Origin: an uncultured bacterium
GTDB taxonomy: Bacteria > Babelota > Babeliae > Babelales > Babelaceae
DNA: 64,000 bases
NCBI GenBank assembly: GCA_963722385.1
Contig: CAVRKK010000002.1
Coordinates: 1-64,000, forward strand
Direction of reading: 5' to 3'
Below, in pieces: positions 1-64,000 of this stretch. Every line of letters starts with the position of its first letter. Position 1 is the stretch's first letter. The translations under genes were made by a program, and so were the position numbers. The notes beneath the pieces are model-generated. The model did not search any database. It worked only from the letters and a program-made list of their open reading frames with translations, and was not told where the DNA came from.

Positions 1-121
1 AGCCTATTACCTTTCTTAAGCTCACGACCATCAAACGCACGCGCATCAAGCCACGCGTAATATCGCGCTTGCCAAAGGTTGTTTCCTCACTAAGTGCAAT
101 AATGAGCTATGTTTTGTTCAT
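1..121 (-). pseudogene. HU/IHF-like DNA-binding protein, 5' part, disrupted (runs off window)
   Basis: AAGGAG RBS, then ATG at 121 reading MNKT*LIIALSEETTFGKRDITR; after a frameshift it continues LDA...ELKKGNR, matching the HU N-terminal helices. In-frame TAG at codon 5. Confidence 0.6.
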
Positions 122-399
122 TATTTAACTCCTTGATATTAGATAGAGTAGGTATTGGTTAAGTTAACAAACGCCGCATTGTTGTTAGATATACTAATTC
201 GGTTTATAGCTTTGTCAATTGATTACCTCGATACCATACTTATCTGGTCGATAGCCAAACTTTACAAAAGGGGGATGAATACGATAACTTGGAGTGTATA
301 AAATTCACCAACCAAAAAACCGAAAAAGGAGATTTCTATCAGCTCATATACGAGCTTACCAGGTGGAAGCAAAACTTTAACAAAAACGGGAATTAACTT

Positions 400-2262
400 A
401 TGAAGACAAGAGCAAAAGAAATTCGCATATCCTTGATACTTTCTCTTGTATTAACCATCGGCAGGGTCGCGGCCCGCCCCTTAGAGAAAATTACCGAGGG
501 TATTACTTTTTATAACGGACCTAGCCGGGAAGAATCGCTCATTAATATCAGGCAGCGGAACTCGCCAACAAGCAAGGCTGCATCGCCAGTTTATCATGAC
601 AGTAGTGCATTAGATGAGCACAATAATACTTTTACGCCTGTTAAAAGTTTCATTGGAGCAACGTTGAAAGACTCGAAGTTTATTCCTCCTGATGGTGACG
701 GAGCCGTTGGTCCTTTACAGTACGTTGTTTGTGTGAATGGTCGCATTAAAAGCTTCGACAAAAAGTCAGGATTGCCTGATGGTATTCTTGACGCAACAAC
801 CAATGACTTTTTCAGCTTGCATACAAGCAATACTATACATGCACGAGTGAGGTATGATTGTTTTACCAATCGCTGGTTTATCCTAATGACCGACAATCAC
901 CCTATTGGCAATCAGTGCCATCTTGCCGTAAGCGATACGGGCATTATAACGCAGGCATCGCGATTTACATTCTTTACGTTTAGTGCTCGCGACACTGAAG
1001 CCTTTCAGAATTTAGTTTCTTTTGGGCTTGATGAAAGCGCTCTCTATATAGGCACCAATGCGTTTACCAATCGTGAAGGCACCTATATACAATCAAACGC
1101 TTTTATCATTCAAAAAAGCTCATTAAATAATAGCGCACTTGCCATCACCGAATTTGTGATCTCACCGCAGGGAAGCAGAGGCTTTACGCCACAAGGGGTT
1201 AATAACTATTTCTACACCGCGCCAGCTTATGGCTTTTTTGTAACAAATGCGCCCAACAGACTGATTCTCACTGCCTATCAAAATACCAACACCACGAATC
1301 CTACGTTTGCCTTTGAGGCAATATTGCCTCTCGACCAGGAAGACAATCCGTCGTCTTTCATGTATGTGCCTGCTCAGGGTAGCGCGTTTCCTTTAGATTC
1401 ACTTGATGACCGCTTTACGCAACCCCATATCAGGCCGTCAGATTCGGGAGCACCGCAATTGTGGACTGCTCAAACTATCGCAACGGATAAAAAAGGAGTT
1501 TCACGTCAAAGCATGCCACCCAATGATCGAATTTCCCTTCGGTTTTATCAGATTGATCTTTCACGGCCGTGGGCACCCGAGCTTATACAAATGGGTACAC
1601 TTTTTGATACGAAGCCAACGTCGCGCCACGTTAATTATTGGGTACCAGCTCTTGCAACGAATGGCCAACTTCATATGGTCCTTGCCTCAAGTGTTGCAGG
1701 AACTGCGCAAGCCGCTAGTGCACAATTTACGGATCGGCTAGCAACCGATGCTCTTGGCACCTTGCGAGAGCCGATCATTTATGCCGCTGGCAAGCCGGGA
1801 TACAATATCCAACAAACCCACCCACAACAGTGGAGCGAGTTTTCGAGCGCTGATGTTGATCCGCTTGAAGACATGACTATATGGACCATGCAAGAACATA
1901 CTAATAAAGAAAGCAATACACAATGGGCAGTAAGTGTTGTGCAGCTCATGGCACCGGAATTGCCAGCAAGCGCCACCGAGCAGATCTTGTTATCGCGTGA
2001 GCTTTCCAGCGTTTCGGTAACGATCATTGGACAGCAAGCTATTCCGCAAAAAGGTGGCTATTATGACCCCGGTGCGGGGTTTCCCCGAAGACTAACAGCA
2101 AGCAGTCGCGGCGTACTCATTAATAGCATCACGTATAATTCTCCTACTTCTATTACATTAGATATATCAACGATGGGCTCATTGCCTGGTGTTTATGACA
2201 TCACCATCATCAATCCCGACCGTCAAGCAATTAGCTATGCTCAACAAATCATGGTTATTTAG
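400..2262 (+). CDS. Secreted beta-rich hypothetical protein with C-terminal Ig/IPT-like domain; paralog of 40601..42382
   Basis: 620 aa ORF with signal peptide, PPDxxGAVG motif, and C-terminal ITYNSPTSITL...GVYDITIINPD. Confidence 0.75.
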   Translation: MKTRAKEIRISLILSLVLTIGRVAARPLEKITEGITFYNGPSREESLINIRQRNSPTSKAASPVYHDSSALDEHNNTFTPVKSFIGATLKDSKFIPPDGDGAVGPLQYVVCVNGRIKSFDKKSGLPDGILDATTNDFFSLHTSNTIHARVRYDCFTNRWFILMTDNHPIGNQCHLAVSDTGIITQASRFTFFTFSARDTEAFQNLVSFGLDESALYIGTNAFTNREGTYIQSNAFIIQKSSLNNSALAITEFVISPQGSRGFTPQGVNNYFYTAPAYGFFVTNAPNRLILTAYQNTNTTNPTFAFEAILPLDQEDNPSSFMYVPAQGSAFPLDSLDDRFTQPHIRPSDSGAPQLWTAQTIATDKKGVSRQSMPPNDRISLRFYQIDLSRPWAPELIQMGTLFDTKPTSRHVNYWVPALATNGQLHMVLASSVAGTAQAASAQFTDRLATDALGTLREPIIYAAGKPGYNIQQTHPQQWSEFSSADVDPLEDMTIWTMQEHTNKESNTQWAVSVVQLMAPELPASATEQILLSRELSSVSVTIIGQQAIPQKGGYYDPGAGFPRRLTASSRGVLINSITYNSPTSITLDISTMGSLPGVYDITIINPDRQAISYAQQIMVI

Positions 2263-2308
2263 TGCTTATGATGGAAGCGAAGCTATCTTCGCTTCCATCA
2301 CGTTAAAA

Positions 2309-3577
2309 TTAAGCAAAACGGTAAATAACAACGGTATTATTATCAAAACCAACCGCCAACCGATGAGGAATTGAAGGGAAATCAGGGCTTACCTGAAATT
2401 TAGCAATACGTACGCCAGTAGCTTCTGGCGCAGAGATGGTGACCAGAGGCGTTGTATCGACCTGGCCTATCGTATCTATTGCCCACAGCTTTGCTGTACC
2501 GTCCTGTGAAGCAGTAACCAGAAAGCCGCCCTGGCCTTGACCTGCTTCCATTGCACCCATCCAATTAACGGTCTGGTAATGCGCGGTAAATTCTTGCGTT
2601 GTTCCATCGCTTTTTTTCAATATGACGGTGCCGTCGGTATATCCTACAAAAATTTCCCCTAAAGTTCCTTCATTATGGTGAATGATCATGGTGGCAACAG
2701 CGCCAATGGTATTTTTGCCTACAAGCGCGTCGATCATTTCAAGCTTGCCTGATGCCATTTTTGAGAAGAAAGCGGTGAGACCGCTGTTATTAATACCAAC
2801 TAAATCAACCGACAGTCCTTTGGCTGAAAACAAGCTTGTTGCTGGATCAGCAAATACCGTGGTTGTCCATGAAAAATGCGGAGCATTGCCCGTTGCCACC
2901 GGATAGATTATTTCTGGGGTTAGTGGCTTAGCTTGGGGATTAAAAACATGCAGCTCGCTATTTGCTGTACCTCGAACGGTGACGACAACATTGGCGGCAG
3001 GCAGAGCAAGAGCACCTGATTCAATAAATTGCGCAGATTGAACGTTTTCTTCAATAGCATATTCAAATGAAGGCGCTGGCACTCCGTGAGCATGGGCGGA
3101 CCACACTTTGGCCGAGCCATCGTTTGAGCATGTAACAATCAGGCTTAAGGCGCTCGAATACATAGCAGTGTTCATCCGGTAGTGCGGCCTATGCCAAAGG
3201 ACTGCTACCGGACTTTCGGGTACAAAAGGTTTTGAAAGCTGCTCAACCGGCCAGATAAGCGCATTATTGGTGCATGAGCCATCAGAATTGGGAACAACAA
3301 ACTTATAAGGTTTCGTTGAGCGGGGGTCCCAATCTACCGAAGCACCACCAAGATGCTCTAGAGGAAATGTCGCGATGAGCTCCTTGCCAGCTAAATTCCA
3401 CAGTTGAACAGATCCTAGAACGCTCGTGAGTAGTGCTTGCTCAGAGCCAGGCGCTCGCCCAAATGCCAAGTCTTGAATGGCTCCCGGTAAAGTGGTAAGT
3501 GTTTGTTCATAGCTCCATGTGCCACCATAATTGATTGTTGAAGATAACAGCAATATAAGAATAAAGTATGTCTTCAT
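2309..3577 (-). CDS. Secreted WD40-repeat protein
   Basis: Signal peptide; IVTCSNDGSAKVW and LVTASQDGTAKLW WD40 motifs. Confidence 0.8.
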   Translation of the reverse strand: MKTYFILILLLSSTINYGGTWSYEQTLTTLPGAIQDLAFGRAPGSEQALLTSVLGSVQLWNLAGKELIATFPLEHLGGASVDWDPRSTKPYKFVVPNSDGSCTNNALIWPVEQLSKPFVPESPVAVLWHRPHYRMNTAMYSSALSLIVTCSNDGSAKVWSAHAHGVPAPSFEYAIEENVQSAQFIESGALALPAANVVVTVRGTANSELHVFNPQAKPLTPEIIYPVATGNAPHFSWTTTVFADPATSLFSAKGLSVDLVGINNSGLTAFFSKMASGKLEMIDALVGKNTIGAVATMIIHHNEGTLGEIFVGYTDGTVILKKSDGTTQEFTAHYQTVNWMGAMEAGQGQGGFLVTASQDGTAKLWAIDTIGQVDTTPLVTISAPEATGVRIAKFQVSPDFPSIPHRLAVGFDNNTVVIYRFA

Positions 3578-3628
3578 CAGAATCTCCTTTTAATCAGATT
3601 TTTTACTTTTGAAAGACGCCAGGCATAT

Positions 3629-6600
3629 CTAGAGCGAGTCTGGCGATTCTTCGACGCCACCAAAATTAATACTGGCTCTCCGCGTCGATGGATGCAAGTA
3701 CTTATAAACCAACCAAGAACCCACTGCAGCAATAACTGTCAAGCCAGCAAGACCGAGAGGTATACCTATGGTAGTTCCGATAATAACTCCTAGCGGCAGG
3801 CTACTACCATCCCCTGACGAACCCCCAAAGAGCGCAATAACGGATACGTCATTCGAGCCGGGGTTTGCTGTTGCGATGGCCGTTGCTCCATTATTTAGTT
3901 GTGTTAGGGAAAATGCTATTGCTACATCAGTATTTGACTGCGCAGGCAAATCATATGAAATTCCTTGATCTAAGGCGCTGCCGTTGAAAGCAAAGAGCGT
4001 AATACTGCTTGAACCGGTATTGGCGGTAGCAAGATAATTTCCTGCCTCTGAAACCGCCACTGAGTATGGATTAACAGCAGCTAACGGCAAGGGATATGAT
4101 TGACCTAAGCCTAACATACCAGCATTGATGGGAAAGACCGTAACATCATTCGAATCGCTATTAGCGGTAGCAACAAAAAGCTCACCGGTAGAAGCTGCTA
4201 TAAAGGCAAGTGAGCGAGGCCTATTAGAGCTCCTTGGTAAGGCTTGAGAGCTTCCATTGCTTAATACGCCAGTGGTCACGCTAAAAAGCGTTACGTCGTT
4301 TGAAGCAACATTTGCTGTTGCAAGATAAAAGCCATCTGGTGAAAATGCTACTGATACCGGAGCTGCTGACCCTAGAGGTAGCGCATAGGAGATTTCATTC
4401 GTCAGCACTCCTGCTGTTACGGTAAAGAGAGCCACATCGTTTGAATTACGGTTCGCTACGGCAAGATAGCCATCACTCGGTGCGAAATTTACCGAGCTTG
4501 GATTTGTTGAATTAAGCGGCAAGGCATATGATGTGCCTCCTATTAATTGACCTGTTCCTGCTTCAAACAAGGTAACGTCATTCGATTGACTATTTGCTGT
4601 TACTATATATGACCTATCTATCGAAAACACTATACCTGTTGGAAATACTGAACCTGACGGCAACGCATACGATGTGCCACCGTTTAATGTGCCTTCTGAG
4701 CTTACCGTATAGATTGTTACATCGTTTGAGTTATAATTGGCTGTTGCAAGATATTCGCCATCTTTCGAAAACGCTAGAGCGTCTGGTTCTTGAGAACCAG
4801 ATGGTAACGAATAAGAACTTCCTGAACTGGCAGAGCTTGGAAAACAATTTGATGCGGGAAAGACTGCTATATCCCGAGAAATACTGTCAATAGTAGCAAC
4901 AAATGCACCGGAAGGCGAAAAGAGTATGATAGAGGGATTTGCTGATCCCGTCGGTAAAGGGTATGAGGTCCCGCCACTTAAGCTTCCTCCTGTTCCTACC
5001 GTAAATACCGTAACATCATTCGAACTAGTATTTGCCGTAAGCACGTAGGCGCCACCAGGCGAGAATGCGAGTGAGCGCGGGGCTGTAGATCCTGCGGGTA
5101 GAGCGTATGAAGCACCTCCACTTAAAGCTCCTCCTATTCCTATAGTAAATACGGTAATATCATTCGAACCAGAATTGGTGGTAGCTACATAAGAACCATC
5201 GGGCGAAAAAGCTACTGATTGGGGAGCTAGCGAACCTGAAGGCAAAGGATATGAAGTACCGCCACTTAACGCTCCTCCTGCTCCTACGGTGAAAAGAGTC
5301 ACCGTGTCGGCAGCCGCATCACTCACTGCTAAATATGACCCTGAAGGTGAAAATGCTCCTGATACAGGATTGATAGAACCAGCGGGCAAAGCATATGAGG
5401 TACCGCCACTTAACGTACCACCTGATCCTATGGTAAACAGAGTGATATCAAGCGAGCCGGCATTAACGGTTGCTACATAAGATCTTGATGGTGAAAATGC
5501 TATAGAATAAGGCTGAATAGAGCCTGCTGGTAAAACATATGAGGTTCCTCCACTTAATTCTCCATCTGGTCCTACCTCAAACACGGTTACATCATTTGAA
5601 TCATAGTTGGCCGTCGCTACATATTCTCCTGAAGGCGAGAATACAAGTGATTTAGAATTTTCAGAGCCTGTTGGCAAAGCATACAAAACACCAGAACTTA
5701 AAGCTCCCCCTACTCCTACTTTCAATACCGTCACACTATTTGACTTGCTGTTAGCAGTGGCCAAGTATGCACCTGACGGTGCGAATGCCCCCCCCAATGC
5801 CGCGTTTGCTCCCACGGAAGCATTTGCAACAGCGGTTAGCGTTCCGCCTGTTCCTACCGTAAATACGGTGACACTATCTGAGCCTTCATTAGCAGTAACC
5901 ACGTATGAACCAGTTGGCGAAAACGCTACTGAAACAGCGTCCATAGAACCAGTTGGCAAGGCATACGATGTTCCGCCACTTAAAGCTCCCCCTGCTCCTA
6001 CCGTAAATACGGTGACATCACTTGAAGTATAATTAGCAGTAGCCAGATATGCACCATTCGGTGAAAACGCTACTGAAATAGAGGTAGTAGAGCTAGCTGG
6101 TAAGGCATACGATGCTCCGCCACTTAAAGCTCCCCCTGCTCCTACCGTAAATACGGTGACATCACTTGAACCATAATTAGCAGTAGCCAGATATGAGCCA
6201 TTTGGTGAGAACGCTACTGAAGTAGGATTAATAGAGCCAGTTGGCAAGACATACGATGCTCCGCCACTTAAAGCTCCCCCTGCTCCTACCGTAAATATGG
6301 TGACATCACTTGAACCATAATTAGCAGTAGCCAGATATGAGCCATTCGGTGAAAATGCCACTGAAAAAGGGGTGGCAGAGCCAGCTGGTAAGGCATAGGA
6401 CGATCCGCCACTTAAAGCTCCCCCTGCTCCTACCGTAAATACGGTGACATCACTTGAACCATGATTAGCAGTAGCCACGTATGAACCATTCGGTGAAAAT
6501 GCTATTGAAATAGGGCTAGCAGAGCCAGCTGGTAAGGCATAGGACGATCCGCCACTTAAAGCTCCCCCTGCTCCTACCGTAAATACGGTGACATCACTTG

Positions 6601-7921
6601 AACCAATATTAGCAGTAGCCAGATATGAACCATTCAGTGAAAACGCTACTGAATATGGTTGTACAGAGCCAGCTGGTAAGGCATAGGACGATCCGCCACT
6701 TAAAGCTCCCCCTGCTCCTACCGTAAATACGGTGACATTATTTGAATTATAATTAGCAGTAGCCACGTATGCACCATTCGGTGAAAACGCTACTGAAATA
6801 GAGGTAGCAGAGCTAGCTGGTAAGGCATACGATGCTCCGCCACTTAAAGCTCCCCCTGCCCCTACCGTAAATACGGTTACATCACTATAATTAGCAGTAG
6901 CCAGATATGAGCCATTTGGTGAGAACGCTACTGAAGTAGGATTAATAGAGCCAGTTGGCAAGACATACGATGCTCCGCCACTTAAAGCTCCCCCTGCTCC
7001 TACCGTAAATATGGTGACATCACTTGAACCATAATTAGCAGTAGCCAGATATGAGCCATTCGGTGAAAATGCCACTGAAAAAGGGGTGGCAGAGCCAGCT
7101 GGTAAGGCATAGGACGATCCGCCACTTAAAGCTCCCCCTGCTCCTACCGTAAATATGGTGACATCACTTGAGCCAAGATTAGCAGTAGCCAGATATAAGC
7201 CATTCGGTGAAAATGCCACTGATACAGGATTGGTAGAACCACTTGGTAATGCATATGATGTTCCGCCACCTAAAGCTCCCCCTGCTCCTACCGTAAATAC
7301 GGTGACATCACTTGAACCATAATTAGCAGTAGCCAGATATGAGCCATTTGGTGAGAACGCTACTGAAGTAGGATTAATAGAGCCAGTTGGCAAGACATAC
7401 GATGCTCCGCCACTTAAAGCTCCCCCTGCTCCTACCGTAAATACGGTGACATCACTTGAACCATGATTAGCAGTAGCCAGATATGAGCCATTCAGTGAAA
7501 ACGCTACTGAATATGGTTGTACAGAGCCAGCTGGTAAGGCATACGATGTTCCATTACTTAAAGCTCCCCCTGCTCCTACCGTAAATACGGTGACATCATT
7601 TGAACCATAATTAGCAACAGCTAAATATGCACTATCTGGTGAGAAAACTACTGAATATGTGTGTACAGAGCCAGCTGGTAAGACATATGATGTTCCACCA
7701 CTTAAAACTCCTCCTGTTCCTACCGTAAATACTGTTACATTATTTGAATTATTATTAGCAGTAGCAAGATATGAACCATTTGGTGAGAGCGCTACTGAAA
7801 TAGGAGCAGCAGAACCAGCCGGCTCACTATACAAAGTTCCTGACTGCAAAGAACAAGTAGCAAAAGATTGTAAACTCATCACAAGTGATAATAATGTGCT
7901 GAGTAAAATAGCAATTCTCAT
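3629..7921 (-). CDS. Large membrane-anchored beta-propeller (lactonase/WD40-like) repeat surface protein, 28 blades
   Basis: Signal peptide, 28 copies of a ~48-aa repeat (SYxLPxGSxxPxSVAFSPxGxYLATANxxSxDVTVF), C-terminal TM helix. Confidence 0.9.
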   Translation of the reverse strand: MRIAILLSTLLSLVMSLQSFATCSLQSGTLYSEPAGSAAPISVALSPNGSYLATANNNSNNVTVFTVGTGGVLSGGTSYVLPAGSVHTYSVVFSPDSAYLAVANYGSNDVTVFTVGAGGALSNGTSYALPAGSVQPYSVAFSLNGSYLATANHGSSDVTVFTVGAGGALSGGASYVLPTGSINPTSVAFSPNGSYLATANYGSSDVTVFTVGAGGALGGGTSYALPSGSTNPVSVAFSPNGLYLATANLGSSDVTIFTVGAGGALSGGSSYALPAGSATPFSVAFSPNGSYLATANYGSSDVTIFTVGAGGALSGGASYVLPTGSINPTSVAFSPNGSYLATANYSDVTVFTVGAGGALSGGASYALPASSATSISVAFSPNGAYVATANYNSNNVTVFTVGAGGALSGGSSYALPAGSVQPYSVAFSLNGSYLATANIGSSDVTVFTVGAGGALSGGSSYALPAGSASPISIAFSPNGSYVATANHGSSDVTVFTVGAGGALSGGSSYALPAGSATPFSVAFSPNGSYLATANYGSSDVTIFTVGAGGALSGGASYVLPTGSINPTSVAFSPNGSYLATANYGSSDVTVFTVGAGGALSGGASYALPASSTTSISVAFSPNGAYLATANYTSSDVTVFTVGAGGALSGGTSYALPTGSMDAVSVAFSPTGSYVVTANEGSDSVTVFTVGTGGTLTAVANASVGANAALGGAFAPSGAYLATANSKSNSVTVLKVGVGGALSSGVLYALPTGSENSKSLVFSPSGEYVATANYDSNDVTVFEVGPDGELSGGTSYVLPAGSIQPYSIAFSPSRSYVATVNAGSLDITLFTIGSGGTLSGGTSYALPAGSINPVSGAFSPSGSYLAVSDAAADTVTLFTVGAGGALSGGTSYPLPSGSLAPQSVAFSPDGSYVATTNSGSNDITVFTIGIGGALSGGASYALPAGSTAPRSLAFSPGGAYVLTANTSSNDVTVFTVGTGGSLSGGTSYPLPTGSANPSIILFSPSGAFVATIDSISRDIAVFPASNCFPSSASSGSSYSLPSGSQEPDALAFSKDGEYLATANYNSNDVTIYTVSSEGTLNGGTSYALPSGSVFPTGIVFSIDRSYIVTANSQSNDVTLFEAGTGQLIGGTSYALPLNSTNPSSVNFAPSDGYLAVANRNSNDVALFTVTAGVLTNEISYALPLGSAAPVSVAFSPDGFYLATANVASNDVTLFSVTTGVLSNGSSQALPRSSNRPRSLAFIAASTGELFVATANSDSNDVTVFPINAGMLGLGQSYPLPLAAVNPYSVAVSEAGNYLATANTGSSSITLFAFNGSALDQGISYDLPAQSNTDVAIAFSLTQLNNGATAIATANPGSNDVSVIALFGGSSGDGSSLPLGVIIGTTIGIPLGLAGLTVIAAVGSWLVYKYLHPSTRRASINFGGVEESPDSL
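5930..7800. repeat. Near-identical 144-bp tandem repeat array (about 13 units) inside the propeller gene
   Basis: CCTACCGTAAATAYGGTGACATCA recurs with a 144-bp period; one unit is 6 bp shorter. Confidence 0.9.
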
Positions 7922-8124
7922 CTGCCCTCCCCTTTATACTTAATATATAGATGTACCTTTACTGTAATGGCAATCATATCTTTGGTCAAGTCATCATTGG
8001 TACATGGGTCGCACAACAATGATAATGTCGTCATGAGACAGCTAGATCGCATCTTTGCAGGGCGCTCAGGTTTCTGATAAGGTGATAGATAAGCCCTTAT
8101 TTTTTTGCTCGGAGAATAGTACCA

Positions 8125-8940
8125 ATGTTTATCGACACGCACTGCCATCTAAATATTATGGTCAAAGATAGTTTTGATTCTCTCCTCACATCGCAAGAGT
8201 TTACTCATGCCGAGCCTCTTATAGCGGATGCCGTGAGCGCCGGCGTAAAAAAGCTTTTGTGCGTCGGTACGAGTATCATCGAAAGCATGAATTGCATTAA
8301 GCTGGCAGTGGGCTACGATCCTGTTTTTGCGACAGTGGGAATACACCCCAATGATCTCGCGATGTCGTGGCAAGAAGATTTACGTCAGATAGCTTTATTA
8401 GCGAAAGAATCTCAAAAACACAAAATTGTAGCAATCGGTGAGTGTGGTCTCGATAAGCACTACCCGGGGTATAATATTGCACAGCAAAAAGATGCTTTTA
8501 GAGCTCAAATTGAGCTCGCGCTTGAGTACGATCTTGCTCTTGTTGTTCATACCCGCGACGCAGGTGATGAGACTCTAGAGTGTCTTGCAGAATATAAAAA
8601 TAACTGCCCCAAGGGAACCATTCACTGCTTTTCAGAAGACCTTGCCTTTGCTCAAGGTGCCATTCAGCTTGGCTTTGTGCTTGGTATTGGGGGAACCATA
8701 ACATACCCAAAAAATAGTAAGTTGCGAGAAGTCGTGAGCAAACTCGGCATTGAGCATATTATTTTGGAGACAGATGCTCCTTTTCTTCCCCCACAGCCCA
8801 TACGTGGCAAAAAAAATAGCCCCACACAAATCCCCGTTATAGCGCAGGCTGTAGCGGATTTATTAGGCTGCTCGCGAGAAGAAGTAGGAGAACGTACAAC
8901 GAAGACGGCGGAGAGCACCTTTTACCGGATAGCTCATTAA
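8125..8940 (+). CDS. tatD: TatD family nuclease/hydrolase
   Basis: IDTHCHL, GIHP, AIGECGLD, HTRDA, HCFS, LETDAPF motifs. Confidence 0.95.
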   Translation: MFIDTHCHLNIMVKDSFDSLLTSQEFTHAEPLIADAVSAGVKKLLCVGTSIIESMNCIKLAVGYDPVFATVGIHPNDLAMSWQEDLRQIALLAKESQKHKIVAIGECGLDKHYPGYNIAQQKDAFRAQIELALEYDLALVVHTRDAGDETLECLAEYKNNCPKGTIHCFSEDLAFAQGAIQLGFVLGIGGTITYPKNSKLREVVSKLGIEHIILETDAPFLPPQPIRGKKNSPTQIPVIAQAVADLLGCSREEVGERTTKTAESTFYRIAH

Positions 8941-8971
8941 CCAGAGTTATCCGGTAAAAGACATAGTATAC

Positions 8972-9190
8972 TTAGATACCTACGATCAGTGTTGGCCAAA
9001 AACCTATCGATCTGAGGATGAAAATAACAACCGCAAAAAATACGATAAGCAATATGAGGTCCTTGATCGACATTGCTGCTCGTTGAGTTCCCGTTAACCC
9101 CGGGATTATTAAATCGTATACAAAAACTATCAGACCCAATACTATACTAAAAACAATGATTGATAATATTGGTTGATCCATTATAATCAT
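8972..9190 (-). CDS. Small two-TM membrane protein
   Basis: 72 aa, two hydrophobic segments, AAGGAGG RBS upstream. Confidence 0.65.
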   Translation of the reverse strand: MIIMDQPILSIIVFSIVLGLIVFVYDLIIPGLTGTQRAAMSIKDLILLIVFFAVVIFILRSIGFWPTLIVGI

Positions 9191-9289
9191 GCGTAACCTC
9201 CTTGAAAAATGAACATGCCATCTGTTATATCCTAGTCACAAGGTTGTGCAAAAGCAAGAATTTTTAAATGCTTAACGAAAAAGTGCTTT

Positions 9290-9790
9290 TTAATACAAAC
9301 GCCGCCGCATTTTTGTCAAAAAGCGAAACCTTTTATATCCTGCAAATATGCCATGGCCATCCAGAAGTAGGTGCGAAACAGCACCGAGCCAAAAAAATAA
9401 CGCGTTTGAAAGAATCATTTCTTGGCAATTAGAAAATTGTGCACACAATAAAATACTGCTCGCCAGGGTAACCCCGCTAATAAAGGCAAGTGAATGGAGT
9501 AATCCCCTATGGCGAACCAAAAGAGGAATCGTAGCGATGAGCATCATGACGGACATAAAGCGATAGCATTCGTTAAATATGAGGACGATCCCGATAATAA
9601 AAAGTGCTCTAAAAAGCCATTTCTGCCCCATGCTTTTTATATCGAGGTCTGGAAACAAGCCCCCAATAATGGCTGAAAAACACCACATTACCGCTTGCAG
9701 CCCAGAAACGTACCGTAAAAACAGAACTCCTGTCAGGCCAACCACCCATACGATAAAAGCTCCGGTAATATGACCCCGATAGCCAGGCAT
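9290..9790 (-). CDS. YdjM-like membrane metal-dependent hydrolase
   Basis: MPGYRGH start (9790), PDLD, HRGLLHS, SHLLLD motifs. Confidence 0.85.
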   Translation of the reverse strand: MPGYRGHITGAFIVWVVGLTGVLFLRYVSGLQAVMWCFSAIIGGLFPDLDIKSMGQKWLFRALFIIGIVLIFNECYRFMSVMMLIATIPLLVRHRGLLHSLAFISGVTLASSILLCAQFSNCQEMILSNALFFWLGAVSHLLLDGHGIFAGYKRFRFLTKMRRRLY

Positions 9791-10992
9791 TAGACAATCC
9801 CTTCCACTTTCATGAGGGTGGTACCTGGATAATAAAAGCGCAAAATACGCCTGCAGTTCCAGTCTCTTTCTGCCATGCCTTGGGCGCCCCATTGACAAAA
9901 TCCGAACTGGTGGCCATAACCAGAGCCCTGAAAGAATATTTTATGGTGCCGTTTGGTTATGGAAAAAGTACAGCTTTTAATCCCCTTGACCCGTTGGCTG
10001 AATTTTTGAGCAGAGAGCGTTATCCAGTGGTTGTTCATCTTGACATCAATAGATTGCACGGCGCCAGCTTTATCGCGCTCACCAATTTTTATATCAGTAA
10101 GCGGTCCTTGCAGCTTGAGCCATGGCTCAAGCCTTTGGGCCAAATCGTCAAAATCGTAATCACATGACCATTTGTAGAGCTTACATTTTTGACAATAGGT
10201 ACATGCATACCCACGAGCTAAGTAAGGTGCTTTTTCAAAGTCCATGCCGCAACGATAGCCAGGAATGCTACCCCCGCAGCAGGCATCATAAAGGGCAATA
10301 ATAGGCTCAACTACGGTGCCCTTACTATGGGTCAATATAAGCCCCGCTGTTGATTTAACAGCATCGTGAATGCATGCACATGCGTGATGCCCTTTATAGA
10401 CCTGATGGACATTGGTGCAGCGGATATCATATCCCTCATCCCTTTTTTTCTTTTTAGCTTGGGCTCGCGTCCTCTGTATCGTCCAGACAGCATAGGTGCG
10501 GTAGGTAATCGCGCCAGCCTCTAAAGCCGCCTTTTTCCATCGGGGAAGCATTTCCCAGCGAACGCCAGAAGCAACGTAATCTTCGAGCTCAATGCGATTT
10601 ACCAATTGGGCCTTGCCGTCCTTTTTGCGAACAAAAAAGCTGCCTTTATACTCATTTTGTCCATAGGCAATATGACCCTGGGCGGTATCAATTTTCAGCC
10701 AATCAGTGGTAATCCTTTTCCCGTTAAGCGTAAGCGATGAGCTACATCCTATAATAAGCTTATTTTCTTTGATGAAATGCTGGCGCTTTGGGTCATTACC
10801 ATCGGATAGCAAAAAACCATGAGCATTCTTGAGTACCCAAAGCTCGCCGTCAGCAGCTTTCTCGTCTAAGAGGACGCGTACGTGAAGCGGGGTCTTTTTT
10901 CTCGTAACGCGTGAGCTTGCAAACAATGAGGCTAAAAGTGGGGAAGGCAAGCTTCCCAGTATGAATGCGCTGAACAGTAACGTATATTTCAT
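9790..10992 (-). CDS. SpoIID/LytB domain protein (lytic transglycosylase-like)
   Basis: VNRIELEDYV, HQVYKG, GSGYGHQFGFCQWGA...ILRFYYPG. Confidence 0.9.
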   Translation of the reverse strand: MKYTLLFSAFILGSLPSPLLASLFASSRVTRKKTPLHVRVLLDEKAADGELWVLKNAHGFLLSDGNDPKRQHFIKENKLIIGCSSSLTLNGKRITTDWLKIDTAQGHIAYGQNEYKGSFFVRKKDGKAQLVNRIELEDYVASGVRWEMLPRWKKAALEAGAITYRTYAVWTIQRTRAQAKKKKRDEGYDIRCTNVHQVYKGHHACACIHDAVKSTAGLILTHSKGTVVEPIIALYDACCGGSIPGYRCGMDFEKAPYLARGYACTYCQKCKLYKWSCDYDFDDLAQRLEPWLKLQGPLTDIKIGERDKAGAVQSIDVKMNNHWITLSAQKFSQRVKGIKSCTFSITKRHHKIFFQGSGYGHQFGFCQWGAQGMAERDWNCRRILRFYYPGTTLMKVEGIV

Positions 10993-11453
10993 GAATTTTC
11001 ATATCGCTCGCAAAATTGTTCAAATTTGCCCGGTGGCTCCGTTTGCCGGTTAATACCCAGATTAGCGAGCTTATCGGCAGCAGCATTATTGTACCTCAGA
11101 ATGTGCTCGAGTACATAATTTTTTTTAAAAAGAAAATTTTTGGCACAGGTATAAAGCGGCACGAGTGATGCCTCTTTTATCTTATATATGCCATTAAGCT
11201 GTCGGACTAAAAGCTGAGAGTCAGAAAAAACGCAAATCAGGTCATCTTTTGCGAGAAGGGGCTCAAGTAAGAACAAACCAAGCAAAAGCGCCAAGTACTC
11301 GGCCTGGTTATTGGTCTTAGTTCCAAGAAAGTATCCCTGCTGCAAGAATGGCTCACCATTTTTGAGCAAATAGATACCAGCGCCAGATGGCCCTGGGTTA
11401 TTGCGCGAAGCGCCGTCTATAAAAAGGGACCATTCTGTTGTCTGCTTCATCAC
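10989..11453 (-). CDS. rnhA: Ribonuclease HI
   Basis: FIDGASRNNPG, TNNQAEY, DSQL, NAAADKLAN. Confidence 0.92.
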   Translation of the reverse strand: MMKQTTEWSLFIDGASRNNPGPSGAGIYLLKNGEPFLQQGYFLGTKTNNQAEYLALLLGLFLLEPLLAKDDLICVFSDSQLLVRQLNGIYKIKEASLVPLYTCAKNFLFKKNYVLEHILRYNNAAADKLANLGINRQTEPPGKFEQFCERYENS

Positions 11454-11459
11454 CCTTTT

Positions 11460-12170
11460 TCAAGCTCCTGATAGAGGCAGGTATAATTTACGGAAGCATT
11501 CACTGCATGTTACTAAAATGTGGCGACGAAGCATGGCTAAGTCGTGTACGGTGATTTGGCTATAGCAGGCACTGCAGTGATTTTCGATAACCGGTACTAC
11601 GGGGTTAGGGACAGACTCTTTTGATCGGCGAAACTCTTGCATATACTCAGCTGGGGCTTCTTCCTCGTAGTGCACTTGCTGCTGCTTGAGCAGTTCATCC
11701 TCGCGCTGAAGGCGCTCGCCCAGTTCCCTCTTTTGTACAATCGCCTGCTCCTGGGCAAGTAACCATTCTTTAAATTCATGGTATTGCTTATCGTAATCAA
11801 GCTGTGCAGCTTCGTAGGCTTGCCACGTTTCGATGAGGAGGTCTTCGTTAGCTGCCCGAGTGCGCGCGAGCTCTTCAAGCTCGCGACTTAATGCGGTATA
11901 TTCTTTAGGGTTGGTAATGCGATCGAGCAATAACGTAATTTCTTGTCCCCGATCTTGCTTGATGCGCCCCTCAACCTCTAGTGAATACATGTGCTTACGC
12001 ATTGACTGGACATTCGCTTTGAGCTTTTCAAGACGCTCTTGTTCTTGATTGATCGAGACAGTAAGTTGTTCAATTTCTTGAGTGAGCAGCTTTTGTTGTT
12101 GCTCATGAGCCATCAAGCTCAGATCAGCCTCGACAAAACGGATAAACTGAGTAAATGGGTCCGTTTTCAT
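11460..12170 (-). CDS. Coiled-coil protein with C4 zinc ribbon (DUF164/zf-RING_7-like)
   Basis: Long coiled coil followed by CSAC...CSEC; typical rnhA neighbour. Confidence 0.85.
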   Translation of the reverse strand: MKTDPFTQFIRFVEADLSLMAHEQQQKLLTQEIEQLTVSINQEQERLEKLKANVQSMRKHMYSLEVEGRIKQDRGQEITLLLDRITNPKEYTALSRELEELARTRAANEDLLIETWQAYEAAQLDYDKQYHEFKEWLLAQEQAIVQKRELGERLQREDELLKQQQVHYEEEAPAEYMQEFRRSKESVPNPVVPVIENHCSACYSQITVHDLAMLRRHILVTCSECFRKLYLPLSGA

Positions 12171-12187
12171 AAAGCTCCGCTATTTTT

Positions 12188-12263
12188 TGGTGGGCCCACC
12201 AGGATTTGAACCTGGGACCTTTCGGTTATGAGCCGACTGCTCTAACCCCTGAGCTATGGGCCC
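12188..12263 (-). tRNA. tRNA with CAT anticodon, most likely tRNA-Ile2 (lysidine)
   Basis: GGGCCCATAGCTCAG...CTCATAA...GGTTCAAATCC...CCA; 1:72 paired, so not the initiator; C4/C5 as in Ile2. Confidence 0.9.
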
Positions 12264-12602
12264 AACTCCAAAGATTGGTATTAGTGTACTGGTTATTTCC
12301 ATTTTTATCAAATCTGGTAAAGCCTGGCTGCTGAGTCGCCTCCCGTCTAACCTCACCAAGGCTACGCGAGGGCTTGCTTGGACGAAAACCTTAAGTACTA
12401 TTATTATTATAAAATTCGCACGGAGAAAACCTAAAAGCATGGTTGGTATAAAAATGTTTTAGAAAAAGAGCTAAAACGGCGCCACTTTTTTATAAGTTAT
12501 ATAAATTTTTTACGAAAGCGTTGTTTTCTAAATTCTAAGTTTGTCATAATAACAAGCGTAGGCCTACAGAAAAGTAAAACCAAATAAACAAAAGGAGACG
12601 CT

Positions 12603-12842
12603 ATGAAGAAGTTAGTCGTAGCAACAGTACTCAGCCTGCTCGCCGTCAGCAATGCATCAGCTTTCTTGGGCGGCCGTTGCAGCCCATGCAGAACACGTCG
12701 AGCCGTTGAAGAATGCGAAGCACGTCCACTCTGCTACAAGATGGTTCGTAAAGAATGTCCAGCAAACAAAGTGTGCAGAACGCAATGCCACTATGTTTGC
12801 CCACCTGATACCATCAGGGAAGAGTGCCCAGACGAAGAGTAA
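12603..12842 (+). CDS. Small secreted cysteine-rich protein
   Basis: AAGGAG RBS, signal peptide ending ASA, 9 Cys in about 59 mature residues, own terminator. Confidence 0.8.
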   Translation: MKKLVVATVLSLLAVSNASAFLGGRCSPCRTRRAVEECEARPLCYKMVRKECPANKVCRTQCHYVCPPDTIREECPDEE

Positions 12843-12859
12843 GCTCTTATTAACAAGAG

Positions 12860-12891
12860 AAAAAAGGGATGCGATAGCGCATCCCTTTTTT
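12860..12891. terminator. Bidirectional intrinsic terminator
   Basis: A6-GGGATGCG-ATAG-CGCATCCC-T6 between convergent genes. Confidence 0.85.
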
Positions 12892-12900
12892 ATTGCTCGA

Positions 12901-13170
12901 TTAAGCAGCGGGCTTAGCTGCAACTTTTTTGGCCAGCCGAGACAGCTTACGCGATGCGGCATTGGCGTGAATGAGCCCCTTGCTCTTTGCTCTTCCAAGT
13001 TTTGAGGCAACATCTCTAAAAAGAGTATCGATCTGAGCGGTTTGGCCACCATCAACAGAGGCGATAAGCTTTTTAATAGCCGTCTTAAGGGCTGATCGAC
13101 GTGCAGCATTGCGCAACCGATTCTTTTCATTCTTGCGCGCATTTTTTTTGGCTGAAGCAGAATTTGCCAT
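12901..13170 (-). CDS. rpsT: 30S ribosomal protein S20
   Basis: MANSASAKKNAR...KGLIHANAASRKLSRL. Confidence 0.97.
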   Translation of the reverse strand: MANSASAKKNARKNEKNRLRNAARRSALKTAIKKLIASVDGGQTAQIDTLFRDVASKLGRAKSKGLIHANAASRKLSRLAKKVAAKPAA

Positions 13171-13197
13171 ACGTAATATCCTTACTTTAATAAGATC

Positions 13198-13401
13198 CTA
13201 TACGACCTTTTCAATCTTTTTTGCCTTAACACACTTTGTACAAACATTTCCCGCATGCACTTTGCGTATGGGCGCATTGGCCAGCACAAATCGAATCCTG
13301 TGTACATTGGGATATACCCACTTTTTCACACGGTTATTGGCATGGCTCACAATATTGCCAACCTGGGGCCCCTTGTTACAAACACAACAGATGCGTGACA
13401 T
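13198..13401 (-). CDS. rpmB: 50S ribosomal protein L28
   Basis: MSRICCVCNKGPQVGNIVSHANN...PNV...CTKC. Confidence 0.97.
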   Translation of the reverse strand: MSRICCVCNKGPQVGNIVSHANNRVKKWVYPNVHRIRFVLANAPIRKVHAGNVCTKCVKAKKIEKVV

Positions 13402-13431
13402 ATGATTTATCCTTCATTTTTTAAGCACACG

Positions 13432-16086
13432 TTAATTTAACCGAACTTCAACGCGCGGTGGGATATTAAGCGCTTCGTAAATATCCTGTGCATGTACTGT
13501 TTCTTTTTCAAGCAGCAATTGAGCAAGCTTATCCAACTTATCCCGGTGCTGGACCAGCAATTCTTTCGCTTTATCATAGCATTTCTGCAATATTGAGCGA
13601 ACTTCCTCATCAATTTTGCCAGCAGTTTCCTGAGAATACTCCGGCTTACCATAAGCAGACTCCTGGTAGATGACTGGTCCAAGCGTATCGCTCATGCCAT
13701 AAACACATATCATTTGGCGAGCCATATTGGTAGCAACCTTAAAGTCGCTTGCCGCTCCTGTGGATAGCGTATTAAAAACAAGCTCTTCAGCCACACGACC
13801 TCCCAAAGCTGACATAATCGAAGCCAATATTTCTTCTCTGGTGGAGGTATACTTGTCACGGTCAGGAAGCCAGTGAGTTGAGCCAAGCGACATACCTCGA
13901 GGAATAATCGTTACCTTAAAAAGCGGGTCGGTAACGTCGGGTAATAACAACCGAACCAGCGCATGTCCAGCCTCATGAAATGCCGTCATCTGAAGCTCTT
14001 TAGGCGTAAATATTATCGAACGCACCTCTTTACCCATAATAATTTTATCGCGTGCCTCATCTATATCACCCATAAGAACCTTGTCTTGATTTTTTTTCGA
14101 AGCCGCCAGTGCTGCTTCATTAATCAAGTTAGCTAAATCGGCACCAGAAAAGCCCGGCGTCCCCCTTGCTATTTTATTAAGATTAATATCCGAAGCCAGC
14201 TTAATACGGCGTGCATGTACTTGCAAAATTTCTTCACGGCAAACGATATCAGGAAACGGAACAACTACTTTACGATCAAATCGCCCCGGCCGTAAAAGTG
14301 CGCTGTCCAACATATCAACGCGGTTGGTTGCCGCTAAGACAATGACGTCTGACTGCGCCGTATCAAACCCGTCCATCTCAGCCAAAAGCTGGTTGAGAGT
14401 TTGTGAATACTCACCCACGCTTGACCCCTTAAGACGCTGGCCACCTACAGAATCTACCTCGTCGATAAAGACAATGCTCGGAGCATGCTTACGAGCCTGG
14501 GCAAAAAGTTCACGTACTCGCGACGCACCAACACCCACGTAAATCTCAACAAAATCCGAGCCACTCACGCTAAAAAAGGGACACTGCGCTTCACCCGCAA
14601 CAGCACGAGCAAGCAAGGTCTTGCCATTGCCTGGCTCGCCAACCAATAAGACCCCACGCGGTATCTTGGCGCCAAGTTCCTTAAATTTGGCTGGTCGACG
14701 CAAAAATTCAACCACATCAAGCAACTCCTCTTTGGCATCACGCACCCCTGCAACATCCTTAAAGGTCGTCTTGACCTGGGAAGGCATAAAGAGTTTAACA
14801 TGGGCTGCACCGCGTGTTTGCAATGCTCCCGTCGCGTTATTGGTCTCCTGAGACTTAAATATTTTAAGCCGGGCCTCCTCAATGTCACTAGCCATAATAG
14901 CATCATGGCCCTTTTTAGAAGCAATCAAGGCAGCCTGGTTAATAAGATTTGCAAGCTCGGCACCACTAAAGCCAGCAGTTTCCTGGGCTAGCCCTTTGAT
15001 ATCCACCGTCGGTGCCAATTTGGTATCGCGTACGTGAATCTTAATAATAGCTTCGCGGCTTGCTAAATCAGGGAAAGGAACATTAATCCGATGATCAAAT
15101 CGGCCAGGCCTCAAAAGCGCCTTATCAAGCACGTCAGGTATGTTAGTTGCTGCTAATATCACCAAAGGCACGTTTTGGCTTTCAAAGCCATCCATTTCGG
15201 TCAAAAGCTGATTAAGCGTTTGTTCCCGTTCATCATTCCCGCCGCCTAAGCCAGTACCACGCTGACGACCAATAGCGTCGATTTCATCGATAAATATGAT
15301 GCTTGGCGCATGCTTACGCGCTTGGGCAAATAAGTCACGAATACGTGCTGCACCAACACCCACAAATACCTCAACAAAATCTGATCCGCTCACCATAAAA
15401 AATGGGCAATGCGCTTCCCCAGCAACTGCTTTTGCAAGCAAAGTTTTGCCATTACCGGGCTCACCTACAAGAAGAACGCCCCGAGGAAGCTTTGCTCCGA
15501 GGCGCTTAAACTTGTCAGGATGCTTAAGTAATTCTACAATATCAGCAAGCTCTTGCTTAGCCTCTTGAGCACCTGCTACCGAGGAAAAATTAACTTTTAC
15601 CTGCGTTGGCAAAATCATTTTAGCGCGGCTCTTGCCCATGTTAAAAATTGTGCTCCCTGAACTTCCTGAATTACGAGATTGACGAACCAAAAACCACACA
15701 AGAGCAGCAAAAAAAAGTAAACCACAAATGGCAAACCAGTACCATCCCAAAGCAACACTACTTTGCTCAGATAAGGTAACTTCAACATGATGCTTATTGA
15801 ATAAATCCCATTGCTGGGGGTTATTTTCCGGTATTACCACCTCAAACCGCGTTTTGCCATCACGCAACCATCCATATGCACGCTGCCCCGCTACGTGAAC
15901 CGATTTTACCTTGTTAAGCTCAATATTTTTGAGAAAGGTGGAATAGCTCATCGGCTGAGTAACCCGCGAGTATTCAGTCAGCATAAGTAAGATTCCAAGG
16001 CCAAGCAGCGCCGCCATGAGTAAGAAGATGAACTGACGCGGTCCCGCCCGAAATTGCTTAAAGTACATTTTTTGTTTCATGAGCAT
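13432..16086 (-). CDS. ftsH: FtsH ATP-dependent zinc metalloprotease with two tandem AAA+ domains
   Basis: Two TMs; two [21 protein letters not shown] sets; one HEAGH M41 domain; 884 aa. Confidence 0.93.
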
Positions 16087-16285
16087 CCACTTATTAAAAA
16101 GCTATACTACTAATTATTAAACACTAGTATACCTGAAACTATTGTTTTGTCGACGTGTCTATCTGAGAAAGCATAAAGTGTTCAACATACCAATAACAAG
16201 TCACCAGGAACATCTTCACGCGCCTCAATCAATATTATAAAATTAATTATACCAAAATATCAAATAAATATACAGCTATAGTAAT

Positions 16286-17653
16286 TTATAAAGGCATATG
16301 GGTCAATGGCGGCGACCAAGCAGGATAACGACAATTATCCTTACTTGACGTTACAAACGTCATATAATGAGTCTTAATGTTGAGAATCGCTATACGACTT
16401 TTGCCTTTGTCTTCGACACAAAATGCGAGCCAGGTCCCACAGGTCGACCAGGCTGGGTCAGTCTTATCAGATCGATCAAACGTTAGCTGCTCGTGGGTCT
16501 TGGTCTTCCGATTATAGAGAAATAGTTGCATATCACCTTTTACGCGCCTTGAAAAGGCAATTTTGTTGCTTCGCTCATGGCATGCCGGGCCAACATTATA
16601 TCCCTCACTTATAAGCGTTTCACGCGCACAATTGTGCGAATTATAGCACTTGATCTTCCCCTGGGAGCAATAAATAATATCCCCATTAGAGAGGATCGTT
16701 GGAGAGGCGCACGCATCTGGCTCTTTGATAAGTAGAGTATGCGTTGCCTTGCCGGCTACTGGATCATAATGATATCGCCAAATACCTCCGGACCGCCCAT
16801 AAATAATATCAGCGCCATTTGGTTGGAACGAAACCCCAGCAGTCGTCCCATCAAGATCGAGAATAATGCGGCGGTTTCCATATAAATCGACCGAAATAAG
16901 TCGGACGTTGGCGTCGGTAAACTCTGAGCAAACTAAATACGGGCTTGTTTGAGCCAAGCTCCAATAAGGGGCAACGGTAATGCGGTTATTGCTCAGCAGG
17001 ATGCGCTCATTATCACCGGCAACACTCCCAACACACAGTTGGCTTATCGATCCAAGTCGCGTATGGGGAACCTTCTTGATATAGCAGAGCCGGCTTAAAA
17101 ATGGGCCGGCGCACCCCATAAGCTCAGCCCACATATCATGCGCCAGCATGTGGGCCCAATCTTCAGGATTCCTACCTATCTTAAAGCATCGCTTTCCTCG
17201 TTCCATAGATGCCTGCGTTGTATTATAGAGCCGCCACTCAAAAGCTTTATTATCATCGGTGCTATTAATAAAAAATGCTAACACATAGCCCCGGTTATAT
17301 AACTCAGTAATCTCGTTTTTAGTCTTAGGCAAGCCTTTATGTTCCAACGTCACCGAAAACTGTCTGCCCAACTCAAGATCGGCCTTAAGAAAGGGCATCA
17401 TCAGCATAAGATCTTGGTCTTCACCGTTCAAAATGCCCATGAACAGCTTCATGCGCTTTGTCTGGTCTCCCTTCTTTGCAGGGTTATCAATGGTAATTGA
17501 TATAACCTCGGCAGGTTTAAAGAGCGCTAAGCATCCACCCGACACCGTCGCTATCATTATACCTACTATGCTGAACCACTGCATGATGCCTCGCTTATTG
17601 CTATTTAAAAGTAAGATTAAATTTTCTGCCATGCGATTTCCCCGATTGTACAA
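16286..17653 (-). CDS. tolB: TolB-like periplasmic beta-propeller protein (likely start 17584)
   Basis: TolB N-domain-like AHMLAHDMWAELMG plus PD40 repeats (PAWS); last gene of the tolQRA cluster. Confidence 0.75.
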   Translation of the reverse strand: MYNRGNRMAENLILLLNSNKRGIMQWFSIVGIMIATVSGGCLALFKPAEVISITIDNPAKKGDQTKRMKLFMGILNGEDQDLMLMMPFLKADLELGRQFSVTLEHKGLPKTKNEITELYNRGYVLAFFINSTDDNKAFEWRLYNTTQASMERGKRCFKIGRNPEDWAHMLAHDMWAELMGCAGPFLSRLCYIKKVPHTRLGSISQLCVGSVAGDNERILLSNNRITVAPYWSLAQTSPYLVCSEFTDANVRLISVDLYGNRRIILDLDGTTAGVSFQPNGADIIYGRSGGIWRYHYDPVAGKATHTLLIKEPDACASPTILSNGDIIYCSQGKIKCYNSHNCARETLISEGYNVGPACHERSNKIAFSRRVKGDMQLFLYNRKTKTHEQLTFDRSDKTDPAWSTCGTWLAFCVEDKGKSRIAILNIKTHYMTFVTSSKDNCRYPAWSPPLTHMPL

Positions 17654-18707
17654 TAAATCGAGCGATACTCATCGCTTGCTGGTTTTTAGCAGCAGCATAG
17701 GACTTCGTTACAAACTGCGGCTCGTGTGCAACCTTATTCCCTGGCTCCACGCTAATAATAACCGGTCCCGCTTCTTCCCAGCCCGCCAATGGCTCCCATG
17801 CTTGCTTGATTGTTTCGTAGATATCATGAGTAATCGCATAGTCGGCATCCGCTGGCGTTATCCCTTGTGATGGAATTACGTCGGTAAATTCCACTTGAAC
17901 CAGATTCTCCGCCTCGCTCAAGGGTTCCCGGCCAGGCTTGGCAAACTTTAAATCCCCTTTCTTTTGAACTACCAGCATGTTATGAGTTATTGGCTTTTTT
18001 TCAACATGTCTGGGTACTTCTTTTTTTGCTCCTTTGGCCCCAGCAGATTTTTTTGACACGGGCTTGGTGGATACTCGTGGTGTTTGTTTTTTAGGAGAAT
18101 CCTCGACTGGCAAGGATTTCTGCGTTGGCTCTTTTGCGATCTTTTTAGGGACGACCTTTTGTATTTTCTGAGGCGAAGCCTTTTTTGTTGGCTCGTTCTT
18201 CTTGGCCGCTTTAGGAACACTCTTAATTACAGCTATTTTCTGCTCCTTGATTACCGGTTCAGTTTGAGGTGGTACGCAGGGTGCGATATCAAAATGGGGA
18301 GGTACCGATGACGCTACAGGAAAGATTTCCCATTGAGCAAATAACGATACGAGCTCTTCAGGCAAAAGATTATCAAGTACCACCGGCCCTTTCGCTGGCG
18401 GCTCCAGCACTTGCTTTTTTGAGCTTTCAAGCGCTGGTTTTGGCTTCGCCAGCTCCTGCGCTTGCTTGATCGGTAGCTTTTCTTCAATAGCTACATCTTG
18501 ATTCACATAAGGAATTGCTGGCGCGCTCATTTCTCTTTTAAATATAAGCGGTAAAACGTGAGGTCGGTCCAAGGAAAAAAAGCAAACCAAGCATATAATC
18601 AGCACATGTATGCCGAGAGAGCACGCAAAAGAAAAAAAAAGGTGGTTATAATCGACTCGATTACCAGAAAACAATTTTGACACCATGTATCTGCCTGATA
18701 ATATCAA
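17601..18707 (-). CDS. TolA/TonB-like energy transducer
   Basis: SLGIH TM anchor, Pro/Lys-rich linker, TonB-C-like end; operon context. Confidence 0.65.
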   Translation of the reverse strand: MILSGRYMVSKLFSGNRVDYNHLFFSFACSLGIHVLIICLVCFFSLDRPHVLPLIFKREMSAPAIPYVNQDVAIEEKLPIKQAQELAKPKPALESSKKQVLEPPAKGPVVLDNLLPEELVSLFAQWEIFPVASSVPPHFDIAPCVPPQTEPVIKEQKIAVIKSVPKAAKKNEPTKKASPQKIQKVVPKKIAKEPTQKSLPVEDSPKKQTPRVSTKPVSKKSAGAKGAKKEVPRHVEKKPITHNMLVVQKKGDLKFAKPGREPLSEAENLVQVEFTDVIPSQGITPADADYAITHDIYETIKQAWEPLAGWEEAGPVIISVEPGNKVAHEPQFVTKSYAAAKNQQAMSIARFIVQSGKSHGRKFNLTFK

Positions 18708-19092
18708 TCACGTGGTGAATGAGCGATGAAGGGCTCGCGGATTCGGTCTGAATCCGGACGGTTGCTATAGGCGACTTTCCAATACCTTGCATGATCCCCT
18801 GCCTTAAATGAGCCTCAGTTGTTGGTACGCCATCAATAAAAAGCTTTCCCTGCGCATTAACAGAAACAACCAATGCTGTGTATTGTTGCTTATTAACCGG
18901 TTTATCATTGAGCTCAGGGCCCGTAGCGACAACCGAGGGTACCGTTATTAATTGAATGGGAAGCGATGTTTTGCCAGGAGAAGTAACCATAAAAACGACG
19001 AGCAATACCAAGACTGTATCGATAAACGGCGTAAGCGTAATGTTGGGCAAGTCTAGGGCTTTATTGCGTGTTTTGCGACAAAGGCGTCTCAT
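18661..19092 (-). CDS. ExbD/TolR family protein
   Basis: ITLTPFIDTVLVLLVVFMV motif. Confidence 0.9.
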   Translation of the reverse strand: MRRLCRKTRNKALDLPNITLTPFIDTVLVLLVVFMVTSPGKTSLPIQLITVPSVVATGPELNDKPVNKQQYTALVVSVNAQGKLFIDGVPTTEAHLRQGIMQGIGKSPIATVRIQTESASPSSLIHHVIDIIRQIHGVKIVFW

Positions 19093-19867
19093 GTACTATC
19101 CTTATTCCCTGCGGCAGCGAGGTAGTGGCTTGACTCGCGTTAATAATCCATTCACTTCTATCAGCGATCGCACGTAACGTTTCTTCAAGCTCAGCTATTT
19201 TATGAGTCAACAAGTGATACATTACAAGCGCGGGTATAGCGACAAACAACCCAGTGAATGTAATAATTAATGCTTCAGCGATCCCGGGGGCCACTGTTGG
19301 AATATCGGCAATTTGCTTATCGCTAATTTTATTGAAAGCATGAATTAATCCCCAGACGGTACCAAAGAGACCAAGCAAGGTTCCCGTTTCTGCGCTTAGT
19401 TTCAGCATTGCCATATTGCTTGTCTCATGCTTCATTACTGCCATAAAAGCTTCATCGATACTAAGCGCAAGATATTCCTGCTCATGCTGCATCAGAAAAT
19501 TCCCTGCTTTTTCTTGGTGAGCTTTTGTTTTCCGTACCGCCGTGAGACCGGCATCCAACAAGGCACCCGTAACTGTTGCTTTTAACGCAGTAGCCAAACG
19601 CGTGAGCTCTTCTAATGTTGTTATACTCTGCAGACGTGCAAGCGTAGATTCAGCTTGTGCTTGCTTTGCTGCAAAGCCATACAATTTATATATAAATACC
19701 CACCAGCAACCTACAGACATAGCCATGAGTAACCAAAATAAACTTTGACTCAGCCAATCAGACTGCCAAAGGAGCTTGAGAAAAATATTATTAGTAAGTA
19801 ATGAGGGCATACAATTCTTATCCGCATAAAAAGTCTCAAATAACGTCTTCAATAATACACGATTCAT
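19061..19867 (-). CDS. MotA/TolQ/ExbB proton channel (likely start 19810)
   Basis: LGLFGTVWG...VAPGIAEAL...GLFVAIPA. Confidence 0.92.
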   Translation of the reverse strand: MNRVLLKTLFETFYADKNCMPSLLTNNIFLKLLWQSDWLSQSLFWLLMAMSVGCWWVFIYKLYGFAAKQAQAESTLARLQSITTLEELTRLATALKATVTGALLDAGLTAVRKTKAHQEKAGNFLMQHEQEYLALSIDEAFMAVMKHETSNMAMLKLSAETGTLLGLFGTVWGLIHAFNKISDKQIADIPTVAPGIAEALIITFTGLFVAIPALVMYHLLTHKIAELEETLRAIADRSEWIINASQATTSLPQGIRIVHETPLSQNTQ

Positions 19868-19918
19868 GATAGTAAATCTAGAAAGAAGATGATTTTGTGA
19901 GAAACATACTTTTTTACG

Positions 19919-21052
19919 CTACGTACATTGCATAAACGGTCGAGCTTGACCTCTCCTGATAGCCAGTCGCCCTTTTTTAGTACGGCAATAGCTATCTTTA
20001 AGATACTTACGCGTCATTTTGAAATACCAATCCATATAGCTCACATATCCCAATGTCTCGCGCAAGCCGAGATTAGTTGGAAAGTGCTCAGTATCAATAA
20101 ATACGGGCTTGCCCGTTTGCTTTTCAATCATATAGTTGGTAATATTAGGATCTAACCTTTCTTTTAACCAGCGGGCAAGAGAAAGCACCAATTCAGCATC
20201 ATCTTTATTGTACATTGAAAATCCACGCTCCGATTCTATCGCATCGCTAACGATAGCATAGGTCGCTGGCAACCTGATGCGCTGTTCTTTTTGGCCGTTG
20301 ACTCCGTACCCAATAACCTCAAACCAGCGAGTCTCCGAGGGAAGCCAAAACCATTTACGTATACACGGTGCCATAATCGACGACCAGTAAGGGCTTTTCT
20401 CTATGCGGTGCTTCATGTAGTGTAAATTTTTAACGCGGGTAAAACCGACCAAGTATCGACTAACGCCACCTGCCATATTAAAGAGGCAATTTTGCTCGAG
20501 GTCCTTGTGAAAAGGCCTTACAAAGAGGTGAGGAGTCTCGGTAAAAAGTTTGATTACAAAGCGGTCATACGGGTGGGGCTTTGGTTTGAAAATAATCAGC
20601 CCCGTTGATCGTTTAAAATTAAAATTATTTTTTTTAAGCACGGTAAAGCGCTTATAATTTTTTTTAGGTCTCTTTGCTTTTTGGAGCTCAAGAAGGCACT
20701 CACCAATAAAAGCGTCGAGAAACTCGCCTCTGGCATATTTATCTTTTTCATTTCTCAGATTTATAAAGCCTTTTGGCAGAAGATTTGCCATAAAATAGTC
20801 ACGATCAAAAAGTTTAAAGATAGTACTCGCTTCAAACTCATGGCCCCTTAATGAGTACTCTTCGCTTTCGTCAGCAACCCAGCGGGTTCGTATTTCTGCC
20901 ATTGTTGGATCGGCAGGTCGATGAATCCAACGAGCTTGTCCTCGTGCATTCTCCTGTCTGCCGACCAAGACAAGAAGAATAGTCACCCTAGTCAACCAAT
21001 AAGCGTACTGCTTCATGCGTCCCCTCTCCCCTAATGATAGATAAGCTAGCAT
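19919..21052 (-). CDS. Hypothetical exported protein with kinase-like motifs (likely start 21016)
   Basis: 377 aa ORF; FVIKLF, LDPNITNY, VFIDTE. Confidence 0.65.
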   Translation of the reverse strand: MLAYLSLGERGRMKQYAYWLTRVTILLVLVGRQENARGQARWIHRPADPTMAEIRTRWVADESEEYSLRGHEFEASTIFKLFDRDYFMANLLPKGFINLRNEKDKYARGEFLDAFIGECLLELQKAKRPKKNYKRFTVLKKNNFNFKRSTGLIIFKPKPHPYDRFVIKLFTETPHLFVRPFHKDLEQNCLFNMAGGVSRYLVGFTRVKNLHYMKHRIEKSPYWSSIMAPCIRKWFWLPSETRWFEVIGYGVNGQKEQRIRLPATYAIVSDAIESERGFSMYNKDDAELVLSLARWLKERLDPNITNYMIEKQTGKPVFIDTEHFPTNLGLRETLGYVSYMDWYFKMTRKYLKDSYCRTKKGRLAIRRGQARPFMQCT

Positions 21053-21194
21053 GCCGCTCGTATTAGCCGCAAGAGTTCACAAGTCAACTTCAAGAGAGTT
21101 GATTTTTAATATTTTTGTCTGGTAATCTAGTCATGACATTTTATTTAAAAGTGTTAGCGGTGACACGTTATAATCTTAACAGGGAGACCTTTAC

Positions 21195-21725
21195 ATGAAG
21201 CCCCAAGCATTGCCCCGACATCTCCAGGTTCTATCCCACCTGAGTCGGCTGCCACGCAAAATCATCGCTCTTTACGGAAGTGATCATATGAGCGAGTTCA
21301 CGTTACATGAGCTCTGTCATATTGCCTGTTTCAAGCTTGAGAAAGCAGCTTATTTCGTCGATAATCCTGATTTTGATTGCTTCCAAGGAGTAGCGGGGTA
21401 TGACCATACCGAGCATAACGACTCGTTTGTCGATGAGCTCAATCGACCGCAGTCATTTTGCACGCATTTACGCTCGTGTAAATTTAATCAACGCGTACGC
21501 GCGATAGGAAGCATAAGCTATAAAAGAGCAAAAAGGACCGAGGCTGACATACTTAAAGTTCTTGCGCCAGAGCTCACTATTAAAAATCCATGTTGCTATG
21601 TTTGGCCGCTCAAACATGGTAATTACGGCATATTAATTTACGAAAAAGGTAATAGCCAGGCAGAAGAATTAAAAGAGCACATCGAAAATGGTATTCATCT
21701 CTTAAGCTTTTGCAGCCTATTTTAG
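21195..21725 (+). CDS. Hypothetical protein (possibly GAF-like fold)
   Basis: 176 aa with GGGAG RBS; C-terminal VWPLK...YGILIY strand pattern. Confidence 0.7.
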   Translation: MKPQALPRHLQVLSHLSRLPRKIIALYGSDHMSEFTLHELCHIACFKLEKAAYFVDNPDFDCFQGVAGYDHTEHNDSFVDELNRPQSFCTHLRSCKFNQRVRAIGSISYKRAKRTEADILKVLAPELTIKNPCCYVWPLKHGNYGILIYEKGNSQAEELKEHIENGIHLLSFCSLF

Positions 21726-21987
21726 GTCAGCTTAAAAACGATTTTTACCATCTCTTTTAGTTCCTTGAGCAACGGTTAGCCCACCTATACCTGCTTTAAC
21801 AAGCACTTCCAACTTTTCTGCTATTTTCTTAAATCTTGTCTTGGCTTTTTGCTGATATGCGACAGGGAGCATAGCTCCTCGCCGCCCCCTGCCGGGCCAC
21901 CCCTAACCCTGCGGCGAGGTTAGCAGCCTGGTAGGTATAAGCATAAAAAATCTTAAAAGAGCAAAACAAGAAACTTATATCAAGAAT

Positions 21988-23358
21988 CTAATTTGCCAAA
22001 ATTTTCTGCTCAAGCTGCTCAAGAAGGCCAGCTAATGCGGCATCTTGATTTCGTTGCTTTTCGATTTTGGCAATAGCGTGAATAATGGTTGAATGGTCCT
22101 TGCGATCAAGAAAGAGTGCTATTTCTCGCAATGAGCGATCAGTAAGCTTTTTCATAAGGTACACAGCAACATGTCGTGCCAGTGCGAGCTCCTTACTTCT
22201 TCCCGCCGATTTAAGCTCACTTACTGCATAATTAAAATTTTGAGCCACATGTTTTATAACATTGGGCAAGTCGGTTACGCGCTTCTTTGACTCTTTGGTA
22301 TGCGCGAGCACTTTATTAACAAGCTCAAGCGTGATCGGCTGATGCGTAAAAGAAGCGAAGGCAAGAACGCGTATAAGCCAACCCTCAAGCTCCCGCACAC
22401 TATGCGTAGTGCGTTCAGCCATAAAATCGGCGACTGCACAATCGAGCACAACATTATGGAGCGCTGCTTTCTTATGTAAAATCGCTGCCCTCGTCGCCGT
22501 CGACGCAAGCTGGATATCAGCAACCAACCCGCCCTCGATACGTGATCGAATTCTTTCATGAAGGCCGGTCATATCGCGGGGTAGCGCATTACTGGTAAAC
22601 ACAATTTGCTTGCGCGCCTGATAAAGCGTGTTAAAAATCTGAAAAAAAATTTCCTGAGTTTGTTCCTTATTGGATATGTACTGAATATCATCCATAAGAA
22701 GCACATCAGCGCCTTTGTAACGGCTTTCGAACTGGTATACACGATCAGCACGGACGGCTGCGATAAACTCGTTGGTAAAGCGGTCTGCTGATTGGTACAA
22801 AATGGTAGCTTTTTTATTTGCCATGCGCAGATGATTGCCGATGGCTTGTAGAAGATGTGTTTTACCCATGCCTGCTGCACCCCATATGAGGAGAGGGTTA
22901 TATAAGCCACCCGGATTTTCGGCTACGGCGTGTGCTGCTGCATATGCCAATGAGTTATTGGCGCCAACAATAAAGCTGTCAAATTGGTGGTGGGGAACGA
23001 GAAAGCCGCGAGGAGAGATTGGTGCGCGTGCCGGCATAATTTTTTTTGCTATGTCCGCGCTTTGGTTACGAGTGCTTGGTGATAAATTTCCTGCAGAGCG
23101 CGCTGAAGCTGTTTCTACAAATGAGATATTGAGCGTTGTTTCATTAAGTAAGCGGCCGAGGTGCTGGCTAAATAATGGACGGTAATGCGACTCAACCCAG
23201 TCTTTAACAAACACGTTCGGCGCCGTAAAGTACGCAGTTTTAGTGTGGGCATCCCAGCGAACTAAGCCGATGGCCTTGAACCACGTCTCCACAACGCGGC
23301 TGCCAACTTCAACAGAAAGAATTTTGAGAAACTCTTGCCATAGCGTGTCAAGAACCAC
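21988..23358 (-). CDS. dnaA: Chromosomal replication initiator DnaA
   Basis: YNPLLIWGAAGMGKTHLL, LLMDDIQ, VRELEG, RKDHSTIIHA. Confidence 0.97.
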   Translation of the reverse strand: MVLDTLWQEFLKILSVEVGSRVVETWFKAIGLVRWDAHTKTAYFTAPNVFVKDWVESHYRPLFSQHLGRLLNETTLNISFVETASARSAGNLSPSTRNQSADIAKKIMPARAPISPRGFLVPHHQFDSFIVGANNSLAYAAAHAVAENPGGLYNPLLIWGAAGMGKTHLLQAIGNHLRMANKKATILYQSADRFTNEFIAAVRADRVYQFESRYKGADVLLMDDIQYISNKEQTQEIFFQIFNTLYQARKQIVFTSNALPRDMTGLHERIRSRIEGGLVADIQLASTATRAAILHKKAALHNVVLDCAVADFMAERTTHSVRELEGWLIRVLAFASFTHQPITLELVNKVLAHTKESKKRVTDLPNVIKHVAQNFNYAVSELKSAGRSKELALARHVAVYLMKKLTDRSLREIALFLDRKDHSTIIHAIAKIEKQRNQDAALAGLLEQLEQKILAN

Positions 23359-23577
23359 AATCTTTCCCGTTTATTTATAACTTTTTGAATCGCTTGTTTT
23401 ACAAGCTCAACTTCCCCAGCATTTTGCTGCAGAATTTTTAGATGAGCATACATAAGCATATCAAAAATTGTGGGAACTACCATGTTGACTTTATAAAACA
23501 TTGCATCAGTGACGTTATTCGAAAAACATGATGGAATCGAGATAATCAATTAGTAGGATGTCGCAACTATAGCATCT

Positions 23578-23727
23578 GGCTCGCCTACGCGGCGAGCGGC
23601 AGGGCGGCGGCCCTGCACCCATTGCTCCAATTTACGTTGCTCTACACGCTTGTCTTTTACCGTTCGATGAATGCTATAACCATGCGAGGCGCATGCTTAT
23701 AGCTACTGCAATCCTCCTAACGGAGGC
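23578..23727 (+). repeat. Structured intergenic repeat, copy A (5' half only)
   Basis: Aligns with 37240..37657 (+) and 26231..26562 (-); multiple hairpins. Confidence 0.8.
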
Positions 23728-23767
23728 TAAAAACGAACATAAAGACGAATATAGGTGAATTAAGACG

Positions 23768-23844
23768 TGGTGCGCCCGACAGGAATTGAACCTGCGACCT
23801 ACAGATTAGGAATCTGTCGCTCTATCCGACTGAGCTACGGGCGC
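23768..23844 (-). tRNA. tRNA-Arg(CCT)
   Basis: Cloverleaf; anticodon arm ACAGA-TTCCTAA-TCTGT; encoded CCA. Confidence 0.95.
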
Positions 23845-23854
23845 TCATGCTCTA

Positions 23855-24364
23855 TTATAACCCAGAAGAAACAGATTGACGAGCTCTCTTAATTAATTGA
23901 TCGCGCAACGCTATCGCCTCTGCCGGCGCAACTCCTGGTATGCGGCCTTGAATAGAGGTAACATGCTTGCCATACCCACTAACGCCAGCCGTGCGAATTA
24001 TTACGTCAGATAGCCCCAAGAATCGCGCTATAATCCCACGCCGAATGTCAACCGACTGTATACGCTCATAAGGGATAGTTAATGATTCATGCCATATAAC
24101 ACCGCCTTCCTGATGAAAAGCATTATCAAGCAACTCATAACGGTAATTCTTGACGTCCAAAAAGGCCCATATAAACAGCACAATGGCCAAGGCAGAAATC
24201 GTAAGCAGAAGCCACCAGAGAAAAACGGGAAACGTCTGCCCGAAAAGGCTTTTCGGTTTCACCACAACGATAAAAAAGAATTCAAATAGAGCAAATATTA
24301 AAATAGTCGGAATAAGCGGGCTCGAAAAAAGCAGCCATACAGCCCGTGGGTCAAGTTTTTTCAT
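23855..24364 (-). CDS. YdbS-like membrane protein with bacterial PH domain
   Basis: Two TMs followed by IPYERIQSVDIRRGIIARFLGL...IRTAG. Confidence 0.88.
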   Translation of the reverse strand: MKKLDPRAVWLLFSSPLIPTILIFALFEFFFIVVVKPKSLFGQTFPVFLWWLLLTISALAIVLFIWAFLDVKNYRYELLDNAFHQEGGVIWHESLTIPYERIQSVDIRRGIIARFLGLSDVIIRTAGVSGYGKHVTSIQGRIPGVAPAEAIALRDQLIKRARQSVSSGL

Positions 24365-24663
24365 AAATCAGATCTCCTTCGAATGATTAATGAGCACGCA
24401 CTCAAGTTAGCAAAAATAAGAGTAACAGTGCCAGAAAATAATCTTGTTGACAGCAATGTTCAAGTTTGTAAAACTTAAAAGACTATCACAATCCAGAGAC
24501 TCTGAGGAGTAGGGCAATGGAAATTACGGTGTCCCCCAAAATATACTAGAGCGAATGCGCTCTAGCACTCCCGCTAAAAATCTAATTTTTTCTTCAGTTA
24601 AACTTTTGCTCACTTAAGATTTGAGCACATGCTTTACTGTGTTATCGCATAAAGGGATGCACT

Positions 24664-25428
24664 ATGTCTGATATTCTCCTCAAAATTATAGATATTAAAA
24701 AAACATATTACCGGAATGGCAAGCCTGAAAACGAGGCTCTTAAAGGCATTTCGTTAGAAATCAAGCGCGGAGAAATTTTTGGCTTGCTCGGGGTAAATGG
24801 AGCCGGCAAAACAACATTGTCGTCCATTATTGCTACCTTACATCCACCAACCTTCGGCGATATCGAAATTAATGGCCAATCGATTTACCGAAACCTTTAT
24901 GCCTATCGCTTACGCCTTGGCTTTTGTCCACAACGCCCAAACTTAAACCCCGCGCTGAGTCTCGAAAACAACTTACGTTTCGCGGGTCGATTTTATGGAA
25001 TGTCAGAAGCTCGTATCGAGCAACGCCTAGCCGCTCTCGTCGATCAATTTGAGCTTGGTCATTATTTATCCCAGAAGCCATACGTGCTATCAGGCGGGTA
25101 CAAGCAGAGGTTTATGATTGCGCGTAGCCTAATGCATGAGCCCAGCCTCATTTTGCTTGATGAGCCGACCGTTGGCCTTGATCCGCACATTCGACGTCAG
25201 CTCTGGCAAAAAATCAAAGAGCTCAAGGCACAGGGTATCACGATAATCTTAACGACTCATTATCTGGATGAAGCAGAGCAGCTTTCTGATCGCGTCTGTA
25301 TTCTTGATCAGGGTCAGGTAAGGCTTATTGATACGCCTGATAAACTTCTCGCTGATTTTAAGAAAAAAAATCTTGAGGACGTTTTTGTAGCATTACTGAG
25401 CGAAAGCCAAACTTCATTGATAAAGTAA
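24664..25428 (+). CDS. ABC-2 type exporter ATP-binding subunit
   Basis: GVNGAGKT, LSGG, LLDEPTVGLD, TTHY. Confidence 0.95.
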   Translation: MSDILLKIIDIKKTYYRNGKPENEALKGISLEIKRGEIFGLLGVNGAGKTTLSSIIATLHPPTFGDIEINGQSIYRNLYAYRLRLGFCPQRPNLNPALSLENNLRFAGRFYGMSEARIEQRLAALVDQFELGHYLSQKPYVLSGGYKQRFMIARSLMHEPSLILLDEPTVGLDPHIRRQLWQKIKELKAQGITIILTTHYLDEAEQLSDRVCILDQGQVRLIDTPDKLLADFKKKNLEDVFVALLSESQTSLIK

Positions 25429-25440
25429 CAAAGGATTAGT

Positions 25441-26223
25441 ATGACGACGTCATTTTATTGGCATGTTTTCAAGCAGCTTTTATATGCTGATTTGATCGTT
25501 TTTTATGAATCATTTAAAGATAAGCTCATCGACCTTTTTATCTGGGTTGCTATTACGCTGTTAGTGATGGGATATATCATGCCCGCTTTTGGCTTGACGA
25601 ATTTTGGGTCCTTCCAGCTAGCGGGCACGATAGCAAGTGCGGGGCTTTTTGAAGTGTTTCCCAGTGCTATGGCCTTAGTAAGCGATTTTTCAGGGGATCG
25701 CACTATTTCTTATCAGCTCACGCTACCTGTTCCATCATGGCTGGTATTAGCGAAGATTGTCACTTACTATGCCCTCAATGCGATTGTTTTAAGCATATGC
25801 GTTGTCCCGATGGGCAAAATTGTACTATTAAATAAGTTTGACATGGCACGAATTGACCCAATTCGATTTTTCTGCTTAGTCATATTGCTTGGCATATTCT
25901 ATGGTGTATTTACGCTCTGGATCGCCAGTCGCGCAGACACAATCGCTAAAATGAATGGCGTATGGGCACGTTTTATTTTTCCCATGTGGTTTTTAGGAGG
26001 TTTCCAGTTCTCGTGGCTCGCCATGTACGAGGTTGCGCCTTTGTTGGCTTATGTGGGCCTTTTTAATCCTATGACCTACATCATGGAAGGGGCGCGTGCT
26101 TCAGTATTAGGACAAGCCGGCTATCTGCCCTTTTGGCCTTGTATGCTTGCTTTAGTTGGCTTTAGTTTTCTTTTTGGGTCGCTGGCTTGGGGTCGCCTCA
26201 AAAAGCGCCTCGATTTTATTTAG
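25441..26223 (+). CDS. ABC-2 type exporter permease
   Basis: About 6 TMs, NPMTYIMEG motif, follows the ATPase. Confidence 0.88.
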   Translation: MTTSFYWHVFKQLLYADLIVFYESFKDKLIDLFIWVAITLLVMGYIMPAFGLTNFGSFQLAGTIASAGLFEVFPSAMALVSDFSGDRTISYQLTLPVPSWLVLAKIVTYYALNAIVLSICVVPMGKIVLLNKFDMARIDPIRFFCLVILLGIFYGVFTLWIASRADTIAKMNGVWARFIFPMWFLGGFQFSWLAMYEVAPLLAYVGLFNPMTYIMEGARASVLGQAGYLPFWPCMLALVGFSFLFGSLAWGRLKKRLDFI

Positions 26224-26230
26224 CATAGGA

Positions 26231-26562
26231 AATCGAATCGCCTGCGCGGCTGGCGCCAAAGGGACATCGTCCCTTTGCAATCCCCAAAGCGTTATGCTTA
26301 CAGGCTTAGTATGTGTAGTTATCGTCCGCAAAAGCGTACGATAACTTACGCCATTATCATGTCGCTACGCTTCATGATAAAAATTTAATATTGCTTTCTA
26401 TTTTCCGTCAGGAAAATTGCGGTAGCCATAATCATGCGCCACGCATGGTTATGGCACGAGAAGAAATAAAAGATAGAGCAATAGAGCAAGAATAACCAAG
26501 CAATGGGTGCAGGGCCACTGCCCTGCTGCCCGCCGCACAGGCGCGCCCGCTGCGCAAGCGTT
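26231..26562 (-). repeat. Structured intergenic repeat, copy B
   Basis: Reverse complement aligns with 37240..37657, including long identical blocks. Confidence 0.9.
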
Positions 26563-26589
26563 CAGCGGTATAGGCAACTCAGATCTTAC

Positions 26590-26666
26590 TGGTGCGCCCG
26601 GCAGGACTCGAACCTGCAACCAACGGATTCGAAGTCCGGTACTCTATCCAATTGAGCTACGGGCGC
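26590..26666 (-). tRNA. tRNA-Arg(TCG)
   Basis: Cloverleaf, anticodon loop CTTCGAA, encoded CCA. Confidence 0.95.
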
Positions 26667-26730
26667 ATAACGAAAGAAGATACCTTTATCATAGCAAAAA
26701 AATTAGGTAAGAACTAGCTGATTACGGTCG

Positions 26731-27474
26731 TCACTCTCCAGCCATGCTCATCGTAAAATACGCTAAAAATTCCTTGTTACCCGAAGCACCCGTTATGGGC
26801 GATTCGATAACACCATGGCTAACAAAGCCATAAGATTCAATACCAGCTACAACACACTTGATAACACGTTCATGGACAGCAGGGTCCTTAATAATACCAC
26901 CGCGACCGATTTCTTGGCGCCCTGCTTCAAATTGTGGCTTAATAAGAACAACCAATTGCCCACCCGGCTTAAGCAAAGAAACAACTGCCGGCATAACTTT
27001 GAGCACTGAAATAAATGAAAGATCAAGCGTAATGATATCAACAAGCTCGCCAACGCTGCTCAATGAACGCAAATTAGTCCGCTCCATAATAACCACGCGT
27101 GGGTCCCGGCGAAGCTTCTCATGCACTTGACCATAACCAACGTCAATGCCATAGACTTTGCTCGCCCCATGCTGTAGTAAACAATCAGCAAACCCACCCG
27201 TCGATAGCCCCGCATCCAGAGCTGTCATGCCCCTTACATCGATACCAAATGCCTCTAGCGCTTTTTCAAGCTTGAGACCAGCACGTGATACGTAGCGTGG
27301 CTCTTCAACATTTACCCGAATGCAGGCATCTTCCATAACAGGGGTTCCTGCTTTGGCAACTACCGTATCATTTACCAACACCAAGCCCTGCATAATCCAG
27401 CTCTGCAATTGCTGCCGACTATATTGGGGATAAAGCTCCTGTAAACGAGCATCAAGCCTTTTTCTTTGCTTCAT
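26731..27474 (-). CDS. tlyA: TlyA family rRNA 2'-O-methyltransferase
   Basis: S4 domain, YVSRAGLKL, DAGLSTGGF, DLSFIS, KPQFE, GASGNKEFL. Confidence 0.95.
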   Translation of the reverse strand: MKQRKRLDARLQELYPQYSRQQLQSWIMQGLVLVNDTVVAKAGTPVMEDACIRVNVEEPRYVSRAGLKLEKALEAFGIDVRGMTALDAGLSTGGFADCLLQHGASKVYGIDVGYGQVHEKLRRDPRVVIMERTNLRSLSSVGELVDIITLDLSFISVLKVMPAVVSLLKPGGQLVVLIKPQFEAGRQEIGRGGIIKDPAVHERVIKCVVAGIESYGFVSHGVIESPITGASGNKEFLAYFTMSMAGE

Positions 27475-29119
27475 CGCTTAATCTTTGCCGCTCTACCAAA
27501 AGCTCACTTATTAACGCAGAAAGCGGATAATAGAAATGTTCCGAAAGCCGCTTTTCCTCATCAAGAATTTGGTTAAACGGCAGGACTGCAAATATGTTTT
27601 GCTGCGTCTTAATGGTCAAGAAATTTGATTTTACGCTATCTTTAATCGCGTTCCTAAATTCTTCGAGAGTTTTAACGGGCTTGCCATTAACCTCACTCAA
27701 AATAGCCCCGGTGCCAAGAGTCCGCGAACGGGCTGCTGGCGAAGTCGGAAAGACATGCGTCACTATAAGCGCACCATCCATTTGGTTTTGAATCTCTAAA
27801 TACCGCGTAAGCTCAGGAGCAACCTGCACAAGGATCGGCAAATGATTGAGCGCGAGCGGCATAACAACCAATCCACCAATCACTTCATAATCGATTTTTT
27901 CATACCCTGGGTACATGCGTCGAATTGGACCAAGCTCAGACTCGCTAAAATTAAGCGCGACATGCCGCTCAGTTCCCTTACGATACGTACGTAGATTTAC
28001 CTTGTCCCCCAACATCAAACGCGAAATATAATCAGTAACCGCAATCTTGTCTTCGCTCCAAGGCACATTCATCTCGCCAAAAAGATCGAGCCGGTAGCCA
28101 TCGATTTCATAAATCATATCGCCTGGTTGCACACCAGCTTTTTCCAGGGGGCTATTGCGCTGTACACCAGCAACGTACAAGCCACCCGGTTGTGGATTGC
28201 CTAAAAAGCTCGTCAAGCTCTCCGAGGCAAAATTAAAGAGTATTCCCAAATAAGGCTTGCGTAAAAATTTAACTTTATTGGCATCAGGCATCTGTTTAAT
28301 ATGATGCAAAAATAGCTGTACTTCATTACTTGGGATAATATAGCCAACATTTTGGGCACCAGGAACGCCTGCAGAATTTACCCCGATGTACTCACCCTGG
28401 CAATTAATCGAAGGGCCTCCCGAGCTGCCCGGATTTATAGGGGCACTGATTTGAATCATATGCTGCCCACCAATCTGCTCGCGACCACTTACGATGCCGT
28501 TTGTGCTCTTGAGCGATTGCTGACCCAAAGGATAGCCAAGCGCCATGATTTCATCAGCCCGATGCACGGCATCCGAATTGCCTATAGAAAGAGCAGGAAT
28601 TTTGTCAAGTATCATCTTAACTTCCTCAAGATCCTTTGGCTTAAGACAAATCAGTGCTAAATCTCTTTCTGCGCTTACACCCTTGAGGTCAACCTCGAAG
28701 CGCCGCTTGCCAAATGATGGAATTTGGATACTAACGGCTTTTGCCTGATCGACAACGTGAGCATTGGTAATCATGTCACCCTGCTCAGTTATGAAAAAAC
28801 CGCTACCTGATGAATTATATTGGCCGGGTGACTTATAGGGCTCGAGCCAGTTAAACTCGGCAACCTCAGAAAATACCTGAACTACCGCATCCTTCAACTC
28901 GGACTGCAATGATCCCCAGGTCTTTACCGGCTGCCCGCTTACGCATGGCAAAGCAGCGGGTTTTTGTATCTGCTGCAGATGTTCTATTTCTTTTTTAAGG
29001 GACTCAAGAGAGAACTTCAGTGATTCGGCTTCGCGGCTACGGTCAAGATAGATTTTATGAGCTAGATAACCTACACCACAAAAAGCCGCTATCAATAATA
29101 ACTTTGTTATGCTGCGCAT
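27452..29119 (-). CDS. HtrA/DegP-like serine protease with PDZ domains
   Basis: TNAHVV, DLAL, INPGSSGGP triad; N-terminal TM; PDZ regions. Confidence 0.92.
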   Translation of the reverse strand: MRSITKLLLIAAFCGVGYLAHKIYLDRSREAESLKFSLESLKKEIEHLQQIQKPAALPCVSGQPVKTWGSLQSELKDAVVQVFSEVAEFNWLEPYKSPGQYNSSGSGFFITEQGDMITNAHVVDQAKAVSIQIPSFGKRRFEVDLKGVSAERDLALICLKPKDLEEVKMILDKIPALSIGNSDAVHRADEIMALGYPLGQQSLKSTNGIVSGREQIGGQHMIQISAPINPGSSGGPSINCQGEYIGVNSAGVPGAQNVGYIIPSNEVQLFLHHIKQMPDANKVKFLRKPYLGILFNFASESLTSFLGNPQPGGLYVAGVQRNSPLEKAGVQPGDMIYEIDGYRLDLFGEMNVPWSEDKIAVTDYISRLMLGDKVNLRTYRKGTERHVALNFSESELGPIRRMYPGYEKIDYEVIGGLVVMPLALNHLPILVQVAPELTRYLEIQNQMDGALIVTHVFPTSPAARSRTLGTGAILSEVNGKPVKTLEEFRNAIKDSVKSNFLTIKTQQNIFAVLPFNQILDEEKRLSEHFYYPLSALISELLVERQRLSDEAKKKA

Positions 29120-29207
29120 AGCGATTGTCCTTATCCTAAGAATAAAACTGATAATTCTTAGTTTAGCGGAAAAAAAGACAAAAGCCACCCGCGTAAGACT
29201 TAAACAC

Positions 29208-29241
29208 CAAATAACCGAGGGTTTTCACCCTCGGTTATTTG
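29208..29241. terminator. Intrinsic terminator hairpin
   Basis: CAAATAACCGAGGGT-TTTC-ACCCTCGGTTATTTG perfect inverted repeat. Confidence 0.75.
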
Positions 29242-29263
29242 ATTAATGTTCGTTAATAGCGCT

Positions 29264-29494
29264 TTACTTGGCAGGCACCACAGGCGTCGCCGGTGTTGGC
29301 GTTGCTGTCGATACCGATTCAGCCGCTACCGGCAAGGCAGGCCGTTCAACTGCTTTTGGCCGGCGCATAAGATAATATGCAAGAGCCGCAACAGTAATTA
29401 AACCTATAAGCGCTGGCAATAGCCATGACATATCATTTTTGTTTTTCATTTCGTAATCTCTCTTTTGAGGTTCGTTGTCTCTTCCATTAGTCAT
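29264..29494 (-). CDS. Small single-TM protein with Pro/Ala/Thr-rich tail
   Basis: AAAAGGAG RBS before MTNG; one TM; followed by a terminator. Confidence 0.65.
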   Translation of the reverse strand: MTNGRDNEPQKRDYEMKNKNDMSWLLPALIGLITVAALAYYLMRRPKAVERPALPVAAESVSTATPTPATPVVPAK

Positions 29495-29610
29495 TATATC
29501 TCCTTTTCGCTTTGTTACAACATGCTGCACGCTTTTTGCTCAAATCCCATTTATAATTATCATAATAGACTATATTATTTGCAACAATCAAGAGTTTTTA
29601 AAAATTTTTT

Positions 29611-32166
29611 CTATTTTCGCTGAGCCTCGGACTGCCCCCCAGAGGAATTTTGTCTAATCTTATTTAACTGCTCGCTAATTTCCTGCAGCCCTATTGGGCG
29701 TGATCTTTTATAGGCAACTCTATTAGCGTAAGCGTCGCTAAAAAAAGTTACGAGGTCGTGGATATGTTCACGATCACTCACTCTTTTAAATACGTACGTG
29801 TTTGGACACATACACTCTGATGGCCATGCTGTACTAAATCGCCGAGTACCCACTCTGAAACTAACCTCATTATACGGTCGATCCAAGCACTCTTTCATGG
29901 CTTTAGGGCTTATCCTGTTGGCAATGAATACATCTTCAAAAATGTTGAGACCCTTTGGCGGAATACCAAAGCAATCTACATCGCTCTGGCACGTTAACCT
30001 TTTAAGATGAAACAGTTTAGATGACGACAATTGAGGACAGGCAAAAAAGCTCTCAATAATCTGCGAAAACCTATGTCCTGGAGCACTAATACTGGCAAGA
30101 GTATGCACAGCCTTGCCGGGTATCATAGAGACGAAGGCAGGTTCTGCGCTCAGTGGTGCAAGAGCAAGCGTACCAGCTATATTTTGCCAATCGAGAAAAA
30201 TAACATCGGTATCGCCAGGCACCGTAATAAGAGCACCCTGCGTACCCGCCTGCCAGCGACTCAGTGAAAAGAAAGATCCCTGGACGTCAATAACACGAAA
30301 AGATGTGGCAAAAGGCAACCTAATAGACGGTATATTTCTCACATGCTCACGCTTGAGCGGCCGATGGGCACGAGGAACCCTAAAAAAAACCTTTTCAAAC
30401 CATCTACAAACAACTCGCCAGGCCGTTTGGCAATAAGCTTTCCATGAGCACGTGAACACCTGCGCATCCTCGAGCGGCTGCTTACTAACAAGCAGCGGGC
30501 TACAGCAGCCCAACAAGTCCTTGAGTGATCCCGCGGTAACAGGTTCGCATCCTGCGCGATCAAAAAACAACCGCAGCTTATAAGGGCTATCGATGGCAAG
30601 AGCTTGACGTTGGGGATCGACGAGTGCGCTATAGGGTATATCAAAAAATTGGCCTTGTAATCGATCCTGATAATAGGATAATAGTATGCGAGGAGCAACC
30701 AAGAGAGACGGCGCTTCGGTAAGCACATCGGCAACAACAGTAAAAGAGAGCGTCAGAGGTTGGTGATGGCGAGGGTCCCAGTAGGCATCAAGAAAATGTT
30801 GCCCCCCTGCCGAGCAGCTCGAATAAAAGAACAAGCGAGTCATAAGCAACCGATCAAGAAATCTCAAAAATTTGGTAAATTGGCCTCGGCTAAGTCCAGC
30901 AATATTATTAGCGCTATTTAACAAGGCAATATTACTTTTGGTCACCTGTATATTGCCAAGGCATTTTTTAATATTCTCCTGACATAGTTGCACATTGCTT
31001 TGAGCTCGAATATAGCTTTCAGCAACGTAAGTATCATAATTTTTACCCTGCCTATCAAGCACTTTTTTTAGGTCACCGGTTTTTGCTTGCCATGCTTTTT
31101 TCTGCTTTACCAACGTACGCAAATCACGATAGCATGATTCCAGCGCTTTTTTTTCATGAGCAATACGTGCGGGAGCTTCTTGGTCAAAACTGCCATGGCC
31201 TATCATGTAAAAAATCCACTCGCCTGCTACGTGCGCGGGAAAGCGCTCTTTTGTGATGAAAAGCTCCCGCATTAAAGGCAAGAAAGAGTCATGATAGGCC
31301 TGTACAGAGTCAGAAGAAAGTGGCTCGAGGGAGAACGGCTGCATTACAAATGGGTACTGCTCATGCATAATACCAAGTACGTATTCCTCATGGCTGATGC
31401 GATCATCACGCCAATCAATAACGGTTCGTTCTTTTAAGCAATGCGCTCGGTAACTATGTGGGATAAAAAGGTAAAAGGGAGCTTTTTGATGCAGTGGGTG
31501 AATTATGCGCTTTAGGAAATAACGCTCCAGAGGAACATATGAACATATTAAATAAAGCCACAACTCTTGCCAAAGCGGACTAGCTAAGTTCTGCAGAGCT
31601 GGCGGTGCGGAAGACTTATCAAAAAGCGGATCAAGCCTGATCAATTTTTCAAGTTGCTGTTGTTTAGCATCACTCAATCGAACAAACTCCGAAAACCGTT
31701 TGTAGAGGCGATCAAGATACCGGCAACAGTCCTGAAATGAAGCACAGGTGTCTTGACCCTTAAAGCGGGCTCGGCACGCATATTTTTTTGTCAGTTCTGC
31801 ATAATCAAGGGTGACAAAATCATCAAATACTCTCTTATGCTCAACAATCGTCTGCCACAAAGGCACTGGTACTATGATCGGCGCGGCCTCTTGATAGAGC
31901 GCAGTAAGCAACATACCCGATGCTGCCCCAAGCCCCGCCGGTTGGTTGCATACCTCTGCCCCTTCCATAAGCGATTTAGCAAGAGACTCGGTAGCACCGC
32001 ACTCATAAATTATAATCATTTCTCGCGCAGAAGGCGACGCGGCAAGCAACAAAGTTCCTACAACAGAAAGTAGCACAACCAAGGCACTAGAGAGCCAACT
32101 ATAAACAGAGCCTATGAGCATGCTAACCGTCCCACGCAGTAAGTTACCGCATTTGCCAAACATCAA
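29611..32166 (-). CDS. Large hypothetical protein with possible clan CD (caspase-like) His/Cys dyad
   Basis: 851 aa; N-terminal hydrophobic segment; WIFYMIGHGS and LFFYSSCSAGG. Confidence 0.7.
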   Translation of the reverse strand: MMFGKCGNLLRGTVSMLIGSVYSWLSSALVVLLSVVGTLLLAASPSAREMIIIYECGATESLAKSLMEGAEVCNQPAGLGAASGMLLTALYQEAAPIIVPVPLWQTIVEHKRVFDDFVTLDYAELTKKYACRARFKGQDTCASFQDCCRYLDRLYKRFSEFVRLSDAKQQQLEKLIRLDPLFDKSSAPPALQNLASPLWQELWLYLICSYVPLERYFLKRIIHPLHQKAPFYLFIPHSYRAHCLKERTVIDWRDDRISHEEYVLGIMHEQYPFVMQPFSLEPLSSDSVQAYHDSFLPLMRELFITKERFPAHVAGEWIFYMIGHGSFDQEAPARIAHEKKALESCYRDLRTLVKQKKAWQAKTGDLKKVLDRQGKNYDTYVAESYIRAQSNVQLCQENIKKCLGNIQVTKSNIALLNSANNIAGLSRGQFTKFLRFLDRLLMTRLFFYSSCSAGGQHFLDAYWDPRHHQPLTLSFTVVADVLTEAPSLLVAPRILLSYYQDRLQGQFFDIPYSALVDPQRQALAIDSPYKLRLFFDRAGCEPVTAGSLKDLLGCCSPLLVSKQPLEDAQVFTCSWKAYCQTAWRVVCRWFEKVFFRVPRAHRPLKREHVRNIPSIRLPFATSFRVIDVQGSFFSLSRWQAGTQGALITVPGDTDVIFLDWQNIAGTLALAPLSAEPAFVSMIPGKAVHTLASISAPGHRFSQIIESFFACPQLSSSKLFHLKRLTCQSDVDCFGIPPKGLNIFEDVFIANRISPKAMKECLDRPYNEVSFRVGTRRFSTAWPSECMCPNTYVFKRVSDREHIHDLVTFFSDAYANRVAYKRSRPIGLQEISEQLNKIRQNSSGGQSEAQRK

Positions 32167-32222
32167 ATTCGCAGTATACTAAACTAATGATTTAATTTGA
32201 ATTTTTAGGTACGGCAATACTT

Positions 32223-33530
32223 ATGGCTATAACCCCCTCTCTCGAGACCATCGTTTCCCTTTGTAAGCGACGCGGCTTTGTGTTCTCATCAAGCGAAATT
32301 TATGGTGGCCTGAATGGCGTCTATGACATGGGGCCGCTCGGCACACTCATGCGCAACAATATACGAGCTGCTTGGGCCCAAAGCTTGCATGATTTGGATT
32401 ACGATATCCTCTTTATTGATGGTGCCGTGCTCGGTCCTTCGGCGCTATGGGAAGCTTCCGGTCACGTTGCCCATTTTCAAGACCCACTCATTGACTGCTT
32501 AACGTGCAAGCACCGCTATCGTGCTGATGATATCGACTTGACCAAAGGCTGTCCTCATTGTGGCGCACGAACTTGGACTGAGGTACGACAATTTAATATG
32601 ATGTTTCAGACACAGGTAGGCGCTTCGGCCGAACAGGCAAGTATTGCCTATCTTCGCCCCGAAACAGCACAAACCGTTTTTGCCAATTTTAAAAACGTCA
32701 TTTCGTCGAACCGTGTAAAACTCCCTTTTGGCATTGCGCAGATTGGCAAAGCTTTTAGAAACGAAATAACGCCTAAGCAGTTTATTTTTCGGGTGCGCGA
32801 ATTTGAGCAAATGGAGCTTGAATGGTTTTGTGCTGAGGCCAAGGCGCTTGAATTTTTTAACTTCTGGCGTGATCAACGTCATCACTTTTTTCAAGCAATC
32901 GGCATAAAACCAGAAAATATTCGCGTTCGTAATCACGACAAGGGAGAGCTTGCCCATTATTCGCAAGCCACATCGGATATAGAGTATCTGTTCCCTTTTG
33001 GCTGGAAGGAGCTTGAAGGGGTTGCATATCGTGGTGATTTTGATTTAAGGCAGCACAGTGCTCATTCGGGCAAAGACTTGAGCGTTTACGATGAAGAAAC
33101 GCAAACATCATATATACCCCATGTTGTTGAGTGCTCGGTTGGCATAGATCGGCTTATGTTAGCACTCCTTTGTGATGCATTTGATGAAGAAGTTATTGAT
33201 AGCGAGGTGCGTACGGTTCTACGCCTTTCCGCACAGATTGCCCCTATTAAGGCTGCTTTTTTACCCTTAACGAAGGCTCAGGATGAAAATGCCCGAGCGC
33301 TCTATACAAATTTTAAGCGCAAAGGCTACGCTGTCCAATACGATGTTTCTGGTTCCATTGGCCGTCGCTACCGGCGCCAAGATGAGATCGGCACGCCCTA
33401 TTGTTTTACGTATGACTTCGAAAGTAGCGCTGATAACTCGGTTACGGTCCGACATCGCGACAGCATGAAGCAGGAGCGTATTGCGATCGATGCAATTCAA
33501 CAATTTTTAGATACTTTTATCAGAAAATAA
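32223..33530 (+). CDS. glyQS: Glycine--tRNA ligase, dimeric (alpha2) type
   Basis: LCKRRGF, YLRPETAQ, FRNEITP, FRVREFEQME, GSIGRRYRRQDEIGTP. Confidence 0.96.
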   Translation: MAITPSLETIVSLCKRRGFVFSSSEIYGGLNGVYDMGPLGTLMRNNIRAAWAQSLHDLDYDILFIDGAVLGPSALWEASGHVAHFQDPLIDCLTCKHRYRADDIDLTKGCPHCGARTWTEVRQFNMMFQTQVGASAEQASIAYLRPETAQTVFANFKNVISSNRVKLPFGIAQIGKAFRNEITPKQFIFRVREFEQMELEWFCAEAKALEFFNFWRDQRHHFFQAIGIKPENIRVRNHDKGELAHYSQATSDIEYLFPFGWKELEGVAYRGDFDLRQHSAHSGKDLSVYDEETQTSYIPHVVECSVGIDRLMLALLCDAFDEEVIDSEVRTVLRLSAQIAPIKAAFLPLTKAQDENARALYTNFKRKGYAVQYDVSGSIGRRYRRQDEIGTPYCFTYDFESSADNSVTVRHRDSMKQERIAIDAIQQFLDTFIRK

Positions 33531-33532
33531 TT

Positions 33533-34108
33533 ATGAAAAAACTGTATATATGGGCCCGGGAAAAAGTTCGTAGCCCATATGCGCTTATTGTCTTTGCATT
33601 TCTTGCTTTTATTGAAGCTGTCCTTTTTATGCCCGTTAATACGCTGCTTATCATATACGGCATCGAATGGCCTAAACGTGCGTGGACCTATGCTACTATT
33701 GCTCTCGTGGCTAGCGTCATCGGGGCCGCCATCGCTTATGTTCTAGGATTAACGCTTTCATACGCCGGGGCACAACAAGTGCTCTACTGGTTTTTTTCCC
33801 CAGCCAAGCTTGAGCAGCTTGCTCACCGGTATTGCCAAAATACGATAGTGCTTGTTTTTACCTATAGTTTACTGCCCTTGCCCTTTAAGCTTATTACCTT
33901 AAGCGCCGGTTTTTTTCATGTTCCTTTTATTCCCTTTATCTTGAGCGTTATTGGCGCCCGTTTTATTCGTTTTTTTAGCATAGCTCTTGGCATTCGGCTT
34001 TGGGGTGAGCGCATTCAAAAAATTGTTGATCGGCACTTCATGCTTTTTGTATGCTTAACCATCGTAACTCTGGCCATCATGATCTGGTTTTTTTATTTTT
34101 ATCCGTGA
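33533..34108 (+). CDS. YqaA/DedA (VTT) family membrane protein
   Basis: AFIEA, ASVIGA, PLPFKLITLSAG, ARFIRF. Confidence 0.88.
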   Translation: MKKLYIWAREKVRSPYALIVFAFLAFIEAVLFMPVNTLLIIYGIEWPKRAWTYATIALVASVIGAAIAYVLGLTLSYAGAQQVLYWFFSPAKLEQLAHRYCQNTIVLVFTYSLLPLPFKLITLSAGFFHVPFIPFILSVIGARFIRFFSIALGIRLWGERIQKIVDRHFMLFVCLTIVTLAIMIWFFYFYP

Positions 34109-34153
34109 GCATTTATGAAAAACTCTTTTTTTACCAATGTTCTGTGGTGACCC

Positions 34154-35488
34154 GTGCCCCTCCAAAAGTCAGCACGCTTAACACCATGGCGCTTGGTTAT
34201 GCTCGCTCTTTTTATTACGCTAAGCTGCGGCGTACTCCTTTTGTCGCTACCCTGGGCGTACACACAACCAGTTGCTCTTATTGATCTTATCTTTACCGCC
34301 GTATCAGCAACCTCTGGCACCGGCCTTTTAACGGTGCCGCTTGAGTCTTTTACAATGTTTGGCCACCTGGTTATTTTAGCGCTTATTCAAATTGGGGGTC
34401 TTGGCATCATTACGTTCAGCATTTTTTTGATTTCATTCTTTATGGAGCTTGGTTTAGGGACACAGGTCATGGCCGGGAGCTTATTAGAGCTTGAAAGTAT
34501 ACGTCGTGCTCGCAAACTTATTACATTCATCGTCATCGTTACGCTGTGTAGCGAGCTTATTGGGACCCTTCTTATTTGGGCTTCCATGCCATCACCCTCT
34601 TCCGGAGCATCACCCCTTTTTCATGCATTATTTCACTCAGTATCCGCATTTTGCAATACAGGAATGACGTTTTTCCCCTTGACGCAGCCAGCTCTCAGGA
34701 ATAACAGCGTGCTTCTCTTGGTAACAGCGCTCTTGGCGACGCTCGGCGGACTGGGCTTTATAAGCTTACATGATATTATTATGCGTATATGGGCAAGCTA
34801 TCGAAAAAAGCGCGCGCATATTTCACTTCACACTAAAATTGTGGTGGCGATAACCTGTTATATTACCGTAATTGCGTGTTGCTTGATCTGCTTGCTTGAA
34901 TACAGGGCTGGCTTCGCGCACCTAACCATTCCTGCCAAGCTCGTCAATGCGCTCTTTGATGCTGTTTGTGCACGAAGTGCCGGTTTTACCACACTTGACA
35001 TAGCAATGATACGTTTGCCTACCTTGCTTCTTATTATTATGGTTACGTTTATCGGGTCATCGCCTGGGTCAACGGGGGGTGGTATTAAAACAACAACATT
35101 TGCAATTTTATATGCAACTATACGGGCAGTTATTTCTGGTCGCATGACGGTAGAACTGCGCGAGCGCACCGTTCCACCGGACCAGGTTCTTAAAGCCATG
35201 GCGGTATTTTCGCTTAGTTTAACGTGGATTTCAATCGCGTTATTCTTATTATTAATCACTGAAGAAGGTTTTGGGCTTACCAACTTGATGTTCGAAGCAT
35301 TTTCAGCCTTTGCTAATCTCGGCCTTTCAACGGGCATAACGCCCCACCTGTCCCGCGCAGGCAAGTGGCTTATTATGGCACTTATGATTATCGGGCGAAT
35401 CGGTTCGCTAACGCTGATTTTTGCGCTCAGACCGCGTCAAGAAAAGGTTGGTTACCGTTACCCCGAAGAGCGTGTTGCGTTAAGCTAG
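34154..35488 (+). CDS. ktrB: TrkH/KtrB potassium uptake membrane subunit
   Basis: TAVSATSGTGL, SAFCNTG, RSAGF, PGSTGGGIK, SAFANLGLS. Confidence 0.92.
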   Translation: MPLQKSARLTPWRLVMLALFITLSCGVLLLSLPWAYTQPVALIDLIFTAVSATSGTGLLTVPLESFTMFGHLVILALIQIGGLGIITFSIFLISFFMELGLGTQVMAGSLLELESIRRARKLITFIVIVTLCSELIGTLLIWASMPSPSSGASPLFHALFHSVSAFCNTGMTFFPLTQPALRNNSVLLLVTALLATLGGLGFISLHDIIMRIWASYRKKRAHISLHTKIVVAITCYITVIACCLICLLEYRAGFAHLTIPAKLVNALFDAVCARSAGFTTLDIAMIRLPTLLLIIMVTFIGSSPGSTGGGIKTTTFAILYATIRAVISGRMTVELRERTVPPDQVLKAMAVFSLSLTWISIALFLLLITEEGFGLTNLMFEAFSAFANLGLSTGITPHLSRAGKWLIMALMIIGRIGSLTLIFALRPRQEKVGYRYPEERVALS

Positions 35489-35569
35489 CAATTTAATTAT
35501 AAAAACTTGACCTGGTTTGCACCAAACCAGTATCCTTTGGATAATTACCCACGAAACAAAAGAGCAATT

Positions 35570-37192
35570 ATGATGACCTTTGCCGATTTTAATCTTTTGC
35601 CTGAAATTCAGGAAGCCTTGAACATGCTCGGTTTTACTCAACCGACGGAGATTCAAAAAATAGCAATTCCGCTCCTTTTATCTGAAAAAAATATAGATTT
35701 TCATGGGCAGGCGCAAACGGGTACCGGTAAAACGCTTGCCTTTGGAATTCCCCTTTTACAACGCCTCGATCACACTAAAAAGGTACCACAGGCATTGATT
35801 GTGGCTCCTACCAGAGAGCTTGCTGTCCAGATTTACGAAAACATTTCGCGGGTCTCCAAAAAATTACCGATCAAGCTCGCTGTGATTTATGGTGGCGTCT
35901 CCTTCGAAGAGCAAAAAAGAGCAATTGCGCAGGGAGCCCAAATTATAGTTGGCACCCCTGGCCGTCTTAACGATCATCTCCGTCGTAAAACCCTGTCCCT
36001 CGGAGCTGTTCGAACGTTAGTATTAGATGAAGCTGATATCATGCTCGATATGGGCTTCAAAGAAGAAATCGACGAGATTTTAAGCTATCTTCCTAAAAAT
36101 CGGGAAATTTGGCTTTTTTCAGCAACCGTCAAACCTGGCATTAGCGAGATAATGAAGTCACATATGAAGGACACGGTTTCTGTACGCGTTGCTCCGAAGC
36201 CCGTTGAAGCGCAAAAGACCAAGCAATATTACTGCATTGTACCGGTAAAATATCGATTACATGCGATCACCCGATTTATCCAGAGTGCTCCTGATTTTTA
36301 TGGCATTATTTTTTGTAGGACAAAAGAGCTCGTAGCTGAGCTCGCAGCCCAGCTGCTAAAGCATGATTATAGCGTCGAGGCGCTCCATGGCGATTTAAGC
36401 CAGGTTCAGCGCAACCGTGTTATTAAAAGATTTAGGCAGCGGGAGTTTTCCATCTTGGTTGCTACAGACGTTGCTGCACGAGGTATCGATATTGCGGACC
36501 TAACGCACGTTATTAACTATTCAGTCCCTGAGGATTTAGAAAGTTATGTTCACCGGATAGGAAGGACGGGGCGGGCTGGCAAAGAAGGTATTGCCATTAC
36601 CCTGATCAGCGCGAACGAGCAGCGGATTATCAGGCATTTAGAACGGAGATTTTCCCTTACGATCGAGCCTATCGATGTACCATCGCGCCAGCAACTTATT
36701 GCCACACGACTTATGCAAGCGCAAAAGTACCTCAGCGAGCTCCCTGATACTATTGAAGGCGCGTATAAGGAAGTTGAGCCCTTTATTATGTTTTTGCCCG
36801 TAGAAAAGCTTAAAGTGGCAGTAGCGAATCTACTCTATGCCAAGTTCTGCGCAACGCTCGATCTTGAGGATATTTCATACACCCATGTCGAGGTACCGAG
36901 CAACCAGTTACAAGAAATTTCTATTACGGCAGGCTCTGAGGAAGGTGTTACGAAAGAGATGATTTTGAGTTATCTAGACAAAGCCGGCATGCGTGCTGAC
37001 CAGATCAAGACGATTCGCATTATTAAGCATCGAACGTTTGTAAAGTTGGCAGCAGAATGCTCGCCGGAGCTTCTTAGTGCATTACGAGCAACGGGGCTTG
37101 ATAATAAAAAAGTACGCGTTAGCCTGACATGCGTCGTTCCTGAAGAGGTAGCGGAAAGGAAAAGAAGGTTTAGGCCACGGCGGCGGCGGTAA
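35570..37192 (+). CDS. DEAD-box RNA helicase (DeaD/CshA-like)
   Basis: QAQTGTGKT, PTRELA, DEAD, SAT, HRIGRTGR, DbpA-like C-terminal domain. Confidence 0.95.
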   Translation: MMTFADFNLLPEIQEALNMLGFTQPTEIQKIAIPLLLSEKNIDFHGQAQTGTGKTLAFGIPLLQRLDHTKKVPQALIVAPTRELAVQIYENISRVSKKLPIKLAVIYGGVSFEEQKRAIAQGAQIIVGTPGRLNDHLRRKTLSLGAVRTLVLDEADIMLDMGFKEEIDEILSYLPKNREIWLFSATVKPGISEIMKSHMKDTVSVRVAPKPVEAQKTKQYYCIVPVKYRLHAITRFIQSAPDFYGIIFCRTKELVAELAAQLLKHDYSVEALHGDLSQVQRNRVIKRFRQREFSILVATDVAARGIDIADLTHVINYSVPEDLESYVHRIGRTGRAGKEGIAITLISANEQRIIRHLERRFSLTIEPIDVPSRQQLIATRLMQAQKYLSELPDTIEGAYKEVEPFIMFLPVEKLKVAVANLLYAKFCATLDLEDISYTHVEVPSNQLQEISITAGSEEGVTKEMILSYLDKAGMRADQIKTIRIIKHRTFVKLAAECSPELLSALRATGLDNKKVRVSLTCVVPEEVAERKRRFRPRRRR

Positions 37193-37239
37193 GAGAGAAT
37201 CTCGACTACACGGCTGACGGCGCCAAGGCTACGGATGAG

Positions 37240-37657
37240 AATGCTTACGCAGCGGACGCGCCTATGCGGCGAGCACACCTACGCGGTGGGCGGCATGGCG
37301 GCGGCCCTGCACCCACACCAATATGCGTAGTAGCGCATATTGTGTCCGTAGCAGCCTTTGGTAACAAAGGCGCAAAGCGAAGGGATTTTATTTCTTGCTG
37401 TATATGCTCATTTTTTGTAACTCGTGTGAATGCTCTAAGCATGCGATGCGCATGCTTAGAGCTACCGCAATCTTCCTGACGGAAGATAGAAAGCGATATT
37501 ATTTTTTTATCATGAAGCGTAGCGACATGATAATGGCGTAAGTTATCGTACGCTTTGGCGTACGATAACTACCAAACCTAACATATGCGTTATATTGCGC
37601 ATCGGGATAGCTAAGGGACGATGTCCCTTAGCCGCCAGCCGCGCAGGCGATTAGATT
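37240..37657 (+). repeat. Structured intergenic repeat, copy C (longest)
   Basis: Homologous to copies A and B; carries two extra inserted hairpins. Confidence 0.9.
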
Positions 37658-37762
37658 CAACATTACATCGCCAAAGGAAGCAACTCAAGGCAGTTCGTGC
37701 TTATCAAAAAGGGCTAAATTGATTAAGCTATTAAAGTAAACAAGAGTTTTTTGAGGAAATAT

Positions 37763-38404
37763 ATGAGATTTTGTGTTATCGGTGTTGGGCGATTTGGCTT
37801 TCAGGTCGCTACGACCCTGGCTGACCACGGCATGGAGGTCCTTGCTGTTGATAGCAACGAGTCGATCATAGCGTCTATTCGAGACCGCGTGACGCATGCT
37901 ATCTGCATGCAGATAGGGGATGAAACATCACTGCGTACTATTGGCGTTGAAGATATGGGCACGGTAATCGTCGCAATGGGAGAAAATTTTGCCCAATCAA
38001 TTCTGGTTACCGCGCTCTTAAAGCAGAGACTCCAAGTCCCACGCGTTATAGCACGCGCCGTTAATGAAATTCATCAAGAAATCCTAACCCTTGTTGGCGC
38101 TGATCAGGTAGTCTTACCCGAACAGGAGATGGGCGTCCGCTTAGCGGACACACTGAGCCTCCCCTTTAACGTTGCTGCCCGCTTAGCGCCCACCTACGCA
38201 ATTAGTCAGCAAAGGGCACCTGAACGATTTGTAGGTAAAACTATTGAGTCACTCGATCTGTGCTCGATATACCACGTTCAGTTTATTGGCCTAAAAACGG
38301 ATGACGGGGTCATCAGGTCTGAGCCAGACTATATTATTCAGGATGACGACGTTCTGCTTATCGCGGGCTCAAATAAGGAACTTGCTCGAATAGCAGCCCT
38401 TTAG
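37763..38404 (+). CDS. ktrA: TrkA/KtrA potassium uptake regulatory subunit
   Basis: VIGVGRFG Rossmann motif, VIARA, GADQVVLPE. Confidence 0.92.
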   Translation: MRFCVIGVGRFGFQVATTLADHGMEVLAVDSNESIIASIRDRVTHAICMQIGDETSLRTIGVEDMGTVIVAMGENFAQSILVTALLKQRLQVPRVIARAVNEIHQEILTLVGADQVVLPEQEMGVRLADTLSLPFNVAARLAPTYAISQQRAPERFVGKTIESLDLCSIYHVQFIGLKTDDGVIRSEPDYIIQDDDVLLIAGSNKELARIAAL

Positions 38405-39291
38405 GAACTTTTCCTCTTCTTTTTGAGCGTAATAGAATAAGTGCTTTTGTGAGCTTGCTTGGCATCTTTCAAATATTGATCATCTAAAAGCGCTATGATG
38501 CTCGGCAATTCGCTGAAAAAGTCTTTCCGCATAAAATCAAGATGTCCTAAGGCTCGGTTGCGCCACCGTATTTTTGCTTGTTTAATATTGCTCGCCGGCG
38601 CAAGCTCACGCCATGAAAAAAACGAGCTAAGGTGCCGTTCTCGTGGAGCATAAAGCTTCTGTGGATCAATAACTTGAATCAGGTCTCCCCCCGAGTAAAG
38701 GTTATAAATTGCTTTAAAAGCAGGAAGGTAGGCATACTGCTCAGTAAAGTCCTGTATCGGACAACCGAGCAAAACCAAGCGATCAATAAAGTAATTCTCA
38801 TCGCCTTTGTTGCGAGCATGTGAAGCGCTATATAAAATTACATTACCACCGTGGCTGTGACCAATAGCGGTTATGGGACAATCTTTAAACTCGGGATTAT
38901 GGCGCAAGCCCATTACCACATAATAAAGGGCTTTGCCAGCTTGCAAGCGACTTAAAGGGCTCAAATTTCCTGACCAGCCATAGAAATAAAATTTATCAAG
39001 GCTGAACAGATCAGGATGTGCATCACAAACTGCCTGCGCAAGCTCAACAAATGCATGGTGAGCGCTGAGCTCGCTCACGTGCTTAAGCCCCTCAGGTGTC
39101 CCCAAATGGCGCGAAAGCATGCGATGAACAAAGCTCGACCCATCTGGCTTAAGAGGAATCAAACGGGTTCCGTGCACCAAAATCGTAATAGGATCCCGAG
39201 CGTTACTTTCAGCCTTTAGCGGTTTTTGAACAGCACCCTGAACATAGAAAGCACTATGCGCTATAATAGCCAATATGTACTTCTTTACCAT
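38401..39291 (-). CDS. Secreted alpha/beta hydrolase-fold protein
   Basis: VHGT, WSG, GHSHGGN nucleophile elbow, DLIQ, GH. Confidence 0.8.
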   Translation of the reverse strand: MVKKYILAIIAHSAFYVQGAVQKPLKAESNARDPITILVHGTRLIPLKPDGSSFVHRMLSRHLGTPEGLKHVSELSAHHAFVELAQAVCDAHPDLFSLDKFYFYGWSGNLSPLSRLQAGKALYYVVMGLRHNPEFKDCPITAIGHSHGGNVILYSASHARNKGDENYFIDRLVLLGCPIQDFTEQYAYLPAFKAIYNLYSGGDLIQVIDPQKLYAPRERHLSSFFSWRELAPASNIKQAKIRWRNRALGHLDFMRKDFFSELPSIIALLDDQYLKDAKQAHKSTYSITLKKKRKSS

Positions 39292-40346
39292 AAATCTACC
39301 CTAAATTTTGCTTTTTTATTCTTTTTTTGTAAAGCAAGATGAGAAAAAATTTTTTTAGGCTCAACTTGCTTGCTAGTGTTATTACGTGCGCGCGTCACTA
39401 GATTAAAATGATACAGGGCTTGTTGTTTTTGCGGCAAGCTCTGGCATAAACTTGGCTGTTCCAGCGAATAAATAATGGAAGGGAGCGCCTGAAAAAAGCG
39501 CTTTGTCACAAAGTCCCTGTGATGGAGACTGCGCCCGTTAAGTGTAATTTTAACCTGCGTTAGGCAAGGTGGCTTAATTGCACAGAATGTTCGACTAGGC
39601 AAGGCCCAGCTAGAATACCAGGGACTCTCTGGCGTACTTAACGAGTTACTCATATCCATCACTTGTACAAGATCAGCGGGGGTATAAAAATGGTAAACAC
39701 GCTTAAATATAGTTGAATTGATGTACTGCATCGTCGCTCCTTGCACCGGGCATGCTAGCATAATTAAACGATCAATAAAAAGCAAAGAATTATCGCCTTT
39801 CTCTTGAGCAATGTAGGCAAGATTGACCGCGACGTTGCCTCCATGACTGTAGCCTATCAGAGTTAGGTGGGCATCCTTATAACGAGGTTCTTGCCGCAAG
39901 GTAAAGATCGCGTCGTAAAGTCCACGAGCTGCCTGCTTGCGCTCATCCGCAGCTAACTTGCCCGACCAATCAAAAAAATATGTATGTTCTAGAGGAAAAT
40001 GAGCTGGCCACGTCTCGTGGAGGGCTTGAGCGAGATGTTTAAACTTGTGACCGTTTGCATGAGCAGACTTGAGCCCCTTGGGCTCAAGTGAGGTTTCGAG
40101 GCCATTAATTAGTGATAAATTCGTACCGTGTATAATGATGGTAAGCCGCTCAGCCCGTATTTGCTCCAGACCTTTCTGGATAAAAGCGTCAATATCAAAA
40201 ACTTCCCGTGTCGAGGAAGAAGCAGCATAAACACGTTGCCGCCTCAAACCCTTACGCGGGGAACATGCCACCAGCATTAATAAGGGCAACAAGATAAGGT
40301 AAAGATTTTTGACAATTAAACGGATTGGTTTCGGCATAATAATCAC
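39285..40346 (-). CDS. Alpha/beta hydrolase-fold lipoprotein; tandem paralog of 38401..39291
   Basis: LVAC lipobox, IHGT, WSG, GYSHGGN, DLVQ. Confidence 0.8.
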   Translation of the reverse strand: MIIMPKPIRLIVKNLYLILLPLLMLVACSPRKGLRRQRVYAASSSTREVFDIDAFIQKGLEQIRAERLTIIIHGTNLSLINGLETSLEPKGLKSAHANGHKFKHLAQALHETWPAHFPLEHTYFFDWSGKLAADERKQAARGLYDAIFTLRQEPRYKDAHLTLIGYSHGGNVAVNLAYIAQEKGDNSLLFIDRLIMLACPVQGATMQYINSTIFKRVYHFYTPADLVQVMDMSNSLSTPESPWYSSWALPSRTFCAIKPPCLTQVKITLNGRSLHHRDFVTKRFFQALPSIIYSLEQPSLCQSLPQKQQALYHFNLVTRARNNTSKQVEPKKIFSHLALQKKNKKAKFRVDLW

Positions 40347-40600
40347 AAAGTAAATTATTAAATGATAATTAATGATTATTACATCACAAAATTACTTTTT
40401 TGTAAATTTAAAATAGAATTGTGTTGGGGGCTTAGCTAACAGAATACAGCTTATTTGTGCTTGTGCTCATAGAGGCGACAAGAAAATTGTTCATAAAAAA
40501 CGCTTCTTTGCTATGCTTAAATTAATTGCTGAAGACTTTTACAATCTCAAAATAGGCAAGCCTGTGAGCTTTTAGCATTATTTATTGAGGGAAGTATTTA

Positions 40601-42382
40601 ATGAGATTAGTCAAATATGCCATAACAGCGACATCGGTGCTATCATGTATGATGGCTCCTCAGGCATTAGGTACTTACCGAGCAGTAAGCTATTCAAAAT
40701 CACCTGCTCAAACTGCTCAATGCGCAACATTACCCTTATGTCATGAGGGTCTCGATGTTTACCAATTAAGTAGTTCTTTTGCCAACGATAATCAAAGCGC
40801 ACATAATTTCACTGCATTAACGATGGATGAGACAACCAAGCCTCTCGCGCGAGGCCTGGGTTCTGTAGGGACGACGCAATACATTGTTGCAAGTGATAGC
40901 TTCATCAAAAGTTTTAATAAAAGCACCTGTCAACCAGATAATGCTCTTAGTTGCTCAGTCAATGCCTTTTTTGCTCCGCGCCTTTCGGGTCAGCATGCCC
41001 GAGAGCTTTGTCTCAAATATGACGCTTTCGCTCATCGCTGGATCATAGCAGCACTCTCTAATGATCACCTATTGCTTGCAATCAGCGATACTGAGACGCT
41101 AACGCACACTACCAACTGGGCATATTATTCCTATGCTCACCAAGACGATCGTCTCGCCCAAGGCCTCACCCTTGGTGTGGACAAGCATGCACTGTACTTG
41201 GGTGCTAATCTTTTAAAAAATGACAATAACCAGAGCGCATTTTCAGCAGGAGCCTATTACATCATACCAAAAAGTCCTTTGCTTGCTCGTGGCTCGTTGC
41301 AGGTGGCTTATTTTGAAGATCCTCGTGCTTATGGGCCACAGGGAGTTGATAACTTTGATCACGATACTTTGCAGGGATATTTTGTCAGCATACACGCTGG
41401 CTTGAATGACCAACTGGTTATTCAAGCGATTAACCATCCCGATAATACCCCCAGGCTTGGCGATGTGACCCTTATTCAAACGCTGCCCTTCGCGCAACCA
41501 ATCAACATTCCGCACAAAGCCACTCCTGAGCCTCCTCATCGCCTGGTAGGTCTTGACGCAAGCCTTTGCCCCAGTCATATAAGAAATCGGCGCCTTTTGA
41601 CAGCACATACAATCGCTATCAACCACCGGGGAATTGTAACACCCGATTCGGCGCTAACGCGTAATGGCTGTCGCTGGTATGAGATCGATCTCGAGAAAAA
41701 GTCGATTAAACAGGCGGGCCTCTTGCATGTCCCCTCCTTAACCGACCATCTTATGCAGCGCCATTATTTCGCTCCTGGGATTATGACCAATGGCACTCAC
41801 ACCCTCGCTATTGCCTGTAGCAGTGCGGGATATCAAAAATATATCGATGCTGCTTTTACTCAACGATTTTATTCTGATGCAGCAGGCTCACTACGCGTGC
41901 CGATACGTTATACAAGCAGCACTGAATCTTATACTACCCAATCAATAGCACCGTGGCCGCCATTTTCCTCGGTAAGTATTGATCCTGCGGATGATATGAC
42001 CATGTGGGCTCTTGCTGGATTTTGCGATAAAACCGGCTCCTTTGCACTACGTGCGCTTAAGGTTGCAGCGCAACCGCCACCAATGCCCAATCTCGCCGTA
42101 CCAAGCGTTATCAAGCGGCGAGGGCGAGGCATCGTTGAAATGCGTATCTACGCAAATAAGCTCGCTGGTGAATTCTACCACCAATTGACGGGCAAGAGCT
42201 CCCACAAGCTCAAGGTAAGTATCGGTGGCGCCATTGAGGTGCTTGACGCTAAATATGCAAGCCCTCATAGCTTAACGGTGCGTATCACAACACGCAGAGC
42301 ACGTAAGGGTAGCTATAGAATTACTATAACCAACCCCGATGGTCAAAGTGTAACAAGTAATCCTCTTATAACAATAATTTAA
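40601..42382 (+). CDS. Secreted beta-rich hypothetical protein; paralog of 400..2262
   Basis: Shared YDxFxxRW, LAxSDT, ALYxGxN, PQGVxN, DPxxDMTxW and ITIxNPD motifs. Confidence 0.75.
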   Translation: MRLVKYAITATSVLSCMMAPQALGTYRAVSYSKSPAQTAQCATLPLCHEGLDVYQLSSSFANDNQSAHNFTALTMDETTKPLARGLGSVGTTQYIVASDSFIKSFNKSTCQPDNALSCSVNAFFAPRLSGQHARELCLKYDAFAHRWIIAALSNDHLLLAISDTETLTHTTNWAYYSYAHQDDRLAQGLTLGVDKHALYLGANLLKNDNNQSAFSAGAYYIIPKSPLLARGSLQVAYFEDPRAYGPQGVDNFDHDTLQGYFVSIHAGLNDQLVIQAINHPDNTPRLGDVTLIQTLPFAQPINIPHKATPEPPHRLVGLDASLCPSHIRNRRLLTAHTIAINHRGIVTPDSALTRNGCRWYEIDLEKKSIKQAGLLHVPSLTDHLMQRHYFAPGIMTNGTHTLAIACSSAGYQKYIDAAFTQRFYSDAAGSLRVPIRYTSSTESYTTQSIAPWPPFSSVSIDPADDMTMWALAGFCDKTGSFALRALKVAAQPPPMPNLAVPSVIKRRGRGIVEMRIYANKLAGEFYHQLTGKSSHKLKVSIGGAIEVLDAKYASPHSLTVRITTRRARKGSYRITITNPDGQSVTSNPLITII

Positions 42383-42395
42383 TGATAACATACCT

Positions 42396-43046
42396 ATGAA
42401 ACTTTCACCCCAAGAACTCTGGTTAGATTTTGCGCAACGCTTAAAGCTTAATGATCAACAGCTTGGGCAATTTCAAACCTATTATGAGCTCCTCATCAAA
42501 ACCAATCAGCTTTTTAACATAACCGCAATTACTGACCTTAGATCGTTTATCGCCTACCATTTCGAAGATTCGCTTGTAGCTCAGAATTTGATTGACATAG
42601 GCAAGCTGGACTGTATTGCTGATATTGGTTCAGGTGGCGGGTTTCCTGGTGTCCCCATCAAAATTATGTATCCGCATTTAGTGCTCATACTTATTGAAGT
42701 TTCCCACAAAAAAATTCAATTTTTGAACGAACTCTGCTCAGCACTTGAGTTGCAGGATGTTGAGCTTATTGCGTACGACTGGCGTACTTTTTTACGCAAA
42801 ACCGCTTACGATATCGATCTTTTTTGCGCTCGTGCTTCATTATCGCTCGATGAGCTTATTCGTATGTTTAAACCTTCCTGTCCCTATAGAAATCAGCAAC
42901 TTTTATATTGGGCGTCAGAAAGCTGGGCTCCCGATGAGCATATTGCTGCCTTTATAAAAAATGAGTATGCTTATAAAATTCGGCATAAAAAGCGTAGGCT
43001 GGTTCTCTTAAGCCGGCCTGGCAAAAATGGTGAAACAGCGCAGTGA
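42396..43046 (+). CDS. rsmG: 16S rRNA m7G527 methyltransferase RsmG (GidB)
   Basis: NITAI, HFEDSL, DIGSGGGFPGVP, KKIQFL, ARA. Confidence 0.92.
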   Translation: MKLSPQELWLDFAQRLKLNDQQLGQFQTYYELLIKTNQLFNITAITDLRSFIAYHFEDSLVAQNLIDIGKLDCIADIGSGGGFPGVPIKIMYPHLVLILIEVSHKKIQFLNELCSALELQDVELIAYDWRTFLRKTAYDIDLFCARASLSLDELIRMFKPSCPYRNQQLLYWASESWAPDEHIAAFIKNEYAYKIRHKKRRLVLLSRPGKNGETAQ

Positions 43047-43144
43047 ATTAGTTGCTGACTCTGGTATACTATTTATGACTGTCCACGCTGCCTAGTCTAG
43101 GCAACAACCTCGCCAAGGCACCTAAAGAAATTAACGAAAGCCAG

Positions 43145-44527
43145 ATGATGAAAGCACAACTCCCCGCTTCGCATGGAGAAAACTACCGCCGAATCTTAGG
43201 GTATTTCTTTCCTGAGCTCATCACCGCCTTGGTAAGCTATTCTCTTTTAACGCTTGTTGATGCCAAGCTTATTGCTGACCTTAAGGAGACAGCAATGTAC
43301 GCGACCTTGGGAGTAACGGGAACGCTCACTCACTTTGTGACCAAAATAGCCGAAGGAATTTCGGTGGGAACGATTGTGTTGTGTGGCCAATATAACGGGC
43401 AGAAAAATTTCAAGGCCGTTGGTATTGCGGCAATGAGCTCACTCTGGATAACGGTAGCTATTGGTGGCTGTATCAGCCTTGCACTATATTGGGGTGCTCC
43501 TTGGATTTATGCATGGTATGGGGTTTCGCCAAGCATGGCTGAGCTCGGCATTCCCTTCTTGCGGCTACGCGCCATCGGCATTTTTTTTATGTTTCTTTAT
43601 TTTTCCTTTATCGGCTTCTTGCGCGGCATCAAAAATACGCGCGTTCCCATGGTATTGTTTGTTATTGGTGCGGGATTCTTTATATTTTTTGACTGGGTAC
43701 TCATTAAAGGGCGCCTGGGCTTTCCCGCGCTTGCGCTTAAAGGTTCGGCAATTGCATTTGTTATTCAGCAGGCCGTTATGTGCTTGGGCGCGTTGCTTTA
43801 CCTGCTCTTTAATAAAGAAGTAAGAACCTATAGCATGGATATTCTCCGCTCATTCCGCCGTGGCGCTGCTCGAGAAATTTTTACGCTCAGTTGGCCAGTA
43901 ATGCTTGACAAGGCAACATTGGCCTGGGCAAAAATATGGCTTGTACCCATGATTGCACCAGCCGGAGACTATGCGCTTGCGAGCTTTTCAGTGCTTAAAG
44001 ATATTGAGCAATTTGCTTTTGTTCCCGCTATCGCTTTTGGACAAGTCATTACCTTATTAGTAAGCAATGACGTAGGCGCTGGTAATTGGCAGGGCGTTAA
44101 GCAAGATATTAAAAAGGTACTCATTTTATCGGTCGGGACCGTCTCGATTATTCTGCTGCTATTTTCTTTGAACGCGCACACCTTGATAGCTACTTTTGAT
44201 CCAGAAGGCCATTTTGTTGATTTTGCCGCCCGCGCCCTCCCCGTCATTAGTGCGCTTGCGCTTTTGGATCTTCTCCAGCTCATATTATCGGCTGCACTTC
44301 GAGGTGCTGGCGACGTCAAAACGGTTATGCTCGTACGTGTATTAGCCTGCTTCTTATTCTTTGCCCCGCTTTCTTCGCTATTTTCTCGATTTACCTTTGA
44401 TAGCGATCTCGTCAAATTTATCTTAATTTACGGGTCTTTTTATTTTAATGATGGTATTATGAGCTTAATATACGTAAAGCGACTGAGCGGTAAAAAATGG
44501 TATCACCGTATTACAGCGTCTCGCTAA
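43145..44527 (+). CDS. MATE family efflux transporter
   Basis: About 12 TMs, FLRGIKNTRVPM, ALRGAGDVK. Confidence 0.9.
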   Translation: MMKAQLPASHGENYRRILGYFFPELITALVSYSLLTLVDAKLIADLKETAMYATLGVTGTLTHFVTKIAEGISVGTIVLCGQYNGQKNFKAVGIAAMSSLWITVAIGGCISLALYWGAPWIYAWYGVSPSMAELGIPFLRLRAIGIFFMFLYFSFIGFLRGIKNTRVPMVLFVIGAGFFIFFDWVLIKGRLGFPALALKGSAIAFVIQQAVMCLGALLYLLFNKEVRTYSMDILRSFRRGAAREIFTLSWPVMLDKATLAWAKIWLVPMIAPAGDYALASFSVLKDIEQFAFVPAIAFGQVITLLVSNDVGAGNWQGVKQDIKKVLILSVGTVSIILLLFSLNAHTLIATFDPEGHFVDFAARALPVISALALLDLLQLILSAALRGAGDVKTVMLVRVLACFLFFAPLSSLFSRFTFDSDLVKFILIYGSFYFNDGIMSLIYVKRLSGKKWYHRITASR

Positions 44528-44540
44528 ATTGAGGAACATT

Positions 44541-44831
44541 ATGGCAATCATAACCACTGATGATGTACGCAAGTTAGCAAAAATATCGGCGATTCATATC
44601 GAGGAAAGTGAGCTTGAAAATCTCACTGAGCAATTAGGCGCTGTTTTAACCTATGCGTCATCGCTCAAAGATGCAGCACGTACTGTTTCTCCTAAAACAG
44701 CTTTATTGAGCGCCGTTAATATAACGCGCGAGGATATCCCTCAACCGTATAACACTACATTACTGCTTGAGCAAGCTCCCCAACGCGAGGGAGACTTTTT
44801 CGTCGTGCCCGTCATTGTTAAGCAGCATTAG
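44541..44831 (+). CDS. gatC: Asp/Glu-tRNA amidotransferase subunit C
   Basis: DVRKLAKIS...TRED...APQREGDFFVVP. Confidence 0.9.
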   Translation: MAIITTDDVRKLAKISAIHIEESELENLTEQLGAVLTYASSLKDAARTVSPKTALLSAVNITREDIPQPYNTTLLLEQAPQREGDFFVVPVIVKQH

Positions 44832-44845
44832 GTTTAGAGAGTGCC

Positions 44846-46285
44846 ATGAATAAATTAGCATTTGCTTCTATAAAGACGTTATCTGATAAGCTTGCCCGTA
44901 AGGAATTTTCAGCAGAGGAGCTGTTTGAATTTTTTATAAGCCGTTTTCGAACCTATGACCAAAAAATAGGTAGCGCTCTCGAGATTTTTGATAAAACCGG
45001 GCTTATTAACGAGCTGCCTCAAAAATCCACTCATAGGCTCTGGGGAATTCCCGGCATTGTAAAAGACAATATTTGTCAACGCAATCGGATTACGTCATGC
45101 GCATCAAAAATTTTAGCACAATATCGCGCTCCTTATGATGCAACAGCTGTCAGTCGCCTAAAGATTGCAGGCGCATTAAGCCTTGGCCGTGCCAACTGCG
45201 ACGAGTTTGCTATGGGCAGCTCGGGAGAAACATCTGCTTTTGGCAAAACCAGCAATCCATGGGATACTTCGCGTGTTCCTGGCGGGTCAAGCAGTGGGCC
45301 AGCAGCTGCCGTAGCTGCTGGATTTGTCCCATGGTCATTGGGTTCAGAAACAGGCGGTTCGGTGCGGCAACCGGCATCTTTATGTGGTATCGTCGGCATG
45401 AAGCCGACATATGGGCTCGTATCTCGCTATGGCTTAGTCGCTTACGCTTCATCAATAGATCAGGTAGGAACACTAACGCGCACCGTCTACGATAATGCGC
45501 TCGTGCTTTCGTGCATCGCTGGCAAAGATCCTCAAGACTCGACTTCGCGAGGTAAGCAACAAGACTATACCAAATCACTTACGGGCATGCTTAAGCCTAG
45601 TCTTAAAATTGGCATTATTGAGAATGCATATAACATTGAGGGTATTGATCCTGAAGTTCGCTTGCTGCTCCAGGGCGCTCTTGACCAATATCAACAGCTC
45701 GGGGCTGAGCTTGTATCTCTCAAGCTACCTTTGATGGACCTTGGCGCCGCTATCTATTTTATGGTCAGCCGTGCGGAAGCGGCATCCAATCTTGCTCGTT
45801 TTGACGGTGTACGTTATGGTTTTCGTGCTCAAGATGTTCAGGATCTCACGGATATGTATGCTTATACACGAGCTCAAGGATTTGGCAACGTTGTTAAACA
45901 ACGCATTTTAATCGGTAATTATGTTTTATCTGCCGGCCACGCCGAAGAATATTACAATAGCGCCAAAAAAGTGCAGTCGCTCTTGCGAGCCCAGTTTCTT
46001 GAGGCACTTAAATCGGTCGACGTTCTCTTTGCACCCGTTTCTCCCGCGCCAGCCTTTCAGTTTAATCAGGTTAAAGGCCTGGAACTCGATTTACAAGATT
46101 ACTTTACTGCTCCTGCCAATTTGGTTGGGATACCGGCGCTTGCGGTTCCCTGCGGCTTTACCCGTGCTGGATTACCGGTAGGATTCCAATTGTTTGGTGC
46201 AGATTTTACGGAAGAATTATTATACCAGACGGGCTATGCTTATGAACAAAATACTGATTGGCATCGCCGCTATCCTACGCTTTAA
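44846..46285 (+). CDS. gatA: Asp/Glu-tRNA amidotransferase subunit A
   Basis: KDNI, DEFAMGS, PGGSSSG, GSETGGSVRQP, SNLARFDGVRYG. Confidence 0.96.
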   Translation: MNKLAFASIKTLSDKLARKEFSAEELFEFFISRFRTYDQKIGSALEIFDKTGLINELPQKSTHRLWGIPGIVKDNICQRNRITSCASKILAQYRAPYDATAVSRLKIAGALSLGRANCDEFAMGSSGETSAFGKTSNPWDTSRVPGGSSSGPAAAVAAGFVPWSLGSETGGSVRQPASLCGIVGMKPTYGLVSRYGLVAYASSIDQVGTLTRTVYDNALVLSCIAGKDPQDSTSRGKQQDYTKSLTGMLKPSLKIGIIENAYNIEGIDPEVRLLLQGALDQYQQLGAELVSLKLPLMDLGAAIYFMVSRAEAASNLARFDGVRYGFRAQDVQDLTDMYAYTRAQGFGNVVKQRILIGNYVLSAGHAEEYYNSAKKVQSLLRAQFLEALKSVDVLFAPVSPAPAFQFNQVKGLELDLQDYFTAPANLVGIPALAVPCGFTRAGLPVGFQLFGADFTEELLYQTGYAYEQNTDWHRRYPTL

Positions 46286-46353
46286 CATCCAAAAAGTTGG
46301 TGAATGCGAACCAATTTGCTATAGTTGAGAAAGTACTTGGAGAAACGTCGTTC

Positions 46354-47208
46354 ATGAAGAATATAATAGCTCGAGTCTTATGCGTACTATTTATCATTTC
46401 ATTCCTCTATGCTACGCCACGGCTGATCAAAGCGCGATTTTCTCGTCTTGACTCGTGTGTTTCACTCCTTGCTTATCCTTTTCTTCTTATGCAGCATACG
46501 ATCTCGCCTTTTATCTACAACAAGCTATCACAAGGATTAGCACCTAATGAGCTCACCGAGAAATATACCCGCTTGCTGCATGAACGAGAAGAATTAATAA
46601 AACAAGCTATCGAATTTGCGACCCTGCAAGATCGGTTGCAAGGAGTTCAAGAACTACAGGACTTCAAAAAGCGATATAGTACGTCCTTCTATGTTATGTC
46701 GGATGTAATATTAAGAAATTTTTCGCCCCAGGAGCACTTTTTTCTCGTGGATGCTGGATCCAACCGCTCGATAGAGAAGGATATGGTTGCCGTCTATAAA
46801 AATTGCCTTATTGGCCGGGTAACCCAGGTATACCCTTATTATAGTCGAATTACCTTAATTACTGATCCTCGCTGCAAAATATCCGCTTTCTGCCCTCGGA
46901 CGCATTTCCAGGGGATTCACCAAGGTTCCGCTCGACTCAACCTAACGCAAGTAACCGCAGCTGGTGATAACGAACTCAAAAAAGGGGACCTTATCGTATC
47001 AAGCGGCGAGGGCTTGGTATTTCCCAAAGGGTTTGGTCTTGGTAAAGTTTGCGAGATTGAGCGAGAAAATTTTAACTATATAGTAACACTTAATCCTTTG
47101 ATCGATCTGCAAAAGATTCCCTATTGTTTGTTAGTGGCCAAAGGTGCCGAATATAAGCATGCTGCACCTACGATTGCAGATGATATCCTGCTATCAGTTC
47201 CAGAATAA
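46354..47208 (+). CDS. mreC: Rod shape-determining protein MreC
   Basis: TM, coiled coil, LIGRV, LITD, GDLIVSSG, FPKG. Confidence 0.9.
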   Translation: MKNIIARVLCVLFIISFLYATPRLIKARFSRLDSCVSLLAYPFLLMQHTISPFIYNKLSQGLAPNELTEKYTRLLHEREELIKQAIEFATLQDRLQGVQELQDFKKRYSTSFYVMSDVILRNFSPQEHFFLVDAGSNRSIEKDMVAVYKNCLIGRVTQVYPYYSRITLITDPRCKISAFCPRTHFQGIHQGSARLNLTQVTAAGDNELKKGDLIVSSGEGLVFPKGFGLGKVCEIERENFNYIVTLNPLIDLQKIPYCLLVAKGAEYKHAAPTIADDILLSVPE

Positions 47209-48085
47209 CATGGGCAATCTGGCGTATGATTCCTTGGGTAGACGCATGCATTTCAGACTCAGCTGACTCGCCCGTCCCAAAAAGTCGCATAACTATGCTT
47301 GGGGTTGGGGAAGTAATCCATACGATTTCCCCTTCGATAGGGGCCTTCGCTCGTAGAGCACGCACCAATGCAGCTTGAGCGCCAACGCTATCAATAAGTC
47401 CGAGCTGAAGGGCTTGATGGCCAGTAAATGTCTTACCATCGGCCCACTTTTTCGGATCAAGGGCAGCCAGCTTTGGCCGGCGTTGGGCAACATCACGAAT
47501 AAATTGTGCATAGGTATCGTCGGTCAGCGACTGAAACATAGCTCGCTGCTCGGGCGTAAGGTCCTTAAAGAAAAGAGCGCCGCCTTTGAAAGTTCCTGTT
47601 TCAATAGCCGTGTATTTAATCTTAAGCTGCTCCATAAGGTCTTGGAAGTTAGGATAGGCAATGACAGCACCGATATTACCCACCAGGGTGGCTGGCTGCG
47701 TGACTATGTGGTCTGCAGCACATGCTACATAATAAGCTGCTGACGCACAGACATTTTCGCTATACGCAATTACCGACTTAACATGCTCTTGCTTGAGATC
47801 ATTAATTTCCTGAAAAAGCGCCTGCCCGGCACCCGATGTGCCGCCTGGAGAATCAATTTTTAACACAATAGCTTTAATTTCTGGATCTTTGAACAGTTTT
47901 CTTAATTGGCGAGCATAAGGCTCTGACTCCGAGATGGTTCCTTTAATAGAAACGACACCAATCTTAGTCTTTAATTCGGTTGCGTCAGTGTAATACTTTC
48001 GTAAAGTTTTAAGAAAAGGAGGAAAAATTTGAACTAAAAGAACAATCAAAAAGATATTTTTAAGATAACTTGAGAAACTGGCCAT
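47168..48085 (-). CDS. sppA: Signal peptide peptidase SppA (S49)
   Basis: IDSPGG, CASAAYYVA, GNIG, FTGHQALQLGLID. Confidence 0.93.
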   Translation of the reverse strand: MASFSSYLKNIFLIVLLVQIFPPFLKTLRKYYTDATELKTKIGVVSIKGTISESEPYARQLRKLFKDPEIKAIVLKIDSPGGTSGAGQALFQEINDLKQEHVKSVIAYSENVCASAAYYVACAADHIVTQPATLVGNIGAVIAYPNFQDLMEQLKIKYTAIETGTFKGGALFFKDLTPEQRAMFQSLTDDTYAQFIRDVAQRRPKLAALDPKKWADGKTFTGHQALQLGLIDSVGAQAALVRALRAKAPIEGEIVWITSPTPSIVMRLFGTGESAESEMHASTQGIIRQIAHVILELIAGYHLQS

Positions 48086-48151
48086 GCCTACCCCTTCTTT
48101 TCATTAGTATCAAAATCGTATATAGTATACCTTTTTTGGCCGAGATTTTCT

Positions 48152-48180
48152 TTGACATTTTTTACTAGTTTAACTAGACT
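48152..48180 (+). promoter_or_regulatory. Sigma70-type promoter of the tRNA cluster
   Basis: TTGACA-17 bp-TAGACT upstream of tRNA-Val. Confidence 0.65.
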
Positions 48181-48225
48181 GTAACAGTAAATAAAGGTTT
48201 TTATGGGCGGCATATTCCGTTGTCT

Positions 48226-48301
48226 GGGCGGTTAGCTCAGCTGGTAGAGCATCAGTCTTACAAACTGGGGGTCGTAGGTTCGAGTCCTACACCGCCCACC
48301 A
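48226..48301 (+). tRNA. tRNA-Val(TAC)
   Basis: Cloverleaf, loop CTTACAA, CCA end. Confidence 0.95.
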
Positions 48302-48315
48302 GAATCCAGACGTTT

Positions 48316-48390
48316 TCCCCGGTAGCTCAGTGGTAGAGCGCCCGACTGTTAATCGGTAGGTCGCTGGTTCGAACCCAGCCCGGGGAGCCA
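48316..48390 (+). tRNA. tRNA-Asn(GTT)
   Basis: Cloverleaf, loop CTGTTAA, GCCA end. Confidence 0.95.
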
Positions 48391-48449
48391 CTTAGATAGT
48401 TTGACATAAAGCTTCAAGTTGGGAAAAGGCTTGCCAGAAGAATCTAGAA

Positions 48450-48527
48450 GGGGCTATAGCTCAGTTTGGTTAGAGCGTCCGCCTGTCACGCGGAAGGTCG
48501 CGAGTTCAAGTCTCGTTAGCCCCGCCA
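48450..48527 (+). tRNA. tRNA-Asp(GTC)
   Basis: Cloverleaf, loop CTGTCAC, GCCA end. Confidence 0.95.
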
Positions 48528-48868
48528 GCTTTCGCCAAGGCTGTCGACTCCGCCATGGTATTGTCCTAGAGCAATTCCTTGTTCTAGTAAGGCTACAATG
48601 GCCGGATCAGCTGGTACTTAAAATCAGGATCCGGTTGGACATTTGCTTTCAGGAGATTTTGGCATGGGTTGAACGTTGAGCACATAATAGCTTTAATAAT
48701 GTAGCGCTTTGTTGATAGTTTAGAAGTTGAGGGAACTTTCTAATCGACAATTTTTATGCTTATTGAGTTGTTATGGCAAACCTTAACATTCTTCATCGAC
48801 ATTGCCATTCCGGAATGATATCATAATGTGTCAATTAGCAATTTAACTTTTTTCACTCAGGTGTTTTC

Positions 48869-49627
48869 ATGAAATACGCTTTAAAAATATTTTGTATGAG
48901 CATTTTTTTTATGCATTTCCTGCAAGCGACGATCAACGGTGACACGTTAAATGCGGAAAGTATAAAGGCCCGTGTCATGTCTGAAAGAAATCTTAGGGCA
49001 GCTTCGCCCGCAATAGAAACTATGGCTCAAAAAGCCTTAGACGATTGCGGGATTACTGAGAATGTTATAATTTTAGAGAGCGATGAAAATGGGGGGAAAG
49101 TTGCCTATAGTTTCAGGCGAGATGAGCAAGCATTTTTCGTATTCGCATCTGAGTCAGAGCACAATCAAGCCATAAAGGTCTTTGCAGCTTATCATGAATC
49201 GGGTCATCTTTATCATGATCATGCTAGACAAAACACTATTCTTCCAAATATGCTATCCGCAATTTTGGCCATATCAGCAAGCTATTTGTTTTGTAAGTCC
49301 TGTGCTAATTTTAAAGAAGGAAAATCATTAGTTGGTTGGGCTTATCAAATGGGAATATTATTTCTATGTGGCATGTTAAATTTCCCTGCGCAAGTTATTC
49401 ATAAAATGCGCCAAGAAAGAGAGGCAGATTTATTTGCTTGCCAACAACTTGTGAAAAATCGTAAATCCGATATTATACTTGCTATGATAAACGACTTTGA
49501 AGCTCAAAACGTATTACCTAATTTTGTCGTTAAGGCAATTGCCTTGATTATGGGTATCCCACATTCTACCCCAATGGAGTCTTTAGAGCTTTTGAAAGGT
49601 TGCTTAAATAAAGATAATTTAGAATAA
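48869..49627 (+). CDS. M48-like zinc metallopeptidase domain protein
   Basis: Signal peptide, YHESGH (HExxH), QEREADLFA. Confidence 0.75.
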   Translation: MKYALKIFCMSIFFMHFLQATINGDTLNAESIKARVMSERNLRAASPAIETMAQKALDDCGITENVIILESDENGGKVAYSFRRDEQAFFVFASESEHNQAIKVFAAYHESGHLYHDHARQNTILPNMLSAILAISASYLFCKSCANFKEGKSLVGWAYQMGILFLCGMLNFPAQVIHKMRQEREADLFACQQLVKNRKSDIILAMINDFEAQNVLPNFVVKAIALIMGIPHSTPMESLELLKGCLNKDNLE

Positions 49628-49905
49628 TCAATAGGTATATTCGTTTTCAAACTTTGAATTCTACTAATTTTCATTTACGACTATAATCTCTCTTTTTCTG
49701 AACGCATCAAGAAGATATAGCCAGTCGCTGGCGACTCCGCCATAGCAGTAGTAGCCAGACGAGATCAGTTGGTGCGCAAACATTCTGATAATACAATCAA
49801 TATAGGGCTAAAGCTTGAGCGCTAGAAGTAGCTATAAAAGGCGCAGGAGACAATTGTTACGATTTCTTGCAAAATACCATAAGCTAGAATCTAGTAGGTA
49901 AATCT

Positions 49906-50354
49906 ATGGTGGTCAAAATGAAAACATTTTTGTTATTTTTGTGTTCGCTATCTGCAGTTATAATTCATGAACCCTGCTTTACTCAGGGCGATGGCTTGTC
50001 TACACAAAATCTAAAGAAACAACTTAGTGAAGAAGACATCAAGACTAAGCTGAGTCAAGGTTGGAAATATTATGAAGACTTTGAAAACGCTGCAGGGTGT
50101 TGGGAGTCTTTGGCAGATCTAGGTATAGCTGAAGCTCAAGCTGCTCTAGGTTATGTTTATTAGGTTATGTTGATTACGTTACTAACAAATTGGTTGAGGC
50201 AGAGCGTTATTTTAAAATGGCTGCAGCTCAGGGATTAGCTGATGCGCATTTCCATTTAGGAGATTTGTACAATGATCGACGAGACTCCAAGCAAGCACTG
50301 ATTCATTATGAGGCGGCTGCTTATAAGGGGCATCCTGAGGCCCGCCATTCTTGA
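49906..50354 (+). pseudogene. Sel1-repeat secreted protein, frameshifted and truncated
   Basis: AEAQAALGYVY, then a 14-bp tandem duplication (TAGGTTATGTTKAT) shifts the frame; continues as YFKMAAAQGLADAHFHLG...AAYKGHPEA. Confidence 0.8.
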
Positions 50355-50367
50355 CGATCCGAATAAT

Positions 50368-51632
50368 TTAGGATGAAATCAAATGGCGATTAAACATCAT
50401 AGAGCACTTTTTCAGCCTCTCGTTCGATAGTACAAGTTTCATAACTTGCCGTTTTTCTTCTACTTCAGAACTTGTAAATAATTCAGATGCTCGATTTGCT
50501 AGGCCTAGAAGGCATTTTGCGCTGAGGTAGTAGTTATCCTTGGCCTCTTGGAGTTGCTCAAGGCGAATGGTAACATCGATAGCTTGATGTTTAACTGTTT
50601 GGTAAAATCTGTCATAGTCGCTCTCGGTAATTCTCCCTTTGATCTTATCAAAGTAGAGATTGTCCATCATCTTAGTAACCATTTTCTTATCAGCAGTAAG
50701 CTTATCAAACTCTGCGTTATGAAAATTAATTTTATCTCGATGGAGAGTATCGAGGGTCTGCATGATGTTTGATAAAATGTACTCGGGTATTCGGAGATTC
50801 TTGAAAACCTTGCTTAATTGCCTTGTAATCTCTTCCTCGCGCAGCATTTTGCCCCATGCTTGCCCTTGCATTGGGTGCAATGGTAAAAATAGACATAGCC
50901 TTTATGTTTTTCGGGTGTTATGGCCAATCCACAGTGGCCACAGCGAATCAGCCCGCGGTAGACATACGGTTGGCCAGCATATTTATGTGGCTTTTTCTTA
51001 AAGCCATCTTTGACTTGTTGTACGGCTTCAAAGAGAGCTCGGTTGATAATGGGAGGATAGCGATGTGGATATTCCTTGCCCTTGATGATTATGACACTGT
51101 GATAAAAAGGGTTATCAAGTATCTTGCCAAGAGAGCCTTTCGGCCAGTTAATACCGTAATCAGCCTCGAGTTTTTTGTGTAGGAGATCCAAAGAGAAAGC
51201 CCCAGTGGCATAAAACTCAAAGGTCTTTTAACGATCTGTGGGCCATAATCATCAACGATAATATCAGTGCTCCCATTTTCGTGCTTTATGTTTTTATAGC
51301 CGTAGGGTGCTTTTGGCAACCATTCGTCCTTGCGAAGCTTTTGCTCTTGGGCTCTTTTTACGTTGTCGCTGATGGCATCTGAATAGTATTTGGCAAGCCA
51401 AGGCTGATACTGAACTGGAATTTTTCTACGGCTGAGATGCGACTGTTGATAATGTGCCCTTGCGAGTGCAGACAATCATTAGAATAAGCGCTTTCATCAA
51501 AGCTGCTAGAACTTCGAATCCTTTATTTTCGCAATAAGTTTTGAGCCGGGATGTTTGAGCTGGCAATGAAATGCCGGCTCCTTTTTGCTCTTCAGTGCTT
51601 ACGTGGGCTAGGAATATGGTTTCATTGCTCAA
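50368..51632 (-). pseudogene. Large serine recombinase, multiply frameshifted
   Basis: Fragments HVSTEEQ..SLPAQ, SDNVKR..KAPYGY, ILDNPFY..YPPII, YRGLIRCGHCG, coiled coil. Confidence 0.88.
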
Positions 51633-51784
51633 TTAACTAGCCGCCTGCCTTTGCTTGCTTTTGAGCCATTTCACCCATTAGTTCTTTTATCGGCAAGGCA
51701 GTCTTAGTGAGTGCTTCACAAGAACTATTTATAAAAATTAGTTTTGCCAAATTGGCATCTTTATTATCTGCCGATCCAGTATCC

Positions 51785-51814
51785 TTGACAAAAGTGTAAC
51801 CTTTGGGTTACAAT
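51785..51814 (+). promoter_or_regulatory. TA operon promoter with overlapping palindromic operator
   Basis: TTGACA...TACAAT with TGTAACC-TTTG-GGTTACA inverted repeat. Confidence 0.7.
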
Positions 51815-51838
51815 TAATATCATTGTGGAAGAATTGTT

Positions 51839-52183
51839 ATGAATTACGAAATACTTACTTACGAGACCGAAACTGGAAAAATTCCCTTTGATGAATGGTT
51901 AGATGACCTTGATGTTACGCAGGTTGCTCTAATCGCTCGCCGCATCGATAGATTTAGAAAAGGAAATTTTGGAGACCATGAAGCGGTAGGCCAGGGTGTT
52001 TATGAGGCAAGGATGCATGAAGGGCCAGGATATAGAGTTTATTACAGTGTCGTCGGTAAAGCTGTCGTGCTTCTACTATGTGGCGGCACAAAAAGAAGAC
52101 AGGCAAAAGATATTACCAAGGCTCATAAATATTTAGAAGATTATAAATTGGAGAAGGAGAAATATGGCAAAAAAATGGGATGA
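51839..52183 (+). CDS. Type II TA toxin, RelE/HigB-like addiction module killer
   Basis: PFDEWL, GNFGDH, GPGYRVYY, LLLCGGTKRRQAKDI. Confidence 0.9.
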   Translation: MNYEILTYETETGKIPFDEWLDDLDVTQVALIARRIDRFRKGNFGDHEAVGQGVYEARMHEGPGYRVYYSVVGKAVVLLLCGGTKRRQAKDITKAHKYLEDYKLEKEKYGKKMG

Positions 52184-52475
52184 CATCTTAATAGAAAGGC
52201 TTAAGAATAAGAGGCAAGCGCTAGCCTATCTTAATGCCGCACTGGAAGATACTAAAGACGGTAGCCCCGAGAGTCAAGAATTGTTGCTTATTGCCTTAAG
52301 AAATATCGCTAAGGCTCAGGGTGGATTCACGTCGCTATCAAAAAAAACTGGTCTAGCTAGAGAAGCTCTTTATAGATCGTTGTCTAAACAAGGGAACCCC
52401 AAAGTTACCACATTAACAAATCTTATATCAGCATTGGGATTTGAGCTCCAGGTTGCAGCTAAGAAGAAGCATTAA
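52164..52475 (+). CDS. Addiction module antidote (HTH antitoxin)
   Basis: AYLNAAL, ALRNIAKAQGG, REALYRSLS..GNP. Confidence 0.9.
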   Translation: MAKKWDDILIERLKNKRQALAYLNAALEDTKDGSPESQELLLIALRNIAKAQGGFTSLSKKTGLAREALYRSLSKQGNPKVTTLTNLISALGFELQVAAKKKH

Positions 52476-53061
52476 TCAATATCATCAGTAAGATTTATGG
52501 CTACAAGGGATAAGGAAAATTGGTAGCTCTTCGAATTGTGTCACAGCCTGTGCCATAGTTCCAAAGGCAAGCATGTCAGGAATGTCTGTTTTGTAGGAAT
52601 GTTTCTGCTATCTTGCTTCTCTATTCCTTTACTTGTTGTTTTTCGGTTATGATTTTTCCAATTGGTCAGCAAAGCTTCACGACTCTTTATTGGAACCAGA
52701 AAAACACGGTTTTTATAAATGCGTGCGGTTAATTCTAGATCTAGTTTTGGGTTAAGCGAGATGAAATCATACGAGCAACACGTTCACCTGATTCGCAAGC
52801 TGCTTCCAAAGTTCCTGATGCTTCAAACAAAATCGAAGCATGTTCTCCTGCAAAGTAAAGGTTGTTATCGACGGAGCAAAAAGCGTCTCTTTATCTATCC
52901 CGATGACTTTTACTTTGACGAACGACCTGATATATCAATTGCTTGTGCAGACGATGTGCATGATTATGGCAAATGCGGCATTCTTGAGGACGACATCCTG
53001 AATTAAGTTAGTAATAATATAGCTATTTTTTGGAAACCCATGAGAAATAGTCCAAAAATCA

Positions 53062-54178
53062 CTATTTCCTTAATTTTATTGGCTCAAACTTCATCAAGTG
53101 CTTACGCATGAAGCTAAAAGGATTATGCGATAGAGGTAGTTCTATAGCGTGCGCGTCAGCAATAAGCCTTTGCCAAGTTCTTGATGGGCACCTGGCAAAC
53201 ATGGTTCTTAGTTCACGTGATGTAACCGCTTCGAGAGCTTTTTTTAGGCCAAATGCCTGTATTATGTGCTTAGCGCTTCGTTGTGGGTTGTTGAGAATTA
53301 AAGCGGCAAGGAGGCCCTGGTCGCTCGTTGGTTTGTAGTTGAGCAAAGCCGGCCTCTTGCTCTCTATCTCGCTTAAATAATAGAGCAAAACCTTTTTCGG
53401 AATGGCCGGCTTGCAGAGCTTTTTGAGCGTGAGGTCTGAGGTGATACCTATAATTTGCAAAAGTTGTTTAATTTTCTGCCGCTTGGTAAGGTGCGCTTCC
53501 ATACGTAAAACTTCAAACATTTTTCGTTGGCGTAATGTGTCGAAAAGGTGCAGCTGTAAAGCATTATCCTTTTCCAGAGTCCGTTTATCGCTTTTCTTAG
53601 CTAACTCTAAATCTTTAATTTTGTCGTAAAAGACGACTTTATACGAATTTGCATGCCACTTATAGCTATGCCCATCCCGGTAATCTGTTTGGTTGATATC
53701 AAGCGAAAGTTGTACATTAGCCTCTTTAACTTTATTAATAAAATGATACGGTATAGAGCCATCAGTAAGAGGGATATTCTTGGAGTAGAGGATGGCAATA
53801 AGAGGCGCTTGTTCAAGAATCTGCTGTGTTACGACTACTCCCCATTGTTTCGAGTGTCTGAGTTAGTTTCTGTGTTGCAATCGTAATATCTCTATACTTA
53901 AGTTCGGTGAAATTATTGCCAAAAAGCAGTTTGGGTAATGAAAGTTCGATTTTCAGCACTATCTCTTGCTTACCCAAATGACTAAATCGATGAAAAAGCG
54001 TAAGCCGGGGCTTATAAATGCCGACTAATAGTTCTTTTTTGGTTGGGTTTTGCTTCGATTGTATACCATAAAGTGCTGGGGTTGGGTTTGCGACCCATCG
54101 AGCGGAAGGCACGAACTTATCAAGGTCGTTAATCTGATACATATCGTGACTAAGTAATAAAACAATCGTATCTACCAT
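53062..54178 (-). pseudogene. Rolling-circle replication initiator (phage/plasmid gene II/X-like), frameshifted
   Basis: MVDTI, IELSLPKLLFGNN, VVFYDK and VLRMEA motifs spread over different frames. Confidence 0.7.
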
Positions 54179-54309
54179 TACTTATTTTTTTCCGAATAGC
54201 TCAAAGTGATTTCTGGGTATAATTGCACAGCAAGACAACTTATAGTAGCATATTTGTCCAAAGCAAGAAAAAGCGCATGCGATGAAAACACGAAAAGGTG
54301 GTTAAACAC

Positions 54310-55047
54310 ATGAAGAAAATAAAGATTTTCTTAGCCCTATTTATAGGTATTTTTAATTTTAGGCTTTATGGTGCAGCGGCTGTAACACATGCATTTCTGG
54401 CTTTGGAATGGCTAAGCCTTAATAAGCCACTCTACTCAGAGAGCCAAAAGCTTTCTTTTTTGAAAGGAACCTTATTTAACGATATTCGCTATCTAGCAGG
54501 TCTTTCACGGTATAGCACGCACGAGGAGGGGTTAAAAATTACAGATATTTTTTACGAACAAAATTGCTTTGAAGCAGGTAGAAAGTTTCACGCATGGGTT
54601 GACGAAACACGGGATGCATTTGTAAATCTGCATGGTCCTATGATTGTTATGCTGCTCAAGCAAGAGTTTCAAACTGATTATTTAGCACAAACATATTTAA
54701 AATTTATAGAGGATGAGCTTCTATTCAACAAATATGATTGGAAATTCCTTTCAGAAGCATTGCTTACGGTGGATCCTGAAGAGAGCAAATGGCATGTTAC
54801 ACAAAACATACTTGAACAATGGCATCAGATCCTTATTCGGCGATTTACGAGTCAAAATTTCTTTGCAGAGCTTTGTAAAAGCGAAAAAGATTACGGCAAC
54901 CTTTCGAACGATATTCTCTGTCTATGGGCCGATCGCATTGGTTATCATGTTCAGATGGATTACATGCAAGAACATATGAGGAAAATGATAGCTTATTTTT
55001 ATCAATTGTTTGAGCCGATCAAATACTCTGTTCACGAGGAGCTTTAG
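54310..55047 (+). CDS. Secreted hypothetical protein with Zn-dependent phospholipase C/P1-like motifs
   Basis: Signal peptide, then AAAVTHA, GTLFNDIRY, TH, GRKFHAWVD. Confidence 0.65.
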   Translation: MKKIKIFLALFIGIFNFRLYGAAAVTHAFLALEWLSLNKPLYSESQKLSFLKGTLFNDIRYLAGLSRYSTHEEGLKITDIFYEQNCFEAGRKFHAWVDETRDAFVNLHGPMIVMLLKQEFQTDYLAQTYLKFIEDELLFNKYDWKFLSEALLTVDPEESKWHVTQNILEQWHQILIRRFTSQNFFAELCKSEKDYGNLSNDILCLWADRIGYHVQMDYMQEHMRKMIAYFYQLFEPIKYSVHEEL

Positions 55048-55090
55048 GATTCGACGGGCTGCGACTATTCCTAGCTTAGGGAAAAAAGAT

Positions 55091-55402
55091 CTACTTGAAA
55101 CCAAGAGCGCAGATGTTTGCTGATATAGTTTCCCGATGGTGCAATAATCCAGTGGACTTTAAGCAAAAAAGGCTTAAATATGATATACGTTGCTCATTGA
55201 AGAAATAAAAAATCTCATATAACACTGAGCTCCTATTGCTTAGTTTTGGTTTCTTTGATGGTTTTGATTCACGCGCATCTTTCTTGTTATTCTCTCTCCT
55301 TTGTACGGTGGCCAAGGTTAAAAAGAAGGATGCGATTCTATTTTTTTCGTGCGATGATAACGATCCCTCACCGGTGGCAGGAGTATCTCTTTTTTCTAAC
55401 AT
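55091..55402 (-). CDS. Small hypothetical protein of the island
   Basis: AAAGGA RBS and a 103 aa ORF; 3' end possibly degenerate. Confidence 0.4.
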   Translation of the reverse strand: MLEKRDTPATGEGSLSSHEKNRIASFFLTLATVQRRENNKKDARESKPSKKPKLSNRSSVLYEIFYFFNEQRISYLSLFCLKSTGLLHHRETISANICALGFK

Positions 55403-55900
55403 GATAGCTATCCTTTAATGCGTGGATTCTCGAGCGAAAGCTTAATTAATCCTGGTGTATCGAACGACACAAGAGCAAGCGACTACTCGAACATGTAGTA
55501 ACGTAATTAAATAATGCGTACTAGCAAGCCTCATAGCTTGGCCAAGCACAAAGAAGGAAAGGGAATTTATCTTAAGACTTGGATAAGCGCATATCTCGAG
55601 CCTGCTCGGTGCGCGGAGATTTGATAGCACGTTCATCTGCTTATCCTTGGTATGAGAGTTTGTAAATAAGGCAAAAATCAGTATATACGGGTGGATGTAG
55701 ATTGCAAGAGCTAAGCAAGCCGCTTTCTTTGCCTTTAATGCATGGATGCAATTTTTCTCCCTTTATATTGTTCTGGGTTGAAAATACTGTATCTAATTGC
55801 GCGAAAGTACTCAACTTTAGATATTATATAAATATATGTAAGATTTTGATTGACTTTGTATTTAGTTGGTATATAATGTTTATTGTCTTCATCAAAATAA

Positions 55901-55966
55901 GGTGGCCGCGAGCATGAAACATGGCCGGGTACCACCTGAACAGGCCCGCTTGCAAAGGCGGGCTTA
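55901..55966 (+). repeat. 66-bp structured direct repeat, copy 1 (candidate small or leader RNA)
   Basis: Identical to 58227..58292; preceded by TTGACT-16 bp-TATAAT. Confidence 0.9.
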
Positions 55967-56077
55967 GTTATTTGATAGGATTGAATAAAGCTGTTTTGTT
56001 AACGCATGGGCTGGTGTTATTTTAGAAGGTCAAAAGCAGATTAAGTATGGGCCAGAACTATTAATGGAGTAGCTTGG

Positions 56078-56194
56078 ATGAAATTTGCACAATTAAAGGC
56101 GCGTATAAATGATGGCGAATCTAATACTTTAGAATTTAAGAATTCAACAAGCAGTATTACCTCGGGTATGCAGACCATTTGCGCTTTTAAATAG
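56078..56194 (+). pseudogene. AlbA_2 (Schlafen-like) domain N-terminal fragment
   Basis: GGAG RBS; MKFAQLKARINDGESNTLEFK...QTICAF, then truncated. Confidence 0.65.
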
Positions 56195-56460
56195 TGAGTA
56201 TTTCCTTTATGTCTTTAGCTTTATAGCGAGCAGGAAGTTTTGGGATCTCAATAAATTTTGAACGGAGATTTAGTTTTCCTTGATCATGCTCAATTGCTTC
56301 TTGAAAACCTGCTTTTAAAGCTTGAAATAATTTACTCATGTCATGAATTTTTTTAAAATAGCTTACCAAATCTCTAAGAATTTTCTTTTCTTCTTCTGTT
56401 ATGTTTTCTTACTCATTTTTTGCAAAGATAAAAAACAGATTTATCCGTTCTTTTGCTAGA
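56187..56460 (-). pseudogene. Remnant HigB/HigA-like TA pair
   Basis: INLFFIFAKNE*ENITEEEK (toxin tail) followed by MSKLFQALKAGFQEAIEH (antitoxin head, HTH missing). Confidence 0.65.
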
Positions 56461-56693
56461 AAATAAAAAATTGGCTCGATCTTAGCTTCTCTGCTTCTGA
56501 ACGCGTCAACCAAGTACCGCTAGCGCTTGATTAAGCTTCTGGTAGGTGTTTCCATAATAAGCACGTTAAGCAAATGCTAGCTAGTATGATTTGGCAATTA
56601 AGGGCTTATTGAGAAAAGTTTGATCTTCTGATTTTCGATAAAGCATAGCGTTTCAAAGGCGCTGCTTCTTTTTCTTTAGATATTACCTATCGA

Positions 56694-56995
56694 TTATTCG
56701 CTTTTTAAAACTATCAAGTAATAGGCTCTATTAGAACCAAAGCTTAGCTTTTTTGCCCATGTTGTTGGGTATTCACGAACATCAGAGGATATTAATTTTT
56801 TAACATTAATTGTTTTGAAACCATATATCTTAAAACCTGGAAGCAAGACATTTTGAATGTATTGCTTGTCTAAGACAGGCAAAGAGAGACGATCAACCTC
56901 TTTTTTATCATGCTCTGTATTATAACCCAAAGTTATCTGAATAAGGGCATTTTTTTTACAGACTTTCTTAATATTCTGCCAAATTAATTCATTAA
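56694..56995 (-). pseudogene. C-terminal fragment of a 16S rRNA m1A1408 methyltransferase (NpmA/KamB family)
   Basis: IWQNIKKVCKK..LGY..EVDRLSLP..GF..TTWAKKLSFG.NR. Confidence 0.65.
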
Positions 56996-57208
56996 CTAAT
57001 CCAAGGCGAATGGTAACGTCAATGGCCTGATCTCTAACTGTCTGGTAAAATCTGTAGTAGTCGCTCTCAGTAATCCTTCCTTTGATCTTCTTTGACAGTA
57101 ATTCTTAGGGCGTGATATTTGAGCAGGTAGCGAATTACCTGCTTCTTTTTGTTCTTCAGCGCTTACGCGGGCTATGAGTATTGCTTTCATTATTTCACTT
57201 CTTGTCAT
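56996..57208 (-). pseudogene. Second serine recombinase remnant with large internal deletion
   Basis: ARVSAEEQKEAGNSLPAQ fused to DNA homologous to 50600..50646. Confidence 0.8.
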
Positions 57209-57421
57209 GGTATAATCAAGCCAATATTTTAAAACTATGTAGATCTTTAATCAATGGGAAAGAAGCAAAAAAGATATTAAAGAACGCTGTAATTGCCTGA
57301 GCTCTAAAAGAGTATAGTTAGCAGCTTGTCAGGACTATTGTTCTTAAAATATATCAATGCATTTGCTTATATGCGCATTTGTGCTAGACTACTTATAATC
57401 GATAATAAAAGAGGTTTACGC

Positions 57422-57697
57422 ATGAAGAACGAAGAAACGGTAAGACTTACCCTGGAGATTCCTAAAAAGTACCATAGAAAGCTGAAAAGCTTTGCTGCTA
57501 TGCATGGCAAAACTATCAAGGAAGTTGTCGTTGATTCGACGGGCTATATTATGGCCCAGGAAGAAAAAGCTCAAAAGTGCGACCGTTGCCATGAGCCAAA
57601 TGAAGAGACCATTCGGGTTCTTGAGGAAGCAAGACAAGGAAAAGGTTTGGTCAAAGCTAAAGACATTAAAGATCTGTTCAAAAAACTAAGAACTTAA
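57422..57697 (+). CDS. RHH antitoxin (DinJ/RelB-like)
   Basis: RLTLEIP..H..LK..AA..G RHH; PNEETIRVLEEA..G..L. Confidence 0.8.
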   Translation: MKNEETVRLTLEIPKKYHRKLKSFAAMHGKTIKEVVVDSTGYIMAQEEKAQKCDRCHEPNEETIRVLEEARQGKGLVKAKDIKDLFKKLRT

Positions 57698-57967
57698 GTG
57701 TTAACTATTATTTATACCAAAAAATTTAAACAGGGCTATAAAACAGCTAAAAAGCGCGGTAAAGAGCTAACTAAGCTTGAGCATATAATTGAATTACTCA
57801 TATATGAAATTCTTTTGCCAGCTAAAAATGATAACCATAAGCTAAGTGGAAATTATGAAGGTTGCTGGGAATGCCATATTGATCCTGATTGGCTTCTTAT
57901 TTATAGTAAAACAGCAACAGAAATCGTGCTGCTTAAAACGGGTTCGCATTCGGATCTCTTTAAATAA
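57698..57967 (+). CDS. yafQ: YafQ family mRNA interferase toxin
   Basis: HKLSGNY..WECHIDPDWLLIY..KTGSHSDLF. Confidence 0.92.
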   Translation: MLTIIYTKKFKQGYKTAKKRGKELTKLEHIIELLIYEILLPAKNDNHKLSGNYEGCWECHIDPDWLLIYSKTATEIVLLKTGSHSDLFK

Positions 57968-58226
57968 TAAGCTTTATTTTTGCGATTTATCCCTTTATCT
58001 CACTTCAAAAGTTGAGTCCCACCACCTGTGGGACTTTTTGATATATCAAAAAGAGCCCTTCGCTCTTACTGCTATTTACAAGCTACAGAGTCCTATTTAA
58101 CATTATTTAGCTGGGATGGCAGCTTCAAATACACCGCGAATATGGTAAGTATCATATATAATTTTTAACTGCTTAATTTTGATTTTTTGCGAGAAGGTGA
58201 AGATGTCAACACATTCAAAGTTGCCC

Positions 58227-58292
58227 GGTGGCCGCGAGCATGAAACATGGCCGGGTACCACCTGAACAGGCCCGCTTGCAAAGGCGGGCTTA
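58227..58292 (+). repeat. 66-bp structured direct repeat, copy 2
   Basis: Identical to 55901..55966. Confidence 0.9.
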
Positions 58293-58400
58293 ATTATTTG
58301 CTAACTATGAAAAAACCAAATGGCGAGTGCAATTTTTTATAATATGAAGAAAATGATAGCCTAGAGTTCAGTTTTTTCTTTTTCCTGTTCTTTCCTTTGC

Positions 58401-59048
58401 TTAAGGATTGCCCTTAGAAGCAAAATGTAATTTAGAACATTTTTCTTTATCTGTTGTGCCAAGTATAATCGCGGCATTCTCAACATATATACCATGGCTT
58501 AAGCGTGTTTGTATTGAACTCCAGTATGGACAATAGATATAGTTGCCACGGCCAATGTCATCCATGCCTTGCTGATTAAGTATATGAACGTCGCCCTCAT
58601 AGATAAATTGATCACCTGCTAACCTAAACACTGAGGTTGTTGAAAATGCGTGTTGAGGGTTGGATTTGCTTTCTTGGATCAAGTGCTTCAGTAAAAATTG
58701 AATAATATCGGTTCGTCCACTATCCAAAGCATAGTAAAGAGCATCATGCCCATATTGATCCGCCGCATATATAATTGCTCCGTGCTTGAGCAGAATCTGA
58801 GCGATTGGCAAATGTCCTTTCTTAATCGCAATTAAAAATGGTGTAGTGCTATTCCATTTTTCCACCTGGTCAGCCTTGGCACCACGGTCAAGTAAAATCT
58901 TAGCTATACCACCACGACCTTCGCTTGTTGCTATCCATAAAAGAGGCCTATCCCATATTAATTTATTAGGATCAGCGCCATGATCAAGTAGAAGCGTAAC
59001 AATATCCTTTCTTCCATAACTTATAGCTGTCTCTAGACAATTAGACAT
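58401..59048 (-). CDS. Ankyrin-repeat protein, probably 5'-truncated
   Basis: About 4 ankyrin repeats (LLLDHGADPN, TPFLIAIKKGH, LLKHGA). Confidence 0.75.
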   Translation of the reverse strand: MSNCLETAISYGRKDIVTLLLDHGADPNKLIWDRPLLWIATSEGRGGIAKILLDRGAKADQVEKWNSTTPFLIAIKKGHLPIAQILLKHGAIIYAADQYGHDALYYALDSGRTDIIQFLLKHLIQESKSNPQHAFSTTSVFRLAGDQFIYEGDVHILNQQGMDDIGRGNYIYCPYWSSIQTRLSHGIYVENAAIILGTTDKEKCSKLHFASKGNP

Positions 59049-59240
59049 GAAGTATCCAGATCCTTATTACCAACAATAAGTGAAATTGAGGCCGAGCTAG
59101 AGAGACAGGAAATTGTTGAAAAAGAGCAGAGTAAAAAGGAGAAGAAAATAAAGAATAATCGAAAGTGGCTTGCTAAAGATGCTTCGATAAAGAAATCTGT
59201 TAAAAAAGACAAGCAAAAAAAGCTTAAAATCGTTCCTACT
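59049..59240 (+). pseudogene. C-terminal fragment resembling YhcG/DUF1016 PDDEXK protein
   Basis: SLLPTISEIEAELE followed by a Lys-rich tail. Confidence 0.4.
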
Positions 59241-59259
59241 TTTATCTTGCTTCAGCTAA

Positions 59260-59800
59260 ATGTTGCCTATGGCTTTGTTGGCAACAAGGGATGTGGGTAT
59301 CAACGAAGGCGTTAAGTTCTGGCTTGGGTATCCTTATGTATATGTAATAGAGACTAGAAGATGTACTAATTCCCTGAAGCATTGGCAGCAGCGTATCCAA
59401 AAACAACCGTGCAATTGTGCATAATACATATGGTACGTAATTAGCTAAGTACATTAGTTGGAAGGACAGCAAGCCATGGTCGCCGATCTTCAAAGAATCT
59501 ATCAGTCCGTAAATCATTTTCGCAGCTAAGAAGCACTTGGGCGACTTCAAGAAAAAATGGGATACAAAGTATCCGATCGCTCCAGGTTGGGAGCGCCGAT
59601 GGTTAAACATTATTCCTTCTTCGGATTCTCTATTGAAATCACAAAAGTTGTTTATACGACCAATATGATGGAATCGCTCAATATAACTCTAAGAAAAATT
59701 CTCAAAAAACAAGTATATCCCTCAGATGATGCCGTTCTTAAACAAAAACGTTTCCCACCGATGGACCATGCCTATACACAATTGGGACCTGCAGCTTGCT
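59260..59800 (+). mobile_element. IS256-family transposase remnant
   Basis: YPKTTVQLCIIHMVRN, KWDTKYP, VYTTNMMESLN..RK in broken frames. Confidence 0.8.
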
Positions 59801-59949
59801 GTTCACCTCAAAGGAAGACTTCCTTTATAACCTATCACCGTATATACAAACTTATTGCAAGCTCCCGCTTCTCTGTTCTTGAATGCGTCCTTTACTTTGC
59901 TTAACCCGCACAGCTTGCTCAAAAAGCTTTCTGGTTAAATAGGCTTAAT

Positions 59950-60263
59950 ATCCGTCATCAAACTCTTCTGGTAAACTTAGGAATCCTTCATCTTTTTTTG
60001 CATCCTGGAGACGTAAAATATCACTCCTATAAACTTCTCGAATTCACCTTCAAAAACCTCTTGGCATACCTTATTAATCATCTCGCGCATATAATCTTCT
60101 TGATTGATCAGTGCTTCTTGCCATCTTTTAGCTATATTGATACCATTCATAGTGGGCTATCCTTCTTTGTGTTTCGTTCCATTTTTATCTTAACACGAAG
60201 GTTGATGGCCCGCTTACGCTTCCTTAAGCTTTTACCTTTTTACACAATTATACGGACTCTATC
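59950..60263 (-). mobile_element. Second IS256-family remnant: left end and transposase N-terminus
   Basis: Minus-strand GATAGAGTCCGTATAATTGTGTAAAA resembles the IS256 terminal repeat as recalled; DYMREMINKVCQEVFEGEFEKFIG. Confidence 0.6.
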
Positions 60264-60322
60264 GAAAAAAGTTTCCAAGTGGTTTTACCCATTGGGATAA
60301 AAATACTAAAAATGCTGCTGAA

Positions 60323-60715
60323 TCACTCATTATCAAATATGATGAGATAGCGGCAACAAATATAAAGGGACGAGCAAGAGCTGCTCAGCTTTTTAAAGCA
60401 CTTTTTCGAGTTGATATAGAGGAAGCAAGGCGACGAATCCAAAATAATGAGGATAAACAAGAGGAAAACAAGAGCATACCACCCATAAACTGTTCTCCAG
60501 TTGCCAAATTCCAGTGGTAGCAATCTCCATTGACAGCCTGATTTCATATAATACAATATCCCAAATATAACTTTGCCAAGATTGTGTCGTCTTTTTCCAT
60601 GTTTTTGCACGCCAATTATTTTTCTGATAAACTTTTTAATGAATTCTATAAACAGCTTCAGCTTTTTAAAATTTCCGTACACCGAAATAAGCATTTGAAG
60701 CATTCTTTGCTTCAT
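60323..60715 (-). mobile_element. IS5-family transposase N-terminal remnant
   Basis: RHNLGKVIFGILYYMKSGCQWRLLPLEFGNWRTVY; no DDE domain. Confidence 0.8.
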
Positions 60716-61055
60716 TTTTAATCCCCGATTAAGATTTTTTGCGATTTCTTCTTCGGGGATTTCTTAGCTCTGTTTCAATCTTTTTTCAATTTTTTTCTAC
60801 CCAATAATCAAACAAGCTCAGATAGAAAATAATTATATTGCCATTAAACATCCTCTCTTAACCCTAGATATCACTGCCAGCAAAGAAAAAGATCAGGAAA
60901 TCGCAAAGGGCTATCCCGACAAAATATCAGCCCGCGTTCTAAACCCAAATATGTTTCGCAAAACCGACACTAGCAACTGAAAAAAAGTACCTGGTTTTAG
61001 GGGCTCTTCTATAAAGGTCATAGAAGAATCGAGATTCGCCTTTCAAAGCCTTCTT

Positions 61056-64000
61056 TCAGGAAAAATTAACGGAACCTGTCCTCAACCGATTCCTATACGT
61101 ATAGTACTTATAGCTCCCAAAAACGGCAAGAGAAACTACGGCTGCTATTGCTGTAAGACCAAGAGGTACGCCCACCGTCGTTCCAATAATCACGCCCAAA
61201 GGTAGACTGCCACCATCGCCTCCTGCACCTGTACCTGAACCTAGTAGTGGAGCGATTGACACATCATTCGAATAGAGATTCGCCGTACCAATCGAACTAC
61301 TTCCATCACTTGCTAATAGAAATCCAATTGCAACACCATCAGTCGAGTTACCGGGTAAAGTATATGATGCTTCGCTATTCAAAGTTCCTCCGGAAACGAT
61401 AAACAGAGCAATGCTATTTGATCCACTATTAACAGTTGCAAGGTGGGAGCCATCGGGTGATATTGCCAGCTGCTGGGGACTTGCATTTCCTTGAGGCAGA
61501 CCATACGACTGTGAGCTGGTAAAAGTACCGGCATTTATTCTAAAGATGGTTACATCGTTTGAATCACTGTTACTTGTAGCAAGAAATAAGGCGCCCATTG
61601 CATCAGTGAAGAAACTGAGTGATTGAGGCTTGCTCGAATGAGCCGGTAATATTTGGGAAATACCATTGCTTAAGATCCCGCTGGCAAATTTAAAGAGTGT
61701 TATGTCATTCGATCCTGCGTTTGCCGTGGCACAGTAGGTACCGTCAGGGGCAAATGCGATTGCTACTGGATTTGAAGAATTACTCGGCAATATATATGAA
61801 AGAGGTCCAGTTAAAGAGCCCCCGGCAAAGTTGAATACTGTTACATCGTTTGACTGGCTATTGGCTACGGCAACGTGCATATTATCAGGTGAGAACTCTA
61901 CCGAAACCGGATTTTTCGAGCTTGCCGGTATATTGTATGAGTGAGGGCCGGTTAATTGGCCACCTACCACTTGAAAGAGAGTAAGATCATTTGAATTACT
62001 ATTGGCCGTTACCAGGTACGATGTATTGGAAGAAAAAGCTGCTGCCAGCGGGCTGGTGGAATTAGTTGGTAGCGGGAAAGAGTTTCCTAAACCAAGTGTT
62101 ATTTGATTGTTGTTTTGGCTGACAGGAAAAAGAGTTACATCGCTTGATTGATAATTTGTTGTGGCAAGATAGGATCCATCTTGGGAAAAGGCTATTGAGC
62201 TTGGCTCAATAGAATAAGTTGGTAAAGAATAAGAAGTTCCCTGCGGCGCAGGGCTTGAACAGATCAGTGTAAAGACCGTTACGTTATTGGAAGTCTCATT
62301 GGAGGTAACAATATATGAGCCATTAGCCGTAAATGCTATTGCTGAAGGATTTCGAGCACCAAGAGGCAATGGGTATGATGTTCCAGTAGCAAGAGTTCCC
62401 GCCGAGACATGAAAAATAGTTACGTCATCTGAGGTATTATTTGCCGTAGTCAGCAATGAACTATCAGGTGAAAACGCCAGCGAGATAGGAAAACTGGAGC
62501 CGGCAGGAAGAGGATAAGAGGCACCCCCATTCAATACGCCCCCTGAGCCTATATTAAATATCGTCACGTCATTACTCGAATTAGCAGTGGCAAGGTGGAG
62601 GCCGTCAGGTGAAAAAGTAACTGCATTAGGACCATTTGAGCCTGAAGGCAGTAGGTATGATCTTGCATCATTGAGTATCCCTCCCGGCATTACAGAAAAA
62701 ACAGTTACATCACCTGATGCATAATTAGCAGTAGCAAGATAAGTACCATTGGGAGAAAATGCTATTGATGTAGGGCTGGCCGATCCGGAAGGTAATGAGT
62801 ATGACGCGGCTCCACTTAAAATACCTCCTGCTTGCACACTAAACACGGTTACATCACCGACATAAGAGTTTGAGGTATAGTTAGCTGTAGCGAGATACAA
62901 GTTGTCCGGTGAAAATGCTAATGATACTGGCTCGGTAGAACCAGAAGGCAACGTATAAGATGTTCCCGTACCGGGAATGCCTCCTGCTTGCACGTTTAAC
63001 ACTGTTACATCACCAGCAAAAGCATGCGAACTATAGTTGGCTGTAGCAAGATATAGGCCATCTGGTGAAAATGCTATCGAAACAGGCTGTGTAGAACCAA
63101 GCGGTATATTGAACGAAGTGATGCCACTTAAGATGCCTCCTGTCCCTAAAAAAAATAGTGTTCCAGCATCGCCACCAAGTAAACCCTCATTAGCAGTTGC
63201 TACGTACAAACCGTTGGGCGAAACTGCGATTGAATTGATTTGTGCATTAGCATAATAAGGTACCAAGAATGGTCTGCCGTGGCTCAGAATGCCTCCTGCC
63301 GCTACTTGAAATACTACAACATAAGGGTACCCACCACTAGATGCAACAAGAAAAGCGTCATTGGGCGAAAAGACCACAGATGTCGGCTCACTAACACCGC
63401 TCGGCAGTGGATACGAAACACCACCACTCAACACACCTCCCGTTACTTTCATCACGGTCACAACGGATCCATTAAATCCGGCAGTAGTAAGATAAGCACC
63501 ATCTGATGAAATCGCTACGGATTGGGGGTTGACAGAGCCAGTGGGTAATGCATATGATACCCCCGCAGACAACACTCCTCCTGTTACACCCCATACAGTC
63601 ACATCATTTGAGGTGTAGTTAGTGGTAATAAGATAAGCGCCATCCGGCGTAAATGTGATTGCTTGAGGATTTGTAGAGCCAGCAGGCAATGCATATGGGG
63701 TACCGGCTGTAAGAACTCCTCCTGTTACGCTCCATATCGTTACATTATTTGATGCATCATTAGCAGTGGCAAAGTACGCACCATCGGGTGAAAATACCCC
63801 CGACTGAGGACTTGTAGAACCTGCGGGCAATGCATATGATGTACCATTGGTAAGGACGTTACCTGTTACGGTAAACACGGTTACATCATTGGATGTAGAA
63901 TTAACACTCGCAACATACAAGCTATCTGATGAAAATGCTATTGAGCAAGGCGCTGTTGAACCAGCTGGGAGAGCATAACCATTACCGCCACTCAGAACCC
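61056..64000 (-). CDS. Membrane-anchored beta-propeller repeat protein, paralog of 3629..7921 (5' end outside window)
   Basis: Frame open to the window edge; at least 19 blades; same C-terminal SLPLGVIIGTTxGxPLGL anchor. Confidence 0.9.
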   Translation of the reverse strand, partial: VLSGGNGYALPAGSTAPCSIAFSSDSLYVASVNSTSNDVTVFTVTGNVLTNGTSYALPAGSTSPQSGVFSPDGAYFATANDASNNVTIWSVTGGVLTAGTPYALPAGSTNPQAITFTPDGAYLITTNYTSNDVTVWGVTGGVLSAGVSYALPTGSVNPQSVAISSDGAYLTTAGFNGSVVTVMKVTGGVLSGGVSYPLPSGVSEPTSVVFSPNDAFLVASSGGYPYVVVFQVAAGGILSHGRPFLVPYYANAQINSIAVSPNGLYVATANEGLLGGDAGTLFFLGTGGILSGITSFNIPLGSTQPVSIAFSPDGLYLATANYSSHAFAGDVTVLNVQAGGIPGTGTSYTLPSGSTEPVSLAFSPDNLYLATANYTSNSYVGDVTVFSVQAGGILSGAASYSLPSGSASPTSIAFSPNGTYLATANYASGDVTVFSVMPGGILNDARSYLLPSGSNGPNAVTFSPDGLHLATANSSNDVTIFNIGSGGVLNGGASYPLPAGSSFPISLAFSPDSSLLTTANNTSDDVTIFHVSAGTLATGTSYPLPLGARNPSAIAFTANGSYIVTSNETSNNVTVFTLICSSPAPQGTSYSLPTYSIEPSSIAFSQDGSYLATTNYQSSDVTLFPVSQNNNQITLGLGNSFPLPTNSTSPLAAAFSSNTSYLVTANSNSNDLTLFQVVGGQLTGPHSYNIPASSKNPVSVEFSPDNMHVAVANSQSNDVTVFNFAGGSLTGPLSYILPSNSSNPVAIAFAPDGTYCATANAGSNDITLFKFASGILSNGISQILPAHSSKPQSLSFFTDAMGALFLATSNSDSNDVTIFRINAGTFTSSQSYGLPQGNASPQQLAISPDGSHLATVNSGSNSIALFIVSGGTLNSEASYTLPGNSTDGVAIGFLLASDGSSSIGTANLYSNDVSIAPLLGSGTGAGGDGGSLPLGVIIGTTVGVPLGLTAIAAVVSLAVFGSYKYYTYRNRLRTGSVNFS

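What the first reader, a model, noticed from the sequence alone, without database searches (positions are those of the whole stretch)
26231..26562. Large multi-hairpin non-coding element in three copies, with compensatory base changes
Seen: copies at 23578..23727 (+, partial), 26231..26562 (-) and 37240..37657 (+), with no credible ORF. Stems covary between copies: GCTATAA/TTATAGC vs GCCATAA/TTATGGC vs GCTCTAA/TTAGAGC; CCTCC/GGAGG vs TTTCC/GGAAA vs CTTCC/GGAAG; CAAAGGGAC/GTCCCTTTG vs CTAAGGGAC/GTCCCTTAG. Conserved hairpins include TTATCATG-AAGCGTAGCGA-CATGATAA and AGTTATCGTACGC..GCGKACGATAACT. Linkers diverge freely and copy C has extra hairpins. The ends are imperfect inverted repeats (CGCCTRYGCGGC ... 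GCCGCGCAGGCG). Two copies sit just downstream of tRNA-Arg genes. Inference: a fold under selection, either an undescribed large ncRNA family or a non-autonomous ssDNA-folding mobile element. The TAGCGA loop resembles the CS-6 motif of rolling-circle single-strand origins.
Basis: partly seen in the sequence, partly recalled or inferred. Interest (0 to 1): 0.78.

Follow-up and report, generated by a model that had tools for sequence, protein, structure and literature searches.

The report
Dispersed hairpin repeat with cross-phylum ends
The three hairpin-rich stretches are copies of a gene-less DNA repeat present about fifty times in this small bacterial genome; it behaves like a familiar miniature mobile element rather than an RNA gene, but its ends recur almost unchanged in unrelated bacteria and the enzyme that moves it is unknown.

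Summary
Real, and much larger than three copies: 47 loci in this 1.6-Mb genome carry the element's left end. Each copy is a mosaic of hairpins between two inverted ~43-nt terminal units. Stems covary (18 of 66 pairs; 0 of 500 shuffles), but almost only by Watson-Crick swaps (4 G-T in 1,184 cells). Both strands fold equally and orientation ignores neighbouring genes, which points to DNA rather than RNA. There is no Rfam match. The tRNA link holds for only 2 of 47 copies. The three orthologous sites in a congener are empty. That congener has its own family with the same layout but wholly replaced inner stems, sitting in both orientations between IS5-type ends. The terminal unit is also amplified in uncultured 'delta proteobacteria' and a clostridium. 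No Y1 transposase, reverse transcriptase, GIY-YIG or IS5 gene is shared by the hosts, so it is not a REPIN in the strict sense. Best reading: a non-autonomous, REPIN/BOX-like mobile repeat with an unidentified mover. The scan saw this family earlier in this genome; the cross-phylum end is new here.

The parts
23582..23733 (+). Copy A, 5' half only: one terminal unit, AT-rich linker, H2 (23673-23703), H3 (23713-23726); ends before tRNA-Arg(CCT), which is on the other strand
   Evidence: (best model hit in the genome)
23582..23624 (+). Left terminal unit of A: 17-mer mini-hairpin (4-bp stem, 5-nt loop) followed by a 7-bp hairpin and ACCC foot
26239..26560 (-). Copy B, complete type I element, starting about 30 bp after tRNA-Arg(TCG)
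26505..26560 (-). Left end of B: two tandem 17-mers (26560-26544, 26543-26527) and the terminal hairpin (26526-26509)
26400..26455 (-). H2 (26425-26455, 14-bp stem with a retained mismatch) and H3 (26400-26417) of B
26317..26380 (-). H4 (26354-26380, variable loop) and H5 (26317-26346) of B; type I only
26239..26277 (-). Right end of B: hairpin 26257-26277 and terminal 12-mer 26239-26250, the inverted counterpart of the left unit; followed outside by ATTCG-type pentamers
37242..37649 (+). Copy C, complete type I element with three tandem 17-mers and a nested module; lies between a DEAD-box helicase gene and trkA
37242..37314 (+). Left end of C: three 17-mers with covarying stems, then the terminal hairpin (37293-37310)
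37315..37385 (+).
37432..37570 (+). H2 (37432-37462), H3 (37470-37487), H4 (37507-37533), H5 (37541-37570) of C
37610..37649 (+). Right end of C: hairpin 37610-37632 and terminal 12-mer 37638-37649

Best explanation
A non-autonomous mobile DNA repeat of the REPIN/BOX/MITE kind. Shown: each full copy is bounded by two inverted terminal units and filled with exchangeable hairpin modules; copies are lineage-specific, intergenic and randomly oriented. Inferred: when replication exposes single strands, each end folds on the strand that runs out of the element. A trans-acting nuclease, not yet identified and probably no longer present in most hosts, recognises the conserved unit, and the element is copied to new AT-rich intergenic sites. 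Only the ends need a fixed sequence. Inner hairpins are kept paired by selection for a compact fold and/or by template switching, and are shuffled between copies by recombination and by insertion of other small palindromes.
For: 47 loci: 25 type I, 12 type II, 2 type III, 8 5'-only. The three orthologous sites in congener G001 lack it. The upstream gene is on the element's strand in 28 of 52 cases; 17 of 52 copies sit in convergent gaps against 118 of 703 gaps genome-wide (odds ratio 2.6, p 0.003), as reported for BOX/RUP/IS (passages of PMC3049150). 4 G-T and 15 A-C cells among 1,184, and equal energies on both strands. Loop of the terminal mini-hairpin is G-C-N-N-A on the outward strand in all 94 perfect matches, a shape built into the search pattern; the middle bases vary. 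G001 family: same layout, different inner stems. Terminal unit amplified patchily: 3 of 261 genomes of the phylum, 1 of 301 in the class of G045, 1 of 121 in the class of G041. A model trained only on this phylum scores the other phyla's units at E 1e-11 to 1e-13. Neighbouring copies are more alike than distant ones (score 113 against 74, p 0.007).
Against: No mover found. Y1 transposase is missing in G001, G041, G042 and G045; reverse transcriptase in 6 of 10 hosts; DUF4096 IS5 in 3 of 5; G001 and G057 show only one long GIY-YIG ORF. No unit lies in 12 loci tested, which include G000's Y1, RT, GIY-YIG and IS5 loci. No gene-containing autonomous copy appeared in the loci inspected. No exact empty site, so movement and target duplication are not shown directly; AT precedes only 34 of 69 outer ends. 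Many copies are old or truncated, so present activity is unknown.
Confidence: 0.55

Rival explanations
1. Passive passenger: a palindromic sequence without its own mover, spread by hitch-hiking between insertion-sequence ends and by recombination or gene conversion between copies. Its stems are perfected by template switching rather than by selection.
For: In G001 the core lies between two ~45-bp outer flanks in both orientations, 6 and 6 of 12 copies read by eye. One flank matches the left end of a frameshifted IS5-family element present once in G000. Double changes without wobble intermediates are what template switching makes (abstract). Neighbours share private variants.
Against: G000 copies have no such outer flanks. 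The same 43-nt unit bounds repeats in three phyla with unrelated interiors, which needs recognition of that sequence. Fixed mismatches persist in H2 (15 of 17 cells) and H5 (9 of 18).
Confidence: 0.2
2. The unit is a signal for a host replication protein (a single-strand priming or fork-stalling site). Elements with one at each end can be copied without an element-encoded enzyme.
For: A single copy lies about 350 bp downstream of a ~300-aa gene in many P2-like prophage contigs (model E 2e-7). That gene has an IncFII RepA lead (10% of one Atlas cluster). In E. coli K-12 the pattern GCAGGG-N3-24-CCCTGCACCC matches exactly the two RRS/TRIP1 repeats, control 0, which cause lagging-strand gaps (PMC11194060). 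31 of 47 copies share orientation with the leading strand (p 0.04). No dedicated enzyme is shared by the hosts.
Against: The covariance model does not detect RRS/TRIP1; the pattern was chosen after seeing RRS. The unit has no four G-runs, so the RRS G-quadruplex is absent (sequence). The prophage protein has no Pfam match. Only 2 of 62 proteins beside the general hairpin in viral contigs are Rep proteins. CS-6 is not conserved. The strand bias is weak and rests on origin and terminus placed by eye.
Confidence: 0.15
3. An undescribed multi-copy structured non-coding RNA.
For: Strong folding and covariation; one fixed 5'-to-3' order of modules; layout kept between two species; B and C follow a same-strand gene.
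Against: Almost no G-U pairs; both strands fold alike. Orientation is independent of neighbours. Ends are inverted repeats. Sites are not conserved in the congener, where the core is found flipped within constant flanks. Promoter- and terminator-like matches are at shuffle level. No Rfam match.
Confidence: 0.1

Closest known systems
REPINs / BIMEs (REP doublets moved by RAYT = TnpA-REP); abstract starts, passages of PMC6006769 and PMC3733652
   Same: Two short palindromic units in inverted orientation around a spacer; a conserved tag at the foot of the hairpin; tandem and mosaic arrays; intergenic, enriched in convergent gaps; lineage-specific bursts.
   Different: The foot reads GG(G)T, not GTAG/GTGG or CGTC. 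The unit is a double hairpin. The spacer is 200-500 bp of further hairpins. No Y1 transposase is flanked by the unit, and four hosts show none.
BOX elements of Streptococcus pneumoniae / S. suis (passages of PMC3049150)
   Same: Modular repeat with fixed end modules and a variable interior; predicted stem-loops; over-represented between convergent genes.
   Different: Sequence similarity was not tested. The interior is a set of different hairpins, and the tandem repeats are at the ends. The end unit is shared across phyla.
E. coli TRIP1 / RRS (PMC11194060 parts 1 and 4 of 6 read; PMC10888264 part 2 of 5; PMC13308219 part 1 of 6)
   Same: GC-rich multi-hairpin intergenic repeat of similar size. 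It begins with a hairpin having the same foot (GCAGGG...CCCTGCACCC). It causes rearrangements between copies.
   Different: Not detected by the model of the unit; lacks the 17-mer mini-hairpin and the inverted second end; carries a G-quadruplex that this element lacks; 2-5 copies at fixed positions.
IS-derived MITEs (RUP, Nezha; as defined in PMC3049150)
   Same: Non-coding, terminal inverted repeats, strong base-pairing. The congener's copies are wrapped in IS5-type CTAG ends.
   Different: In G000 the ends match no IS of the host; no target duplication is established; the ends are GC-rich hairpins.

Membership tests
REPIN/REP (RAYT-associated) | Two palindromic units in inverted orientation around a spacer | tested here: met
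   35 of 47 loci have a right end detected; right units score on the left-unit model in type II copies
REPIN/REP (RAYT-associated) | GTAG/GTGG tetranucleotide 5' of the hairpin foot (PMC6006769) | tested here: not met
   Foot is GG(G)T in the alignment of 51 units
REPIN/REP (RAYT-associated) | Y1 (PF01797) gene flanked by the repeat | tested here: not met
   G000's Y1 genes have unrelated ends; none found in G001, G041, G042, G045; those of G043/G044 are not flanked
MITE (IS-derived) | Terminal inverted repeats, no coding capacity, strong pairing | tested here: met
MITE (IS-derived) | Target-site duplication | tested here: inconclusive
   AT precedes 34 of 69 outer ends; no exact empty site in reads or paralogues; the congener is too distant
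MITE (IS-derived) | Ends match an IS of the host | tested here: not met
   Not in G000. Met only for one outer flank of the congener's family, which matches an IS5-type left end
BOX elements | boxA-boxB(n)-boxC sequence modules | not tested
   No BOX sequences were compared; the likeness is architectural only
TRIP1/RRS | Sequence/structure homology | tested here: not met
   No model hit on the E. coli or Klebsiella copies; only the hairpin-foot pattern is shared
TRIP1/RRS | G-quadruplex motif and lagging-strand gap formation | not testable with these tools
   The unit lacks four G-runs (sequence); gap formation needs an experiment
Rolling-circle single-strand origin (sso) | CS-6 (TAGCGT in passage of PMC4598088; the T/A variant is recalled) in a conserved loop, on a replicon with rep and dso | tested here: not met
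   TAGCG(A/T) in 5 of 24 loops; hairpin absent from type II and G001; copies are chromosomal, and no rep gene was seen beside the window copies
Rfam structured RNA families (release 15) | Match at gathering score | tested here: not met
   Only tRNAs in the window; nothing over the element at E up to 5

The most novel reading that the evidence does not exclude
The 43-nt terminal unit defines an undescribed, cross-phylum class of single-stranded-DNA signal read by a conserved host replication factor or by an unknown nuclease. It lets gene-less elements multiply without a known transposase, serves singly beside the replication gene of P2-like prophages, and is the mobile kin of the hairpin in E. 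coli's replication risk sequences, which would then be domesticated copies.
Probability: 0.15. Interest if true: 0.8.

Novelty: new variant of a known kind. Interest (0 to 1): 0.48.

Why it matters
As a repeat family in a little-studied small-genome bacterium it is a modest addition, and it warns that strong covariation alone does not make an RNA gene. The notable part is the end unit. The same 43 nt bound burst-amplified repeats in three phyla whose hosts share none of the four candidate enzyme families tested. That gives a defined substrate for finding a new mobilising enzyme, and a testable though unconfirmed lead on the origin of E. coli RRS/TRIP1.

Tried and rejected
Hammerhead ribozyme in type II (CTGATGAG): rejected by eye; the GAAA partner is not in place and two variants lose the motif. 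tRNA-targeted integration: 2 of 47. CS-6/sso. RAYT, RT, GIY-YIG and IS5 as shared partner. A small GIY-YIG gene has the unit upstream in 3 of 4 'delta proteobacterium' genomes, but at one orthologous site and on one side only. Six stretches bracketed by inverted units in G044/G045, among 8 fetched, held ORFs that looked like ordinary host genes by eye; they were not scanned. Gene capture: copies B and C sit at synteny junctions relative to G001, but the genomes are widely shuffled, junctions also occur without copies, and the block between the pair at C1 217-224 kb is collinear with G001; not claimed. Full-length BLAST: 0 of 39 other relatives beyond weak end hits in G001; plasmid and phage collections gave chance-level hits only (one short hit); two element-specific patterns gave 0 viral hits, a third gave 3 hits that lay in long ORFs and looked like chance. 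Sequencing runs: no RNA holder listed, which says nothing on expression; four DNA runs showed no joint across a copy. Model test of RRS/TRIP1 negative. Flank counts count most copies twice and were not used. Paper searches that found no description of this family or unit: (open-licence library only; supplements not searched).

Full report
Observation. The three stretches exist as described, with refined limits A 23582-23733 (+), B 26239-26560 (-) and C 37242-37649 (+). They fold far better than shuffles (z -7.0 to -8.6) and contain no ORF of 90 aa or more. Rfam gives only tRNAs. The window is the start of contig C2 of a 1.6-Mb genome. The name Dependentiae (TM6) comes from earlier notes and was not tested here.

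Family. BLAST of the three copies gave 50 clusters. 47 loci carry a left terminal unit: 25 type I (22 with a right end detected), 12 type II (all with a right end), 2 type III and 8 with the 5' half only. A few right-end fragments add to these. Every copy starts with one to three tandem 17-mers, each a 4-bp mini-hairpin, then a 7-bp hairpin with an ACCC foot. An AT-rich, freely varying linker, hairpin H2 and hairpin H3 follow. Type I continues with H4 and H5, type II with a different set. Both end in an inverted counterpart of the left unit. A two-hairpin module is nested at three different positions in different copies; it explains the extra hairpins of copy C. Pentamer runs such as ATTCA often follow the right end.

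Covariation. In 18 of the 25 type I copies aligned, 18 of 66 pairs change on both sides (57 cells against 14.9 shuffled; 0 of 500). In 51 distinct terminal units from three genomes, 7 of 11 pairs do so, with 63 two-sided and no one-sided standard changes. The shuffles ignore relatedness. The changes are almost all Watson-Crick to Watson-Crick: 4 G-T and 15 A-C cells among 1,184, 13 of the latter in H2. Both strands give nearly the same energy with RNA or DNA parameters. Structured RNAs usually show many G-U pairs (general knowledge). This pattern suits a DNA-level fold, but template switching also makes such double changes (abstract and opening of 10.1101/2021.04.15.439925), so covariation alone does not prove selection. 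Retained mismatches in H2 and H5 and the layout kept between species argue for some constraint.

Placement. With crude ORF calls, the upstream gene is on the element's strand in 28 of 52 cases. 17 of 52 copies lie in convergent gaps against 118 of 703 gaps genome-wide (p 0.003). Only 2 of 47 are near a tRNA. Copies cluster mildly (16 of 46 gaps under 8 kb, 9.6 expected, p 0.01; p 0.07 at 5 kb, 0.03 at 12 kb). 9 of 47 have their best match within 12 kb, and 31 of 47 follow the leading strand (p 0.04, origin placed by eye). In the congener G001 the three orthologous sites lack the element. trkH and trkA are 25 bp apart there, whereas here a DEAD-box helicase gene and copy C lie between them; the ABC pair beside copy B is elsewhere in G001. 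The genomes are widely shuffled and another element-flanked block is collinear, so gene capture is not claimed. No exact empty site was found.

Relatives. The full sequence finds only weak end hits in 1 of 40 relatives, but the ends find more. The terminal 12-mer is amplified in 3 of 261 genomes of the phylum (62, 31, 19 matches). The hairpin pattern has 16 or more matches in 5 of 261; in G147 and G148 it stood without the 17-mer in the loci viewed. G001 has a 213-267-bp family with the same order of parts but unrelated H2/H3 sequence. In 12 copies read by eye this core lies 6 times each way round between two constant outer flanks, many ending in CTAG. One flank matches the left end of a frameshifted IS5-family element found once in G000. 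G001 itself showed no DUF4096 gene.

Other phyla. A collection scan gave 9 loci. Five are true units, in four uncultured 'delta proteobacterium' genomes (probably Binatota; my recall) and one Clostridiaceae genome; four looked like chance matches. Those five genomes hold 81-264 pattern matches each, reversed control 0. A covariance model built only from this phylum scores them at E about 1e-11 to 1e-13. There the unit bounds short doublets, tandem arrays and mosaics with other palindromes. Amplification is rare in both classes: 1 of 301 and 1 of 121 genomes searched, each being the centre genome. All 27 metagenome loci were GC-rich and none matched G000's flanks. In viral contigs, most of the 39 loci I could see are P2-like prophages (label from recalled gene types) with one unit about 350 bp past a ~300-aa gene. 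That protein has no Pfam match and an IncFII RepA lead in the Atlas. A looser hairpin pattern gave 86 viral stretches, 80 listed; 62 flanking proteins from distinct, intergenic cases showed no enriched mobile enzyme.

Partner search. G000 has IS200-like Y1 genes with unrelated ends, a broken small GIY-YIG gene, a partial RT and IS5-type genes; no unit lies in the loci tested. Y1 was not found in G001, G041, G042 or G045, RT in 6 of 10 hosts, small GIY-YIG in G001 or G057. These genomes are incomplete to varying degrees, and other enzyme families were not tested.

E. coli RRS/TRIP1. A paper search for the motif surfaced the RRS work. Read: PMC11194060 parts 1 and 4 of 6, passages of its preprint, PMC10888264 part 2, PMC13308219 part 1. 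RRS begins with a hairpin having the same foot, and a pattern for it matches only the two RRS in K-12. Against this, the pattern was chosen afterwards, the model misses RRS and a Klebsiella copy, and the G-quadruplex is absent here. It is a lead, not membership.

Mechanism and verdict. Most likely (0.55) this is a non-autonomous mobile repeat whose folded ends are recognised in trans and whose interior is free to change. Mobility is inferred from empty orthologous sites and patchy bursts; the enzyme and the junction are not shown. Rivals: passive hitch-hiking with template switching (0.2), a host replication signal (0.15), an ncRNA (0.1). It works like a REPIN or BOX element but fails the REPIN tag and transposase tests, so I file it as a new variant of a known kind. 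I found no description in the open-licence library. Earlier notes of this scan already describe the family in this genome. Their claim that it is confined to one lineage holds for the interior but not for the ends. Interest 0.48.

Noticed in passing
L379, L394, L400 (G147); L380 (G042); L388 (G044); L383, L402 (G041): Small GIY-YIG genes are bracketed by inverted TGTCAT/ATGACA-ended palindromes, like a REPtron but with a GIY-YIG nuclease; they resemble the CGTC-tagged repeats of PMC3733652.
   Followed up: partly
G000 C1:296557-296762 (L022); L384, L387, L393: A second small GIY-YIG clade, broken in G000, follows hairpins that resemble the modules nested in this element; a possible source of those modules.
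   Followed up: partly
window 35507-37192: DEAD-box helicase gene inserted between trkH and trkA, which are adjacent in the congener.
   Followed up: partly
window 24664-26223: ABC ATPase and permease pair lies between two tRNA-Arg genes here but in a different neighbourhood in the congener.
   Followed up: partly
window 13432-16086: 884-aa FtsH-family protein with two ATPase-like stretches.
   Followed up: no
G000 C1:291690-292889 and C2:1160449-1161542: Two copies of a 399-aa ORF with an RRXRR-like motif, by eye IscB-like (label recalled).
   Followed up: no
G000 C2:1252022-1252840 (L425): Single frameshifted IS5-family element with a CTAG-preceded left end that matches the outer flank of the congener's repeats.
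   Followed up: yes
L115-L153: P2-like prophages carry a conserved hairpin cluster between an ogr-like gene and a ~300-aa gene with an IncFII RepA lead and no Pfam match.
   Followed up: partly
G057 C3:75546-75682 (L249): Tandem array of six 25-bp units built from the 17-mer, in front of a terminal hairpin.
   Followed up: no
window 48869-60715: Run of small ORFs after the tRNA-Val/Asn/Asp cluster, possibly an island; one ankyrin-type protein at 58401-59048.
   Followed up: no
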